Source: a bacterium (GTDB lineage Bacteria > Zhuqueibacterota > Zhuqueibacteria > Residuimicrobiales > Krinioviventaceae). From it: 64,000 nucleotides of DNA. Numbering within the stretch: position 1 is the stretch's first letter; every line of letters begins with the position of its first letter. This document shows positions 1 to 64,000 of this stretch, piece by piece. The stretch lies in NCBI GenBank assembly GCA_963693055.1, contig OY843751.1, forward strand, positions 4,096,001 through 4,160,000, in the 5' to 3' direction. The notes under the pieces are model-generated. The model did no database searches, was not told the DNA's origin, and worked only from the letters and a program-made list of their open reading frames with translations. The translations under genes were made by a program, and so were the position numbers.

Positions 1-1143
1 ACCCCGTCCCCAAAAACGGACACGGTTACGGTTGCTTGTTATTATTTTCCCAACTATCATCCCAATGATGCCCGTAACCAAAAGCAAAAAGGTGATGGCT
101 GGTCTGAATGGGAGCTTGTAAAAGCAGCAAAACCCCGTTTTCCAGGACATTTACAGCCCAATGTTCCTCTGTGGGGATATACGGATGAATCCAATCCTGT
201 GCAAATGGCGCAAAAAATCGACGCTGCCGCTTCTCATGGTATTGACGCATTTATTTTTGACTGGTACTGGTTCAATGACGGACCATTTTTAGAATCAGGA
301 TTAGACAAGGGCTTTTTACAGGCGGTAAATAATGATCAGTTAAAATTTGCGCTCATGTGGGCCAATCATGATTGGCTGGATATCCATCCCTATACACGGG
401 GAGAAAAAGCCAAAATCCTCTATCCCGGCAAAATCACCAAAGAGACATTCGAGACCGTATGCAATCATGTTATCGAATCTTATTTCAAGCACCCCTCCTA
501 CTGGAAAATCGATGGCAAACCCTATTTCTCCATCTATGAACTCAACAAATTGATGGAGAGCTTTGGCAGCATTGAGGCCACCCGTGCGGCACTGGATGCA
601 TTCAGGGCCAAAGCGATAAAAGCTGGTCTTTCCGGAATTCATCTCAATGCAGTGGTCTGGGGCCGCTCTATTTTGCCTGGTGAGAAAAAAACTGCTGATC
701 CCGCGGATGTTATAAATCAGCTCGGATTTGACAGCGTCACCTCGTATGTATGGATACATCATGTTCAATTGCCGGACATGCAGACAGATTACTCATATGT
801 ACAGGACGAGTATTTCAAATACTGGACCAAAGCAGATGCCATGTTTAATGTGCCTTATTTCCCCAATGTGACCATGGGCTGGGATTCGAGTCCCCGGGCA
901 AACCAGGAACAACCATACGGCAATTTCGGGTATCCGTTTATGCACACCATATCGGGCAATACGCCCCAACGTTTTGAGCAGGCTTTACATGCAACCCAAA
1001 ACCGCATATTCCAGCAAGACGGGCCCAAAATTATCACAATCAATTGCTGGAACGAATGGACCGAAGGCAGTTATCTTGAACCGGATACCCAAAACGGAAT
1101 GGCGTATCTTGAAGCAATTCAAAAGGTTTTTGAAAATCATTAA
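1..1143 (+). CDS. WbsX-family / GH99-like glycoside hydrolase domain protein (5'-partial)
   Basis: Frame is open from base 1 (TPSPKTDTVTVACYYFPNYH...WSEWELVKAAKPRFPGHLQP...WGYTDE) into the 199..1143 ORF. Motifs 'GIDAFIFDWYW', 'MWANHDW', 'GWDSSPR', 'INCWNEWTEGSYLEPD' are typical of this family. Confidence 0.8.
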   Translation, partial: TPSPKTDTVTVACYYFPNYHPNDARNQKQKGDGWSEWELVKAAKPRFPGHLQPNVPLWGYTDESNPVQMAQKIDAAASHGIDAFIFDWYWFNDGPFLESGLDKGFLQAVNNDQLKFALMWANHDWLDIHPYTRGEKAKILYPGKITKETFETVCNHVIESYFKHPSYWKIDGKPYFSIYELNKLMESFGSIEATRAALDAFRAKAIKAGLSGIHLNAVVWGRSILPGEKKTADPADVINQLGFDSVTSYVWIHHVQLPDMQTDYSYVQDEYFKYWTKADAMFNVPYFPNVTMGWDSSPRANQEQPYGNFGYPFMHTISGNTPQRFEQALHATQNRIFQQDGPKIITINCWNEWTEGSYLEPDTQNGMAYLEAIQKVFENH

Positions 1144-1182
1144 AAATATAAATTCAACATATACTAAAACTGGAGCCAGAAC

Positions 1183-4107
1183 ATGAAGAACAAGGAACGT
1201 CAAAAAATCCACTTAACACTATTTACTTTTGGATTCATCTTAATAACCTGGGCAGCTCTTTTAAGCGCAGCACCAACTGCAAAGGACTATACCACTCTGG
1301 TGGATCCGTTTATCGGTACTCTGGATTATGGAAACACATTTTCAGGGCCCGCCACTCCTTATGGCATGGTACAACTTACTCCCTATATGCATTTTGAAGA
1401 AGAGGATGGTTCCGGTATTCTCAAAGGATTTCAACATACCAGTAACAGCGGAAGCGCAGGCGGTGGAAATCGCGCGCGTGGAGAGATTGTGTTCATGCCC
1501 TTTGTTGTTGATGATGCAAGCAACCTTGCGGACATGAAATTCGAATCGCATTTTTCTCATGATCAGGAATCCGCTTCGCCCGGTTATTACAAAATCATTC
1601 CTGATGCTTATCCCCTGTCTGTGGAATTGACTGCATCTTTTCACTCCGGATTACACAAATACAATTTTGATGAAACCGGTAATGCCGGTGTAGCGCTGAA
1701 ACTCGACAATGGTTCCATTACCATGACCAAAGACGAGATTTCGGGATACGAAATTTCTCCCGCCAATAAAAATAAAGTATATTTTTATGCCAAACTCTCC
1801 AAACCGGCAGACAGTTACGAGTTTATTGAAAATGGAAAAACAGTCAACAACACTACCTCTCTGGAGGGAGAAAAGATTAACGCGCTTTTTAATTTCTCAA
1901 CTCAAGCCGGGGAATCTGTCATGCTCAAGGTGGGTATATCCTACGTGAGTGTTGATGGCGCAAAAAACAATGTTTTACAAGAGATCCCCAATTGGGATTT
2001 TGACCGCATTGTACAGGAAGCAGTTAAATCATGGAACACTGAACTGGGCAAGATTGAGGTCAGCGGTGGCACGGAAACAGACCAGACCATTTTCTATACC
2101 GCGTTTTATCATTCGCTCATTCATCCCAATCTCTACACAGATGTGGATGGAAAATATCATGGCGCGGATGGTAAAGTTTATACTGCAAAAGATTTTACAA
2201 ACTATACCACTTTTTCATTGTGGGACACATTCAGAGCGCTGCATCCGTTGTATACTATTATCAACCAGGAACGCACCTCTGATTTTATCAAATCCTTTTT
2301 GGAACGCTACGACCACCGGGGACGTATGCTGATCATGGATTTCCGTGGTGTTGAGGGTGAATCTGCTCCCATGATTGGATATCACTCAGTATCAGTTCTG
2401 GCAGACGCGTATGTTAAAGGTATTCGTGATTATGATATTACCAAAGCATATAAAGCCATGGTACATCTTGCAAAGAATTCCGGCAGACAGGGTATGGCTC
2501 TTTACCTGAATTACGGTTACATCCCTTCAGACCTGGTAGGGCAATCGGTTTCCAGAACCCTGGAATATTGTTATGACGATTGGTGCGTAACACGTATGGC
2601 AAAAGATTTCAACAATGCAGATTATCAGTATTTCAGCCGTCGCGGACAGTTCTTTAAAAACGTTTTCTCTCAGCAAGTTAATTTTATGCGGGGACGTAAA
2701 AGCAATTTCGAGTTTGTGCCCAACTTTGATCCTATGGAAACCATTAACCACTATACCGAAGCCAATGCTTATCAGTACAGTACATACGTACCTCAGGATG
2801 TTGCTGGGTTGATTAATCTGATGGGTGGCGACAAGGCATTTGAAGCCTGGCTGGACGCCTGCTTTACCACGCAGACCGATTTTTCAAAAATCAATGTTGC
2901 AGATGTTACCGGACTCATTGGTCAGTATGCTCATGGCAATGAACCCAGTCATCATATTTCCTATTTGTACAACTATGTGGGTACTCCCTGGAAAACCCAG
3001 GAAATGACCCGCAAGATCATGGCCACTCTGTACAAAGCTACACCGGATGGAATTGACGGCAACGAAGATTGCGGTCAGATGTCCGCCTGGTACGTAATGA
3101 GCGCTATGGGACTCTATTCCGTCACCCCCGGACAAACATATTATACCATCGGAAGTCCGGCTTTTAACAATATCAAGATCCATTTGGAAAACGGTAAAAC
3201 CTTTGAGATCGTTGCAAATAACAACAGTCCGGAGAATGTATACATCCAGTCCGCGCAGTTGAATGGTAAAAGCTATACAAAAACATTTCTGGAACAAGAG
3301 GATATTATGAACGGCGGTACGCTTGTTTTTGAAATGGCTAATGTTCCCAACAAAACCCGCGGAACAGCCAAAGCAGACCGTCCTTACGCACCTGAACATT
3401 CATTTGTTATTGCAAAAGCACCTGAAATATCATTCCCCAACATTCTGTTCCTGGACCATACCACCATTACCATGGCCCCTGCGGAACCGGGTGCCGAAAT
3501 CCGTTATACATTAGACGGATCAGAACCGAACAAGCTGTCCATGCTTTATACCCAACCCATAACTATCGGGCAGGAAACCCTTTTCAAAACAAAAAGCTTT
3601 GTAGATGGAAAACTTGCCAGCGATACCAAGACCGTGCATTTTAAAACCATTGCAATGCTGGATGCAGTTGCTGTGACCGGAGAGTTACATCCCGGTGTCA
3701 GCTATTTATACAAAGAAGGTGAGATTGCGAGTTGTCGTGATCTGCCCAATCACAAGACCCTGAAAACCGGTGTTTTGGAATATTTTCATGTAAACGAGAT
3801 TCCGGACTCTCGCCAATTCGGATACAATCTTACAGGGTATTTACTCGTTCCGGAAACAGGTGTATACAGTTTTGGATTGGAAGCAAACGACGGTGCGGTA
3901 TTGTACCTGAATGATAAAATCATCATCGACAATGACGGCGGCCACCGCGCGCAGCGATTAGATACCAAGATTGGACTTAAAAAAGGCTGGCACCCCATTC
4001 GGGTAGACTATTTTCAGCAAGGTCTGGCTAAAAGCCTGGATGTCTATTGGCAAGGCCCCGGCATCGAGTACCAGGCACTCTCCCCGGATGTGCTTTTTCA
4101 TAAATAA
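1183..4107 (+). CDS. GH92 alpha-1,2-mannosidase-family protein with C-terminal FN3-associated and PA14 domains
   Basis: Signal peptide; 'VDPFIGT', 'PYGMVQL', 'FSLWDTFRALHPL', 'SVSRTLEYCYDDW', 'GQYAHGNEPSHH', 'GNEDCGQMSAWYV'; 'IRYTLDGSEP' (FN3-associated); 'ANDGAVLYLND..IIDNDGGH' (PA14). Confidence 0.93.
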   Translation: MKNKERQKIHLTLFTFGFILITWAALLSAAPTAKDYTTLVDPFIGTLDYGNTFSGPATPYGMVQLTPYMHFEEEDGSGILKGFQHTSNSGSAGGGNRARGEIVFMPFVVDDASNLADMKFESHFSHDQESASPGYYKIIPDAYPLSVELTASFHSGLHKYNFDETGNAGVALKLDNGSITMTKDEISGYEISPANKNKVYFYAKLSKPADSYEFIENGKTVNNTTSLEGEKINALFNFSTQAGESVMLKVGISYVSVDGAKNNVLQEIPNWDFDRIVQEAVKSWNTELGKIEVSGGTETDQTIFYTAFYHSLIHPNLYTDVDGKYHGADGKVYTAKDFTNYTTFSLWDTFRALHPLYTIINQERTSDFIKSFLERYDHRGRMLIMDFRGVEGESAPMIGYHSVSVLADAYVKGIRDYDITKAYKAMVHLAKNSGRQGMALYLNYGYIPSDLVGQSVSRTLEYCYDDWCVTRMAKDFNNADYQYFSRRGQFFKNVFSQQVNFMRGRKSNFEFVPNFDPMETINHYTEANAYQYSTYVPQDVAGLINLMGGDKAFEAWLDACFTTQTDFSKINVADVTGLIGQYAHGNEPSHHISYLYNYVGTPWKTQEMTRKIMATLYKATPDGIDGNEDCGQMSAWYVMSAMGLYSVTPGQTYYTIGSPAFNNIKIHLENGKTFEIVANNNSPENVYIQSAQLNGKSYTKTFLEQEDIMNGGTLVFEMANVPNKTRGTAKADRPYAPEHSFVIAKAPEISFPNILFLDHTTITMAPAEPGAEIRYTLDGSEPNKLSMLYTQPITIGQETLFKTKSFVDGKLASDTKTVHFKTIAMLDAVAVTGELHPGVSYLYKEGEIASCRDLPNHKTLKTGVLEYFHVNEIPDSRQFGYNLTGYLLVPETGVYSFGLEANDGAVLYLNDKIIIDNDGGHRAQRLDTKIGLKKGWHPIRVDYFQQGLAKSLDVYWQGPGIEYQALSPDVLFHK

Positions 4108-4220
4108 AGAATTACCAGACCAAATCCAGAGTGACCACCACAGGTGGAGTATCGATGGATAAGGTCCTGAGTAAGAACAATTTGCTCGTCGGGTACATGT
4201 GTACCCGGCGGTATTATTAT

Positions 4221-4244
4221 GCAGGACTTGATTCCTGCTTTTTT
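4221..4244 (+). terminator. Probable intrinsic terminator after GH92
   Basis: gcagga-cttgat-tcctgc followed by tttttt. Confidence 0.55.
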
Positions 4245-4352
4245 GTAGGATACATATCCTGAAAGAATATGTATCCCGCCACTAAAGTACCGGGCGATCA
4301 TTACCGGGAATTTCTTTAATCAAGGCAATCCGGTTAATCCTTTAATCAAGGG

Positions 4353-5096
4353 TTATATCACCCAGGACAGAATAAAGCTGACATTTCCCGCCTTGTATTG
4401 ATCCAATCCGAATGTATAGAATAGATTCATTTGAAAATAACGCTGATAATGCCCAAATCCCAGTTGGTATCGTCTGGACTGTTTGTATTGAATATGTGAC
4501 AATATAATATAATCATGGTCCAGGAATCTGTAAACCGTATTGATCGATTCTGAATACTGTTTACGGTAATAACGCAGTGATAGTTGGTTTTGCAGAAAGG
4601 ACATATTTATGGCCTGCCCATCCGGATAAACGGACGCGGATACGCTTGTCCCCAAAACCTGAGCAGGATATCTCATATGCAGTCCCGTTAAATTGGGATA
4701 TATATTATGAATTTTATATTTCTGCAATAGCGAGCGCGCACGCTTTGCGCCCTGCTGTGCAACCAGCCCGGCCATGACCCACCCCATAATATCCCGTTTG
4801 ATAGTTTCAGAATTTCGGTTCATTCGCCACGCAAACAACTCTAGAGGTTCGTAGAAATTCACAGCATTTCCTTTACTGAAACGGGTCAGTTTTATGAGAT
4901 TATACTTTAATCGTCGTTCATCCATATTTACACGAAATCCATTAAACAGGAAATAATTCAACGAATTCGTTTTCTGATAGGAACCCAAAGAATCCAGGAT
5001 GACGTAACGATCATACGATACTGGTTGAGCAGTCAAAATAGAATTAGCGAACAGGAATAGTCTGAGAATCATCCAAATTACAACTAGTTTTTTCAT
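4353..5096 (-). CDS. Hypothetical exported protein (possible beta-rich/outer-membrane C-terminus)
   Basis: ORF 4353..5198; likely start MKKLVVIW at 5096 with a signal-like N-terminus. Aromatic-rich beta-strand-like C-terminal half; no family recognised. Confidence 0.55.
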   Translation of the reverse strand: MKKLVVIWMILRLFLFANSILTAQPVSYDRYVILDSLGSYQKTNSLNYFLFNGFRVNMDERRLKYNLIKLTRFSKGNAVNFYEPLELFAWRMNRNSETIKRDIMGWVMAGLVAQQGAKRARSLLQKYKIHNIYPNLTGLHMRYPAQVLGTSVSASVYPDGQAINMSFLQNQLSLRYYRKQYSESINTVYRFLDHDYIILSHIQYKQSRRYQLGFGHYQRYFQMNLFYTFGLDQYKAGNVSFILSWVI

Positions 5097-5320
5097 AGTT
5101 TTTCCTGGATGAATATATGTATTTTTTAACCCGGGTAAAATAACATCAATAACAGTTAAACGCAGAATCTGTGATTCGGTTCCTGACCTGATCAACAAAC
5201 TGAATTTTCGCTGATTCAGGCACCATTCAATGGGGTAAACAAGAATCTGAATATATTATTAAAACATTCTTGCAATACTTTAAAATTCTTAATATCTTTA
5301 AAAAAATCAGAGAAAAGACC

Positions 5321-6820
5321 ATGAAAACCTCAATATCCAGACGCAGATTTTTATCTGCCAGCGCCTCCACCATTCTATTGCCATATTTAATGAATTGTCA
5401 ATCCACGCATAGTAAACCCAATATCGTCTTTTTAATGGATGATCAACATCGATGGGATGCCCTGGGTTTTGTTGACAGCAAGACAATTACCCCGAATCTA
5501 GACAAATTGGCAAATAATGGAATTTTCTTTGACCAGGCTGTCTGCCAGGCACCCATGTGCACACCCAGCAGAAACTCGATGATGTTCGGGCTTTATCCGA
5601 ACCAGATTGGCGTTTTACGAAATGGAACCGGTATTCCGGACGATAAACTGCCTGCAAAAACACTCCCACAACTGCTCAAAGAAGCGGGTTACCAAACCGC
5701 AGGATTCGGCAAGACACATTGGGGACTGGACTGTTCCACACGTGGATTTGAAACCAGATACATCGCCCAATGCTTTGAATACGATGCAGTCATGATGAAA
5801 GACGATGTTCCGGAAGACAAAAAACTTTACGATGCCGAAAGTATTACCATGGGCGGAGGTGAAGAAAATAATCATGGTTATCTCGGATTTACCAGTGACC
5901 TGCCTGAAGAAAAACATCGTGACGGCTGGGTAACAAAAAAATGTTTAGAGTTTATCGAAACCGGTATTGATCCCAATCGACCTCTGTTTCTTTACCTGTC
6001 TTTTCTCAAACCGCATGCCGGGCACAATGTACCGGAAGGATATGAAGAAAAATACAATCCTGATCAGATCCAATACGCAAAACAGCCTCCCTGGAAGCAG
6101 GACAATTCTCCTCACGCGCTGGGTATCAACAGACGCGATATGTATATCAATTATTGGAGCAAAGCCACAGAAGAACAATGGCGATTGATGACCATGCGCT
6201 ACCGGGCCAATTGCACCTGGATAGATGACATGTTTGGCAGAGCGATAAAAGCACTTGAACAAAAAGGATTATTGAAAAACGCCTTGATTGTTTATTGTTC
6301 AGACCATGGAGAAATGCTGGGTGAACGGTTTTACAGATTTAACAAATATTGTCTTTATGAATCCAGTGTACGGGTACCTGTAATTTTATCAGGATCTGTA
6401 GTGCCTGCGGAATCACACGGCACGAAAGACCATAGACCGGCACAACTATTAGACCTTTACCCAACGCTTTTGAAAACAGCTAAACTGCAAGTTCCCCAAA
6501 CTGCTATGGGGCTGGATTTATTTAGCGATGATAAAAGGACTGCATCGTTCTGCGCACTGCACGAGCGTGAAACTGAAGCTTCTTTTATGTGGCGTACACC
6601 CGCATACAAATTAATACTGGTTATGGACCGTAAAACCGATGCAGGCACATATACTGTATCTGATATCAAAGACGGCGAATTTTATGATCTTGAAAAGGAC
6701 CCGCAAGAATGGAACAACCTGTACAAGGATCCTCTGGCGGCATCCGAAATCCAAAAAATGACCAAAGAACTGTTGTCACAACTCAGCGGATTATCACCTG
6801 TGACACCAAATCCTATTTAG
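5321..6820 (+). CDS. Sulfatase (Cys-type formylglycine), Tat-exported
   Basis: Start MKTSISRRRFL (Tat motif); 'KPNIVFLMDDQHRWD', 'CTPSR' signature, 'GYQTAGFGKTH', 'SDHGEMLGE', 'YDLEKDPQEWNNL'. Confidence 0.93.
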   Translation: MKTSISRRRFLSASASTILLPYLMNCQSTHSKPNIVFLMDDQHRWDALGFVDSKTITPNLDKLANNGIFFDQAVCQAPMCTPSRNSMMFGLYPNQIGVLRNGTGIPDDKLPAKTLPQLLKEAGYQTAGFGKTHWGLDCSTRGFETRYIAQCFEYDAVMMKDDVPEDKKLYDAESITMGGGEENNHGYLGFTSDLPEEKHRDGWVTKKCLEFIETGIDPNRPLFLYLSFLKPHAGHNVPEGYEEKYNPDQIQYAKQPPWKQDNSPHALGINRRDMYINYWSKATEEQWRLMTMRYRANCTWIDDMFGRAIKALEQKGLLKNALIVYCSDHGEMLGERFYRFNKYCLYESSVRVPVILSGSVVPAESHGTKDHRPAQLLDLYPTLLKTAKLQVPQTAMGLDLFSDDKRTASFCALHERETEASFMWRTPAYKLILVMDRKTDAGTYTVSDIKDGEFYDLEKDPQEWNNLYKDPLAASEIQKMTKELLSQLSGLSPVTPNPI

Positions 6821-6860
6821 TCTAAACTACGCCGGGGGATATCCGGATGATCATTATAGA

Positions 6861-6957
6861 TTATTGTCTAAATTAGGATGAAAGGATTTATAGGATTTAA
6901 TTTCCCCATTCAAATCCTGTCATCCTTAAATCCTATAAATCAGAATTCAGACAATAA
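6861..6957. repeat. Palindromic REP/MITE-like intergenic element
   Basis: Outer IR ttattgtctaaatt / aattcagacaataa (13/14 match) enclosing a perfect 16-bp IR gatttataggatttaa (6885-6900) / ttaaatcctataaatc (6926-6941). Lies between convergent genes. Confidence 0.7.
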
Positions 6958-6960
6958 AGA

Positions 6961-8799
6961 TTATTTCAACAAGATCATGCGTTTTGTTTCCGCAAAAGCC
7001 CCACTGGTCAACGTATAATAATAGATCCCACTGGATAAATCTGATGCCTGCCACTGTATATCATGCCAGCCTCCGGCTATTTCATTGTCAATCAAAGATG
7101 CGACACGCCTGCCATTGGTATTAAAAATAACCAGCTTTACCCGCTCCTGACGAGGCAGGTAAAACCGGATTGTTGTTTGAGGATTAAAAGGATTGGGATA
7201 ATTCTGCGCCAACTGGTATTCCGTTGGCAACGCAATCTGTACTGTAATCTCGTCCGTAAATGTATAGCTTCCATCAAGATCGATCTGTTTTAATCGATAC
7301 TGATAAGCAGATACCTGTGTATTTGAATTCATCAATACATCCGTATATTCATATTGTGCATGTTCAGAGAGTGTATTTCCCCCGGAGACAAAATCCAATA
7401 CTTGCCACCCGTCGCCTATGCTTCTTTCGATCTCAAAGCCATAATTACGGCTTTCGCTATAGGTGTCCCATGTCAGGTGAACCGTATTTTCATCAGGAAG
7501 ATAGGTCCCTTCCAGAGTTCCAAATTCCACAGGTGTGGTGGTGTTGAGGTCCGCGTCTCTTACTAATCGAACAAAATTAAATATACGGATTACATCTCCC
7601 TGCGGTCCATGACCGTAAGGATAATCGTTTGGATCCCCGGATTTAAAATCACTGCGTTGTGCTCCTGCACCATGTACATCCTGCAGCAAATAATTCCCAG
7701 AGAAATCCTGCATCCAGCCCAATGCTTCACCAAAACAGACATAAACTGCTTTATCCGGAGATGGGCCATCATAATGCGTCGTAGATGCCCAATAAAAGGG
7801 ATAATTGGCACCACCGCCTTCATCTACAATGACCGGCACATTAAACAGTGGCGAAATAGCAGCCGAGTTGGTGTATGACAAGCTTCGTTCATAATCCACA
7901 ATACTTTGTAATTCTTTGGCGTTGGGCAGACGCCAGTCAGAGTGCCCCAGATAACTTTTACTGTTTTTCTTTTGGGCCCAGGCAAGCGCCTCTTTCCACA
8001 CCATACCCTCGCTGCTGCCTGCCTGGTCCCACATTAATCCCGTTGCAAGATCGGTTATAGTACCATCCTTGTTATCTAAAAAATCGTTGGTACCATAATC
8101 CAATCTGCCCCTTACCACCTTGACCTCAAAATCCTTGTTCACAGGATAGCCCTTAATCCTTCCGTCTACAAAATTAACGCCGAACATGGTCTCATTCCCA
8201 CCCATGGTGGTACCTTTATAAATTGTCAAAGTTGCATACTGTGCATCAATAATCCGTTCATCCTCAATCACCGTACCGCCAAACCGGAAATCAAAGGCAT
8301 CTGTGTCGATATAGGGAATACACTGATCTTCTGTCATCATGGTTTTACCGCTAAACAGGATCAGTGAATAGAGTTCCTTAATCGTGGGTAATCGCCAATC
8401 CGTATAACCTCCAAGTGTACAGGTATCGGCATAGGTTTGGCAAACACTTTGGGGATATTTGCCTTCCGGCAATCCTTTTTGCCACATCAGGCCAGTTATA
8501 TTGTCTGTGACGGTTCCATCGCCATTATCAGTATAAGAGGGCTGATTCCCATTATATTGTGCATCCTGACCATAAAAATCACTCCCGGATGATGGCGCGG
8601 ATATAGCTCCCGAGTTGTTGTAGCATACAGTCTGACCGGTATCTACAATGGGATAGGTGATTGCGCTTTGGGTTGTTGGGGATGTTGCAACCGAAGAATG
8701 TGCAGTGACCACATCCGGGTAAACCCGGGCAAATACACTCACTGCATAGCTCAGCAGCAGGACAGTAAAAAATGTGATGTAAGTGATGTTCCGCTTCAT
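6961..8799 (-). CDS. Secreted DUF1566 (Lcl C-terminal-like) tandem-domain protein with T9SS-type C-terminal sorting domain
   Basis: Two repeats of 'DN.DGT.TD..TGLMW...DWRLP..KEL.S'; signal peptide; C-terminal 'LAQNYPNPFNPQTTIRF...LSSGIYYY...KRMILLK'. Confidence 0.88.
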   Translation of the reverse strand: MKRNITYITFFTVLLLSYAVSVFARVYPDVVTAHSSVATSPTTQSAITYPIVDTGQTVCYNNSGAISAPSSGSDFYGQDAQYNGNQPSYTDNGDGTVTDNITGLMWQKGLPEGKYPQSVCQTYADTCTLGGYTDWRLPTIKELYSLILFSGKTMMTEDQCIPYIDTDAFDFRFGGTVIEDERIIDAQYATLTIYKGTTMGGNETMFGVNFVDGRIKGYPVNKDFEVKVVRGRLDYGTNDFLDNKDGTITDLATGLMWDQAGSSEGMVWKEALAWAQKKNSKSYLGHSDWRLPNAKELQSIVDYERSLSYTNSAAISPLFNVPVIVDEGGGANYPFYWASTTHYDGPSPDKAVYVCFGEALGWMQDFSGNYLLQDVHGAGAQRSDFKSGDPNDYPYGHGPQGDVIRIFNFVRLVRDADLNTTTPVEFGTLEGTYLPDENTVHLTWDTYSESRNYGFEIERSIGDGWQVLDFVSGGNTLSEHAQYEYTDVLMNSNTQVSAYQYRLKQIDLDGSYTFTDEITVQIALPTEYQLAQNYPNPFNPQTTIRFYLPRQERVKLVIFNTNGRRVASLIDNEIAGGWHDIQWQASDLSSGIYYYTLTSGAFAETKRMILLK

Positions 8800-8855
8800 G
8801 ATGTTCTCCTAACATGATGTGATGTTTTCATAATGTTCTCTCGTTCTAGTAATTC

Positions 8856-8882
8856 TGACGCTGCTTTTGAGAAAACCTTGCG
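8856..8882 (-). promoter_or_regulatory. Putative ECF-sigma promoter CGCAAGGTTTT-N11-CGTCA upstream of the DUF1566 gene
   Basis: Identical bipartite motif and spacing recur at 9997..10023; CGTC is a common ECF -10 core. Confidence 0.7.
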
Positions 8883-8901
8883 GTTGGTTGTAAAAAAAAC
8901 A

Positions 8902-8948
8902 ACCTTGATTTAACCTTGATTACCTTGATTACCTTGATTACCTTGATT
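8902..8948. repeat. 9-bp tandem repeat (ACCTTGATT)x5
   Basis: One copy at 8902, then four contiguous copies at 8913-8948. Confidence 0.9.
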
Positions 8949-9094
8949 ATAGGATTGGAGGATAACATTTGGAAAGGAAAATAAAAAAAATCCCCCGAAA
9001 GGATTTGAATTTACCTTTAGGAGGATGGAAATGAAAGCACAACTATCAGCTTTAACGTTTTACATTTCACAGCTACCGTATCACAAAATAAAGC

Positions 9095-9625
9095 TCAAAA
9101 CCGAGGCGGTCGTTGTCCTGCTGCAGGTGGTGCCGGTCTGCCACCTTCCTGCCCCTGTGGCGGATGCATCTGGAAAAATTCGCCCACCAGTTGTCGCAAT
9201 TTGTCAACCTGGTTTGCTTCGCAAAATGTTTTTAATTCCTGAAAATGAGCAAAGGTTAAACGTTCCATTTCAGTCTGCTTGTCACCAATTTGTTCAGATA
9301 ACATTTTAACCAGGGCACTGTCAACCGTATCTTCAAAAACCAAATCCATTAGTTGTTTTTTTAGAGTGCGTATCTCTACATTAATGTTTTGTGCTTTTCT
9401 TGCATGCTGCTGACGAATTCGGTCGAGCTGCTGCATCTGCTGATCAGACAATCCCAATTCGCTTTGCAAAAACCGGGATGTACGCTGTGCGGGTGGTCCC
9501 AGTGGCAAACCCGCAACCGGTTTATTTTTCTGCATATCCCAAATGATATACAGTGTAAATGCGTTCAAAATTACAAGCAGAACAATGACCAGCATGGGCA
9601 TTTTTTGTTTTAAAAAGATATTCAT
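9095..9625 (-). CDS. Spy/CpxP-like periplasmic heavy-metal-sensor family protein
   Basis: N-terminal TM helix; 'ELGLSDQQMQQL' LTxxQ-like motif; helical body; Pro-rich tail; downstream of an ECF sigma/anti-sigma pair. Confidence 0.75.
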   Translation of the reverse strand: MNIFLKQKMPMLVIVLLVILNAFTLYIIWDMQKNKPVAGLPLGPPAQRTSRFLQSELGLSDQQMQQLDRIRQQHARKAQNINVEIRTLKKQLMDLVFEDTVDSALVKMLSEQIGDKQTEMERLTFAHFQELKTFCEANQVDKLRQLVGEFFQMHPPQGQEGGRPAPPAAGQRPPRF

Positions 9626-9637
9626 GGTTTGCCTCTG

Positions 9638-9973
9638 TTAATTCTCAAAAATAAACAGGTTATTAGAAGTGCTGTTCAATGAAAACGTTTTGGCAAATTC
9701 AATTACCATCTGTTCACGCGATACCTCTTGAACGGTTTCAGGGCTGGCAAAATAACTACTAATGGTAAAAATATTGATTGCCGCAATTAAAACCAGTAAA
9801 GCGGGTTTTAAAATCGGCCATATCGTTTGCAGCCCAAACCTTTTATGACCAGGATTATCAATCTCTGCTTTGACCCGGTTGTAAAACCAGGCATCACCCT
9901 CTAGTCTTTCTGATTTCTCAAAACAAGACAGAGTTTTCTCTATTTCCTGCTCTATTTTTTCTTTTTTCTTCAT
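9638..9973 (-). CDS. Putative membrane anti-sigma factor
   Basis: 111 aa with 'FYNRVKA' and a single TM helix, directly after the ECF sigma gene. Confidence 0.65.
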   Translation of the reverse strand: MKKKEKIEQEIEKTLSCFEKSERLEGDAWFYNRVKAEIDNPGHKRFGLQTIWPILKPALLVLIAAINIFTISSYFASPETVQEVSREQMVIEFAKTFSLNSTSNNLFIFEN

Positions 9974-9996
9974 TACAATACTCTCTCTGATATATT

Positions 9997-10023
9997 TGAC
10001 GTTGATAGTTTTAAAACCTTGCG
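9997..10023 (-). promoter_or_regulatory. Putative ECF-sigma promoter CGCAAGGTTTT-N11-CGTCA upstream of the anti-sigma/Spy genes
   Basis: Second copy of the motif at 8856..8882, in the 54-bp gap between the sigma stop and the anti-sigma start. Confidence 0.7.
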
Positions 10024-10027
10024 CTGA

Positions 10028-10600
10028 CTAAATATTTTTTTCAAAATAATTGTATAATTTTTTATGTAAATTCTTTCTGGCGCGATGCAGTAACGACTCG
10101 ACAGAGGATACGGACGCATCCAATATATCCGCAATCTCTTTATTGCTGAATCCTTCATACTTGCTCAAAGTAATAGCGGTTTTCTGATTTTCCGGTAAAG
10201 AGTCTATTGCCGCATTCAGGATATCCGTACGCTCCTTTATTTCCAAATCTAGCAGCGGATCACTCTCACTTTTGATGTAAACGGGTTCAGCATCCTCCCC
10301 TTCTCCAAAAATCGATAAAACATAGCCAAACCGTTTTTTTCGTTTCTTTTTTCGCAGCAGATCCAGCGATTTATTGACCGCGATTCTATAAATCCAGGTG
10401 GAAAGCTGGGCATCACTTCTAAAGGAATGTACAGACCGGTACACCTCAACAAACACTTCCTGAGCGGTATCCTGCGCATCAAGATGATTGTGTAAAAAAT
10501 GAAAACAGGTGTTCAATACCTTATCTTTATACATCTCAACACAGGTTTGGAAAGCTCCTTCATTGCCTGCCTTTAATTTTTTGACCAGTTCGTTTTCCAC
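10028..10600 (-). CDS. ECF RNA polymerase sigma factor (sigma-70 family)
   Basis: 'DAQDTAQEVF', 'STWIYRIAVNKSLD' (region 2); 'LPENQKTAITL...SNKEIADIL..SVSSVESLLHRARKNL' (region 4); GTG start. Confidence 0.95.
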   Translation of the reverse strand: MENELVKKLKAGNEGAFQTCVEMYKDKVLNTCFHFLHNHLDAQDTAQEVFVEVYRSVHSFRSDAQLSTWIYRIAVNKSLDLLRKKKRKKRFGYVLSIFGEGEDAEPVYIKSESDPLLDLEIKERTDILNAAIDSLPENQKTAITLSKYEGFSNKEIADILDASVSSVESLLHRARKNLHKKLYNYFEKNI

Positions 10601-10793
10601 TCGGATCCTGAATTAATAAATAATTTACAATATACTCAATTCAAGCCCATTAATGCAACCCATGAAATGCATCAATCCATTTAAACTATATATTCAATGT
10701 ATCGAAATCAACTCGCTATTGATATTGTTTTTAAATTTCAATAAATTACCAAATCCACCAAATTAACATAAAATGAACAGGAGAAATGCTTTA

Positions 10794-12938
10794 ATGAAAA
10801 GAAAACGAATTGTTGTATTCGGTTTATTGATTCTAGGGCTCGTTTTCAATCAGTCCTACTCGCAGGATGCACTAAAAAAGTATACAGCAGAAGATACCGT
10901 ATATGTTTCCGCAGATAAAGATCCCAGAATTGCAGAATTTAACAGCATTGCTATTAAAATGCCGCTAACCATGCAAAGAACGCCGGCAACAGTACAGGCA
11001 ATTACTCAATCCACGCTTGAAGATCAAAACAGCATGGTGCTATCGGACGCCATGGAAAACATTAGCGGTGTAAATCCCCAGAGTGGTTATGGAACACATG
11101 ATTATTTTATGGTCCGTGGTTTCGATACACTTGAAAACGGATTAATGCTGACTGACGGCACCATAGAACCTGAAGCCATCATCCACAACATGTACAACAT
11201 TGAACGCGTTGAAGTGTTAAAAGGGCCGGGAGCCTTTTTGTACGGTGGTAATCCTCTTTCAGGGACCATCAATCTGGTACGTAAAATGGCACAATATCAG
11301 AACTTTGCCAATGCCACTGTATCCGGTGGAAGTTTCAATACCATGCGTGGTGTTGCGGATGTTAACGTGAGCAATAATGAAAATCTGGCATTCCGATTTA
11401 ATGGTGTTTATCAACAATCAGACATGTACCGTGATGATAAAGAAAGCACAGTATACGGCATTAATCCCGCGTTCTCGTGGAAACCCGCACTGCAAAGCCG
11501 GTTGGATGTCAATTACGAATATCTGAACAGCCAGTACAGTCCTGATGCCGGTCTTCCTGTCAGTTATACCCCAGACGGTACCATGAATCCACTCAACGGA
11601 TTAGATAAAATTGCGGATGTACCACGCGACCGTTCATATCAAACCCCCTTTGATGAATCGGAACAGATAATGCAGCGACTCAAAATACATTACACCCATA
11701 CCTTTAATAATCATGTAAAATTGAGCAACCGTTTTTTCTATACCGATCTGAAATGGGACTCCCAGGGAACAATGCTGTCCGGTGCATATCCTACAGGTTA
11801 TATGACAACCATGGTTCTCCGAAGCATGCAAAAATTAAATGACCACCAGAAAATCACCGGCAACCAGTTTGAACTGACATTCAGCAAAGAATTTGGCAAA
11901 ACACAGTACCAGTTGCTCACTGGCATAGAGGCACACCATTTCACTGATGTGTATACCATTGATGTAAACGCCTACCTGCCACCTTTAGACTTGAACAACC
12001 CCGTTGAAACCTTTAACGGAGACATGTCTACCGCGTATCGGTACCAGCAGGGTGACGCGGTAACCAATACATTTGCACCATACATCATGAATATATTGAC
12101 CCTGCCTCAGGGTATCAATTTCATGGCAGGTGGACGTTTAGATCATGCCACATATACAGACGATCTCAACAATGCGGACAAGACCTACAAACAGTTCAGT
12201 CCCATGGTTGGTGCAGGTTATAGTTTGCTCAAAAACACTTATCTCTATGCCAATGCGGGGCAGGCATTTTCAACACCATCCGTACGCCTGATCGGCTCAC
12301 TTGATCCGGAAGAGAGCTTTCAGGTAGAAGCGGGTATTAAACAGAGTTTTCTAAAAGGAAAGATCAAATCTTCTCTTGCGGTTTATTCGCTCAAGAAAAA
12401 AAACATGGCTATTCCTGACCAAACCCGCCTAATCAAACAAACCGGTACACAAAAATCACAAGGAGTTGAATTGGAGGTTACCGCACAAATGACCAAACAT
12501 TGTGCAAGCATTTTCTCCTATGCCTATACTGACGCCAAAATGACCGAGTTCTCTAAAATGGAAACCATAGGACAGGATGACTGGGGAATGCCAATAGAGA
12601 TGAATGTCGATTATACAGACAACCAGGCCAAATTTGCTCCCAAACATATCGTCAATTTCTGGCATTGGCGTGAAATCGGTAAACATGTTGAAATCGGTTT
12701 TGGTGCACGTTATGTGAGCGAACAATACATCTATTATAACAACGTTTTGAAACTTGATTCTTACTATACGTTGAATGCAATGGCAAGCTATTCGTTCAAG
12801 AACCTAAAATGGTTCATCAATGCTAAAAACATAACCGATAGCGAATACGAGTTGAGCGGATTCGATGGTTATTCGGTTATTCCGGCTGCACCTTTTGCAA
12901 TTTATAGCGGCATACGCTTTAATTTGGATTCTTTATAA
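10794..12938 (+). CDS. TonB-dependent (siderophore-type) receptor
   Basis: Start after an AGGAG RBS; plug motif 'NIERVEVLKGPGAFLYGGNPLSGTINLVRK'; barrel ending in 'NAKNITD..Y...YSGIRFNL'. Confidence 0.93.
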   Translation: MKRKRIVVFGLLILGLVFNQSYSQDALKKYTAEDTVYVSADKDPRIAEFNSIAIKMPLTMQRTPATVQAITQSTLEDQNSMVLSDAMENISGVNPQSGYGTHDYFMVRGFDTLENGLMLTDGTIEPEAIIHNMYNIERVEVLKGPGAFLYGGNPLSGTINLVRKMAQYQNFANATVSGGSFNTMRGVADVNVSNNENLAFRFNGVYQQSDMYRDDKESTVYGINPAFSWKPALQSRLDVNYEYLNSQYSPDAGLPVSYTPDGTMNPLNGLDKIADVPRDRSYQTPFDESEQIMQRLKIHYTHTFNNHVKLSNRFFYTDLKWDSQGTMLSGAYPTGYMTTMVLRSMQKLNDHQKITGNQFELTFSKEFGKTQYQLLTGIEAHHFTDVYTIDVNAYLPPLDLNNPVETFNGDMSTAYRYQQGDAVTNTFAPYIMNILTLPQGINFMAGGRLDHATYTDDLNNADKTYKQFSPMVGAGYSLLKNTYLYANAGQAFSTPSVRLIGSLDPEESFQVEAGIKQSFLKGKIKSSLAVYSLKKKNMAIPDQTRLIKQTGTQKSQGVELEVTAQMTKHCASIFSYAYTDAKMTEFSKMETIGQDDWGMPIEMNVDYTDNQAKFAPKHIVNFWHWREIGKHVEIGFGARYVSEQYIYYNNVLKLDSYYTLNAMASYSFKNLKWFINAKNITDSEYELSGFDGYSVIPAAPFAIYSGIRFNLDSL

Positions 12939-12968
12939 AAAAAAGGGAGCGAATGCTCCCCTTTTTTT
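12937..12968. terminator. Intrinsic terminator (bidirectional)
   Basis: A-run, gggagc-gaat-gctccc, T-run immediately after the TonB receptor stop. Confidence 0.85.
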
Positions 12969-13410
12969 ATTCAATAATTATTGCCGGGGGTGACTGGCCC
13001 CTGGCAAATTCTTTATCCTTGATACAAAATACAGCATATGGATTAGTGCCCTTTTTTGCTCCATTGCCCACATACCTTTTTATAAATCATAAAAAATCAA
13101 TCTCATGTAAACATTTTGAGAATTAAATTGTCTAATATTATATAAAACTTGTAACCTTGTTAAACATGTAAAGTTTTTAATATAAAGTATCTATTACTTT
13201 GAATATTTTTTATATTAAGGTTTATCAATATCAAGAACACCTTTATCACAGTCGACAATTTTTAACAAAATAAAAAATATTTTACCAGATATTGGAACGA
13301 ATTAACAGGAAATGTGGTTATATATAATAATCCACTCGAAGCAACATTTCTGTCACGGGCCGATATATTTAAATAGCTGAAAATTTAAGCATTGATTTAT
13401 TTTAATAGCA

Positions 13411-13626
13411 ATGAGCCGTTTGCTATTTCAGCCGGAGAAGTCCATGAAACCCATTACTCGCCAACAGGCGGAGAAACTGTTTGATCAGGCACAGGTCAAA
13501 ACCCACAAAATTGAGCAAAGCAAAAAAGAACTAACTATTTGTATAGCACTGGACAATGACAGATCCATATTTGTGGTATATGATAATAAGGAACATGAAG
13601 AAAAATATTTCTTCAAGGGGAACTAG
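13411..13626 (+). CDS. Small hypothetical protein
   Basis: Only ORF in an AT-rich gap, followed by a hairpin; may start at 13444 (MKPITRQ). Confidence 0.5.
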   Translation: MSRLLFQPEKSMKPITRQQAEKLFDQAQVKTHKIEQSKKELTICIALDNDRSIFVVYDNKEHEEKYFFKGN

Positions 13627-13647
13627 AAAAATTCTACGAGAATGATA

Positions 13648-13678
13648 TAACCATTCGGGCACAATACCCGAATGGTTA
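13648..13678. terminator. Hairpin between convergent genes
   Basis: taaccattcggg / cccgaatggtta perfect 12-bp stem. Confidence 0.7.
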
Positions 13679-13684
13679 CAAGGT

Positions 13685-16108
13685 TTATGATACATTTTTA
13701 TATTTACTTACCTGGGTCAATTTAAATGAAGATACCAGCGCCTCAAGCTCACTGGCCTGACTTGCAAGTTCTTCGGAAGAGGTTGCAGATTCTTCTGAAC
13801 TGGCCGAATTCTGCTGGGTTACCAGATTCACTTCTTCTACCATTCCACTCAGCTCTTTAATACCCTCACGCTGCCGCTCAAAGATACCAACAACATTTGT
13901 TAAAACATCTGAAAGCTTGTTGATATGATCGTCCATCATATCAAAGTTGTCAGAAACCGTACTGTTCATTTTTACAACGTCTTCAGCCTTATTTATCACA
14001 TCGGCAATCATATCAGCCGTAGACCCCGCGGCGTCAGCGCTTCGCATGGCAAGGTTGCGCACTTCTTCCGCAACCACGGCAAATCCTTTACCGCTTTCTC
14101 CTGCTCTTGCAGCTTCTACCGCTGCATTCAGCGCAAGCAGATTGGTTTGAAAGGCTATTTCATCAATGGTATTGATAATTTTTGAAGTCTTGTCTGAAGA
14201 GTCTTTGATATCTTTAACGGATCTGGAGAGCATCTTCATATTATCCAGCCCCATTTGCACATTACTGTTACATGTAGAGATCATATTATTAGATGCCTGA
14301 ATTGTAGTTACATTCTGATTAATCAGATCTGCCATGGCTAATAAATTACTGCTCATGTTCTCTATGGATGCTGCCTGTTCTGCTGCTCCATTGGCCAGAT
14401 TTTGACTTCCCATACTAATATGATCTGATGCATTTGCAACCTGCATAGTGGAAGCAGCAACCTGGGTAAAGCCCTGCTCCAGATTTAACAAGGTAGTATT
14501 TAAAGCATTTTTGATCCGGGCATGGTCTCCAACATAATCCCCATGCATTCGTGGAGTCAGGTCTTTGTTTGCCAGCAAATCAAGTACACCTATTGCTTCT
14601 TCAATGGGTGTTAGTATATTTTGTATTGCATCGTTAAAACTGTTTATTAAATCCAGATATACACCCTGGGTATCATCTGAACTGGCTCGAGATTTCAGAT
14701 CACCGGTTTTGATGGAATCAGCAACCTGTTTAACCTGTTCCAAAGCCCGCTGTGAATTTCTGATTTCTGATTGAATTTTATCATTACTGCTTTTCAGATT
14801 ATCAACCATGGTTCTGTATGCATTGGCCAATGTTCCAATTTCATCATTTTGATAAATATCAATTTCCTGGTCCAGATCGCCCTGAGCAATTCGCTCAGAA
14901 ATCCGGGTCAATCGAATAACAGGTGCGGTCAATCTGTTACCGGCAATTAATGAGATGGCTACCCCGGCAAGTAATAGCACCAGACCAACCCCCGCAAAGG
15001 TGTATAAAAGCTGATTTAAAGAACCATGAACAACCTGTTGTGTCTCTAGAAAATCATCCTCATAAACACTGGCACCAATTACCCAATCCCATGGCTCAAA
15101 ATAAGCAAGGGCCGCAATTTTTTTACGTGCTGTATTTTCATTTATATTTTTCCAATAGTATTCCTGAAAAGCGATCTGCTTTTTATCTAATGCAAGTGCA
15201 GTGCTGATCATATTTTTGACAAAATAACTTCCATCTGCATCCTTTGCGTTGTATATATTCTCACCATCGCGAGTACCTCCGTAAGAGATAATATAGTTTC
15301 CTTTATTCATACCACTGCCTTCTAAAGCAAAGACATAACCGGTCTTGCCGACAGTAATATCCATAATCCCTTTGCGAAGATTTTCAACAGCATCTTGCTT
15401 AACCCCTACATATAACAGACCTATAATTTCTCCGCTGCTATTTTTAACGGGTTTGTAAACAGTAAGATACCAGGCATTTACAACAAAAGCGCGTCCATGA
15501 AAAGTTTCGCCACGCATTACAGTAGATATCACAGGATTAGCAGAACCATCCGGATTAACTGCCGGGATATAGGTACCAATAGCACGGGTTCCATCTTTTT
15601 TCTCAACATTGGTGCAAATTCTCAGCATATCACCGCTGCTGTTCATTCTTTGAAAAATAGTACATGTGCCCCCAACCAGGTCTTTAACTTTATCAACCAG
15701 GGGAGATTCGGTTGTCATCTCGTAATTTTTTCCCAGCCACTTTTCACCAATTTCAAATTGAGGCAGTTCTACTTTTAATGACTTGCCGGTATACTGGTTT
15801 ATTGCATTCCAGCTTGTGGTTTTGGTATTGTTCTCCCTCAACTTGCCCATGGATTGCAATTGAAATTCTGCAACATTTAGATTTTTGGTTAATTGATCTT
15901 TGATAATTTCATGCGATGTTTGACAATAGTTGTAAACATCTTTAGTGACTTGGGCAATATTTTGTTCTTTAAGCAAATCCAATTGACTCATAATTACAGA
16001 ATCCACGTCGTGTTGCTTTTCAAATGTTAACAAAAAAAGAACCAGTATAGTACCGAAAATTGAAATTACAGGTAAAGCTATAATCTTTTGTTTGATGGAT
16101 AATTGCAT
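13685..16108 (-). CDS. Methyl-accepting chemotaxis protein with Cache_3-Cache_2 and Cache_2 sensor domains and HAMP
   Basis: '[21 protein letters not shown]...RAIGTYIP', '[10 protein letters not shown]', HAMP 'DEIGTLA', signalling hairpin '[37 protein letters not shown]'. Confidence 0.96.
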
Positions 16109-16660
16109 AATCTACTCCTTGTCTGCAATATTCACACTATCATTTCACTGTTTTATTATGAATATCCAACCCCCTATAAATAATTTTTTACACAAATTTC
16201 AACTGGATTGACGGGAATCCCCTATTTAATATATGCAAATTATAATCAGGAATTAAATCTGCATATAAACAAAATAGTGGATTTGAATCTAGTTCAATTA
16301 CAATTCAGTATCTACAAAAACCGAACCAAACCCCAAAACATCCACAATCGGGCAATTAAAATAATTTATTGTTTTTATATAACTTACAATATTAACATAA
16401 AATTAATATATTCAAAGTTTTAAAAAAATCGGTAAAACTAGTTCAAAAAGAAAAATTTGGGGAAAGCAGGAAAAAACTACTCGAGTAAGTAGAAATTTAA
16501 AATCCAATTATTTCTACAGGTATGCAATCATTTTGTAGTTTAAGATATATAAAAAAATAGGTGACTCTGGCTATCTGACATATTGCCCAAAACCCGCAGG
16601 ATTATTATATTATATATCTGTGTTAATACTGACAAGAAAGAATAAAAAACTGAGGAATTT

Positions 16661-17494
16661 ATGAGTATTCAATCCATATCAGACAAAACGACACTGAACA
16701 ATGGCGTACAAATGCCCTGGCTTGGGCTGGGGGTTTTCGAGTCCCGCGAAGGCGGCGAGATTGAAAACGCCATACATACGGCTTTTGAACAGGGTTACCG
16801 CAGCATTGATACTGCATCTTTTTATTATAATGAACGAGGGGTTGGTAAAGCAATCCAGGAAAGCAATGTACCCCGTAAAGAAATATTTGTAACCACAAAA
16901 ATCTGGAATGATGATGTTCGCGCCGGTCGCACAAAGCAGGCATTTGAAATAAGCCTTGAAAAGCTGGGACTCGATTACATTGATCTATATCTCATCCATT
17001 GGCCGGTGGGTGGACATTTTGTTCAAGCCTGGAAAGATTTGGAAGAGATTTATCAATCAGGCCTGGTCAAAGCCATTGGAGTCAGTAACTTTATGGTCCA
17101 TCATTTACAGGAGCTGATGGATAGCAGCGAAATCATCCCCACAGTAAACCAGGTTGAATTTCATCCACGGTTGGTGCAGCCCAAACTGCGACAATTCTGC
17201 AAAGAAAACAAAATCCAGTTTGAAGCCTGGAGCCCCCTTATGCGAGGAGAGATCTTTAGCATACCACAAATCAACGATCTGGCAAAAAAATATAATAAAA
17301 CCGAAGCGCAAATTGTTCTGCGCTGGGATTTGCAGCACGAGGTTGTTACTATTCCCAAATCTGCCAAACCGGAACGTATTATTGCAAATGCACAAATTTT
17401 TGATTTTGAATTGAAACCGGAAGAAATGGACCTGCTGGATGGACTTGACAATGCAACCCGAACCGGTCCGGATCCCAATAATTTCAACTTTTAA
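16661..17494 (+). CDS. Aldo/keto reductase (AKR5 / glyoxal reductase-like)
   Basis: 'LNNGVQMPWLGLG', 'GYRSIDTASFY', 'DLYLIHWP', 'IGVSNF', 'NQVEFHP', 'IPKS'. Confidence 0.95.
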   Translation: MSIQSISDKTTLNNGVQMPWLGLGVFESREGGEIENAIHTAFEQGYRSIDTASFYYNERGVGKAIQESNVPRKEIFVTTKIWNDDVRAGRTKQAFEISLEKLGLDYIDLYLIHWPVGGHFVQAWKDLEEIYQSGLVKAIGVSNFMVHHLQELMDSSEIIPTVNQVEFHPRLVQPKLRQFCKENKIQFEAWSPLMRGEIFSIPQINDLAKKYNKTEAQIVLRWDLQHEVVTIPKSAKPERIIANAQIFDFELKPEEMDLLDGLDNATRTGPDPNNFNF

Positions 17495-17500
17495 TAAAGA

Positions 17501-17532
17501 TTCCTCCGGTCCCCCCTATATTACCGGAGGAA
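17501..17532. terminator. Hairpin between convergent genes
   Basis: ttcctccggt ... accggaggaa 10-bp stem. Confidence 0.6.
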
Positions 17533-17539
17533 CAAATTC

Positions 17540-19471
17540 TCATCGTATCAATACCATTTTACGGGTATCTGAAAATTCATTTGAACGGATGGTATAATAA
17601 TAAACACCTGATGCAGCCTGGTTGCCAGATGCATCGGTCCCGTTCCACATGACCTCATAATGGCCGGCTGGTCTGTCTTCATCAACCAGGGTGTCCAGTT
17701 TTTCCCCCTTTACATTGTAAACACCAAGCTCTACAAAACCGTGTTCCTGTAATTCAAATGATATCCGTGTAACGGGATTAAAGGGATTGGGATAATTTTG
17801 ATACAATCGATATTGGTTGGGAGTGTGGGTGTTTAAATCCACAGCAGCATAAGTAGTTATATTTTCAACCAGTTGCGCGTCTGATTCCAGTGTAAGCGAA
17901 TCTCCCATGGTAGGATAAAGGGTTAATCTCAGTCCATAAAAACCGGGAGTCAAACCCTGTGTATTCCACAAGGCCAGCAAACCATTTTCAACAGGTTGCT
18001 TATGCACACCATCGGTATCCCACCAAACAGTACTGCTGTCTCTGCTTCCGGCTGCATATTCAATCTTGTATTGTTTGAACTCGAGCGGATTATCAGGACC
18101 GCTAAGAATTCTTGCCGAACCCACAACAGGTACCTGTTCATTTACCCTGTTGTCTACCCATCCAATCTTTTCCTCAAACAAGAGTGCGCCTCCATGTGCT
18201 TCAGGAACAGCCAGATAGCCGGTATTTAACAGCGCAATAGCGGCAGACTCGTCAGCGTCAATTTCCGTGCCCAACAAAGATGACATGGCAGCCACCAGAA
18301 TTCCGGTTTCTCGCGCAATGGTTTGAGACATGTTCAACGTACGGTACAGTACCATTTCACTTTTAGCAAAAGCGCCAATATACCCTCCACTGCCATCGCA
18401 CACACTGTTATCAACAACAACGTGAGAACTGTCCATTGACAAAATTTCACCAAACACACAATTTTCTACAGTCAGTTTTGCTTCTTTTGACGCGTAAAAA
18501 TTCCAGGTTTCTACTTTTGTATTTATCATGCGCATATTCCGATCAGGTACATCCAGCACCTTGTCTGAATATTTATATCCATTGGTCAAATTTGATATTG
18601 TCACAGAATCTGGAATATCCACATACAGCCCCGCCGCGCGTAATTTTGTATCTCTGAATATTGCATCACACCCACTAATGGCAATAGTTCCCCACCAAAC
18701 ATTTGTACAACTATCTACAGATACAGCATAATCAATGCCTACTACGCCGGGTGTTTCCCCAGAAAACTCGAAACCGGTAACCAATGAATCCGCAGGTAAA
18801 GCCATATCTACAACACTGTTTTCCGGTAATATAAACCAGAACAACAGAGAATCACATTGGCTGAATTTTATAGTGTTTTGATTAAAGCAAAGATACTCCC
18901 CCGGTAGAATGCTTCTGGCAATATCGGCGCTGCTGTTTTCCATCATTGCGGTTGTAATAAATCCTTTGGTGATATGAGAATCATGGATTTCAAGATACGC
19001 TTCGTTGGTCATACCAATATCCCAACTTTGATTAGAAGATGTAAAATTCACCCCGTTCATCAAAAACCTTCCATCCTCAATTATCAGAGATTCATGTTCA
19101 TAAATATATTCCTGATTAATAGTAAAATTACCACCGCGTACATCCAGCGTACCATTCCCCATGATATAAATATCACCATCGATATAAAAATCAGCGTTAT
19201 CCAATAACAACGTGCCATTATTCACAATTGCAAGATCACCATTCAGACGATAACTGCCGGTAATTGTAACCATCTCATTGGGATCAGGATACCCTACAAT
19301 GAGCTTGGCATCATTGGTTTTCTTTTGTTTCTTTAATTGTGGTAAAGAATGGAGTGATCTTGCAAAGGATTTTGCCTGATTTGAAGGAATTACCAATAAT
19401 GAATCCTGAGCAAGAGCTATCTCAGATATAACAAAACTAACAATTATTGCTACGAGCCCCAAATATCTCAT
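17540..19471 (-). CDS. Secreted protein (beta-helix-like body, Ig-like domain) with FlgD-Ig/T9SS-type C-terminal domain
   Basis: Signal peptide; repetitive beta-rich body; 'YQNYPNPFNPVTRISF...WNGTDASGNQAASGVYYY...RKMVLIR'. Confidence 0.75.
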   Translation of the reverse strand: MRYLGLVAIIVSFVISEIALAQDSLLVIPSNQAKSFARSLHSLPQLKKQKKTNDAKLIVGYPDPNEMVTITGSYRLNGDLAIVNNGTLLLDNADFYIDGDIYIMGNGTLDVRGGNFTINQEYIYEHESLIIEDGRFLMNGVNFTSSNQSWDIGMTNEAYLEIHDSHITKGFITTAMMENSSADIARSILPGEYLCFNQNTIKFSQCDSLLFWFILPENSVVDMALPADSLVTGFEFSGETPGVVGIDYAVSVDSCTNVWWGTIAISGCDAIFRDTKLRAAGLYVDIPDSVTISNLTNGYKYSDKVLDVPDRNMRMINTKVETWNFYASKEAKLTVENCVFGEILSMDSSHVVVDNSVCDGSGGYIGAFAKSEMVLYRTLNMSQTIARETGILVAAMSSLLGTEIDADESAAIALLNTGYLAVPEAHGGALLFEEKIGWVDNRVNEQVPVVGSARILSGPDNPLEFKQYKIEYAAGSRDSSTVWWDTDGVHKQPVENGLLALWNTQGLTPGFYGLRLTLYPTMGDSLTLESDAQLVENITTYAAVDLNTHTPNQYRLYQNYPNPFNPVTRISFELQEHGFVELGVYNVKGEKLDTLVDEDRPAGHYEVMWNGTDASGNQAASGVYYYTIRSNEFSDTRKMVLIR

Positions 19472-19553
19472 GCGTATCTACTCCTGATTTTATCCAACTT
19501 ATAGTACGAAAAAAAACAGAATTAGCGTGTGACCCTACGCACAGAGATAAAAT

Positions 19554-22500
19554 TTATTTATGAGAATATTGATAGGTTATATCAAAGCGGGTACCCTTGG
19601 AATTTGACACCTCTATTTTTCCACCAAGCTGCCCCACAAGGCTGTTAACAAGGCGTAGACCCAATGATTTAACACTGTTAAAGTCAATATCAGAATCCAG
19701 CCCAATTCCTTCATCCCATATTGATAGATTATGTTTAGAGCAATTTTCATAATCGTTATTGCACGGGCCAACTTTAAGCTGAAGATAAATATCACCCTTG
19801 CCATCAGGATATGCATATTTAAAAGCGTTTGTCATCAGTTCATTTACAATTAATCCACAAGGAATTGAACGATCAATATCAAGCCCCACATCATCAGGAA
19901 TATCAATATTGACCTTAACATTGTTTGCCTGTTCTTTGAAAAGATAGGAAATATGATCAACAATACCCTGCATATAAGATTTAAAATCAATTTTTGAGAG
20001 ATCATTCGTTTGATACAATCTCTCATGCACCAACGCAATTGTTTTTACTCTGTTACGACTCTCTTCTATAACGTTCTGTACATTATCTTCCGGATGGTTG
20101 CGTCCCTGTAAATAGAGCAGGCTTGAAATAATTTGCAGATTATTCTTAACCCGGTGATGTATTTCTTTGAGCAAAACTTCTTTTTCACTCAATGATTTCT
20201 TTAATTCATTTTCAAATAAAATCTGGTCTGTTACTTCCATTCCATAAATATTAAAATAAGATTCACCAGAAATTGGGGTAATGGTCAATTTGTAATAATA
20301 TTCTTCATGACATTGCTCAATATACTCTTGCACCTTGTTTTCACGCTCGGCTTTTAAAATTATTTCAAAAATATAATCTGGTACTGTATTGCCTATTTTA
20401 ACATCCCACTGTGATAAAAGCTGAAAGGATGACTCGTTTGCAAACAAGATTACACCCGTTTCATCAATGCGAATTACAGGACTCGGATTTTCGTTTGGAA
20501 AACGCGCCATACTTGCAATATTGACTTGAGCTTCCCGGATTGCAATCAACTGGTTTTCCAACAATTTGTTAATATTGGCAAGCTCCATATTTTTATTATC
20601 TACCAGTTTTTTGGCTTGCATCAACTCTTTATTCTGTGTTTCAAGCATTACATTATTTTTCAAGTTTCGGAAAATCAAAAATGTGATCACCAGTAATAGC
20701 GTCATCATCATTCCAACAAACCAATTTTGCTTCCAAATTGGAGGCAAAACATGAAAATGTATCTTTGCAGGAGTAGGATCTACATTCAGATCTTTATTCA
20801 TTGCACGAATTTGAATCGTATGCATTCCCGGTGACAGGTTCAAAAAAACATTATTTGTTTCAGGCGTGTATTCGGACCAGTTACCATCATCCAACTGATA
20901 TGAATAAAGCAATTCATTGTCATTATGGGGCTGCCAACGATCATTCCCATCCCATCTAATTACAACATTTCCCGGACTTGCAACTTTATCAAACGATGAA
21001 AAAATAGTGGTTTCAGGAATATTCTTTTCAAAAAACACACCTACACTAAATACTTTATCAAAGTCATAATCAATCTTGGGGTATTCCGGATTGGGTTGTA
21101 AAAACCAAAACTCGTTAAAAAAATTCAACCAAAGTTTTGAATCACTTTCTTTATAAAAATAGATATAATCTTTAATATCCAAATCAAATGGAAATTCCAA
21201 ATCAAACCATTGTGTCATTTCTATATCAATTTCATTCAAGATACCATAATTAATTCCTATTTTTGTAGAAATCACTACACGGTTGTTACTCAGGAATACG
21301 ACTTCACGAATATTATTATCAATCAAACCACCTGATGTATCTAATATCTTCCAATCATTGCCATTATATACAACAATACCATAGCCTCTGCTGCAAAACC
21401 ATAACCTGCCAGCAGGATCAAGCACTATATTATCAAATTTTGCCTTTTCAAGTCCGGGCACCAAGACATCTTGCCAGATCTGGCCATCAAACACTTTGAT
21501 TCCGTAATAACCGCAGCTCCATATACGACCGTCAGGAGACTGTTCAAGTCCATACGAAACATCCGGGGCATTGGGTTCAAGATGATGGTACCATTCTCCT
21601 CCTGTCTGCTCATTAGGAATAAACTCTAATAACCCACCCTTGAAATTTTCATCAAACGCAAAATCGACAGCACCGGATATCCATAAATGACCATCCTGAT
21701 CTTCAAGGATAGCGTTATATCCAATTGACCAGGAAAGATTTGGGTGTTTAGTTCGTACCCATTTATTATTTTCATAAAATGCAGTTGCTGCAACACCATT
21801 ATGCGAACCCATAGCCCAGACTTGCCCATTTTTCAGTCCAAAAAGATGTTGTGGGTGACTCATTAAACCCTCTTTAACACCAAAACGGGTTTGCTTTTCC
21901 TGCTTTACCTGAATAACATCACTATTATTATCAATATACCAGTTTGCACCCATATCATCTTTTAATTGAAGCACACCAGTATTCCAAAAGGCTTCTTCCT
22001 TGCTTGCATTTACAAATCTGGAGACAAACTGGTTTTCACCGCATAGCCAAACATCACCGTTTAAATCTACCAGTCCGAACGTTCTATTACTGGGAACTTT
22101 ATTTTTTAAGGATGAATAGGTATAAATTTTTATATCATCATTTTTTAAAACATGAAATGACTGGCTTCCGGTAATCCATATCTCATCATCTGCCTCAATT
22201 AAATCAGAATTTCTGTTAAAACCGCCAAGGCTTGTAAAATCAATATATCTCCACTTTTCATTCTCAAAAACATGAACACCACTGTTTTTATCTTCACTTA
22301 ATACCCAAATAGCTCCGTCTTGGGTCTGAAACAAATATGGAGTTTCACCATATACCAGGCCATCATTTTCAGTATAAAATGTATCAAATAATCTGCTATC
22401 ATCCTTATCTTTTGAAATCCTGAACCACCCAACATCACCATTCTGAACAGCATACCATATGCGATGATTAAAAACATCAAAAACCAGATTTCGGGGTTGA

Positions 22501-23225
22501 AACAAATCCTTATATTTTAAATCGATAACATCAAGATTCAACTCTACCGTATAAAGTGCGTTTGAAAATGTAATTTTTTGATCAGATTCAAATGAATCCA
22601 AATGAAAAGCTTGTCCATTTTGAAAATGAACTGAACGGTTAGGATTAACTTTAAAATCAAATATATTATCAGTCGTTGCATATAAATAGAATTCATTTCT
22701 ATACCAGCGCAATACTCCAAACCGTGTAGGAATCAATAGACTGCTGTCAGGTGATTGTACAATGTTATAATCCTGCCAAAAAAAGTCAGAAAATAAAAAG
22801 AGTGGAGTTAATACATTATTATCCACCATATATAATCCGGTTGTAGATCCCGCAATTAAGCTACCCTCCGATGTTTTTAGTAATGTTACAATTTTATCTG
22901 CCGGTTCTCCCATGCAAGAATCATATTTTACCCAATTCAACCCATTATAACTCACAAGCCCCTGGTTCACACCAAACCACAGGGTACTGTCAGGAGTTTG
23001 TTCCATACAATTTACACCCAAACCATCCAGACCATTAAATTTTTGCCAAAATGAAATATTATTTACAGGATCATCTTCAAGAGGTTGAAAAAACAAAACA
23101 GGCAAGGCTATGCCATAATAGAAAAACAAAACCAGCACTACCCCGAATAAAACTACGCCCCGACGCCACTTGAAATCCATCTGGTTCAATGCCTTATAAT
23201 TCAGATCTTTCATAAAAGATATCAT
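19554..23225 (-). CDS. Sensor histidine kinase: periplasmic regulator beta-propeller + Y_Y_Y, TM, PAS-like, HisKA_2/HATPase
   Basis: Repeated 'D..G.LW' blades; '[10 protein letters not shown]...[15 protein letters not shown]'; '[20 protein letters not shown]'; '[11 protein letters not shown]', 'DEGIG', 'SLGLRLV'. Confidence 0.92.
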
Positions 23226-23397
23226 GAATTCAATTCAATGATGAATTTAATAAAAACATACTTAAACGCAAAGTATAAAATTAAATCCACCTATTAGTCC
23301 AAATATAATGTCACAATATTTATGCCGAACTCATTGTAACAACTATTTGGTAAAATATAAAAACAGAAAAGCCCCCTGGCAGGTAGCGAAAACCAGA

Positions 23398-26300
23398 TTA
23401 AATTATTTTTTTGGGATACTTGTATGAAATATCGAACCTTGTTCCGTTATCAACATTAATAATAATTTCACCATCCAGTTGATCAACAAGATTCTGTACC
23501 AGACGCAAACCTAATGTATTCATATTCTGATAATCGATGTCACTGCTGATCCCAACACCTTCATCCCAAACAGATAGTACATGCTTTGTAAAATCATCTG
23601 ATCCGTTACTTTTTCCATTTACATCCAATTTTAAATATACGACACCTTTTTTTTGAGGATACGCATATTTAAACGCATTGGTAACCAATTCATTCACAAT
23701 TAAACCACAGGGTATTGAACGGTCAAGATCAAGTTTAACATTTTCCGGAATATCTACAACTACATTTATACCTTTGACTTTATCTTTAAACAGATAACCA
23801 ATATGATCAACAATACCTCTCATATAGATCTTGAAATCAATTTTAGACAAATCATTAGACTGATACAACCTCTCATGTACCAGAGCAATGGTTTTGACAC
23901 GGTTACGGCTTTCTTCAATAATGTTTTGTACATATTCATTAGAATGATTTCTTGCCTGGAGATACAATAAACTGGAAATAATCTGTAAATTATTCTTTAC
24001 CCGGTGATGGATCTCTTTGAGCAGCACTTCTTTTTCACCAAGCGATTTTTTGAGTTGGTCTTCAAAAACAATCTGTGCCGTTATTTCCATTCCATAAATA
24101 TTATAATACTTTTCACCATAGATTGGAGTTATGGATAATTTATAAAAAATCTCATTACCGCATCTCTCGATATATTCCTGCACTTTGCCTTCGGTATTGG
24201 CTTTACGCATTAAATCCAGAATATGATCAGGGACCCGATTCCCCAACTGCACATTCCATTCAGATAACAATTGTACAGATGACTCGTTTGCAAACAAGAT
24301 GGTTCCCTGTTCATCAATACGTAATACAGGGCTGGGATTTTCGTTCGGGAATTTAGCCATACTGGCAATATTACTTTGTGCTTCCTGAATCGTCTTTAAC
24401 TGTTTTTTCTGGATTTCATTCTGTTTGCCCAGTTCAATATTTTTTCTAAAAATACTTGAAATCAATAAAAGAATAATGGATAAAAAAGTAATTAACAAGG
24501 TTAGAAACCAACCTTGCTTCCAAATGGAAGGCAATACTTTGAATTCAATGACTGCCGGAGTGGCATCAATATTTAAATCCTGATTCATAGAACGGACAAA
24601 AATTTTGTGCTTACCCGGTTCCAGCATATAAAAAGTTTGAGAACGTTGTTTGGAAAACAAAGACCAGGGTCCATCATCAATTCGATAGGAATAATAAATA
24701 TTATCGTTTGATTCCGGTTTTCCGGGTTCTATACCTCTCCAGTTTACTATAAAGCTCGTTTTATAAGATATTTCATTAAATTTTGTAATTATAAACGTTT
24801 CAGGAAACAACTTTATAAAAGTTAAACGTTGCGAATTAGGTTTTTGGATGACATGACTAATATTTTTATAATGCGGATGATTTTTCAAAATCCATTGTTC
24901 AGAGTATCTATTGATCCAAAAACTATTTTCACCCTCTTTAACCAGATAATTAAAATCTTTGGATGTGAGTTCTTCAGGTATTAACAAAGGGTACCACTGG
25001 ATTGATTCATAATCACTTGCATCACACCTTGCAAGATTAATACCCGTAATTGTTGACACAAGTACCTTGTGAATATCCATGAACAAAATATCACGAATTG
25101 TGTTATCTGAAAGGCCGTTAAGAATGTCTATATTATGCCAGGCTTTACCATCGTAAATGAAAATACCATATCCGCGGGTTCCCACCCACAAATTCCCATG
25201 AGGATCAACCTCTACAGCATCTACTCTTACTAATGTATCCGGGGGCAAATTGAATTTCTTCCAAACTCCATTTTCATAAACACGTAAGCCGAACAAACCA
25301 CCAATCCAAATTCGTCCATCCGGAGTTTGAGTTATGCTGTATGCAACTTTTTCGGTTGCGTTTATATCAAGATGTTTAACCCATTTACCTTTGTATTTAT
25401 CCTGAGGTATATACTCCAGTATACCCCCTTTGTAATTACTGCTTGTACGAAAATCAACAGAACCAGAGAACCATACGTGGTCATCTCTGTCAACAAATAA
25501 ACTGTTCATTTCGATTGACCAGGAAGTATCTCCATGATCCATTCGTTCCCACTTGCCGTTCCTAAAAACTGCGGTTGAGGCACGGCCATTATGAGAACCG
25601 GCAACCCAAACATTCCCATTCTTTTGCTGTACCATTTTAACAGGATCACTCATGATATTATCTTTGACACCATATCGTTTCCAGGAATTGTTCTTGAATG
25701 CTAATAGATAGCCATCATCATGAATGTACCAGTCTGTGCTATCCGCATCAGTGAATTGGAATATGGAATTATCATAATATACTTTACTCTCATACTGCAT
25801 GTCAAAGCGCACAACAAACTGGTCTTCACCGGCAAACCATATATTTTTATTATAGTCTTGAAAAATCGAAGTTTTGTTGCCCGGCACCCTTCCATCAAAC
25901 CTGGAGAAAGGATAAATTCCCCATTTATTGTTCTTGAGTATATGCAAGTAATGAGTGCCCGAAATCCAAATTTCATCATCAATTTCTAATAACTGACAAT
26001 TATTATCGTACCCCCCCAGATCACCCAGTTTGAAATGTTCCCATCGATTGTTCCGGTATATATTTACACCACTCGAGTTGTCATCACTTATTCCCCAGAT
26101 ACTACCATCCCGGGTTTGTCTTAAACGGGTCAATCTACCGGGTACAAGACCATCTTTACTTGTAAACAGTTTGTAATCAAAATCCTTTCCCTCCAGACAA
26201 TTTTTAAAATCAATATAACCAATATCTCCATTGGTCATTGTAAACCAGACCCAATCCCGTTGTTTATCATATACCATTTCACGAGGTTTGAGTTTAATAT

Positions 26301-27006
26301 TGTAGGTTTCTTCAACCTCATCTATTTTAAAAACAGTAACCCGTGTAGAAGAAAACGGATCACTCAAATAAACCGTGTCGTTTGTTTTAAGGGTATCTTG
26401 GGGGCCGAATAATTTACCATTGTCAAAATAGATTTCATTATTTTTTCTTCTTAAATATTCTCTTATTCTGTTTTCTGTGGTAAAAAAACGGATTTCATCA
26501 TGGATGATTTGTAGAAAACCAAATTGCATGGGTATCCATAGAGAATGGTCAGGTGCTTCCAAAACATCATAATAATACCAGAAAATATCAGGAAAAGCTA
26601 AATATGGTTGCCAGGTATTATTATTAAACAGGGTGAGTCCTGAATTGTTGGCTGCAAAAAATTCCCCATTACTACATGATAGAAAAGTAACAATTTCTAA
26701 ATTTCTTAATCCCAATGCGTTATTGTGCAATACCCAGTTAATTCCATCATAACTGACAGCCCCCTTGTCTGTACCAAACCACATGGTACTGTCACAAGAT
26801 TGCCCCATACAATTTAGCCCATAACCGCTTAGTTCTTTAAAAGAATTCCACCGGGTGATATTACTAAACGGATCTACTGTAAATGGCTGGTCATATTCAA
26901 TGGAAAAAGACTGGCATGAATAAAGTAATAAAAATACTACTATTCCCTTGAAAAGAATTGCATCCAAATCATACTTGAAATTCTTCACCGACAACCCCTT
27001 ATTCAA
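23398..27006 (-). CDS. Sensor histidine kinase, tandem paralog of 19554..23225
   Basis: Same architecture; kinase region nearly identical ('[13 protein letters not shown]', '[20 protein letters not shown]'); start codon uncertain. Confidence 0.92.
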   Translation of the reverse strand: MNKGLSVKNFKYDLDAILFKGIVVFLLLYSCQSFSIEYDQPFTVDPFSNITRWNSFKELSGYGLNCMGQSCDSTMWFGTDKGAVSYDGINWVLHNNALGLRNLEIVTFLSCSNGEFFAANNSGLTLFNNNTWQPYLAFPDIFWYYYDVLEAPDHSLWIPMQFGFLQIIHDEIRFFTTENRIREYLRRKNNEIYFDNGKLFGPQDTLKTNDTVYLSDPFSSTRVTVFKIDEVEETYNIKLKPREMVYDKQRDWVWFTMTNGDIGYIDFKNCLEGKDFDYKLFTSKDGLVPGRLTRLRQTRDGSIWGISDDNSSGVNIYRNNRWEHFKLGDLGGYDNNCQLLEIDDEIWISGTHYLHILKNNKWGIYPFSRFDGRVPGNKTSIFQDYNKNIWFAGEDQFVVRFDMQYESKVYYDNSIFQFTDADSTDWYIHDDGYLLAFKNNSWKRYGVKDNIMSDPVKMVQQKNGNVWVAGSHNGRASTAVFRNGKWERMDHGDTSWSIEMNSLFVDRDDHVWFSGSVDFRTSSNYKGGILEYIPQDKYKGKWVKHLDINATEKVAYSITQTPDGRIWIGGLFGLRVYENGVWKKFNLPPDTLVRVDAVEVDPHGNLWVGTRGYGIFIYDGKAWHNIDILNGLSDNTIRDILFMDIHKVLVSTITGINLARCDASDYESIQWYPLLIPEELTSKDFNYLVKEGENSFWINRYSEQWILKNHPHYKNISHVIQKPNSQRLTFIKLFPETFIITKFNEISYKTSFIVNWRGIEPGKPESNDNIYYSYRIDDGPWSLFSKQRSQTFYMLEPGKHKIFVRSMNQDLNIDATPAVIEFKVLPSIWKQGWFLTLLITFLSIILLLISSIFRKNIELGKQNEIQKKQLKTIQEAQSNIASMAKFPNENPSPVLRIDEQGTILFANESSVQLLSEWNVQLGNRVPDHILDLMRKANTEGKVQEYIERCGNEIFYKLSITPIYGEKYYNIYGMEITAQIVFEDQLKKSLGEKEVLLKEIHHRVKNNLQIISSLLYLQARNHSNEYVQNIIEESRNRVKTIALVHERLYQSNDLSKIDFKIYMRGIVDHIGYLFKDKVKGINVVVDIPENVKLDLDRSIPCGLIVNELVTNAFKYAYPQKKGVVYLKLDVNGKSNGSDDFTKHVLSVWDEGVGISSDIDYQNMNTLGLRLVQNLVDQLDGEIIINVDNGTRFDISYKYPKKII

Positions 27007-27178
27007 AATAGCACTATGGAATTAAAGTATAATTGTTTATATAATTTTAGAACATACTACAAATATAATTAAAAATCAATTATCATCACTGCAAAATTAT
27101 TTTTTTATGCATTTTTTCCAGTATTTGTTTTCATTTCCTTTTTTTGTATATTTTAAAATGAATAATCAAGGTTGGATA

Positions 27179-28729
27179 ATGATCAAAAATAAAGAAATTT
27201 CCGGGTTTTATATTGTTTTTTTTACAATCATGTTACTGCATGTACTCTTGATGGCCTTTACCCGTCTGCTGCCTGCTGTTGACGCGCCTATGCATTTGGC
27301 ATCTGCAACTATCTTTAGGGAGTTTGGTAATTCTGCCTATGGCTTTCAAAACTGGTTTGTTTTAAAAAACATGGTCATGCAGCCCAACTCTATCCATCAT
27401 TTCTTTTGCGGATGGCCGATTTTCCCTTCAGTAGAAATTGCCAATACGGTCTATTTCATGCTGTATATGATCATCTTTCCCTTGTCTCTGTTGCTCGCAA
27501 TACGCAAATTTGGTGGTCACCCGGCATACGCGTTATTGGGCTTTCTGGTACTGTACAATAACAACTTTATCTGGGGATTTATGGGATTTTTCATGTCCGT
27601 GCCCTTTGTGCTTTTATTTCTTGTAACACTATCAGATTACTTTTTCAAGTCCCGCAAGCGGGATGCCCTGCTCATTACGCTTATGTTTATTGTTCTCTTT
27701 ATTATGCATGGTATTACCACCTTGCTGACTATAGGATTTTTTGGTCTTGCTCTTTTATGGCGTTACTGGAAAACCCCCAAAACCCTGATAACCAAAAGCC
27801 TGGTTCTGGTACCTGTGTTGCTGCTGCTTGTACGATTTTTCACCACACAGGGCGAAGAAGGCGGCAATGCCGGCGGTAAAAGTTTTCTCAAAGAACTGTT
27901 CTACTATTACAGAGATGATTACCTGGCAACATTGTTTGACCGCATGGGTATGCTTTACCGTAACAACTGGTTATTTAATGAAGGCAAATGGGCCATGCTG
28001 CTGGCAGCCTCGTTTTCCATATTGCTCCTTTTCATCATCATTTTGAACTTTAAATTCAGCAAACAAATTCTTAAAGCAGCCAGTCCGTCCAAGGCAACGT
28101 ACATCCCCATATTGTTTGCGGCTGCGGTTACCCTGTTATGGATTATCATTCCCGCACCCAAACGTTTTATCAGCTTTTCTTATGAACGGATTGATGTATT
28201 TGTATTCCTTGCACTCATTTTGTTTGCCAGCTTGTTTTTCAAAAAACCATTCAGCAAACCTGTACTGTACGGAATTGCAGTGGTTTGTTTGATCCACTTT
28301 GTTATGTGGATGGATTTTTATCGCGATTTTAATAAAGAGAACCAAAACCTGAACGCCGGCTTTTTCCCCAAAGCAGAGTCTCACCATGTGCTTACAGGAT
28401 TAATTTACGATGCCGAGTTCAGGGGGCACCCCTTGTATATCCATTTTCCCAATTATTATATTGTGTGGAACAAGGGCATTGCAACCCCCCGCTTTACGGA
28501 TTTGGGCCTCACCTGGCGCGTTGGCAGAAAAGACGATCTGCCCGAGTATAGTGAATGGCTCTACCGACGTATTCCCCGCGAGATGGAGTATTACCCCGAA
28601 TATGAAAATGTTTCATATCTACTGGTGCGCGGAAAAATGACCGACCGTGCTGCTGCCTTTTTCGACGATTTTCAACTCGTCAAAAGCGCCAGCAAATGGG
28701 AGCTGTGGGAACGGGCAGGAGAAAAGTGA
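27179..28729 (+). CDS. Polytopic membrane protein, possibly a GT-C-fold glycosyltransferase
   Basis: About 10 TM helices; 'P.VDAPMHLA' acidic motif after TM1; soluble C-terminal domain; start uncertain (27107/27158/27179). Confidence 0.6.
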   Translation: MIKNKEISGFYIVFFTIMLLHVLLMAFTRLLPAVDAPMHLASATIFREFGNSAYGFQNWFVLKNMVMQPNSIHHFFCGWPIFPSVEIANTVYFMLYMIIFPLSLLLAIRKFGGHPAYALLGFLVLYNNNFIWGFMGFFMSVPFVLLFLVTLSDYFFKSRKRDALLITLMFIVLFIMHGITTLLTIGFFGLALLWRYWKTPKTLITKSLVLVPVLLLLVRFFTTQGEEGGNAGGKSFLKELFYYYRDDYLATLFDRMGMLYRNNWLFNEGKWAMLLAASFSILLLFIIILNFKFSKQILKAASPSKATYIPILFAAAVTLLWIIIPAPKRFISFSYERIDVFVFLALILFASLFFKKPFSKPVLYGIAVVCLIHFVMWMDFYRDFNKENQNLNAGFFPKAESHHVLTGLIYDAEFRGHPLYIHFPNYYIVWNKGIATPRFTDLGLTWRVGRKDDLPEYSEWLYRRIPREMEYYPEYENVSYLLVRGKMTDRAAAFFDDFQLVKSASKWELWERAGEK

Positions 28730-28883
28730 TCTCTCCAATATATAATAAATTCAATATTGATGTAAATGGATAAAAGATAAAAGTCTTATTCCTTAAATTT
28801 GTGATTATTCGTTTCATTCGTGTACAACTTGAGTTTATCCACACATCTCAACAAATGTACCCCAAAAGAAAAAATCCCTAAAT

Positions 28884-29555
28884 ATGAACAACAACTTGAT
28901 TAACAGTAAATGGATATACTTTTTATTACTGGTCCCAGCAGTTTCCGCCATTCTGGCATTAAACCATTTTGGTTTTGTTTTCAAATCGGGCACAGCGGGT
29001 TCCGGTATCATCATTCTATTGCTATTATCAATAAAACAAACGCATTCCCAAGACATATTTATGCTGATGGCTGCGTTTGCGTTTTCCATTGTTGGCGACT
29101 GGTTTTTGTCCAACATGCATGGAAGCGCCAACATGTTTGTTACAGGAATCGCGTTCTATTTCTTTGCGCATCTGGGATATTTGTTTTACGCGTTGATGAA
29201 AGGAAACATGAACAGGAAATTCACTATCCTTTTACTTGTGGCATATTTGATCTTTTTTTATATCGAGCTTTATCCCGCGTTCAACAATTCCATACTCATG
29301 TGGGCAGTGCTGATTTATCTGATCGTTTCGTGTATATCTCTGGGGGCGGCGGTAGGATTGCGGGGTACGTTTGTTGCAAAATGGACCTATGTATTCGGTA
29401 TCTTTTTAATCTTATTTTCCGATACCATTATAGCCTATAAAGAATTTGTAGATTTTAACCAGCTCAATTTCCTCATTTTACCCACCTACTATCTGGCACA
29501 TATGAGTATTATCTTTTCAGTGATAAAAAGACATTTGGATAAAACAAACTTGTAG
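28884..29555 (+). CDS. YhhN / lysoplasmalogenase-family membrane protein
   Basis: 'FSIVGDWFL', 'F..G...FFAHLGY', 'LFSDTIIA', 'TYYLAH'. Confidence 0.85.
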   Translation: MNNNLINSKWIYFLLLVPAVSAILALNHFGFVFKSGTAGSGIIILLLLSIKQTHSQDIFMLMAAFAFSIVGDWFLSNMHGSANMFVTGIAFYFFAHLGYLFYALMKGNMNRKFTILLLVAYLIFFYIELYPAFNNSILMWAVLIYLIVSCISLGAAVGLRGTFVAKWTYVFGIFLILFSDTIIAYKEFVDFNQLNFLILPTYYLAHMSIIFSVIKRHLDKTNL

Positions 29556-29601
29556 TTAAATCAAAACACTGTCTTGTTCAATAGCGAAAGTAAATCTTGC
29601 T

Positions 29602-30099
29602 CTACTTTTTTCCCCTGGCAAAGGCAATTCGTTCATTCAATAATTTGACAAATTCCTGCTCATTAGCAGGTGAAATTCCATACTTTTTGTTGTTTGTCTC
29701 TATCAGGATAACATTTTTGAGCATGCTGGTAGAGTACATTTTTACATTACCTTTATCCGTGTAATACACAGTAAACAAGGTATATCCCGGCAGCTTGAAT
29801 CCTGTTGATGTAATGGAATACGCCAAATCCGTTTCAAAAAATTTTTTCATTTCAGCGAAATCAATTTCATCCTTGAATGGACCGCATTGTAATATCAGAG
29901 AATTGCTGGTTAATGTGTAACGCATTGTGGGGTAAATGATTAAGAAAAAGAATGATATAAAAAATACAGCACCCATTAAAAACACAGTAACTATATTTAA
30001 TACAACAATTCCGGCAGAATTCCATTCTACAACAGAAAGATAAAAAACAATGTGTGCTATGAAAAACAGAGGAACCAGGATTATTAAAACCCACCCCAT
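29602..30099 (-). CDS. Bacterial PH-domain membrane protein (bPH_5-like)
   Basis: Two TM helices followed by 'MRYTLT...LILQCG', 'G.KLPGY..F', 'VILIET..KKYGISP...EF'. Confidence 0.7.
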   Translation of the reverse strand: MGWVLIILVPLFFIAHIVFYLSVVEWNSAGIVVLNIVTVFLMGAVFFISFFFLIIYPTMRYTLTSNSLILQCGPFKDEIDFAEMKKFFETDLAYSITSTGFKLPGYTLFTVYYTDKGNVKMYSTSMLKNVILIETNNKKYGISPANEQEFVKLLNERIAFARGKK

Positions 30100-30153
30100 G
30101 AGGGATGTTCTTGGTTTAAAAACATTTTTTTCATTTTCAACTCATCAACATTG

Positions 30154-30726
30154 CTAATTCAATCGATTAGAGATATCAAACTTTTTACTGATCTCTTGTA
30201 ATTCCTGTTCTGTAATGGCATTCTCATTTAAGAGCCAGTTTAATCGCTTCAACTCACCAGCACTATCTTTATGAGGATCGATATAAAAATACTGATCACG
30301 AAGGTATTGTCTTCGATATTTATAGATTTTCTCTATAAATGCATTTACTGTATTTTCATTTGGTTTATTCTTGAACAAAAACAACCCTGTACCGCCATTC
30401 AGCATAATAATCTTGTATCGCTTTTTGGAGATTTGATAAAATGCGCCAATAATAACAGTCATTATGATCCAAAATCCCAAGGGTCTTATATTCGCCCCGG
30501 TAATTATTTCATACGCAACGCCTATTACAGAAAATACAGCAAATGAAAGTGTGATATAAAACAGACGCGCACTTTTATCATACTGGTTACGAATATTTTG
30601 GGTAATATCCTCGTAACTGACAAAATACTCGGAATCACCACTGGCATCCTTTGCGTGACATTGAATACCGTTATTTTTCAGTACAAAAGATCTTTTTTCG
30701 AATAATGTTTTTTGTTTAAATTCCAT
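30154..30726 (-). CDS. Hypothetical membrane protein (2 TM)
   Basis: 190-aa ORF with GAGGA RBS; C-terminal 'LNWLLNENAITEQEL' SHOCT-like helix. Confidence 0.65.
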   Translation of the reverse strand: MEFKQKTLFEKRSFVLKNNGIQCHAKDASGDSEYFVSYEDITQNIRNQYDKSARLFYITLSFAVFSVIGVAYEIITGANIRPLGFWIIMTVIIGAFYQISKKRYKIIMLNGGTGLFLFKNKPNENTVNAFIEKIYKYRRQYLRDQYFYIDPHKDSAGELKRLNWLLNENAITEQELQEISKKFDISNRLN

Positions 30727-31040
30727 ATCATCATCCTCAAATTAAGAATTCATATGCGTTTATAAATCCAGGCAACTGATTTTGGTAATACACAGTAAAC
30801 GATAATATTTATTAATGATACAAAATGATTTAAAAAAAACTTGAATTCTAACCCCGGCTGAAATCAGCGTAAACTAATAAATGAAATAAAAAATAAAGAT
30901 GCAACAGGAATATGCAAAATAGTGCCAGCTATTTCGATTTAAACACCAAAGCCCTTTGATATGCCTCAAGAAGTTGCATTCCATTTCAGGCAATACCAAA
31001 GGGCCCGTCCCATGTGGTTTATTATCACATATATGCCGAA

Positions 31041-31088
31041 CCCTTCGACACATCCCGATCCGCCAACTGGTTGACGGGATACTCAGGG
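31041..31088. repeat. Small nested palindromic repeat (CCCTTCGAC...CTCAGGG type)
   Basis: cccttcgac-ac-atcccg-atccgccaactggttga-cgggat-actcaggg; nested stems in an intergenic position. Confidence 0.5.
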
Positions 31089-31106
31089 CCCGGTCTTTTA
31101 CAACTT

Positions 31107-31616
31107 TCAAGCCGGAGTAAAATAACTCCGTATATCATCATTAAATTTTTCAAGTCCCCAAAACATATATCCCTTTTCCACGATCTTGTCTACTAACGGA
31201 GCAGGATAAAACGGAGTTGTCAGTTCTAAAATTTGTCCCGGTTCCAGATCTTTAACCTCGGTAGTCACCAGTCCCAATGGATGCTCTCCCCTTTCCAGCA
31301 TGGGACGCGCGTCAATACGCTTTACAATAGTCCCGGTCTTGAACCATACCGGGGGTTCATCCTGATTTTTGTTTATATTTTTAACATCAACGGGTTCTTG
31401 CCCTGCTTTGATTCGCAAAGCATTCAACAAAGTATACAACTCGATCTTGCCAACCAAAGCTGCCTGGTTCACAGAGGTAACTTTGGCAACCGTCCGTTTC
31501 AACATGGGATTTTTTAGTTTTCTAAAAGCCGGGGCCAGTTCTATCAATGTATCTTCAAGTTGGGGAAATTCATCCAACATTTCCCCGATTTTGGTATTGG
31601 GTCTTATATCTAACAT
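31107..31616 (-). CDS. DUF1858 domain protein with C-terminal DUF2249-like domain
   Basis: 'IRPNTKIGEMLDEFPQLEDTLIELAPAFRKLKNPMLKRTVAK', 'IDARPMLERGEHPL', 'FYPAPL'; ATG at 31616 after AGGAG. Confidence 0.8.
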   Translation of the reverse strand: MLDIRPNTKIGEMLDEFPQLEDTLIELAPAFRKLKNPMLKRTVAKVTSVNQAALVGKIELYTLLNALRIKAGQEPVDVKNINKNQDEPPVWFKTGTIVKRIDARPMLERGEHPLGLVTTEVKDLEPGQILELTTPFYPAPLVDKIVEKGYMFWGLEKFNDDIRSYFTPA

Positions 31617-31620
31617 AGTA

Positions 31621-32853
31621 CTACTCCTTGTCAGTTTCATAAGATAATAAACGCTGTTCACCTTCAAGCGCACGGTATCCGCTCAGGTCTTGCGAGACCT
31701 CCAATGTTCCCAGATACTCGCCCTGCTCATTGCGCACAGCAAAATATTCGATATGGATAAATTTACCGTCCATATTGATCCAAAATGGCGCACGACTTTG
31801 TCTACCGCTTTTAAAATCATCCAGAATCTGCTCTACAATATGTACACTACCCGGGGGATGACACATTTGTACTTTACGATTGAGAATGGTCCGGTTACGA
31901 TCAAATATACGGTGGCTGCCCTGTGAAAAGTATTTCACATTATCATCCTTGTCTACAAAGGTCATATCCACTGGCAGCGTATTGAGCATGTTTACCAGTT
32001 CTTCATTGGTAAAACTACCGCTTGGAAACTGAATGCGATCAGACACAACCTGCTGCTCGGCAGGTTGTATTTCAATATTTTCCGGCTGCCATTTTTCCTG
32101 GGGATCATATAAACAAAATCCTATTTCAATACTGGCATTGTAAATTTCAAACCAATCCGCATCAGTCAAACGTTCGGCACACATGGGCAAAAGGATTTTC
32201 TCTTCTTTATAAACCATCTCTTCCAAAGCCGTGGTAGCAGGTATAATGAGAAACTCGACAATGGATTCCAGATCATCTTTGAGTATCTCTCCTTCAACAG
32301 CTAATCCTTCATGCACTGCTTTAAGCTGCTCGCGTATCTCGTCATGTTTGCCCCACATTACTGTGGGAGGACCTGTAATACCTAGTTTTTCCAGAAACGG
32401 GAACAATAGATTTTCTTTACGCCGGTAATGCTTGTCCACATCTGACAGATTGTTAAAATGCTGTTTATATTGGATGATCAGATCAGCCGGCTCTCCATCT
32501 TTAATCTTTTTATTGAGCGCTTCAAGCCCCGCGATTTCCAGCTGAATGGCCCGGTTCTCCTGCACAAAAGTATGGATCGGGTGACCGGCTGGAACATCCA
32601 GCGAATTGTCTTCTGAAACAACTCCTTTTAATGCCTGGGAATGTACATCACACAGCTTGATCACTTCTTCCTGTGGTAATCCTTCGGCAATCAGTTCCTG
32701 TTCAACTTCTACCACTTCACCATAGGGCACTTGTCCCAGCATATCGAGCAACTGGCTCCTTACCACATCAGCTTCTTTGCCCTCGTGCAATTGCAAAATC
32801 ATATGCTTTAACAATTGCTTGCGTTTATCTATATTATTTATCAATTCACTCAT
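31621..32853 (-). CDS. DUF438 + hemerythrin-like + PAS_10 domain protein
   Basis: 'VEQELI.EG...LCDVH', 'GHPIHTF..EN', 'HYRRKENLLFP', 'VMWGKHDEIR', 'KEEKILLP', 'LPVDMTFVDKDD.VKYFS', 'CHPP.S'. Confidence 0.9.
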   Translation of the reverse strand: MSELINNIDKRKQLLKHMILQLHEGKEADVVRSQLLDMLGQVPYGEVVEVEQELIAEGLPQEEVIKLCDVHSQALKGVVSEDNSLDVPAGHPIHTFVQENRAIQLEIAGLEALNKKIKDGEPADLIIQYKQHFNNLSDVDKHYRRKENLLFPFLEKLGITGPPTVMWGKHDEIREQLKAVHEGLAVEGEILKDDLESIVEFLIIPATTALEEMVYKEEKILLPMCAERLTDADWFEIYNASIEIGFCLYDPQEKWQPENIEIQPAEQQVVSDRIQFPSGSFTNEELVNMLNTLPVDMTFVDKDDNVKYFSQGSHRIFDRNRTILNRKVQMCHPPGSVHIVEQILDDFKSGRQSRAPFWINMDGKFIHIEYFAVRNEQGEYLGTLEVSQDLSGYRALEGEQRLLSYETDKE

Positions 32854-32922
32854 AATGTATACCTTTCAGATATATTTATTGTTTTTACATGATAAATATA
32901 ATACAGAATCCGGCTAAAATCA

Positions 32923-32936
32923 TTGATTCACATCAA
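32923..32936. promoter_or_regulatory. FNR/Crp-family binding site
   Basis: Perfect TTGAT-N4-ATCAA about 70 bp upstream of the DUF438 start, with TATATT at a class II -10 distance. Confidence 0.75.
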
Positions 32937-32992
32937 GTGAAATGAGAATAATGGATTAAAATAAAAATAGAGAAAAAAGGGGGTTATTTGAT

Positions 32993-33025
32993 AAAAAAAA
33001 GGCCTCCTCAGAATTGGGAAGGCCT
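32993..33025 (-). terminator. Intrinsic terminator of the metallophosphoesterase gene
   Basis: Minus strand: aggccttc...ggaggcct followed by a T-run. Confidence 0.7.
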
Positions 33026-33046
33026 CTAAGAAATATGTTACAACTA

Positions 33047-33994
33047 TTATTCTTTAAACACCGGCACTACATTACGAATACCAACCTCTCCACCCCTGGC
33101 CGGTAGTGTGATCAGCTTGCCGCCGGTGGGCCAGGCCCATTTGGTGGACTCGCCTGTAATGTATCCATACGCCAGAATGATACCGCCGGTATATTCACCC
33201 CAATAATTGTTATAATGATCATGTCCGCAAAAGGTCGCCCGAATGTTTCCCACCTCTACAAATGCATCATACACACTGCCATCGTCTTCTTCATAATAGA
33301 CTTTTTCCTTACTTTCACCCTGTTTGGGGATGCTGGTATCGTTCCACAAGTCCTGATACTGTTTTAACGGAATGTGAAAAAACGCAATTGCAGGATCATC
33401 ATACTTTTTCGACATGTCCCGGTACCAGTCCAACTGGTCTGCTTTAATGGATTTAAATCCTTTTTGTGAACCGGAATCAAAATTCCAGAGCTGCCAGGCG
33501 GTTTTATCACCAGATTTCACCTCGATTACGTAATCATATTTTTTACTGTCGCCATTGCCATGGTAACCCAACATACCCCATTGAGAGCATTCAATCACCT
33601 GGGCAATTGAATCTCTACCGAATCCGCCTTCGGGATCATGATTACCGTAAATGAACAACCAGGGACGCTCAAAAGCGTCGAAAACATTTACAACCGAAGA
33701 TACCATCAAATGGCCCTCGTTTTCCCATCCGGTCATAATATCACCGGTTAATGCAATGATGTGGGGATCATACATTTCTACCAGCTTACGCACCCGTTGA
33801 AAGGTAACAAGATCTTTTTTCCATCTTTCCGTATGGCCCAGGTGCATATCGGTAAATTGTAAAATCCGTATGGAATCCGCGCAATCACAGACGGTTACCT
33901 CAAAGCGGTCGGTATCAGTTTGAACGGGTTTGATCTGCGCAAATCCCAACAGACTGGTAAACAATAAGAGTAATACGATAATGTTTCGTTTCAT
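33047..33994 (-). CDS. Secreted calcineurin-like metallophosphoesterase (DCR2-like)
   Basis: 'QFTDMH', 'TGD', 'GNHD', 'FFHIPL', 'CGHDH.N'. Confidence 0.92.
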   Translation of the reverse strand: MKRNIIVLLLLFTSLLGFAQIKPVQTDTDRFEVTVCDCADSIRILQFTDMHLGHTERWKKDLVTFQRVRKLVEMYDPHIIALTGDIMTGWENEGHLMVSSVVNVFDAFERPWLFIYGNHDPEGGFGRDSIAQVIECSQWGMLGYHGNGDSKKYDYVIEVKSGDKTAWQLWNFDSGSQKGFKSIKADQLDWYRDMSKKYDDPAIAFFHIPLKQYQDLWNDTSIPKQGESKEKVYYEEDDGSVYDAFVEVGNIRATFCGHDHYNNYWGEYTGGIILAYGYITGESTKWAWPTGGKLITLPARGGEVGIRNVVPVFKE

Positions 33995-34204
33995 TCATTT
34001 CTCCAAATCAGATAACGGTTAATCATTTACAGAAGCTAATTTAACATATATCATAATTCATTACAACGAATAATTTTCTGCTTTTGCGCCGGAACCAACG
34101 GAAATCGGTACAGTTTTTTCTTGATTGCATGGATTCATTTTCATACATTTTCATGTGGGGATATTCCCAAAATCCAAAACAATTTCGAACACACGAGGAA
34201 CACG

Positions 34205-35962
34205 ATGAAAAGTCGCACTCTTTTTTTAACAATCGTCCTGTTACTGCTATTGGGGACAACCATTACGTTTTCAGCGGATAAAGTATTAGAACAGTATAAG
34301 CAATTAATTAATAAACTTGAAAAGTACAAAACACAAAAACTCGACCAGGCCGAAATTAAAAAAATCCGTTCTGAATTAATAAACATTCAATCACAATATA
34401 ATAATTCTATAAACTCACAAAATTCAAAAACAGTTTATACAGACAGTACGGCATATGAATCGGATGATATTATCATTTCTGATCTACTGATAGAAGATTC
34501 AGGTTTTGGTTTATATCAGGTAAAAGGATTTGTTAAGAATAAATCACATCAATGTTTTGATCATCTCATAATAAACTTGCATATTTTCCAAAATGACTCC
34601 CTTGTACATACAACACCTTTATTTATACAAAAATATTCATATTCATATTTCGGTTTTTTACCATTCTCAACATCAAAGATCTGGATGTTAATGGAAAAAG
34701 TAGAATTTACAAGTTTACAATTGGATATCGATTACTCTAAAGTTGTACCCGCTGCAGGTGATAAATTTTTATGTGATCAGCTTCTTGTATTAAAAGATAA
34801 TAATTTTGAAGAACTGGAAATGTTCTATTCGCGTTGGTTAAACTGGTCCGGCTGCCTTGTAAATGCTTATAATTATTTTATTTCTTATCCGGAAATTGAA
34901 GCAATTATGTACAAAAACAATCAAATTGTAGATACGTTTCCTGTATATCTTGATATGCCTTGTCAATTATCAGAAAAAGTTGCTATCAGTATAGTCACTC
35001 AAAAACCGGACGAATGGGAGGTAATTTATTTAACCAACTGTGCAAATCAACCCATTGATATTTCAGGTTGGACTTTGGGAAACAGCATCACACCCAAAGC
35101 ATACAGAATCCCTCAAAATACTACAATAAATCCATCCGTGGGTCTTTATTTTGATGATTTGAATTTTAGCATTCTGGATGAAAATGAAACCATCTATTTA
35201 CATGACAACGAAGGAAACCTGGTTTGCACTTGGATTGATACAATTGATTATTACGCATTGGCACCTGGGAATAATATATGTTTTATGAATGGTATGTTTA
35301 TTAAAAATGATTTTGATAATGTACAGTATGAAATCTATTATGATGTTCAGTCTTTAACCGGCTCCGGCAACATTCCGCCCAACCTGCCGAAAATGAATAA
35401 ACTTATCTACAGTACTGAAACGGACGTGGAATTAACAGTTGAATTCTTTATGATAGATTATAATAACGATGACATGGAGTTAACCATCGACTGGGGAGAC
35501 GGATCAGATTTCACAACCCAATCCGGTATCGCATCCCGCTCCTTCCCACAGTTCACTCACACCTATGCGGATACGGGTACGTTCTATATCAGCGCCAAAG
35601 CATCTGACGACAGTTCGGAAACACAATGGAGTTTTGGCGTGCCGGTCCAAGTAACCAGTTCAACTACTGAAATTATTGCTGACAAATCATCAATTCCGGT
35701 ATCCTTTGCGTTGCAGCAGAATTACCCCAATCCTTTCAATCCCTCTACTACCATCAGTTATACAGTAGCGGAGAAAAGTAATGTGCGTCTTGAGGTTTTT
35801 GATGCCAGCGGCAGGCTGGTCACAACTCTGACCAACGCCGAGCACCAACCAGGTTCTTATCAACTGGACTGGAACGCCGCCACCCACAGCAGCGGCGTAT
35901 ACCTCTGCCGCATGACTGCCGGCAGTTATTCAAGCGTAAGAAAAATGTTGTTGATCAAATAA
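34205..35962 (+). CDS. Secreted lamin-tail-domain + PKD protein with T9SS-type C-terminal domain
   Basis: Start MKSRTL after GAGGA; LTD 'LTNC..QPIDISGWTLGNS...IPQNT.I'; PKD 'IDWGDGS...HTY..TGTF'; 'QNYPNPFNP...RKMLLIK'. Confidence 0.82.
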   Translation: MKSRTLFLTIVLLLLLGTTITFSADKVLEQYKQLINKLEKYKTQKLDQAEIKKIRSELINIQSQYNNSINSQNSKTVYTDSTAYESDDIIISDLLIEDSGFGLYQVKGFVKNKSHQCFDHLIINLHIFQNDSLVHTTPLFIQKYSYSYFGFLPFSTSKIWMLMEKVEFTSLQLDIDYSKVVPAAGDKFLCDQLLVLKDNNFEELEMFYSRWLNWSGCLVNAYNYFISYPEIEAIMYKNNQIVDTFPVYLDMPCQLSEKVAISIVTQKPDEWEVIYLTNCANQPIDISGWTLGNSITPKAYRIPQNTTINPSVGLYFDDLNFSILDENETIYLHDNEGNLVCTWIDTIDYYALAPGNNICFMNGMFIKNDFDNVQYEIYYDVQSLTGSGNIPPNLPKMNKLIYSTETDVELTVEFFMIDYNNDDMELTIDWGDGSDFTTQSGIASRSFPQFTHTYADTGTFYISAKASDDSSETQWSFGVPVQVTSSTTEIIADKSSIPVSFALQQNYPNPFNPSTTISYTVAEKSNVRLEVFDASGRLVTTLTNAEHQPGSYQLDWNAATHSSGVYLCRMTAGSYSSVRKMLLIK

Positions 35963-36085
35963 TTATTAATTCATGTATTAAATAATTGAGGAGGATGATA
36001 TCTGAATTAGTGCATTAAAAAGTTAAATAAAAGCAATTAACTAATTTTTCACACAAGACTAGACTATTAAAATCAAAGGGATGAG

Positions 36086-38893
36086 ATGAAAAATTTTAAA
36101 ACTGTTGTTTTGACTCTTGTTTTTGCAGTATCCACATTATTCGCAAACCAAAATGCATTTAACCAATTTAAAACTACAAAAGAAAAACTGGGGCAGTTGT
36201 ATAAACAATCCACATTGACAAAAGAAAATACGAACGATATACTGCAATTAAAAAAAGAACTATTTGAATTCAAGAATGAAATCAAGCAGCAGTCTATTGA
36301 TTATCCCAAAACTGTGATTGATCAAGATAGTATGATCAATCTCGGTAATAATTTTATTTTAATAAATTACAAATTATTTGACTATAGTGATGATAGCTAT
36401 AGAATAATTGGTTATATAAAAAGCACATCTGCCACATATTCACAATATGTGAGAATTAATTTTCATCAAAAAAAAGATGGAAACTGGGTAAACTCTGATT
36501 ACACATATATTGATTTTGATACTTATGAATCTTCTGGCATGTTACCCTATTCATTTTCATTTTTTGATACATTTATAGATAAAATAGATTTTGATGAAAT
36601 TGCATTTGATATAGAATATAGCGATAGTAGAGGATTTGAGAAATTTAATTGTGATCAAATATTCACAATAATATCAAATGATATAATTGAAGATGGATAT
36701 ACTGACGATTGGATGGGTTGTCTTGAAAACAATTATAATTATTCTTTTACATTTCCACAAATTTTTGCATGTTTTTTCAAGAATGGATTACTGGTTGAAT
36801 GCGATTATACTTATCTGGATACTGAATGTAATAGCAATCGATCTGTTATCATTTATTACTATACGGATTCTCCAGATGAACGTGAACAGATCACATTAAA
36901 AAATTGCACAGATAAAGCTATTGATTTATCAGGTTGGACATTAGGAAACAGCATAAACAAAAATGCCTTCACAATTCCTCAAAATACAATAATCGGAGCA
37001 GGTGACACAAAACGCTTCACACATTCTCAATTAGGCTTTGAAATACTTGATGACGATGAAGCAATATACTTGAAAGACAATGAAGGAAAAGATGTCTTTA
37101 TTTATGATGATAATTATGATTCCAACATGATGATGCCATATACATCATCCTGTTTTGATTCCTATCTTGATGTTCCAACGGATTATGATGAAGTCAAGTT
37201 TTTAAAAAGTTTCTCGATATATTCATTGGAAGGTTCAGGAAATGTACCCCCCAATATACCCAATTTCGATCAACCATCTTATAATACTAAACAAAGGCAA
37301 GAATTCAATATTGAATTATTTTTAATTGACCTTAATAATGACAACCTAACAGTAGTAATAGATTGGGGAGATGGTTCAACAAATGAGATTTCTTCTGGTC
37401 ATAATTCAAGATCATATCCAAATTTTACACATAATTATTCTCAAGAAGGTCTCTATTATATTAAATGCAAATCCAGTGATGGAGAGTTAGAGTCAGAGTG
37501 GTCTGATGAGATTTTAGTAAATGTTACAGCCATCCAGGAACTCGAAATCCAAAACACCTCAGTAAAACAAGCTATTTATCTAAATACATTTGCAGATACA
37601 TTAACCGCTACAGGTGGTATTCCCCCTTATTCCTGGGAAATAACAGGATCATTACCTCAAGGGCTTGAACTAGATAACGATAATGGTATTTTATATGGTA
37701 AACCTAAAGAATCTGGTGAATATGAAATGATCGTATCTGTATCAGATAACGGTACACCCAGTATATCAAAACAAGAAGATTTTACACTCTTTGTAATCAA
37801 TCATCCTCCTGTAGTGGAAGCAGATACATTAATAACAATTAATGAACATGACTATTTAGACATGGTTATAAACATGTCTGACCTGGACAATAATCCGATC
37901 ATAATTGATCACTCTAATCTGCCTTCATGGGCAACCTACGAAAGCGCACATATTTTTGGTACAATTCCAGAAAGTGCTCAAGACACCTTAATTAAAATAA
38001 TAGCTACGGATAATGAATTGTCAGATACACTGGTTACATTCATTGATATCATACCGGTAAACGACCCGCCACAACTGACATCAGAAAATAATATTTCTAC
38101 TCCTCAGGATACACTTTTTTCATATATAGCAAAAGCAACGGATCCTGAAGATTCATCAATTACATATGTATTTGAAAACCTTCCTTCCTGGTTAACGACA
38201 CAGGACTCTCTTGTTACCGGAATCACACCAATAGGTTCACCAGACACATCATTTACAATAATTGCTTCTGATGGTGAATTATCAGATACACTTTTGGTTA
38301 CAATTCATTTTCAAGAAAATGCTGCACCTCAAATTCAAAACATTAGCAATGTTCAATTTACCAATGATTCCAACTATATTCTTGATTTAGATTCTTGTGC
38401 AACGGATCAAGATCATGATATCGAAGAATTATCCTGGTCTGTGAAAACAATAATAGACCAACTCGTGACTGAAATTGATAATAATATTTTAACCTTGTCA
38501 GCACCAAACTGGACAGGAACAACAAATATAGTTTTAACTGTTAGTGATCCGTTAGGAGCAAAAGACAGTTTAAATATTGATATTGTTGTTACATTTCCCC
38601 TTTCTTTAAATGAAAATGAATCCATACCAAAATCATTTTCTCTAAATGCAAATTATCCCAATCCTTTCAATCCCTCCACCACAATCAGTTATACTGTGGC
38701 GGAGAAAAGCTATGTGCGTTTGGAAATATTTGATATTAACGGCAGGTTGGTCACAACCCTGACCAACGCCGAGCACCAGCCAGGATCATATCATTTGGAA
38801 TGGAATGCCGCCACTCACAGCAGTGGCGTTTACCTCTGTCGCATGACTGCCGGCAGCTATACAAACGTAAGAAAAATGTTGTTGATCAAATAG
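36086..38893 (+). CDS. Secreted lamin-tail + PKD + Ig/cadherin-like repeat protein with T9SS-type C-terminal domain (paralog of the upstream gene)
   Basis: Same N-terminal/LTD/PKD layout plus 'ATGGIPPYSW...GSLPQGL' (He_PIG), 'NLPSWL', 'VNDPPQ' repeats. Confidence 0.85.
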   Translation: MKNFKTVVLTLVFAVSTLFANQNAFNQFKTTKEKLGQLYKQSTLTKENTNDILQLKKELFEFKNEIKQQSIDYPKTVIDQDSMINLGNNFILINYKLFDYSDDSYRIIGYIKSTSATYSQYVRINFHQKKDGNWVNSDYTYIDFDTYESSGMLPYSFSFFDTFIDKIDFDEIAFDIEYSDSRGFEKFNCDQIFTIISNDIIEDGYTDDWMGCLENNYNYSFTFPQIFACFFKNGLLVECDYTYLDTECNSNRSVIIYYYTDSPDEREQITLKNCTDKAIDLSGWTLGNSINKNAFTIPQNTIIGAGDTKRFTHSQLGFEILDDDEAIYLKDNEGKDVFIYDDNYDSNMMMPYTSSCFDSYLDVPTDYDEVKFLKSFSIYSLEGSGNVPPNIPNFDQPSYNTKQRQEFNIELFLIDLNNDNLTVVIDWGDGSTNEISSGHNSRSYPNFTHNYSQEGLYYIKCKSSDGELESEWSDEILVNVTAIQELEIQNTSVKQAIYLNTFADTLTATGGIPPYSWEITGSLPQGLELDNDNGILYGKPKESGEYEMIVSVSDNGTPSISKQEDFTLFVINHPPVVEADTLITINEHDYLDMVINMSDLDNNPIIIDHSNLPSWATYESAHIFGTIPESAQDTLIKIIATDNELSDTLVTFIDIIPVNDPPQLTSENNISTPQDTLFSYIAKATDPEDSSITYVFENLPSWLTTQDSLVTGITPIGSPDTSFTIIASDGELSDTLLVTIHFQENAAPQIQNISNVQFTNDSNYILDLDSCATDQDHDIEELSWSVKTIIDQLVTEIDNNILTLSAPNWTGTTNIVLTVSDPLGAKDSLNIDIVVTFPLSLNENESIPKSFSLNANYPNPFNPSTTISYTVAEKSYVRLEIFDINGRLVTTLTNAEHQPGSYHLEWNAATHSSGVYLCRMTAGSYTNVRKMLLIK

Positions 38894-38924
38894 AATTGAC
38901 TCAAAATTTTATAACATATTTATA

Positions 38925-38951
38925 CTACCGGGAGATCCAATCTCCCGGTAG
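38925..38951. terminator. Hairpin terminating the virion-like operon and the convergent gene
   Basis: ctaccgggagat-cca-atctcccggtag perfect 12-bp stem. Confidence 0.75.
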
Positions 38952-38959
38952 CTTTCTTA

Positions 38960-39235
38960 TCAGTCCTCATCCACATTGGCCAGCGGCACTTTGAACTCGC
39001 CGGCAACGGATTCGATCACGGATTTTACCGCGCTTACGGCGGCATCGTCCAGGTCTGTTCCTGAACGCTCGCTGAGCGGCTCCAGCTCTGCATCCACAAC
39101 AGGATAAAGCGTTGCAAGTGCAACAGCACCATGCTCGGGTTCACGCTCCATCAATGATTGTAAAAGCGGTTTTAATACCTGTTCCAATGCCAGTTTAATT
39201 ACCGGTGCCAGCAAATTCAACAATTGTTCTTTCAT
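38960..39235 (-). CDS. Hypothetical protein, last gene of the virion-like operon (lysis-region position)
   Basis: AAGGGGAG RBS; amphipathic helices with a 'T.LDD' motif reminiscent of small phage lysis-region proteins. Confidence 0.6.
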   Translation of the reverse strand: MKEQLLNLLAPVIKLALEQVLKPLLQSLMEREPEHGAVALATLYPVVDAELEPLSERSGTDLDDAAVSAVKSVIESVAGEFKVPLANVDED

Positions 39236-39303
39236 GTGTTCTCCCCTTTATTGGTTATTTAATCTTTATGAGGATTTATTTCCCCTTGTGAGGTACCCCA
39301 TCA

Positions 39304-39522
39304 TTATTTATGTACCGACTTTAATCTCGTCAGCATCTGCTTTTCTCTTACCAGCGCGTCACCCCCTTCTTTTAACCGGCCCCGCTTTTCACCCAACCCA
39401 AAAGTCATCCACACAAAACCGGCTTTGCACAACCAGGGCGATATCGCTTGTCCCGCCCCCGGAATAAAATTAACCGCTCCCCCCAGACCCAAAAGCAGCA
39501 ATCCCGTCAACGTTTTTGGCAC
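39304..39522 (-). CDS. Small membrane protein, holin-like
   Basis: AGGAGGAG RBS with GTG start; two hydrophobic segments and a basic C-terminus. Confidence 0.5.
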   Translation of the reverse strand: MPKTLTGLLLLGLGGAVNFIPGAGQAISPWLCKAGFVWMTFGLGEKRGRLKEGGDALVREKQMLTRLKSVHK

Positions 39523-39538
39523 ATCTCCTCCTTTCTGT

Positions 39539-39922
39539 TTATTGTTCTACAAATTTCAATTCTATATCCCGTTTGGCCTCATCCAATCCCCCTGCGTAAT
39601 ATTCAGGTATTTCACACGCCATTCTTACAGCAATATTTACAGATTCCCCCTTAACATTGCAATATTGCAACTGCATCAACTCGTCGTTCCCCGCAAGCAT
39701 TGCCAGTTTATCAAGCGTTGATCGTCTTGCGGTCCGAATGGAACAAGTATAAACATCGTATGCCTGTCCATGTCGCAGAATGAATGGCCTGCGATTCTGC
39801 AGCCGTTTCAATGTAAACGGTTGAATGGTTTTGACATTTAGGGACCGTACTTCATCCGAATAAAAAGTTAATGTGACAGCTTCCCCTCCACCGGGCACGG
39901 ATATACACAATGCTTCTGTCAT
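39539..39922 (-). CDS. Putative distal-tail-like protein (paralog of 42918..43301)
   Basis: 127 aa, 'FYSDEVR', C-terminal 'IELKFVE'; ATGA-coupled to the 999-aa gene. Confidence 0.55.
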   Translation of the reverse strand: MTEALCISVPGGGEAVTLTFYSDEVRSLNVKTIQPFTLKRLQNRRPFILRHGQAYDVYTCSIRTARRSTLDKLAMLAGNDELMQLQYCNVKGESVNIAVRMACEIPEYYAGGLDEAKRDIELKFVEQ

Positions 39923-42918
39923 ATTGAAATCTCCTGCTCATGGGTAATATCATATCCTTTCAACAGCACTTCAATCCCATCTGTAAATGATATCTGTTTA
40001 CCGGTAACCCGAATATATCGATCCAATTCAGGTTTTTCACTCTGTACATGCAGCACATCACCAATCTCGATGGGGATTCCCTGCAAGTTCAACCGACACT
40101 GAATCAGCAGTACCCCAAAAGCCCACATTTCATATAATTCCGAGACCAATAATCCAACGGATTCCGATGCAAAATAACCCGGCAGATCAAGTTGAGCGCT
40201 TTGCAGCAAACCGGATTGCAATTGGCTGAAAGGAATATCAGTGGGCCCGGCATATAAAGATCTGAATAAATAGGTGTTGTTATCATAATCATATCCATAA
40301 CGCAATTGCCATAAATTCACCCGTTCCCGCGAACCCATTTCCGGCCCGGGTAATAAATTGGTAACCCCACTTGTATCTACGACTGGTGCCTCACAATGAC
40401 GATGCACAAATAACCGTTCCACACCCCAGTTATCATTAAACAAGAATCCATTCAAATGCTGTGCAACACATTCCAATGCCTGCAAAACAGACATGTCCCG
40501 CTCTAACGATAAACTGATATGTAATCCATTATCCTCGCACCAGAGATATTCACGATCAAAATTATAATTGGGATCCGGAACATTCCGTTTTTTGATATAA
40601 ACATCACTACCACACGTCAATATCTCACCAAAAGGATTATTAACAGATACCCGGATATATGGAGGATATGATGCCTGCACATTGTTGCCAGAGGTAACAA
40701 CAAGCTCCAGCCCCCCAATGATCAAAGTTTCACCGGTTTGGATTTTCACAGGTGCCGTTACCGCAATATTAACATCTGTACTCCCTGCACCAATATCCTC
40801 AGCCAACACTCCAATCTGCTTTCGTTCAAAAAAAGATGAAGCCGCAATTAAATGCCGAGGTGTCTCTGTATGTTCACGTAATAATTGATAAATAACAGTA
40901 ACCGGATTAACATCTACCCAGGTTCTGCCCGTCTTGAATGATACCTTGTCACCGCTTCGGGTGGTTCCGTCCCATGCAGACGGTAGAATACATAGCTGCT
41001 CCCCACCTTGGATCGTATCAAAAGTTAAACCCAGTCTGTAAATCGTCAATCCATCACGTTCCATTATGTATGCATATTCACCATCCATGGCAATGGCATT
41101 GGCATTTCTCAAATAAAAGGGGCCATCCGCTCCGCGTATGGTTTCAATCAACCTGGCATTTAATGGATCAGAAATATCAATAACACTCAATGCATGATTG
41201 ATGGAAGATACACTGAACAACCGATTTCCCTCAATCGTAAACACCATTCCCGAGCTGTACCAGGGGGAGCCGGCACTGCCAAATTCTGTTGCGACAAAGG
41301 GATTTGTAATATCACTGATATCGATCACAAATATTCTACCGTATCGTCCTTTAACAAAAGCATAATTTCCGGAAATTCTCACAGAATAGCCACCCTCTTC
41401 AATGGCAAGTGTAGTTACTAGGACCAGATTTCCCGGTGCGTCAATATCAATGATCACCAAACGATTATCATAACTTGATACCGTCAAAAGATAGTGATCA
41501 ACAATATCAAAATCCCACAAACCCTGCATATAATTTGGCGAACCCACACCACCAAATCTTGATAAATACTGAATATTGAACGGATCATCGACATCGAAAA
41601 CATATATCGTATCCTGTCCCTGTACATATAAAAAATGGCCGTTCAATTTACATTTCACCGCAAAGAAATCTTCCGGAACTCCCTCTGCTCCCGCGGTTTG
41701 GGTGTCAATCAAAACAGGATTATAAGGATCTGAAACATAAAAACACTTAAATTTGCCAACAAACGATCCACTACTGATATCAACATAGGCTACATATACA
41801 TAATTGGATATTTTCTCTACTGCAGCATAAATACAATTATTTGCAAATGAAATAGAAGCACATTGCACTGGATTTGCAGGATCACTCACATCCAGAATAA
41901 CCAGTTTGCCCGTTTCCACAACAGGAATGAATACCCAATCCCGATCTTTAACCAGGTCCCATGCAAAACCCATATCATTTACCGGACCGGTAAACCTCCC
42001 GGTCATTCCATAATATCTGTCATATACACGGCCATCCACTCCGGAACCGGATAATGTATATTTTGTATTTGTAATAAAATCCAGCTGCCATTTACCGGGA
42101 TGGCAGTCCGCTTGTGGGAAAATGGATTCACGCTCCAAATCGCATGATGCGTCATCATTCCAGCAAATGCTGCATGCGCTGGAATGCTCTCCACTCACGC
42201 ACAATAATCGTGATGTTTCGTCCGAATCTACACCCACCAGTGCTCTGTCCAGCTTGCTTTTCCGAGAATCCACCAGAACCATCCGTACTGATCCTGCCAA
42301 AACCTCGGGCACTTTGAGTATCCTTCCCCGGAACAAAACCATGGGCTGCGCTGCCCCTGCAAGATGCAGTCTAACCTGCACCGGCGTATTCTCTGGCATT
42401 TGTGAGAAAAGATAGCCTCCCCTGGGCATATAAAAAGCCAGTGGCTCGGCAAGCGTGATCCTGTCCGTATGATTGTCGGCAGTATAACTCAATATCTCTA
42501 CAATTTGTTGTTTTATCGAACCATAATAATAATCTTCACCATAAAGTACAATACGTTCTCCCTGTGCATAGCTTACACCCGCCTGATGCTGGATCAAAAT
42601 CTCAGAACTCCCGGATTCTGCTGATTCAGCTATAATACTTTTTGCATGATGAAACGGGCTGGCCGGATTTATGGGGGATAGCGAGCCATCTGCATCAGCA
42701 ATCTCGATCTCCACATCCCGTAAAACAGAACGTCCACCCCATTGCGGATCTACATCTCTGCAATTGCTGATTGGACTAATGTTAATGACACTATTTTGAC
42801 CATCAATAACAATATTCCGGTCTTCAGGATCAACCAATAAATCCAAATAATATTGCTGCCCTCCTGCTTTTTCAAGTTCATACTGCCAATCCGCAGGTAA
42901 TGTTTTATAATCCGGCAT
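39919..42918 (-). CDS. Large tail/baseplate-hub-like protein with an inserted LVIVD-repeat beta-propeller
   Basis: LVIVD repeats 'LVILDVSDPANP', 'VFDVDDPFN', 'LVIIDIDAPGN', 'FVIDISDITNP', 'LSVIDISDPLN'; tail-hub-like termini ('VLFRGRI', 'NPVTVIYQLL', 'IEIGDVLHV'). Confidence 0.65.
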   Translation of the reverse strand: MPDYKTLPADWQYELEKAGGQQYYLDLLVDPEDRNIVIDGQNSVINISPISNCRDVDPQWGGRSVLRDVEIEIADADGSLSPINPASPFHHAKSIIAESAESGSSEILIQHQAGVSYAQGERIVLYGEDYYYGSIKQQIVEILSYTADNHTDRITLAEPLAFYMPRGGYLFSQMPENTPVQVRLHLAGAAQPMVLFRGRILKVPEVLAGSVRMVLVDSRKSKLDRALVGVDSDETSRLLCVSGEHSSACSICWNDDASCDLERESIFPQADCHPGKWQLDFITNTKYTLSGSGVDGRVYDRYYGMTGRFTGPVNDMGFAWDLVKDRDWVFIPVVETGKLVILDVSDPANPVQCASISFANNCIYAAVEKISNYVYVAYVDISSGSFVGKFKCFYVSDPYNPVLIDTQTAGAEGVPEDFFAVKCKLNGHFLYVQGQDTIYVFDVDDPFNIQYLSRFGGVGSPNYMQGLWDFDIVDHYLLTVSSYDNRLVIIDIDAPGNLVLVTTLAIEEGGYSVRISGNYAFVKGRYGRIFVIDISDITNPFVATEFGSAGSPWYSSGMVFTIEGNRLFSVSSINHALSVIDISDPLNARLIETIRGADGPFYLRNANAIAMDGEYAYIMERDGLTIYRLGLTFDTIQGGEQLCILPSAWDGTTRSGDKVSFKTGRTWVDVNPVTVIYQLLREHTETPRHLIAASSFFERKQIGVLAEDIGAGSTDVNIAVTAPVKIQTGETLIIGGLELVVTSGNNVQASYPPYIRVSVNNPFGEILTCGSDVYIKKRNVPDPNYNFDREYLWCEDNGLHISLSLERDMSVLQALECVAQHLNGFLFNDNWGVERLFVHRHCEAPVVDTSGVTNLLPGPEMGSRERVNLWQLRYGYDYDNNTYLFRSLYAGPTDIPFSQLQSGLLQSAQLDLPGYFASESVGLLVSELYEMWAFGVLLIQCRLNLQGIPIEIGDVLHVQSEKPELDRYIRVTGKQISFTDGIEVLLKGYDITHEQEISI

Positions 42919-43301
42919 TATTCACACTCCAACAAGGTCAATACGGTTTCTGATTTTGCCGCAGGTTGATGCCCAAACAAAATCGTTTTTTCAAATTCAG
43001 GATACAAGATGCATTTCAGCTCAAAATCAGGATCTTTGATCATGGCATAATGAACTGTCATCACATCCCTGATTGCCGTCAATGTTTTGATACGTTCTGC
43101 TGTATCCGCATGCATATTACAAATACGCATTTGAAGCGTATTCCATACGCCCCCTTCTTTCTCAATACCGGGGACCGTATTGCCATTCACACGGATTTGT
43201 TGAAAACGCAGGGATTGTTTAATCACATCTCGCACTTCATCCCGGTAAAATTGAACAATAGTTTGTCCACTTGCTATCGAAACTGCTACTATCCGGCTCA
43301 T
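42918..43301 (-). CDS. Putative distal-tail-like protein
   Basis: 127 aa, 'FYRDEVR', C-terminal 'LTLLE'; stop overlaps the start of the next gene. Confidence 0.55.
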   Translation of the reverse strand: MSRIVAVSIASGQTIVQFYRDEVRDVIKQSLRFQQIRVNGNTVPGIEKEGGVWNTLQMRICNMHADTAERIKTLTAIRDVMTVHYAMIKDPDFELKCILYPEFEKTILFGHQPAAKSETVLTLLECE

Positions 43302-43471
43302 GAAAATGGACCCTTTGGAGGCTCAAAAAATCGTTCCCGATATTTTATTTGCTGATAAACAACATCATCAATCCATGTCTCCCGTTCACGATCACGTTTT
43401 TGTTTATCGATATCCACCATTCCGGATACAATTGCGGAATCCAGAACCAATGGAGTTAATCTTTTTTGCAC
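43298..43471 (-). CDS. 57-aa ORF missing from the ORF track, at the tape-measure/chaperone position
   Basis: GTG...TGA, MQKRLTPLVLDSAIVSGMVDIDKQKRDRERETWIDDVVYQQIKYRERFFEPPKGPFS; fills the gap exactly and overlaps the next start as ATGA. Confidence 0.6.
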   Translation of the reverse strand: MQKRLTPLVLDSAIVSGMVDIDKQKRDRERETWIDDVVYQQIKYRERFFEPPKGPFS

Positions 43472-43480
43472 ATTCACCCC

Positions 43481-44278
43481 CTATTCTGTAATTAATTTTC
43501 CATATACCACACGAATATCTGCATTTGCTTGCGGTGGTGTATCAAACTGCAGTGTTTGGCCGTTCAACTCTAACCCGTCAGTCACATATCTGCCCCGAGT
43601 ACCTCCCGGCTGCGTAATGACCAGAGCCGCAATTGTAGTATGCGGCCAGCTTTCCGGAATATCAATATCCGCATTCAACAATTCCACAGGTTGCGTGGAT
43701 AGCTGAAATACTGTGGACGTACCATCCCCCGTAAAACGGTCAATTCGTAACTCCAGTCCCGCAGGTATCCGTAAAGGCATCCGGGTTGATGTAAAGGGAA
43801 TATCCATAAAATCACATCCATCAACAACCAACGTCCCCGGGGTGCCAAGCACAATTTCAGGAAATATCATACTACATTTGTGCTGTAACGTATCCGTTCG
43901 ATAAACAGCTTCCAGAGAACCTGCTACTCGCTTGTTCATAACCATAGGGTACAGGGCGGTTCCACTGGCAGCCAGATTCAGTCCGGCAGCCATGGACAAA
44001 AACACATCAGCACAACCTGTCAGCATTCGGATTGATCCCCCAAAAGCGTAATCAAAACCCAGTGGATGTGGCTCTTCATCCTCCACACAAAACACCTGCC
44101 TGACCTCTGCTGGAGTATAGGGCTCTGCTTTCATGCACTCTACTCCCTGCAAATACATTGGAGCAACGGGTAATGCTGCATCTCCGCTAGCTGGATGAAA
44201 TCGCAATAATATATTTTTGCCTTGCAGATATTGCTCTGGTCCTGGTGCCCGTAACCGCTCAGTTAATGACATAATCAT
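43481..44278 (-). CDS. Putative tail-tube-like protein with a C-terminal beta-sandwich extension
   Basis: Position after the neck genes; C-terminal 'FTGDGTSTVFQLS...LQFDTPPQANADIRVVY' module common in phage structural proteins. Confidence 0.5.
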   Translation of the reverse strand: MIMSLTERLRAPGPEQYLQGKNILLRFHPASGDAALPVAPMYLQGVECMKAEPYTPAEVRQVFCVEDEEPHPLGFDYAFGGSIRMLTGCADVFLSMAAGLNLAASGTALYPMVMNKRVAGSLEAVYRTDTLQHKCSMIFPEIVLGTPGTLVVDGCDFMDIPFTSTRMPLRIPAGLELRIDRFTGDGTSTVFQLSTQPVELLNADIDIPESWPHTTIAALVITQPGGTRGRYVTDGLELNGQTLQFDTPPQANADIRVVYGKLITE

Positions 44279-44772
44279 TCCCCCTGCCTGACATTCAATT
44301 CAATCCTGAATTTGCTGTGAATCATATCCCGATTTGCGTTATGCTCACGCACAGGCCCCTCACATTCTTTTACCCGAATTCCCTGGGTTATCAATGTTTG
44401 CGCACTGAGCAAAACTCCTTTTAGCTCTACGTTAAATGTTTGTGTATGCAAGCCAACAGGATCGGTAAAACAGGATAACAACTCGCTCAAAATCACCTGG
44501 TGCTCATCAATCCCCCCGCTTGCGGGATCATTCCACACGCCAATTGTCAACTCGAACAACAATAACGGTTCGCTGCCCAGATAATTCTGTCGTCCGTTCA
44601 AAATCGGTGTATTCACATAAATAACCGGACAATCCACATGGTCCTGAATATTTTTGTGATTGTAGCCGGCTTTAAATCGGCATCCGGCAATTGCTGTATT
44701 TCCTACAGCAAACGCTTTCAATAGCGCCATAAAACAGGATTGTATTTCTATCAAAACTCTGTCTCTATTCAT
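44275..44772 (-). CDS. Putative tail terminator / neck protein
   Basis: Synteny and size; 'PVIYV', 'FELTIGVW' beta motifs; ATG at 44772 after GGAG. Confidence 0.5.
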   Translation of the reverse strand: MNRDRVLIEIQSCFMALLKAFAVGNTAIAGCRFKAGYNHKNIQDHVDCPVIYVNTPILNGRQNYLGSEPLLLFELTIGVWNDPASGGIDEHQVILSELLSCFTDPVGLHTQTFNVELKGVLLSAQTLITQGIRVKECEGPVREHNANRDMIHSKFRIELNVRQGE

Positions 44773-44776
44773 ATGC

Positions 44777-45241
44777 CTACTCCTGACCCTGTATTTGACG
44801 AAGAATTGCAAACTGGGCCACTTTTTCATCCGATGACAAAATCTCACTTTGCTTTAATCGATAGCGGCAGCCATTGTATTCAAAATAATCGTTCAACAGG
44901 TCCAGTGTATTTAAATCCAGAAAAGCACCATCCACTGTATTCACCGTTCCAATGATCATCATGTCTCTGGCAGTTACATTGCCCACAACCTGAAATTGTA
45001 CAAAAGTTTTCACCATGGTATAGTTGAATACAAAGGCCTTGATGGACAATTCAGAAACAACTGTCCCTGTCCGTCCAATACTCTCACAATCCGTATCATC
45101 AGGGTGATTGCGATGCCATTCAGGCGAGTAAACCCCGGTCTTTTCCGTACAGGGACAATCACTGCCGCCCACATGCCGGACCAGTGTCAAGTCGGTACCA
45201 TAACGCAATACATCCTGACAAAATAATTGATGATCAGTCAT
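44777..45241 (-). CDS. Putative head-closure (stopper) protein with a CPC...C motif
   Basis: 'YGTDLTLVR', 'CPC', 'DYFEYNGCRYRL' resemble head-closure proteins; synteny. Confidence 0.55.
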   Translation of the reverse strand: MTDHQLFCQDVLRYGTDLTLVRHVGGSDCPCTEKTGVYSPEWHRNHPDDTDCESIGRTGTVVSELSIKAFVFNYTMVKTFVQFQVVGNVTARDMMIIGTVNTVDGAFLDLNTLDLLNDYFEYNGCRYRLKQSEILSSDEKVAQFAILRQIQGQE

Positions 45242-45647
45242 ATTTGCTTCCCCCAAACGATCCGCTCCACCACGGACCCTGCTCTGAACATCCCAGCAAA
45301 TTCAGATAACGCTGCCATTCCTCCATCAGCGTTTGACAGATTTGTTCCTTTTCTTGTGCGGAAACCGGTTTTATCTCTACAGGACCGCTTTTACTGCCTC
45401 TGACCGGAGCTGAACTGACAACCTTGTGCGCAACAAAAGCAACTTGTGCCGCTTTTGCCAGCACCAACTCTGACGCAGTCAATCCAGACAGTTCCAGTCC
45501 GTTTTTATCCAGAACCAATTCCAGCCAGGCATCCCCCGCTGGAATAAATGCGGTACCCGCAAGTACCTGATCCGACACCTCCAGCTCCGTCATTGTCCGT
45601 AACCTTGCTCTTACATCCGCTGCTGTAATATTTGCCATATTGTTCAC
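45234..45647 (-). CDS. Putative head-tail connector (adaptor) protein
   Basis: Immediately after the major capsid gene; 'ITAADVRARL', helical body with a 'GSKSGPVEI' beta hairpin. Confidence 0.6.
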   Translation of the reverse strand: MNNMANITAADVRARLRTMTELEVSDQVLAGTAFIPAGDAWLELVLDKNGLELSGLTASELVLAKAAQVAFVAHKVVSSAPVRGSKSGPVEIKPVSAQEKEQICQTLMEEWQRYLNLLGCSEQGPWWSGSFGGSKYD

Positions 45648-45660
45648 CTGTATAAATAAT

Positions 45661-45684
45661 AGGGACGGACGACCGACCGTCCCT
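45661..45684 (-). terminator. Hairpin after the major capsid gene (attenuator or mRNA stabiliser)
   Basis: agggacgg-N8-ccgtccct perfect stem with a weak U-tract. Confidence 0.6.
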
Positions 45685-45698
45685 GCAAAATGAAAGGA

Positions 45699-46799
45699 TT
45701 AACTGTGCTCAACCTCAAGACAGCCAATAGCTTGTGGATCGATCACATCAAAAGCGCTTCGTTTCGATACTACGGTTCTGACCTGCTGCTTGGCGATGAT
45801 TCGTTCGGTTTCGGTCAGGTTCATACTGTCATTGGTCACATACCCAATTGCATGTGCGGTATCTACTCCCACCAGTTTGTCCGAAGGAACAATATCCCTG
45901 TCCCATTCCACACCCCGTGGCAGAATCATACCGGTTTGTCCCCATTGCGCAACCGGATTCTGCATATCAGACAATGCATCTCTAAAATCGATCATATTGC
46001 TCTTGCGACCCACAAACGCGTTCAAGGCATATGGCTGCGGCAATGCGGATGCAAAGGTAATGATGTCTTTTTTCACAATACTTCCACTGGTTGCCGTCTG
46101 GCAGGTCTGCTCAGCTTTTAAACCATTATTGTTACCATCACCGTTCAGCAAGGCATTCACAAGCGCGTCCGATTCATCAAGACCAATCTGTTTACCAATT
46201 CGCTGCAATGCAACCGCATAAATGTTGATTGGTGTTGCATAAATCACTTCATAATCGAATAATATATTACGACCAAATTTCGCCAGCGAGATACTCTGTT
46301 TGCCGGCCTTGATCTGGGTCTGTGGAAACTCTGCGCCCCGTGCCGTTTTTTTCAACTCTCGCGATGCCTGACTGTCTTCAAGATACAACTTGCGGAAATC
46401 CAGTCCTGTAATGACCGAAGTCACCGCGGCAAACTCGGGTACAATAGATGCCGCCAAAGCCCCCGCGTAAACGCGATTCGAAATAAATTCCGGAAACAGT
46501 ACGCTGGTATCCGCACTCTGGAAAAACTTTTCCACGCGGTCCGTATGCATACCAAATGCTTTGATATCATGCGCCTGTAATTCCATCTCAAATGCCGACA
46601 ACGGCGGGTCTTCTCCTTTGCGAAGGTATGAGAGCCGCTTTAATTCCTTTTCATAATTGGCAAGCCCCCAATACTCACTAGGCTGCTCACCCTTTTCTAC
46701 GCGGTACTCTTCAAGCCATTCACCAAAGGATTTACCCCGCCGTGCGGCTTCATCGTACATCCCGATTTCAAGTTTTAATGCCATGTAAATTCTCCCCAA
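45699..46799 (-). CDS. Phage major capsid protein (HK97-like fold)
   Basis: 'VEKFFQSADTSVLFPEFI', 'RGAEFP', 'LAKFGRNILFDYE', 'ETERIIAKQ...VVS...F'; position in the head module. Confidence 0.85.
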   Translation of the reverse strand: MGRIYMALKLEIGMYDEAARRGKSFGEWLEEYRVEKGEQPSEYWGLANYEKELKRLSYLRKGEDPPLSAFEMELQAHDIKAFGMHTDRVEKFFQSADTSVLFPEFISNRVYAGALAASIVPEFAAVTSVITGLDFRKLYLEDSQASRELKKTARGAEFPQTQIKAGKQSISLAKFGRNILFDYEVIYATPINIYAVALQRIGKQIGLDESDALVNALLNGDGNNNGLKAEQTCQTATSGSIVKKDIITFASALPQPYALNAFVGRKSNMIDFRDALSDMQNPVAQWGQTGMILPRGVEWDRDIVPSDKLVGVDTAHAIGYVTNDSMNLTETERIIAKQQVRTVVSKRSAFDVIDPQAIGCLEVEHS

Positions 46800-46809
46800 T
46801 TTGATTTAA

Positions 46810-47256
46810 TTAAAACAAAACATCCACAGTTTGTGTGTCCTGATGTTTGGCAACCACGGCTCCCCAGCCGCCGGTGCCGCCATCCGCCATATACGTATAG
46901 TCATCTCCGGCAATCGCTACTGCGTCTTTCAAGCCAACAAGCCCTGAATATTTCAGGCTTTTAACCAGAACAGGTGTATGGTGGCCACCCACATCATCTG
47001 TATAATGGAACATTCTCACACCCAGCAGATACCCAAATTCATTGTCCTTTTCACAGGTAATGATCTCACCATCCGCAACATCGCCGCTTGCAGGACTCGT
47101 GACCTCGTAATTGTTCACCCAGGTCAGTTTTACCAGCCGGCCTTCTACATTTTCATTATTTGCCATCAGAGTGGTAATCTCGTCTTTAAAAGTGCTGTCA
47201 GGCACACAGCTAAGCTCTAAAAAATTACCAGTGTCTCCCCCGCCTATTCCTCTCAT
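46810..47256 (-). CDS. Putative head decoration/cement protein
   Basis: 148-aa beta-rich protein between the protease and capsid genes, ending 'TQTVDVLF'. Confidence 0.6.
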   Translation of the reverse strand: MRGIGGGDTGNFLELSCVPDSTFKDEITTLMANNENVEGRLVKLTWVNNYEVTSPASGDVADGEIITCEKDNEFGYLLGVRMFHYTDDVGGHHTPVLVKSLKYSGLVGLKDAVAIAGDDYTYMADGGTGGWGAVVAKHQDTQTVDVLF

Positions 47257-47277
47257 TATGTTCCTCCTTGATTAAAA

Positions 47278-48450
47278 TTAGGATTGTATGCTGACCGGTG
47301 CCCGAAAAGACCGACTATGCTTTTGGGCCAAATCAGTACTGAATTGATTAAATTCCTGCAAATCCTCTGTCAACATATGTTGATGGGGATGTTTCGCCTC
47401 AAATGCTTTTCTGGAATCCGATACACATTTCTTCAGCTCCTCCAGAGAAAGCGATTCCAGGTTCTGTTTTTCTGCTTCAATATAATCGGGATCATCTCCA
47501 ATCTCCCCAGCCAAACAAGCAAATTTAACCGTCTCTTTGATCAGCGACTGTCTTTCAGGATCATTCATTGGTGTTGCCTTGTCCGGTGTATTTTCTGCAT
47601 CCGTTTTTGTAGCGATTGATTTTCGGGTCCGTGCACCATACTGTGCTCCCAGAAACACATGCGAACCTTCAAGCGCTTCAGCTTCCCGGGTTTCCGTGTT
47701 GCGATATTCCCACCATAAGATCTTGTCCCCATTGCCCGATTTAACCGGTATCAGCTCCGGTGCTCGAAATCCAATACTCATGTCCGAAATAATTCCCGAA
47801 TCGATCTTGCGGATTTTCTCCTCATCATCCGCCAGTAGATAATAACTGGCAACCAGCCAATACAAGCCATTATCTGTTTCCGAGATCTTTTTGTACTGTT
47901 CTTTCAGATCTGCACTGCAATGCGGCCCTGCCAATTTCATCATTTCATCGGCACCAACTTTTTGTAATCGCGATTTAAAATAACGCCCTTCACCGGTTCC
48001 TTCCCAGTCATGCCCGGTCAACACCGCCTTGCCAATGATGGTTTTCTCGAACGATTTTAACACCTCCATGCTGAACCGTTCCCCGTCACGGTCCACAACA
48101 TTGTGACACAGCCAGGCCTCATATACACGAAAATCTTTGCGTTCAAAGGATGATGCATTCACCATCAGCTTACACATTGCATCCCAATCTTCATCACCAA
48201 TCTCTACCGATTTGGTATGAACACTGAAATGTTTCTGTATACCTGCCTGAATGTCAAAAGATTTTACCCGGCTCAATCGATAAAAACGCTGTTCACAATC
48301 TGCCCAGCTCCCATATGCTTTGGCAGGAAACCTTACCTCGGTCCGTCCGGTCTCGGGATGTTTGCGACTATCCAGAAATCCTGCTGGGACCTGTTCAGTC
48401 TCGTCCAAAACGCCATAGTAATACAACCTGCTTTTTCTTAAAAATTGCAT
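47278..48450 (-). CDS. Prohead maturation protease with C-terminal scaffold-like region
   Basis: 'CHNVVDRDGERFS', 'LTGHDW', 'DMSIGF', 'LEGSHVFLGAQYGA' (assemblin/HK97-type His/Ser motifs); helical acidic C-terminus. Confidence 0.8.
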   Translation of the reverse strand: MQFLRKSRLYYYGVLDETEQVPAGFLDSRKHPETGRTEVRFPAKAYGSWADCEQRFYRLSRVKSFDIQAGIQKHFSVHTKSVEIGDEDWDAMCKLMVNASSFERKDFRVYEAWLCHNVVDRDGERFSMEVLKSFEKTIIGKAVLTGHDWEGTGEGRYFKSRLQKVGADEMMKLAGPHCSADLKEQYKKISETDNGLYWLVASYYLLADDEEKIRKIDSGIISDMSIGFRAPELIPVKSGNGDKILWWEYRNTETREAEALEGSHVFLGAQYGARTRKSIATKTDAENTPDKATPMNDPERQSLIKETVKFACLAGEIGDDPDYIEAEKQNLESLSLEELKKCVSDSRKAFEAKHPHQHMLTEDLQEFNQFSTDLAQKHSRSFRAPVSIQS

Positions 48451-48565
48451 ATTCCCTCTTTTATTTATTAAAAATGCGTTAAAACACGTTTCATGCTAAA
48501 TCAATTTTCAATGAATTGGAGTGCATCGCGTTTATGCGCTTGACCGCCTACTGGCGGTATGCGGC

Positions 48566-48685
48566 GTGTCCTAGACTCGCTAAAAGCCACACCTTCCTCT
48601 CCAATCCCATCCAATCCGCAGATGTTTACACAATGTCTAATCTAAAATATCTGCATAAAACGGATGATCAAAGGGTCTAGGACAC
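48566..48685. other. 120-bp structured element bounded by an 11-bp perfect inverted repeat (candidate ncRNA)
   Basis: gtgtcctagac (48566-48576) / gtctaggacac (48675-48685) enclosing inner stems atccg/cggat and gcagat/atctgc. Confidence 0.45.
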
Positions 48686-48695
48686 AATCCCCCAC

Positions 48696-48848
48696 TCAAA
48701 CCGATAAAGATTTTTTCACCTTTCCCTTGACGCCTTCCACCCCCATCTCTTTGAACCGCTGACTCCCATCACCACAATGGATCTTGCCAAATTTCTCCAA
48801 TCGACCGTATTTATTGCCTCTCGGATTAATTACCTTTTGATTTTGCAT
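48696..48848 (-). CDS. 50-aa basic ORF missing from the ORF track, directly after the portal gene
   Basis: AAGGGGA RBS + ATG; MQNQKVINPRGNKYGRLEKFGKIHCGDGSQRFKEMGVEGVKGKVKKSLSV. Confidence 0.45.
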   Translation of the reverse strand: MQNQKVINPRGNKYGRLEKFGKIHCGDGSQRFKEMGVEGVKGKVKKSLSV

Positions 48849-48887
48849 AAAACATCCCCTTGTATAAATGATTATCCCCTTGAACTG

Positions 48888-50249
48888 CTACGAATCTAAC
48901 AGAATCTGTCTTGCTTCTTTAACCGCTCCGTATGCCTTGCTGCCATTGGCAATCCGGTTCAATACCTCTTCTACACGCGTCACCCCCTGTAATGTTTTCC
49001 CCGGAAAAAAAGGACCGTTTCGCACCAGATGCACAAACTCTTCATCATCAATCATCCCCATATCATACATCCGTTCAAAGGCGCCCAACTCTTTATCCAG
49101 CGCTTGTGCGTTCAAGAGTCTTGCACGGGCCTGTTCCGTTTTGTCCATTAGATTGACTTCCCGCCACTCCAGGTCCCACTGTGCCCCTGCTTCGCCCTGC
49201 AGAACCAGAAACGTATTGATCACCCGCCTCAAAATCGGTTCTACCTTGGTCCGGTACGCATTGATATTCGCCACAATCATATCATTCTGGTTGTTACTCA
49301 TGCGCTCGGTTGTGGTCCATTTATACAAGCCAAACATAAATGGCGGCAGCCCGGTCTTGGTAATGATCTCCTCCTGCATCACATGTACCGGTACCTGAAG
49401 ATTTAGCACAGGCTCCTGTCCCCCCAACACCTGCACATCTATCCCGGCACCTTCCGGCACTGCCGCCGCAACATCCCGCACATGCCCCTGTTTGCGGTCC
49501 TGAAAAACACGGGTAATATCGCTTTGTAATCCTTCTGCCGCCTGTTTAACCCGATTAAAATCGCTGCCCCTTCCGCCACTCACTTTGACCAGAAATGTGG
49601 GGTCCCCAACCCGCCATACCTGGTTCTCTATGGCCTGCTGAATGCGTAAAAAAATCTTGACCACAAAGGGCAGCGAGTAAAACAGACTGTACCCCTGCGG
49701 GTGCCCGTCCCGTTGGTCAAAACACAGGTAATAGATAAATTCCGGATCATCAAACGGCAGAATATTCAACTCGGAATCCGTCAACTGTCCCAGTTTCAAC
49801 GTCCCGTCACGCTCCACAAAACGAAAACTGTTGGCGCGCGCAATTTTCAACCGGTCTACACCATTATAATCCGTGTTCGGCACCAATTCTCCGAAACCCA
49901 TGCCTTTTGCCAATGCGGAATCACAAATCTGGTCCACCCAGGTATTCAATCCCCGGTTAAAATGATTGACCTTGACATCCCCTTTGAATGCATTCAGCAG
50001 TTTTTCGATACGTGGATTCGGTGAAGATAACCGAAAATCCCCAATCAAACGCACCAGTTTGATCACCGCCACATCCAGTATCGGTACGGCCTCGCGCATC
50101 AGATCGTATAAATCCATATTGAATTGTAGCGGTTGATATCCCCTCAGCGCAGTCGCAAAAGGCCCCTCCCACGCGTCACGGGTTTGCGCCCGGCTGATCT
50201 TGACCTGCTGTGTATCCTCACCAAACCATACTTTAAACGGATTTTTCAT
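48888..50249 (-). CDS. Phage portal protein
   Basis: 'LYDLMREAVPILDVAV.KLVRLIG', 'GMGFGELV', 'HPQGYSL', 'IITKTGLPPFMFGL...TTERMS'; first gene of the head module. Confidence 0.85.
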   Translation of the reverse strand: MKNPFKVWFGEDTQQVKISRAQTRDAWEGPFATALRGYQPLQFNMDLYDLMREAVPILDVAVIKLVRLIGDFRLSSPNPRIEKLLNAFKGDVKVNHFNRGLNTWVDQICDSALAKGMGFGELVPNTDYNGVDRLKIARANSFRFVERDGTLKLGQLTDSELNILPFDDPEFIYYLCFDQRDGHPQGYSLFYSLPFVVKIFLRIQQAIENQVWRVGDPTFLVKVSGGRGSDFNRVKQAAEGLQSDITRVFQDRKQGHVRDVAAAVPEGAGIDVQVLGGQEPVLNLQVPVHVMQEEIITKTGLPPFMFGLYKWTTTERMSNNQNDMIVANINAYRTKVEPILRRVINTFLVLQGEAGAQWDLEWREVNLMDKTEQARARLLNAQALDKELGAFERMYDMGMIDDEEFVHLVRNGPFFPGKTLQGVTRVEEVLNRIANGSKAYGAVKEARQILLDS

Positions 50250-50356
50250 TTCATCTCCCCTCTGTAAATCACAATCAAAAGATAAACGAAAATCCTGAAA
50301 ATCAAAGCAACATTGGGTAACTTACACAACGCAGAAACAAAAAAAATGCTCCTAAC

Positions 50357-50466
50357 GTAAGGGCGGACCTGTGTGTCCGCCCCAGACACAATCTCAACAC
50401 GATGTAGAGTGTTTCAAATCACCAGCAGCTCTGCCCCTTCGTAAGGGCGGACCTGCGTGTCCGCCC
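50357..50466 (+). repeat. Two REP-like palindromes (GTAAGGGCGGACCTGYGTGTCCGCCC)
   Basis: Direct copies at 50357-50382 and 50441-50466 differing by one base; each has a gggcggac/gtccgccc stem preceded by a GTAG-like GTAA. Confidence 0.75.
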
Positions 50467-50542
50467 TGGTACTACCCACCCTGGTTCCAGGGCTCTGCCC
50501 TGGAATCCTTTTTTCACATAACTACAAATATCAAAAAAATCC

Positions 50543-50605
50543 TTGACAAATGTTCAAAAAATTACTACGTTCATTATAAATGAACATCTAAAAATATTGA
50601 ACATT
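50543..50605 (+). promoter_or_regulatory. Sigma70 promoter with nested inverted-repeat operator for the AbiE operon
   Basis: TTGACA-17bp-TACGTT; IRs gttcatt/aatgaac (50569-50585) and aatgttcaa/ttgaacatt (50549-50605). Confidence 0.65.
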
Positions 50606-51592
50606 ATGCAAAAATTACAACACATCATACAAAACCTGAATACGATCTTTGCCCATGACATAGAACTCAGGCTGGTAGAAAATAATAACTCTCCGCAACT
50701 GGATTTGATCGTCAATCAAAAACCTATACGATTTTCAATCGAATTCAAAACGACTATTAACCGCTCACTGATCACAATATTAAAACATCAAAAGCAGCAA
50801 CACCAAACACCGTTTCTGCTCATAACCCCCTATGTCAATCCCGTTCTGGCAAAAGAATTAAAACAACAGGAAATCCAGTTTATGGATACTGCGGGTAATG
50901 CATATATTAACCAAACACCGCTCTATATTTATATACAGGGCAACAAATTGCCCAATTTACCCAACACCACCACAAGGCGGTTATTCAAACCTGCAGGCCT
51001 CAAAGTCCTCTTTGCCCTTTTGACCGTACCTGAACTAGTGAACAAGCCTTATCGTGAAATAGCAAAAACTGCGCAAGTTTCTTTAGGCACATTAACCTGG
51101 GTAATGAACGATCTTGTTGAATTGGGCTATCTCATTGACCTGGGCAAAAAGGGTAAAAAACTGATCAACATGCAAAGACTAGTGGAAAAATGGTGTTCAG
51201 AATACAATCAGACCCTCAAACCCAGGCTCATAATTGATAGATTCAATGGTCCAGAAAACTGGTGGCAGCAGCTTAATCCGGTTCAACATAATGCACAATG
51301 GGGTGGCGAAGTGGCAGCAGCATTACTGACCCAATATCTGAAACCTGTAAACACCTTGCTGTATCTAAACGACATGAATTACAGCAAGATCATACAACAG
51401 AATCACTTATATCAGGATAAAAATGGGAATACGCTTTTCATCCAGTATCCCATTAACATCCAACCTGTTGATAAAACGGTTCACCCGTTATTAATCTATG
51501 CGGATCTGTTGGATACAACCGATCCCAGAAGTATGGAAACCGCAAAGGTAATCTATGACCAGTACATCGTTCAACTTGTCGGGGAAAATTGA
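50606..51592 (+). CDS. Type IV toxin-antitoxin antitoxin, AbiEi family (wHTH)
   Basis: 'FMDTAGNAYI', wHTH 'YREIAKTAQVSLGT', 'WGGEVAAA.LT.YLKP', 'VHPLLIYADL....DPR..ETA'. Confidence 0.85.
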   Translation: MQKLQHIIQNLNTIFAHDIELRLVENNNSPQLDLIVNQKPIRFSIEFKTTINRSLITILKHQKQQHQTPFLLITPYVNPVLAKELKQQEIQFMDTAGNAYINQTPLYIYIQGNKLPNLPNTTTRRLFKPAGLKVLFALLTVPELVNKPYREIAKTAQVSLGTLTWVMNDLVELGYLIDLGKKGKKLINMQRLVEKWCSEYNQTLKPRLIIDRFNGPENWWQQLNPVQHNAQWGGEVAAALLTQYLKPVNTLLYLNDMNYSKIIQQNHLYQDKNGNTLFIQYPINIQPVDKTVHPLLIYADLLDTTDPRSMETAKVIYDQYIVQLVGEN

Positions 51593-52400
51593 TCCCGAGA
51601 TCCTGACTGTTATCCAACATATTAAATCAATCACAGAAAAAATAAACATTCCGTTTTTCATTGTTGGAGCAATTGCAAGGGATTTTATCTTTAAATATTG
51701 GCAAATTGAATCCCCAAGAATGACTATGGACATAGATATTGCCATCCGTATACCCAATTGGGACCGGTTTCACGAGTTAGAGAAAGCATTCCTGGAATCA
51801 GATGTTTTTGTAAAAGATAGAGAATCCCAACGGTTTCTCTATAATAATTTTATTGTGGATATAATTCCCTTTGGTGACATTGCAAAGGACCAGGTCATCA
51901 ACTGGCCACCGGATTTTAATATTGCAATGTCAGTTGTAGGATTTGATCAGGCATGGGACTATTCAAGTATCGTCAGATTAAATAATGAACCTGAACTGGA
52001 TGTTCGCATTCCAACACTTCCGGGAATGGCATTAATGAAACTCCTCTCCTGGCATACGGCATACCCTGAACGGAATAAGGATGCAAAGGATTTCTGGTTC
52101 ATTATGAATCATTATGAATTTGCAGGCATTGCGGACAGATTGTATAAAACTGAATTCTCTTTATTTGAAAAAGAAGATTATAACCTTCAACATGCAGGAT
52201 ATGTTCTGCTAGGTAAAGATATTGCAGCTATATGTAATAAAGAAACAAAAGCGTTGGTCAAACAAATCCTGGCAGATGAAACCGACCAAAATTCAAGCAA
52301 CAAATTGATTTTACAAATGCTTACTCCTCAGGATCAATTTGAAAAAATATTAAAGGGCCTTGAAAAATTAGAAACCGGATTTAATAGCCAGATTAATTAA
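51555..52400 (+). CDS. AbiEii/AbiGii-family nucleotidyltransferase toxin
   Basis: 'FFIVGAIARD', 'RMTMDIDIA', 'VDIIPFG', 'LMKLLSW', 'KDAKD'; overlaps the antitoxin gene. Confidence 0.85.
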   Translation: MTSTSFNLSGKIDPEILTVIQHIKSITEKINIPFFIVGAIARDFIFKYWQIESPRMTMDIDIAIRIPNWDRFHELEKAFLESDVFVKDRESQRFLYNNFIVDIIPFGDIAKDQVINWPPDFNIAMSVVGFDQAWDYSSIVRLNNEPELDVRIPTLPGMALMKLLSWHTAYPERNKDAKDFWFIMNHYEFAGIADRLYKTEFSLFEKEDYNLQHAGYVLLGKDIAAICNKETKALVKQILADETDQNSSNKLILQMLTPQDQFEKILKGLEKLETGFNSQIN

Positions 52401-52569
52401 CATATGAATATCCCCCTCTTTTCGTACACCCTGCAAAACGTGAATACTTTTACCTGCCAAATCTCACATCAATTCGCAATCATTCTGACAACAATCATTT
52501 TGTTATAAAAAAAAACAGGATGCAAATTATCAGCACCCTGCTTTTCTTGTTGGAACCATGATGTTTCAA

Positions 52570-55500
52570 TTATTTAAATTCAACCGGAATGCGTTTAACA
52601 GGCAAAACTTCATTGCTTGTTTCGGTAGATTTACCTGCTTTTTCAGCCTTGAGCAATGGCCGTTCATCAGGATCTGATGTAATATATATTTTTTCAATTT
52701 CAATTTTTTTTCCAATTACATCAAGTCCAACCGTATTAATACCTGGTTCAAGCTGAACATCACCCATACTGTACCATCTAAAATAACGGTGGTGCCCTTC
52801 ATTTTTCCGGGCCTTGATCCACAATTGACAATTCAGATTTGATTGTGTGTCTATTGCAAACTCTTGTCTGGTTGTATCTGTATTCTCGATTTCTCTTGCA
52901 ACTGACTGTCCGCCATAAATAAATAATTCCTGCTTGTCTGCCAGGCTAAAAATCGGTTTACGCCAGGATGCCGGCACAAACGGACCGTCCAATACGGTTT
53001 CGCTCTTGCCCCATGCATTTACCGCGGTAATGGATATATAAACCGGTTTTTCATTATCCAGATTCTGGATAATTGCTTGATTTACCGTGCCCAGGGCCAA
53101 TTTATTAGCCATTCGTGTTCTTTCGGTCCCCCATTTCAATTCATAACCGGTTGCTTTTTCTGAAGGATTGAAATTCACAACCAGCATTCCATTCCAATTC
53201 TCAACAGTTGTAATCTCGGGTTTACCCGGTATTTCTTTATCAAATGCATTGGGGGACAACTCAGCCACCATCTCTTTTGACTGACCGCCATTCACTTTAA
53301 CAGAATATCTTTTTTCTCCCCGTTTGTCATGGATCTTTATCTTGATCAAATGCTGGTCCTGGTCATACGTCCAGCCTTGCTGCGTAGAGATAAAATCACT
53401 CATTTCAACCTGAGGTACTGTTTTATCATTTACAGTAACAGAGCCGGGTTCGTCTCCAAACAATACAACTCCAAATTTTTGCTCGGGTTTTGTGATATTT
53501 AAAATCATATTTTCTTTATCTCGTTTTGCAAGGATACTGACAGATTTACCTTCTTCCCGTAAATCAAACCGGGTATCTTTACAATCGTACAGCATGAAAC
53601 ACAATCGCAATAATTCTTTTTCCGACTGATCAAATGCGCCGCCAACATCCATGGTTTCGTTCAATGCCAGCGGAACTATGGAATTCGATTTAATAAAGAC
53701 CGGAATCCGGTTCAAGGGACAGGTATAATCAATCTCTTGCTCTCCTTCAAACCGTTCATATGTCCAAAAATCCACCCACTCACCGTTGGGTAAATATATA
53801 TTTCGTGAAAATCCAGGCTCCAATACAGGTGCAACCAGCATTTCTTCACCCAGCATATATTCATCATCAATATCTTTGGTTGCAGTATCTTGGGGATAAT
53901 GCAGAAACAGGGTCCGCATCAATGGCAGCCCGTTTTCGTTTGCCTGTATCAAATAGTGATACAAATACGGTAACAGATTATATCTCACCCTGGCATAAAA
54001 TCGATAATTGTCCCAGCCATAAGGGTCCTGCTCCCACGGTGCAGGCGCACTGCCATGGTCATGAAACGATGGCCCGAATGTGGAATACTGTACACCGCGG
54101 ATATAAACCTCTCGGTCATGTTCGTCATTACCGCCCCTGTATCCCGCTATATCATGACCAATCAGCGGCACTCCACAGATAGAAATCGCTAACGATGCGT
54201 CAACAGTTCCCTTGAGCTGCTGAAAATTCCTTCCGCGGTCTCCACCCCAACAATAGCCCGCCTTTTGCAATCCCAGTCCACCACCGCGTATCCAGATAAC
54301 GCCGCCATCCGGTTTAATACTCTGTATCCAGTTATATATTTCTTCTCCAAAAATAACCGCATGCAGATTGGTTATACCTTTTACCGGTTTATGCAATAAT
54401 TTAGGATCATAATCCCGGGGAAACATTTCACTAAAATCAACTTTGATTCCATCCAGGTTCTTGTGTTCCGGTACAGACCGGTCACCTTGACCTGTCAAAT
54501 ATTCCGCATACAGGTTTTCCTTCCACCAATCCATAGCTTCAGGATTTGTGACATCCAGATAAACAGAGTTCATCCGTACCCCACCTATAGCAAAAGTGCT
54601 GTCCGTGCGTCTTACAAAATATTCAGGTTTGCCCTCTTTAATTTCAGGACTCTTGGGTGCTACTTGTCCCGTAGGTGACCAAAAAACGGTCTTAATCCCA
54701 ATTCCATGCCACTTGTCTACAAGATCGTTCATACCGAGCTCAAAATCGCGGTTAAACATGGTCCTAACACCTTCCCACAAAATGATTCCCAGTGGAAACT
54801 TTTCCCGCATTAGCATATCAATATCCGCATCAGTATAGGCGGTATTATTCCACCCTGTCATTCTGCGTCGGCTCAACCAGGTACCCAGCGACCATCGGGG
54901 GATAACCGGTGTACGCCCGGTAAATGCAGTATTCTGCTCAATTACTTTTAATGGATCAGGATTGCAATACACAAACACATTCATTTCCGAGTCTGGTACC
55001 TCTATGGTGTAGCGATCATTTGCCAGATCACCCATGTGAAACACTACCGGCAAACCGGTATTTACCAGCAAACCAAAGCGCTTTGATGAAAGAAAAAACG
55101 GAATGGATTTATACGTTCCGCCATCAACCGACATATATGCATCAGAGATAATCATATCTACACGTTTTCCACGCTGGTCCAAACCGTCAAACTTTTCACC
55201 AAATCCATAAACACTTTCAGTAGAATCCAGCGCACTGCTAAAACCAATGGTTCGCAAACTGTCCTGATCTACCCACTCTATTCCATCCAGTGTATTGAAA
55301 ATAATTTCACCATCTCGTTCAATTGCAATATCTAATGGCGATTTATCAATAATTACTTTAATGTCACCGCTCAAAAGTACCAAAGTACTGTCAAAATCAT
55401 TCCATTGAAATTTATTCAACTCTGCATAAACTGACTCTTGTTTCTCTATGCCGGCTTGAATGTTTACAACATCTCGATATGGGAACGCAATACGAACGTT

Positions 55501-55680
55501 CAATTCCTGACCAGTTTCATGATCTAAACCGCTGATTTCAAAAATATTACCATGTGCAGTAAATTGATTCACCTGAAATGGATTTTTTGTTTGCTCAATT
55601 TCATCTGCTATTGCAGAACTGAAAATAATTAAAGAAACCATAGAAATAATAAATGAGAATCTGTGGTAACTCAAAAACAT
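52570..55680 (-). CDS. GH31 alpha-glycosidase (YicI/alpha-xylosidase-like) with a C-terminal FN3-like domain
   Basis: 'YGFGEKF', 'YKSIPFFLS', nucleophile 'DGIKVDFSE', 'WGGD', 'GHDIAGY', 'RYNLLPYLY', 'YMLGEEMLVAPV'. Confidence 0.92.
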   Translation of the reverse strand: MFLSYHRFSFIISMVSLIIFSSAIADEIEQTKNPFQVNQFTAHGNIFEISGLDHETGQELNVRIAFPYRDVVNIQAGIEKQESVYAELNKFQWNDFDSTLVLLSGDIKVIIDKSPLDIAIERDGEIIFNTLDGIEWVDQDSLRTIGFSSALDSTESVYGFGEKFDGLDQRGKRVDMIISDAYMSVDGGTYKSIPFFLSSKRFGLLVNTGLPVVFHMGDLANDRYTIEVPDSEMNVFVYCNPDPLKVIEQNTAFTGRTPVIPRWSLGTWLSRRRMTGWNNTAYTDADIDMLMREKFPLGIILWEGVRTMFNRDFELGMNDLVDKWHGIGIKTVFWSPTGQVAPKSPEIKEGKPEYFVRRTDSTFAIGGVRMNSVYLDVTNPEAMDWWKENLYAEYLTGQGDRSVPEHKNLDGIKVDFSEMFPRDYDPKLLHKPVKGITNLHAVIFGEEIYNWIQSIKPDGGVIWIRGGGLGLQKAGYCWGGDRGRNFQQLKGTVDASLAISICGVPLIGHDIAGYRGGNDEHDREVYIRGVQYSTFGPSFHDHGSAPAPWEQDPYGWDNYRFYARVRYNLLPYLYHYLIQANENGLPLMRTLFLHYPQDTATKDIDDEYMLGEEMLVAPVLEPGFSRNIYLPNGEWVDFWTYERFEGEQEIDYTCPLNRIPVFIKSNSIVPLALNETMDVGGAFDQSEKELLRLCFMLYDCKDTRFDLREEGKSVSILAKRDKENMILNITKPEQKFGVVLFGDEPGSVTVNDKTVPQVEMSDFISTQQGWTYDQDQHLIKIKIHDKRGEKRYSVKVNGGQSKEMVAELSPNAFDKEIPGKPEITTVENWNGMLVVNFNPSEKATGYELKWGTERTRMANKLALGTVNQAIIQNLDNEKPVYISITAVNAWGKSETVLDGPFVPASWRKPIFSLADKQELFIYGGQSVAREIENTDTTRQEFAIDTQSNLNCQLWIKARKNEGHHRYFRWYSMGDVQLEPGINTVGLDVIGKKIEIEKIYITSDPDERPLLKAEKAGKSTETSNEVLPVKRIPVEFK

Positions 55681-55863
55681 AAAGTGACTCCTTGATGGAA
55701 TTTATAAATTGGTCATACATTTATATCTGACGTTATAGATAAAATAATGTGGCAATATGCCACACCTTTCAAAATAAAGTCTTTCACAGCAATTTCCAAG
55801 GGAAAAACCAAAATTTACAATCTAATACAATTAGGAAAAAAATCAGTTCTCACTAGAAAAAAA

Positions 55864-56652
55864 TTAAATGCGGATTGCGCGGGTAGCTATAAAACAATCA
55901 ATATTTCCATACAGAGGGTTCTCATCATCATGGTGCGGGTCTTCATAAAATCCATCAATCACAAAACCGGCCCTAATCTGTTCCCCAATCTGATCTGTCA
56001 GGGTATGACCAAATTCAAAGGCATGCCCCTCTCTGGCATATAACTCTTTTTGTTCAGATGTTAGGGTTTCCAGATCAGAATAAGGAATTTTCTGCACCTT
56101 TGTCAAATCCATTTCCCACTCGGGCGCGGTTTCTGCAAACAAATACAATATGGGATTACAAAATCCCGCCATCAAGATCCCCCCTTTACGCAAGACACGT
56201 GCACACTCTATCCAGACCGGCTTTACGTCGGCAACAAAACAGTTCGAAACCGGATGAAAAATAATATCAAAGGATGCATCCGCAAACGCACTCAGCTCCG
56301 CCATATCTCCCATGATTGTGGAAATCTCCAAACCTTCACGTTCAGCTACCATTTCGTCCTGCCCAAGCTGTTTGGGAGAAAGATCATATACCGTCACTTT
56401 TGCCCCTGCTGCCGCAAAAACAGGCCCCTGCTGCCCACCTGCACTCGCAAGGCATAGAACATCTTTGCCCTGAATATCTCCAAACCATTCCCGCGGTACG
56501 GGTGTTTGCGGAGTCAACACAACCTCCCATTTACCCTTGCGGGCATCTGCAATTACCTGCGGTGATACCGGTTGGGTCCATCGGTTTTCCAGTCGTACAT
56601 AGGTATCCCAGGTTTTCTGATTGTGTTTTAAATAAGAGGCATCATTACTCAT
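55864..56652 (-). CDS. Class I SAM-dependent methyltransferase
   Basis: 'VLCLASAGGQQG', 'VYDLS', 'GDMAEL', 'FDIIFHPVSN', 'RVLRKGG'. Confidence 0.9.
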   Translation of the reverse strand: MSNDASYLKHNQKTWDTYVRLENRWTQPVSPQVIADARKGKWEVVLTPQTPVPREWFGDIQGKDVLCLASAGGQQGPVFAAAGAKVTVYDLSPKQLGQDEMVAEREGLEISTIMGDMAELSAFADASFDIIFHPVSNCFVADVKPVWIECARVLRKGGILMAGFCNPILYLFAETAPEWEMDLTKVQKIPYSDLETLTSEQKELYAREGHAFEFGHTLTDQIGEQIRAGFVIDGFYEDPHHDDENPLYGNIDCFIATRAIRI

Positions 56653-57239
56653 CGTTCTCTATGCTCCCGTTGTAAGATCATTTCAACAAACTGAGGATAC
56701 GCCATGGAATATTTGCCCATAAAAAATTCTCTTTTGGGAAAACGAATCAATTGAGATTTTCGTACAAATGCAGACTCTGCTTCTCTTCCCTGTCCGGTGC
56801 CCTCTAACCCAAAGCTCCACCAATGCTGGTCCCCAATAGTAATACCACTCAATTCCAGTTGATACCCGGCATGTCCCTCTGCTTCCGGCACAATCAACAA
56901 TAATCTTCTTTTATGGATATCCAGCCATTTCTGAGAAGCTCCAACCATCTGCTCATAATCCGTCCCGGCATCAAGCTTGAAACTCCATTTTGTCCATGTA
57001 TCCACCAATCCTGATGTATAGGGCCCCAAATCCTGCACACCTAATTCCTTTTGCCGCTCCTTGATTTCGATAAATCCGTCACGCAGTTTGATACTCATGT
57101 CCTCGCTGCCTGTGCAAAAATATCGATCAGTCCGCTCTTCAATCAACGGCATCTCTTGCGACATGGTCGCAAACCATTCCGTAATTTCTGAGGGAATACT
57201 GCCTTCCAAAAACCAACGTACTTCAATAGTAGAATACAT
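56649..57239 (-). CDS. CYTH-like (triphosphate tunnel) domain protein
   Basis: 'IEVRWF', 'RTDRY', 'IKLRDG.IEIK', 'IHKRR'; ATG at 57239; coupled to the methyltransferase gene. Confidence 0.65.
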   Translation of the reverse strand: MYSTIEVRWFLEGSIPSEITEWFATMSQEMPLIEERTDRYFCTGSEDMSIKLRDGFIEIKERQKELGVQDLGPYTSGLVDTWTKWSFKLDAGTDYEQMVGASQKWLDIHKRRLLLIVPEAEGHAGYQLELSGITIGDQHWWSFGLEGTGQGREAESAFVRKSQLIRFPKREFFMGKYSMAYPQFVEMILQREHRER

Positions 57240-57321
57240 AAACCCACCTGCTGGATTCACAAACATTTCACTATACATAAATATTCAAGAATTTGCAAGC
57301 AGAAATTTAGTTTTCAATACA

Positions 57322-57354
57322 TAAAAAAAGCCGAGCCATAATCGGCCCGACTTT
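57322..57354 (-). terminator. Intrinsic terminator after DUF4956
   Basis: Minus strand: gtcgggcc...ggctcggc followed by T7. Confidence 0.65.
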
Positions 57355-57388
57355 CTCATCATGGGGGGTATGAAATATAAATAATATT

Positions 57389-58079
57389 CTAGTTATCAGT
57401 AAGATTTTCTCCATAAACCAGGCTAACCCGTTCAATCCCTTCCAATGCACTCAGGTCCTGAACCAACTCCTGGTGTCCGACATTTTTACGAAATCGGATA
57501 TTAAAGGTCAATTCTAAAAACTCTCCCAATCTTGCAGATCGGATATTTACCAGTGAATGTACGGTCAGATATTGCTTAAACACATCCATATACACAGACT
57601 CATCAGAGTGTTGGGGAATAGACCAGAAACGCAGTACCATCTCTTCCTGCACAGCAGTGCCATATTTGGTAAAATGCAATACCACAACAAATAACACAAC
57701 ACTCACACATCCAATAATGCCAATCACATGGTTTCCTGATCCCGCTGCCATTCCCGCGGCAAGCGAGAAAAACACAAACGCGATATCTATGGAATCTTTA
57801 ACCGCAGTTCTAAACCGGATTATCGACATGGCACCCACAAGCCCAAAGGCCCGCGCAAGATTGTTGCCTATAACCATAATCACAATCGTTGTTACCATGG
57901 TGATAATAATCAACGTATTTACAAACGTGACCGAATACGCGGTATCCTTTATATGTCAGCTTGTAAACCAGTGTTATCAACAATCCCAAACATAACGATA
58001 AAGCAATGTTGAAAATCACATCAAAAATAGTTATTGTAGCGCTGTCTGCCAACAGGCTGTTAAATACCAATTCCTGCAC
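57389..58079 (-). pseudogene. DUF4956-family membrane protein, frameshifted
   Basis: GTG start at 58079; 'GNNLARAFGLVGAMSIIRFRTAVKD'; one extra base near 57941 breaks 'YKGY-AYSVTFV'. Confidence 0.8.
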
Positions 58080-58664
58080 TATAGGTCCCTTAATTATTAT
58101 TAAAATGTCCTTCAATCCCCATAGAATATTTCGATATGGACTCGGGACGCACCTGAATCTCTTGCACCAAACGCCTCATCCATTTGGGCATAAATTCATC
58201 AAATTTCAATTCCAAAATACAGCTCTTGTCTGTAGCCGGCATCAAACATTCGTTGGTAAATAGATCCGTTAAACGTGGAGCATAAAGTGTTCTCACATTA
58301 TAATCTATGGTTAAACGAACACGTTCATTGTACATATCCATATAAGCGTTACGGTCATATAATACCAACAGCAAGGGTTCTAAATTATAAGAAACCAGGT
58401 TAAAAACAAACCGGTCAAGAAATATATCGTTTCCATTCGTAATTCTGTAATTTGTATAAAATCAAATGGCGAGTTTACAATATCATCCAGACTGCAAATT
58501 TGAAATTTTGAACGCTCTTTAACAACATTATTATTGTATCTGCGTTTTATTTTCAAAAATCCAATACTATCTTGCTGATACTCATTAAAAATACGTATGC
58601 GCAATGTCTTTCTAACTTTTAATCCATCTGCTTTTTCATAATAAAAATCAAGTTGTAGAGTTTC

Positions 58665-60095
58665 CAGGGTACCCCCGATTTTTTTATTCGAGGGCTAAAA
58701 ACAATTGGTTTTTGTCACCGGCATGATTATTACACTTTAATTTTCTGAGCTTTATATTGGGTAAAATGATCCTTAATGCCTTTGCCAGTTTATAATAAAC
58801 AAACCCAATAAACTCGTTTAATTTCCTTCTATACACCAACGGAGCTTGAGATTGATCTAAAATATGTAAACAAATATTATCCAAATGACAATAGATAAAA
58901 CTCATGACATTCCAAAACAGGGCATTAAAATTTTTTAGCGCAACATACCTTTTAAGGCAAATGTCTTCAAGATGATAATCATTTTTTATTTGACGATGTA
59001 CCTCTTCAATTTTCCACCGGTAACCATAGCCTTCCATGGTAATCTCTATGGCCTCACGTTCAGTCTCTGCCGGTATAAAGCTTAAAAACCAGCTTTTGCC
59101 TTTGCCAGGTTCAGTGACTGAAATCAGCCATAATCCGGTATCCATTGGGCCATCCCCATACTGCTTTGGCAGATATACTTTACGGGCACCGCATTGAAAA
59201 CATCGCTTTATCAGCCTGTTCCGGCGTTTTTTCTGCACGGTAATTTCAGTACTGGGACGGATTTTTTCGGCATATTTCTTTAAATTCTTCTTTACTCCTT
59301 GAACAAATATATCCCGGTACCCGGTTTGCCGTATTATAAAGTGTTGTTTTTGCTTAATCCATTTGTTCATCAGTTTGCTACGATCACCTCCGCGATCATA
59401 AACAACTATCTGTTCTCCATGAATATGTTCTCGAATCGTGTCCACGGATTCGAGGATTTTCTTGTTCTCTGAAATACCTTTGCCTTCTTCCTGATCCGTC
59501 GCCCAAAGCGTACTCACCAGCGGCATGATGGATGTTCCGGTTTTATCAACTCCAATGATATTCAGTTGCCAATATCCATTTCCCAGTTCTTTGGTGCTGC
59601 CATCATAAACACGATCAAGCCCTTCCATCTTTTCCGCATAAGGCTTTATTATATCACTCATATCTGCTATCAAATATCTGGAATCTGAAAATCTCCTCTT
59701 ATTTATTTTCAGATGACTAATGGTTAATTCTCTGTCAAATCCTGGTCGGCCCAGATGGTTTGACATTCGTTCTGTTGTCTTTTTTAGGCTCGTCTCTTCC
59801 TTTAGGGTTGATGCGATTTTATTTAAATGTACATGTCCCGAGCATAATATCCCATAATGCATGTCTCTGATAAATTTATAGTCCGGTCGGTTGAATTCTG
59901 CTTGATATTTCGCTGTCACTTGATTAAGTTTTACTTGGACTCGTTTTGTGATGTCCATGGGTTGCCTCCTATATTATGGTCTGTCAACTATAATGAGGCA
60001 ACCTTTTTTTATTTTTACAAGCTTTTTTTGCTTCTATCTCCATTATTTTTTATTACTTACAGTAATATGATTTGTGATTTTTCGGGGGTGTCCTG
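58665..60095 (-). mobile_element. Complete IS4-family insertion sequence (1431 bp)
   Basis: TIRs cagggtacccccga / caggacacccccga (12/14); perfect 10-bp TSD GTAGAGTTTC at 58655-58664 and 60096-60105. Confidence 0.93.
58684..59958 (-). CDS. IS4-family DDE transposase
   Basis: 'LIADMSDI', 'VVYDRGGD', 'FIIR', YREK-type 'YGYRWKIEEVHRQIK'. Confidence 0.9.
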   Translation of the reverse strand: MDITKRVQVKLNQVTAKYQAEFNRPDYKFIRDMHYGILCSGHVHLNKIASTLKEETSLKKTTERMSNHLGRPGFDRELTISHLKINKRRFSDSRYLIADMSDIIKPYAEKMEGLDRVYDGSTKELGNGYWQLNIIGVDKTGTSIMPLVSTLWATDQEEGKGISENKKILESVDTIREHIHGEQIVVYDRGGDRSKLMNKWIKQKQHFIIRQTGYRDIFVQGVKKNLKKYAEKIRPSTEITVQKKRRNRLIKRCFQCGARKVYLPKQYGDGPMDTGLWLISVTEPGKGKSWFLSFIPAETEREAIEITMEGYGYRWKIEEVHRQIKNDYHLEDICLKRYVALKNFNALFWNVMSFIYCHLDNICLHILDQSQAPLVYRRKLNEFIGFVYYKLAKALRIILPNIKLRKLKCNNHAGDKNQLFLALE

Positions 60096-60291
60096 GTAGA
60101 GTTTCAAAATAAAGGCTGCGCAAAAGATATCGGTTATCCGGAACGTTAACCGCATGGAGATCCAGTTCAACATATGGCTCAATAAACGCTTATAGCGCAC
60201 CAATACGCTCTCTGGGAACATAATATTTGATCTCAAATCTGGATATGTGATTTACATTTCCTGCCATTGCATTGTCCTCAACTCATATTAA

Positions 60292-61421
60292 TCATTTTAA
60301 AAACGCCAGTTTTCGATATTTATAATTATTCCAATGGCTTGTCATTTGCTTATATAATGATGATTCTCCATAATGGATCCTGGCATATCCTGTTGAACCA
60401 TTGAATAATATGTTGTTTGTATTCGCAAGTTTACAGTAAACAAAAAACATGTTTTGACCATTAATAAAATAAGCCTGGTTCCCAACACAAACAATCCCGT
60501 CCTCTAACTGTTCATAATGCGAATGAGGCAAAATAATCTCAACTTTTTGTCCGGATTTTAATTGATGCAAATATTCCTCAGTTACAGGTATTTGTACAAT
60601 CAGGGTATCAATCTTGCTGATCTGGCAAATAACACCCGCCTCATTGCAATCCCCAACAATACCGAAAATTGGCGTAACAAGCGCTTCTGCTTTTTTCTTG
60701 CTCAAAAGCAATCCCAATTGAGCTAAAAGTCCTGCCAACTCTTTTTTACATAATCGATCTGTTCCTGTTTTTCTCCGGATTCGGCTGCTTTTAATCTGGC
60801 CTTTTGTAATGAAACATTGATCTTGTAGAGATTGTTTTCAGCTTCCGCAAGTTCCAGATCTTGCTGGCTGATCAGATTTCTCTCCAACAGCTCTTTTTTA
60901 CGATCAAATTGTGGTTAGTGCGCTTCAAGTTGGGCCTGGGCGTAAAGCAAAGCTTGCTTTGCTTCTTCTCTGACTTCTTTTTTCTCTCCGGTTGATAACA
61001 ATTCCAATTCCGCCTGCACCGTTTCAATTTCTGCTTTCAGAGATTCAAAACAATATGCATCCTCTTGTGAATGGATATTGGCAACAATCTGCCCGGCATC
61101 AAGATATCTGCCAACAGCTATATTAGGCTCAACCTCAAACCGGATCAAATCCGGACGACTGAAATGATAACAGTCGAATCGCTCAAGGGTCTTCTTGTCA
61201 TTCCGCTTAAATTCCACATAAACCTTTTCCGGATCGTCAACATGAACAGACCATTCAGCCTGGCTTACAAATCGACAGGGGAATTTGACAGTATGACGAG
61301 TTGTAATAAATCCTGATAAAATAAAAAGAATAATTACAACGATGGATAACGTGATGATGGTATATTTCTTTCTCAAGTGAACACCGCATATTATTAGAGT
61401 ATATCTATCTTCTTTTCCCAT
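60292..61421 (-). pseudogene. HlyD-family periplasmic adaptor, disrupted
   Basis: Coiled-coil hairpin ('TGEKKE', 'LISQQDLE', 'SGEKQE') and 'TPIFGIV'; TAA near 60916 and a frameshift at the A-run near 60745. Confidence 0.75.
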
Positions 61422-61458
61422 TAGAAAATAATGAATACGGTTTCATTCCTACCCCTAT

Positions 61459-61489
61459 AAAAAAAAGGCCGGTATTTAAAATACCGGCC
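61459..61489 (-). terminator. Intrinsic terminator
   Basis: ggccggtatt/aataccggcc stem followed by T8 on the minus strand. Confidence 0.8.
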
Positions 61490-61496
61490 CGTTCTC

Positions 61497-64000
61497 TTAC
61501 TTTATTAAAATCATCTTTTTCATATCTAAAAAATCACCCGCCTTGATCTTGAAATAATACAATCCGCTGGAATGATTCACACCATTCCAATTGATCTGAT
61601 GGGTACCTGCGGTTCGGTTTTCTGAAATCAACCGATCTACCAACTGACCATTACTGTTGTATATCGACAATTCTACAAAAGCAGATTTTGGCAAATCAAA
61701 ACTGATATGCGTTGTCGGATTAAAGGGATTCGGATAATTCTGGTATAAATTAAATCGGGTTGGCAACGCGCCCGCATCTTCAATACCTGTAGGATGATCT
61801 ACAACAATCAACTTTTCTTTAATCATTGTATCACTTCCTCCAGGTCCGGTTACTGTCAACGAAACAGTAAATGAATCCGCTGTTGTATACTCGTGCAGTG
61901 GATTCTGTTCGTCACTGGTACAGCCATCACCAAAATCCCATAACCACTCGGTTATAACACCGCTGGAACTGTCAGAAAACTGTACTGTAAATGGATAAGC
62001 ACCCGCAGTAGAGTCTACTGCAAACGCAGCAATGGGTGCAGGTTCTATTACAATAATATAATTTGTGTTAACACATGTATCTGATCCACCCGGCCCGGAG
62101 ACTGATAAAGAGACAGAAAAAGTATCAGCAACTGTATAGGTATGTTCCGGATTTTGCTCACTACTGGTTTCTCCATCACCAAAATCCCATGACCATTCGG
62201 TTATCGTTCCGGTAGAACTGTCAGCAAACTGTACAGTCAACGGTGCAATGCCTCCGGTTGTATCAGCTGTAAAGGCCGCAACCGGTTGTGCTTCATTAAT
62301 AATAATATAATTTTCTTTTACCAGTGTATTTGAACCATCCGGCCCCTCCACCGTTAACGATACTGAAAATGAATCCGATGTTTCATAAACATGCACAGGG
62401 TTCTGTTCCGTACTTGTATAGCCATCACCAAAATCCCATAACCATTCAGAAATATAACCGGTAGACAGATCCTGAAATTCTACCTGTAAAGGAGAAATCC
62501 CGTTTGTGGGCTCTGCTATAAAATTAGCTGTCGGTTCAACACTCATGAACGAGGTGTTTTGATAATTGCAGCCTAATTTAGGCCAGGGACTGTCAGCCAA
62601 GCCATAGCTCTCGGTCTGTAAACAATAAAAGTTACCATCGTTCGATCCAATATACAATTTACCATTCATATCTAATGAAGGTGAAGAAACAACCTCACCG
62701 CTAGTAGTATATTTCCAATTTAGTGTTCCATCCGGATGAATAGCGTATACATTCTTGTCCGATGAGCCAACATAAATCATTCCATCATATCCAACAGTAG
62801 GAGAAGATTCAATCGCAGCACCGGTTTCATACTGCCATTTTAATGTACCATTATTATTCAAGGCATACAAATTCTGGTCTAATGAGCCCACATAAATTGT
62901 ACTGTCTGCCCCAATAGATGGAGATGAGGTCACTTTATCACCGGTTTGATATTTCCATTTCACAGTTCCATCAGAATTTAATGCATACAAATTGCCATCA
63001 TTTGATCCAAAATAAATCGTGCCATCATAATCAATCGCTGCTGAAGATCTCACATACTTGCCGGTATCATATTTCCATTTCACTGAGCCATCCGGATTAA
63101 CTGCATACAAAATACCATCGTTCGATCCAAAATAAATTGTTCCATCCTGAGCAATTGAAGGAGTTGTATAAATTCGTCCACCTGCCGGGACCGTCCACTT
63201 TTGGGAACCATCAGGATTAATCGCAAATAAATAACGACCTTCACTGGTAATATAAATTGTGCTGTCTTTACCAACAGAAGCTGAACCTCTTAAATTTCCG
63301 GATAGATATGCATTCCAAACTTCTTGTCCATCATTATCTATTTTATACAAATGGCCATAACCTGCAGGTATATACAATTCATTGTCAGGGCCAATAGTAT
63401 TTGACGCTAAAACATACCCAAATTCATCGGTTTGCCAGTTCAACCCACCATCAGAGTCGAATGAATAACTATTTCCAATTGTAGATCCAATATAAACCTC
63501 ACTATCATAATCTAAAGTTGCCGAAGCTGAAATTTCACCAAAAGTATAAAATGTCCAATTTATGGGACCATAAAATGCATTCATAACATCAGCAGATACT
63601 AAATTTTCCTGATTACTAACAGTGACTGCAAATTTATAATTTCCAAAATCATTACTGTCAAATGATACTGTGGTAATACTTGAGGTTGAATCTGCAATAG
63701 TAACAACACTATTTTCCGGTTTTTCTAAAACAATCCAGGAAAAAGTCAATGCTCCTCCATCAGATGCAAAAGATTGACTCGCATCTAATGTCAAAGTCTC
63801 ATTACTTTTAATATAACTTTCTTTTGGATTTAAAACGACTTGAGGACTGTCAATATTATAGCTATTACTCGTACAGCTTACATTCTTGTGATTTTTAGGC
63901 CAGGGGCTGTCAGCCAATCCCATACTTTCTGTTTGTAAAACATACATAGATCCCGTTTTATTATAACCTGATCCTGAAAAACTTTCTGCAATTATAAGGC
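61497..64000 (-). CDS. Secreted PQQ-like (BamB-type) beta-propeller + PKD repeat protein with T9SS-type C-terminal domain (5'-partial)
   Basis: Frame stays open to the window end; 'SSPSIG.DGTIY.GS.D..LYA.N.DG..KW' blades; three 'W.WDFGDG..S.EQNP.H.Y' PKDs; 'YQNYPNPFNP...KKMILIK'. Confidence 0.9.
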   Translation of the reverse strand, partial: LIIAESFSGSGYNKTGSMYVLQTESMGLADSPWPKNHKNVSCTSNSYNIDSPQVVLNPKESYIKSNETLTLDASQSFASDGGALTFSWIVLEKPENSVVTIADSTSSITTVSFDSNDFGNYKFAVTVSNQENLVSADVMNAFYGPINWTFYTFGEISASATLDYDSEVYIGSTIGNSYSFDSDGGLNWQTDEFGYVLASNTIGPDNELYIPAGYGHLYKIDNDGQEVWNAYLSGNLRGSASVGKDSTIYITSEGRYLFAINPDGSQKWTVPAGGRIYTTPSIAQDGTIYFGSNDGILYAVNPDGSVKWKYDTGKYVRSSAAIDYDGTIYFGSNDGNLYALNSDGTVKWKYQTGDKVTSSPSIGADSTIYVGSLDQNLYALNNNGTLKWQYETGAAIESSPTVGYDGMIYVGSSDKNVYAIHPDGTLNWKYTTSGEVVSSPSLDMNGKLYIGSNDGNFYCLQTESYGLADSPWPKLGCNYQNTSFMSVEPTANFIAEPTNGISPLQVEFQDLSTGYISEWLWDFGDGYTSTEQNPVHVYETSDSFSVSLTVEGPDGSNTLVKENYIIINEAQPVAAFTADTTGGIAPLTVQFADSSTGTITEWSWDFGDGETSSEQNPEHTYTVADTFSVSLSVSGPGGSDTCVNTNYIIVIEPAPIAAFAVDSTAGAYPFTVQFSDSSSGVITEWLWDFGDGCTSDEQNPLHEYTTADSFTVSLTVTGPGGSDTMIKEKLIVVDHPTGIEDAGALPTRFNLYQNYPNPFNPTTHISFDLPKSAFVELSIYNSNGQLVDRLISENRTAGTHQINWNGVNHSSGLYYFKIKAGDFLDMKKMILIK

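Follow-up and report, generated by a model that had tools for sequence, protein, structure and literature searches.

PBSX of Bacillus subtilis is a defective phage that is kept by its host and packages DNA, and capsid-forming PICIs are mobile islands with an integrase, a primase, a capsid and a terminase, devoid of tail genes, which pick up tails from co-infecting phages. Gene transfer agents (GTAs) are defined as viriforms in PMC9662315, where three lineages are classified; the genetic basis is known for only a few GTA lineages (PMC9662315), and telling them from decaying prophages is a standing obstacle (bioRxiv 10.1101/2024.11.15.623857). As for the individual systems, RcGTA has a tape measure of 113+83+20 residues and five tube rings (PMC7296036); the Faecalibacterium prausnitzii GTA is encoded in two operons about 125 kb apart and gives tailless-looking particles of about 40 nm, with TerS and TerL in the head operon, a TerS reported to be without a DNA-binding domain and a tail described as podovirus-like (bioRxiv 10.1101/2024.11.15.623857). 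Finally, Tai and Tab give tailless phage progeny (PMC11364771).

The locus discussed here lies in a window of 64,000 nt (GCA_963693055.1, contig OY843751.1, positions 4,096,001 to 4,160,000, forward strand) of the 6.5-Mb genome, G000, of an uncultured KSB1 bacterium (GTDB Zhuqueibacterota; Zhuqueibacteria; Residuimicrobiales; Krinioviventaceae). The balance of evidence tips slightly towards its being one half of a two-locus, vertically inherited domesticated phage, whose likely products are stub-tailed HK97-type heads filled with DNA and whose likely role is that of a GTA.

Like RcGTA, this system has a siphophage-derived head-neck-tube-tip cluster and a tape measure that has become shorter, is vertically inherited and has its genes spread across several loci; RcGTA also offers a precedent for delivery into the periplasm and for a tape measure of small size. 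It differs in that its tape measure has 57-83 aa, its terminase lies outside the structural operon, and it has its own CI-type repressor, a YqaJ nuclease and a TerS with a helix-turn-helix (HTH); neither a fibre (profile search, 5,669 ORFs) nor a tail peptidase was found for it. Membership of the RcGTA-like family (Rhodogtaviriformidae) is not indicated, given a KSB1 and not an alphaproteobacterial host and the nearest relatives, which are the resident siphophage family in trees that leave out RcGTA; the capsid profile had zero matches in the PDB at E 0.01, and no close relationship to RcGTA was seen. The two separated operons recall the F. prausnitzii GTA, as do the almost tailless particles predicted here, but the KSB1 TerS has an HTH and the terminase is outside the head operon. 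Unlike PBSX, the system has neither sheath nor long tail, and unlike Tai and Tab it is a whole particle pathway and not a single inhibitor. An intact temperate prophage does not fit, as no single block holds integrase, att, replication module and full tape measure; nor does a capsid-forming PICI, as integrase and primase are missing, tail-tip genes are present and inheritance is vertical; nor does a tailocin or PBSX-like killer, with a 59-aa tape measure, no fibre homologue outside the prophage and no ORF large enough for a sheath among those from neck to tube. Regarding the GTA viriform definition, the portal, HK97 capsid, TerL and tube fold are Caudoviricete-derived particle proteins, for which the definition accepts similarity of sequence, and vertical inheritance and co-diversification with the host are seen in the trees (4-7 taxa) and dS; the genes are endogenised across two loci, and the definition also asks for experimental support. 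It further expects mostly random host DNA in the particles, where the HTH of TerS is a caution, own genes too widely spread to be packaged in full, and delivery of the DNA to other cells, for which the parts are reduced in this candidate GTA.

Structural operon, tail and predicted promoter

The operon at 38960-50249 comprises 15 minus-strand ORFs in virion order (Table 1), with good ribosome-binding sites, ATGA/TAATG coupling, one hairpin after the capsid gene and one at the end, and no internal stops or frameshifts. In all this the first-pass annotation was right, as it was about the absence of integrase, repressor and replication genes (29 proteins scanned from the operon and flanking ORFs) and about the decay of another operon at 57-61 kb, which has a DDE transposase inside and ORFs shorter than their orthologues in genome G001. 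It had also called the operon intact, stand-alone and bordered by ordinary host genes on both sides, and these descriptions did not hold: the terminase, full tape measure, tail chaperones, gp10-like neck gene, head-morphogenesis gene and fibre are missing, all of them being carried by a related resident prophage; repressor, terminase and lysozyme sit 97.7 kb off; and what adjoins it on the right is an AbiEi/AbiEii pair, of toxin-antitoxin type IV, not a housekeeping gene. The operon is real and domesticated, neither complete nor stand-alone. The main features had been overlooked: the absent terminase, the second locus and a tape measure of which the C-terminal tip is all that is left. Contigs from the same sample span 34000-53500 unbroken, with zero differences; they are probably the source DNA, and hence not independent.

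Table 1. Features of the structural operon and its flanks (positions in the window)
Feature	Position	Strand	Evidence
Operator-like near-palindrome and promoter boxes	50279..50328	-	TGTGTAA-N-TTACCCA, TTGCTT, 20 nt, TATCTT
Portal, 453 aa	48888..50249	-	phrog_30703 E 8e-67; dN/dS 0.030
50-aa ORF, no function assigned	48696..48848	-	dN/dS 0.45
Probable prohead protease/scaffold, 390 aa	47278..48450	-	Position; weak NF045541 E 0.005, phrog_617 E 0.015
148-aa protein, likely head decoration/auxiliary	46810..47256	-	Position only
HK97-type major capsid protein, 361 aa	45699..46784	-	PF05065 E 4e-13; TIGR01554
Hairpin 3' of capsid gene	45661..45684	-	Sequence scan
Likely head-tail adaptor, 134 aa	45234..45638	-	Position, synteny with related phages; no library match
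Likely stopper/head-closure protein, 154 aa	44777..45241	-	Position, synteny; no useful library match
Likely tail terminator, 165 aa	44275..44772	-	Position, synteny with related phages; dN/dS 0.19
Tail tube protein, 263 aa, two domains	43481..44272	-	Model and Foldseek
Miniature tape measure protein, 59 aa	43298..43477	-	C-terminal tip only; profile matches
127-aa tail-tip protein, likely distal-tail (Dit)-like	42918..43301	-	Place after tape measure in related phages
999-aa likely baseplate hub/tail-tip protein	39919..42918	-	PF08309; phrog_1082 E 0.004
127-aa paralogue of Dit-like protein	39539..39922	-	Sequence comparison
72-aa protein, possible holin (guess)	39304..39522	-	One moderately hydrophobic stretch
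91-aa conserved protein, no function assigned	38960..39235	-	66% between genera, dN/dS 0.053; no library match
Terminal hairpin, 12-bp	38925..38951	.	Sequence scan

Regarding the head and neck, the protease/scaffold is 50% identical to its resident prophage homologue, the adaptor 50% and the stopper 35%; the 148-aa protein has 24 homologues in related loci and no useful match in the profile libraries. A stretch resembling the 50-aa ORF was seen by eye in genus g5. The 72-aa protein has a Kyte-Doolittle 19-mer maximum of 1.58, and it is 62-63% identical between genera with a dN/dS of 0.10.

As for the tape measure protein (TMP), its miniature form was found in five lineages and matches only the C-terminal tip of the 1,091-1,653 aa tape measures of related phages: a profile of four orthologues matches the final ~60 residues of TMPs from prophages, with E values of 6e-8 and 0.008, and a profile of seven phage TMP tips recovers all five minis, with E values between 7e-7 and 0.18, ranking them above every unrelated ORF of the genome. 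Judged by these profiles, the protein has lost all but about 60 of some 1,560 residues in the KSB1 group, so that almost tailless, DNA-filled particles are likely built; the hydrophobic segment of the prophage TMP is gone as well, which makes DNA delivery doubtful. Profiles for chaperones, gp10-like neck, head-morphogenesis protein, full TMP and fibre matched only the prophage among 5,669 ORFs, bar a weak TMP match at E 0.002.

The tail tube model (pLDDT 82) matches lambda gpV, R4C and other tube-fold proteins in Foldseek at E 7e-5 to 1e-3; a hairpin-tip motif, [QHV]QG, is present in 11/13 phage tubes and in 0/5 domesticated ones. The Dit-like protein has as its top Atlas cluster 'Phage tail protein family' (0.95, recognition value low), and its profile gave an empty PDB sequence search. 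In the 999-aa protein, an LVIVD beta-propeller is inserted at about residues 320-630; it is the part best conserved between genera and a candidate receptor-binding domain. The propeller is modelled with confidence and hub parts have pLDDT below 50; the fold search returned generic propellers.

Upstream of the portal gene, an operator-like motif has 21 specified positions that are invariant in five lineages, where synonymous sites are near saturation. Its exact match is single in the 6.5-Mb genome, the next best having 4 mismatches; it occurs in 4/167 genomes of the phylum and in none of the reversed controls, with a pattern drawn from these same loci. When up to 2 mismatches are allowed, the second locus and the resident prophage still have no copy. 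The boxes are spaced by 20 nt, against the 17 nt usual between -35 and -10 in this genome, and the region is a predicted activator-dependent promoter of the operon. A generic promoter scan gave 28 sites against 24.9 in shuffles, with no excess.

Second locus and resident prophage

The second locus (G000:C1:4,032,259-4,037,291; about 133 kb from the operon in G001) has a CI gene facing away from yqaJ, a 93-aa ORF, terS, terL, an HTH-like ORF of 60-73 aa and a lysozyme gene; genes for an integrase or for replication are absent from both it and the operon. A peptidase S24 domain is present in CI (dN/dS 0.014); TerL matches phrog_2 at E 4e-31 (dN/dS 0.072), and its ATPase and nuclease motifs are intact. 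TerS, which is strongly constrained (dN/dS 0.044), retains an HTH at its N-terminus, and packaging may begin at a pac site instead of randomly. The 60-73-aa protein is possibly an HTH-like regulator, given weak hits in PDB searches (E 0.14 and 0.019). An apparent absence of terminase from the genome was a false negative of PF03237, PF04466, PF17289 and PF03354, two TerL genes being present, so that negative Pfam results were given no weight. The rest of a prophage displaced elsewhere had been named beforehand as evidence against domestication; a displaced repressor, terminase and lysis locus does exist, but it is conserved together with the operon, a pattern that GTAs show and that leaves domestication standing.

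The resident prophage (G000:C1:2,842,245-2,892,835) is a complete temperate siphophage of 50.6 kb with att in tRNA-Pro; the two domesticated loci span about 114 kb by comparison. It has the same gene order as the domesticated set, with capsid 59%, TerL 58% and portal 44% identical, and it alone has an integrase, a replication region, a head-morphogenesis protein, a gp10-like neck gene, chaperones, a 1,559-aa tape measure and a 753-aa probable fibre. The nearest phage capsid belongs to this full prophage of the same genome, as sister to the domesticated clade (0.936). Relatives of this siphophage are found in G004, G029 and IMG/VR, and the domesticated capsid itself in neither IMG/VR (best 50%) nor GenBank phages (best 30%). 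In G001, the resident-phage capsid and TerL were not found; there is one capsid match, one TerL match and no PF10145 tape measure, so the system persists there with no resident helper of that phage family. Finally, the resemblance to a cluster of Clostridia noted in the first-pass annotation is present but distant: capsids of Oscillospiraceae and Acutalibacteraceae clusters are 28-33% identical and form an outgroup to the domesticated clade.

Distribution, descent and selection

The operon was found in 4/5 genomes of a two-genus KSB1 clade (host clade support 1.0), which are the 4/167 of the phylum, plus one further metagenomic lineage, L093; the second locus was found in three of the five. 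It was not found in G017 (95% complete, 180 contigs), and neither locus was found in G005 (96%, 230 contigs); most of the genes that flank the operon in G014 were not found in G005 either, so that absence there is not read as an empty site. The split of the operon in G014, with the portal on another contig, is an assembly break, since metagenomic contig L096 has the same genes contiguous. Repeat insertions between operon genes were seen in G014.

Both loci are kept across the genus split within differing flanking contexts, and the capsid (0.897) and TerL (0.997) clades each divide g1 from g5 like the RpoB+RpoC host tree, with 4-7 taxa, in keeping with the congruence that the first-pass annotation had proposed to check. 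So is selection: dN/dS against G001 is 0.018 for the capsid and 0.030 for the portal (chromosomal median 0.095) and below 0.5 in 21/21 genes, with dS of 0.09-0.67 in 20 of them (chromosomal median 0.445) and 1.28 in the 51-codon mini-TMP. The capsid dN/dS is below that of all 80 background genes, its identity between genera is 83-84% (background median 54%), and in conservation the capsid surpasses all 80 (G001) and all 84 (G014) background genes; adaptor and stopper have 0.13-0.16. Terminator, tube and tip genes are the least constrained (0.17-0.40, top 5% of background), with 32-48% identity between genera for tail genes (4th-25th percentile). Vertical inheritance, purifying selection, the conserved promoter motif and the lack of integrase and replication genes together point to host-maintained domestication of a phage gene set, a well-supported reading.

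Alternative readings and proposed working

An anti-phage role is conceivable, in which the domesticated proteins would enter the assembly of related phages, the TMP tip capping tails and capsid and portal spoiling heads, with non-infective progeny. The sister lineage of the capsid is indeed resident in the same genome, its family also lysogenises G004 and G029, an AbiE pair adjoins the operon in g1, and interference with tail assembly is a defence strategy described in PMC11364771; however, such a role requires one or two genes, and a full head pathway, an apparently catalytically intact terminase, a lysozyme and a repressor are kept, G000 harbours an apparently intact prophage of that very family, and no AbiE pair was seen beside the operon in g5, so it is unlikely. 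Scarcely different in its low probability is the idea of DNA-filled particles or programmed lysis without gene transfer, as a PBSX-like killer, a decoy, or protected DNA for nutrition or matrix. Constraint is far weaker on the parts for delivery than on head, portal, terminase and repressor, fibre and TMP membrane segment are missing, and PBSX packages DNA without injection (as cited in bioRxiv 10.1101/2024.11.15.623857); yet killing tails require a long tube or a sheath, and the operon has neither, while every ORF of the tail tip, like the tip motif of the TMP, is intact across two genera, which suggests a closed, attachable tip.

Constraint that is strong in capsid and portal (0.02-0.03), weaker in adaptor and stopper and weaker still in terminator, tube and tip, with an adaptor 50% identical to that of the prophage, would also suit DNA-filled heads that take full tails from co-infecting phages of the ancestral family while their own tail genes fade. 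The tail genes nevertheless have dN/dS well below 1 and no broken frames in five lineages, the stopper is much less similar to its prophage counterpart, and G001 has no such helper; this is rather improbable. Slow decay of a defective prophage without host function, finally, is very improbable: many virion genes are gone, the spread in the phylum is narrow, G005 yielded nothing and G014 has its insertions, but dN/dS largely refutes it, with a capsid more conserved than every background gene; the operator is invariant, both loci outlast the genus split in different flanks, and the decaying operon of the same window shows how decay looks here.

In the GTA reading, DNA damage would drive RecA-dependent cleavage of CI, whose loss would allow expression of the yqaJ-terS-terL-HTH-lysozyme genes; the HTH-like protein would bind the unique operator and turn on the structural operon in trans. 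As no phage genome excises that could be packaged, TerS and TerL would load the heads with DNA of the chromosome, and the tape-measure tip would plug a tail tip with space for about zero to two tube rings. The particles would be freed by the lysozyme, possibly with a holin function of the 72-aa protein, and DNA would reach the periplasm of a recipient and be taken up by ComEC/DprA, as in RcGTA; ComEC is present in 19/19 and DprA in 18/19 genomes of the family, which lends weak support, both being near-universal genes.

In conclusion, it may tentatively be proposed, at somewhat less confidence than for the GTA itself, that domestication of a long-tailed phage goes back to the ancestor of the two KSB1 genera and that the phage was rebuilt as an almost tailless GTA, with deletion of the chaperones and about 96% of the tape measure gene, a plug shorter than that of RcGTA and a dedicated repressor-activator switch inducible by damage. 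Such a GTA would form a new, independently evolved lineage with its parent phage family in the same genome. The complete 50.6-kb prophage and its domesticated relative form a before-and-after pair in one genome, in which each lost gene is identifiable; the miniature tape measure offers a natural experiment on the minimal siphophage tail and on the need for a TMP in DNA delivery, and the TMP-tip ORF is a searchable signature for domesticated particles overlooked by tape-measure profiles.

Gene content of the operon and of a second locus

The head-neck-tail operon lies in a complete 6.5-Mb genome (G000, chromosome C1) and, in agreement with the first-pass annotation of about 15 co-oriented, unbroken genes, it comprises 15 ORFs, none of them interrupted. 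Library matches identified the portal (phrog_30703, E 8e-67) and the HK97-type capsid. As for the 263-aa protein, its predicted fold is a two-domain tail tube (pLDDT 82), and Foldseek placed it with tube-fold proteins, lambda gpV and R4C among them (E 7e-5 to 1e-3); the names adaptor, stopper and terminator follow from gene position only.

The same genome contains a related complete prophage (50.6 kb, siphovirus-like; loci L011-L013, L031 and L032) with an integrase and a 47-bp att in tRNA-Pro; its head region carries a glycosyltransferase family 9-like gene, common to many relatives. Compared with this prophage, the operon lacks the terminase, the head-morphogenesis gene, the gp10-like neck gene, both chaperone-position genes, and any counterpart of the 1,559-aa tape measure (TMP) and the 753-aa probable fibre, so that it cannot be called intact, as it had been. 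A profile search for the missing structural genes over 5,669 ORFs gave prophage matches only, bar one weak TMP match, and the PF10145 tape measure was not found in the related genomes G001, G014 and G017.

Nor does the operon stand alone, as had been proposed: the prophage TerL as query retrieved a 58%-identical paralogue (phrog_2, E 4e-31) in a second locus with repressor, terminase and lysozyme, whose end is 97.7 kb from the operon. CI, which has an HTH and an S24 domain, is transcribed divergently to yqaJ; after yqaJ come a 93-aa ORF with no PHROG match, terS, terL, a 60-73-aa ORF and lysozyme. The locus is syntenic in G001 (genus g1, with G000), was not found in G017, and sits in another neighbourhood in G014 (both of genus g5), with identities of 73% (CI), 60% (YqaJ), 52% (TerS), 71% (TerL), 62% (small ORF) and 57% (lysozyme). 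This TerL and that at C1:2,868,664 belong to a large family (2,775 proteins) missed by four Pfam terminase models and detected by PHROG 2 alone. A 42%-identical CI homologue occurs within open frames of 387-401 aa in L267 (G014:C50) and L254 (G005:C79). At L042, no further recognised phage genes were seen over 20 kb, and the capsid query had no match in that genome.

Positions of the operon, the second locus and associated features
Feature	Position	Strand	Remark
Head-neck-tail operon	38960-50249	minus
Mini-TMP	43298..43477	minus	59 aa
REP-like repeats, GGCGGACAC..GGTCCGCCC	50340-50500		directly upstream of operator; more copies in G001
AbiEi/AbiEii (type IV toxin-antitoxin)	50543-52400		adjoins portal promoter in G000 and G001
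LTD/PKD proteins	34121-38893		tandem, secreted; Por secretion C-terminal domain
DUF4956-containing operon	56649-61421
DDE transposase	58684-59958		inside the DUF4956-containing operon
Second locus	G000:C1:4,032,259-4,037,291
terL	C1:4,033,147-4,034,622
93-aa ORF, between yqaJ and terS	G000:C1:4,035,046-4,035,327 (L029:13047-13328)	minus	kept in G001 and G014
Resident prophage	C1:2,842,245-2,892,835
Repeat-protein cluster	L055:422-8975 (G014:C4)		adjoins portal; tandem array of five secreted Gln/Asn/Ser-repeat proteins plus three conserved neighbours
terL (51%) and upstream 212-aa ORF	L042:6654-8949 (G077, same class)
88-aa gene	L017:4476-4742 (G017)		3' of second Dit-like gene

Regarding the neighbours, AbiEi/AbiEii was not seen beside the portal promoter in g5. 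The second LTD/PKD member differs in G001, which indicates that this flank turns over and the operon stays. The L055 cluster has homologues at G000:C1:1.43 Mb and presumably resembles curli subunit and secretion genes. The decay noticed at 57-61 kb is borne out: the DUF4956-containing operon is split into shorter ORFs, which are longer in G001.

Regulation

Upstream of the portal, a motif is invariant in five lineages, TGTGTAA-N-TTACCCAA-NN-TTGCTT, with TATCTT 20 nt on; it occurs once in the genome and in 4/167 phylum genomes, the latter count being circular because the pattern was drawn from those same four. Promoters of this genome favour a 17-nt spacing, which would leave the operon promoter with a poor true -35 and a likely need for an activator. 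That each genome has a single site points to a regulator of its own; the best candidate would be the 60-73-aa ORF downstream of terL, for which prophage homologues and weak HTH matches exist. CI retains an Ala-Gly site plus Ser and Lys residues, an arrangement we take to be that of RecA-cleavable repressors, and the TTGACT box conserved in the CI-yqaJ interval may be a promoter that CI guards.

A miniature tape measure, selection and descent

Between the tube and Dit-like genes, the mini-TMP has its own RBS and orthologues of 57, 75, 75 and 83 aa. Built from four of these sequences, a profile matches the C-terminal ~60 residues of tape measures encoded by prophages (E 6e-8 and 0.008); in the reverse direction, with a profile from only seven phage TMP tips, three g5-type minis scored E 7e-7 to 4e-6 and two g1 minis 0.06 and 0.18, all five outranking every unrelated ORF. 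The lambda TMP C-terminal helix lies in the tail-tip lumen (PMC10721106), and the RcGTA TMP of ~216 residues spans five tube rings (PMC7296036); scaled from these, the domesticated tail would have space for roughly zero to two rings. In line with this, the [QHV]QG motif, carried on the tip of a long hairpin in the tube protein, is present in 11/13 phage tubes versus 0/5 domesticated ones; by analogy with RcGTA (PMC7296036), this loop would stack rings. Among the 35 of 115 loci mapped (closest and longest), all phages of 31-62% capsid identity with the tube-to-tip interval on the contig carry both a long tape measure, of 1,091-1,681 aa in eight and cut off by contig ends in others, and genes at the chaperone position.

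Pairwise Nei-Gojobori dN/dS between G000 and G001 was set against 80 genes (131 ORFs, 86 paired, 6 below 70% identity dropped) with medians of 0.095 (dN/dS) and 0.445 (dS). Values, which are noisy for short genes, were in the head and packaging group 0.018 for capsid, 0.014 CI, 0.030 portal, 0.044 TerS, 0.062 YqaJ and 0.072 TerL; for the tail, 0.19 (terminator), 0.20 (tube), 0.24 (mini-TMP), 0.24 and 0.40 (Dit-like) and 0.17 (hub), and 0.27 for lysozyme. All these values (0.014-0.40) lie well below 1, the threshold that the first-pass annotation had proposed as a check. Across genera, the capsid at 84% identity is more conserved than any of 84 background pairs (median 54%), and stopper, terminator, tube and tip genes fall in the 4th-25th percentile.

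Capsid matches occur in 7/167 phylum genomes: the reduced operon in G000, G001, G014 and G017, a full prophage in G004 and G029, and a distant element in G069. In an RpoB+RpoC tree (28 taxa; G017 RpoC partial) the four carriers and G005 form one clade (support 1.0); neither locus was found in G005, nor were most flanking genes. Domesticated capsids are monophyletic (0.897), with the resident prophage as sister (0.936); the TerL clade (0.997; sister placement 0.28) includes, besides G014's own, three 491-aa TerL clusters, two on the g5 side. Both trees separate g1 from g5, the congruence with the host tree that had been looked for. No IMG/VR contig exceeds 50% identity to the domesticated capsid, and no GenBank phage 30%. 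Acutalibacteraceae and Ruminococcus MAGs (L063, L065, L067; capsid identity 30-33%) hold compact clusters of portal, protease and capsid genes, followed by roughly ten small genes; none of the ORFs within 10 kb reaches the size of a long tape measure. These clusters may stem from an independent domestication of a distant relative.

Function of the domesticated system

The system is very probably domesticated, and the favoured function, slightly more probable than not, is a stub-tailed GTA-like particle induced by DNA damage. By anatomy it would work like a GTA, and ComEC (19/19 genomes of the host family) and DprA (18/19) would allow DNA uptake of the RcGTA type; it is not a member of the RcGTA family. 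Of the six GTA criteria set out in PMC9662315, the sequence bears out three. Against the GTA-like reading count the absence of any fibre or tail peptidase found in the domesticated system and the loss of the TMP hydrophobic segment in the mini-TMP; it is also weakened because TerS retains its HTH, in which it differs from the Faecalibacterium GTA TerS as reported in bioRxiv 2024.11.15.623857.

Use of the genes for phage interference is unlikely, and particles or lysis without a role in transfer are about as unlikely; borrowing of tails is slightly less likely still. Decay is the least credible, and very unlikely: the head and packaging machine is tightly constrained and the tail loosely, yet not neutral. 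Tail loss may still be in progress, as the 88-aa gene kept in G017, which occupies the position that an 85-aa pre-fibre gene has in the prophage, lacks a homologue in the G000 operon.

Literature searches, in a collection with few subscription papers, listed no gene transfer agent in KSB1 and, on several topics, nothing on this system. In conclusion, the system is real, and it would represent a domesticated-phage particle of new form.
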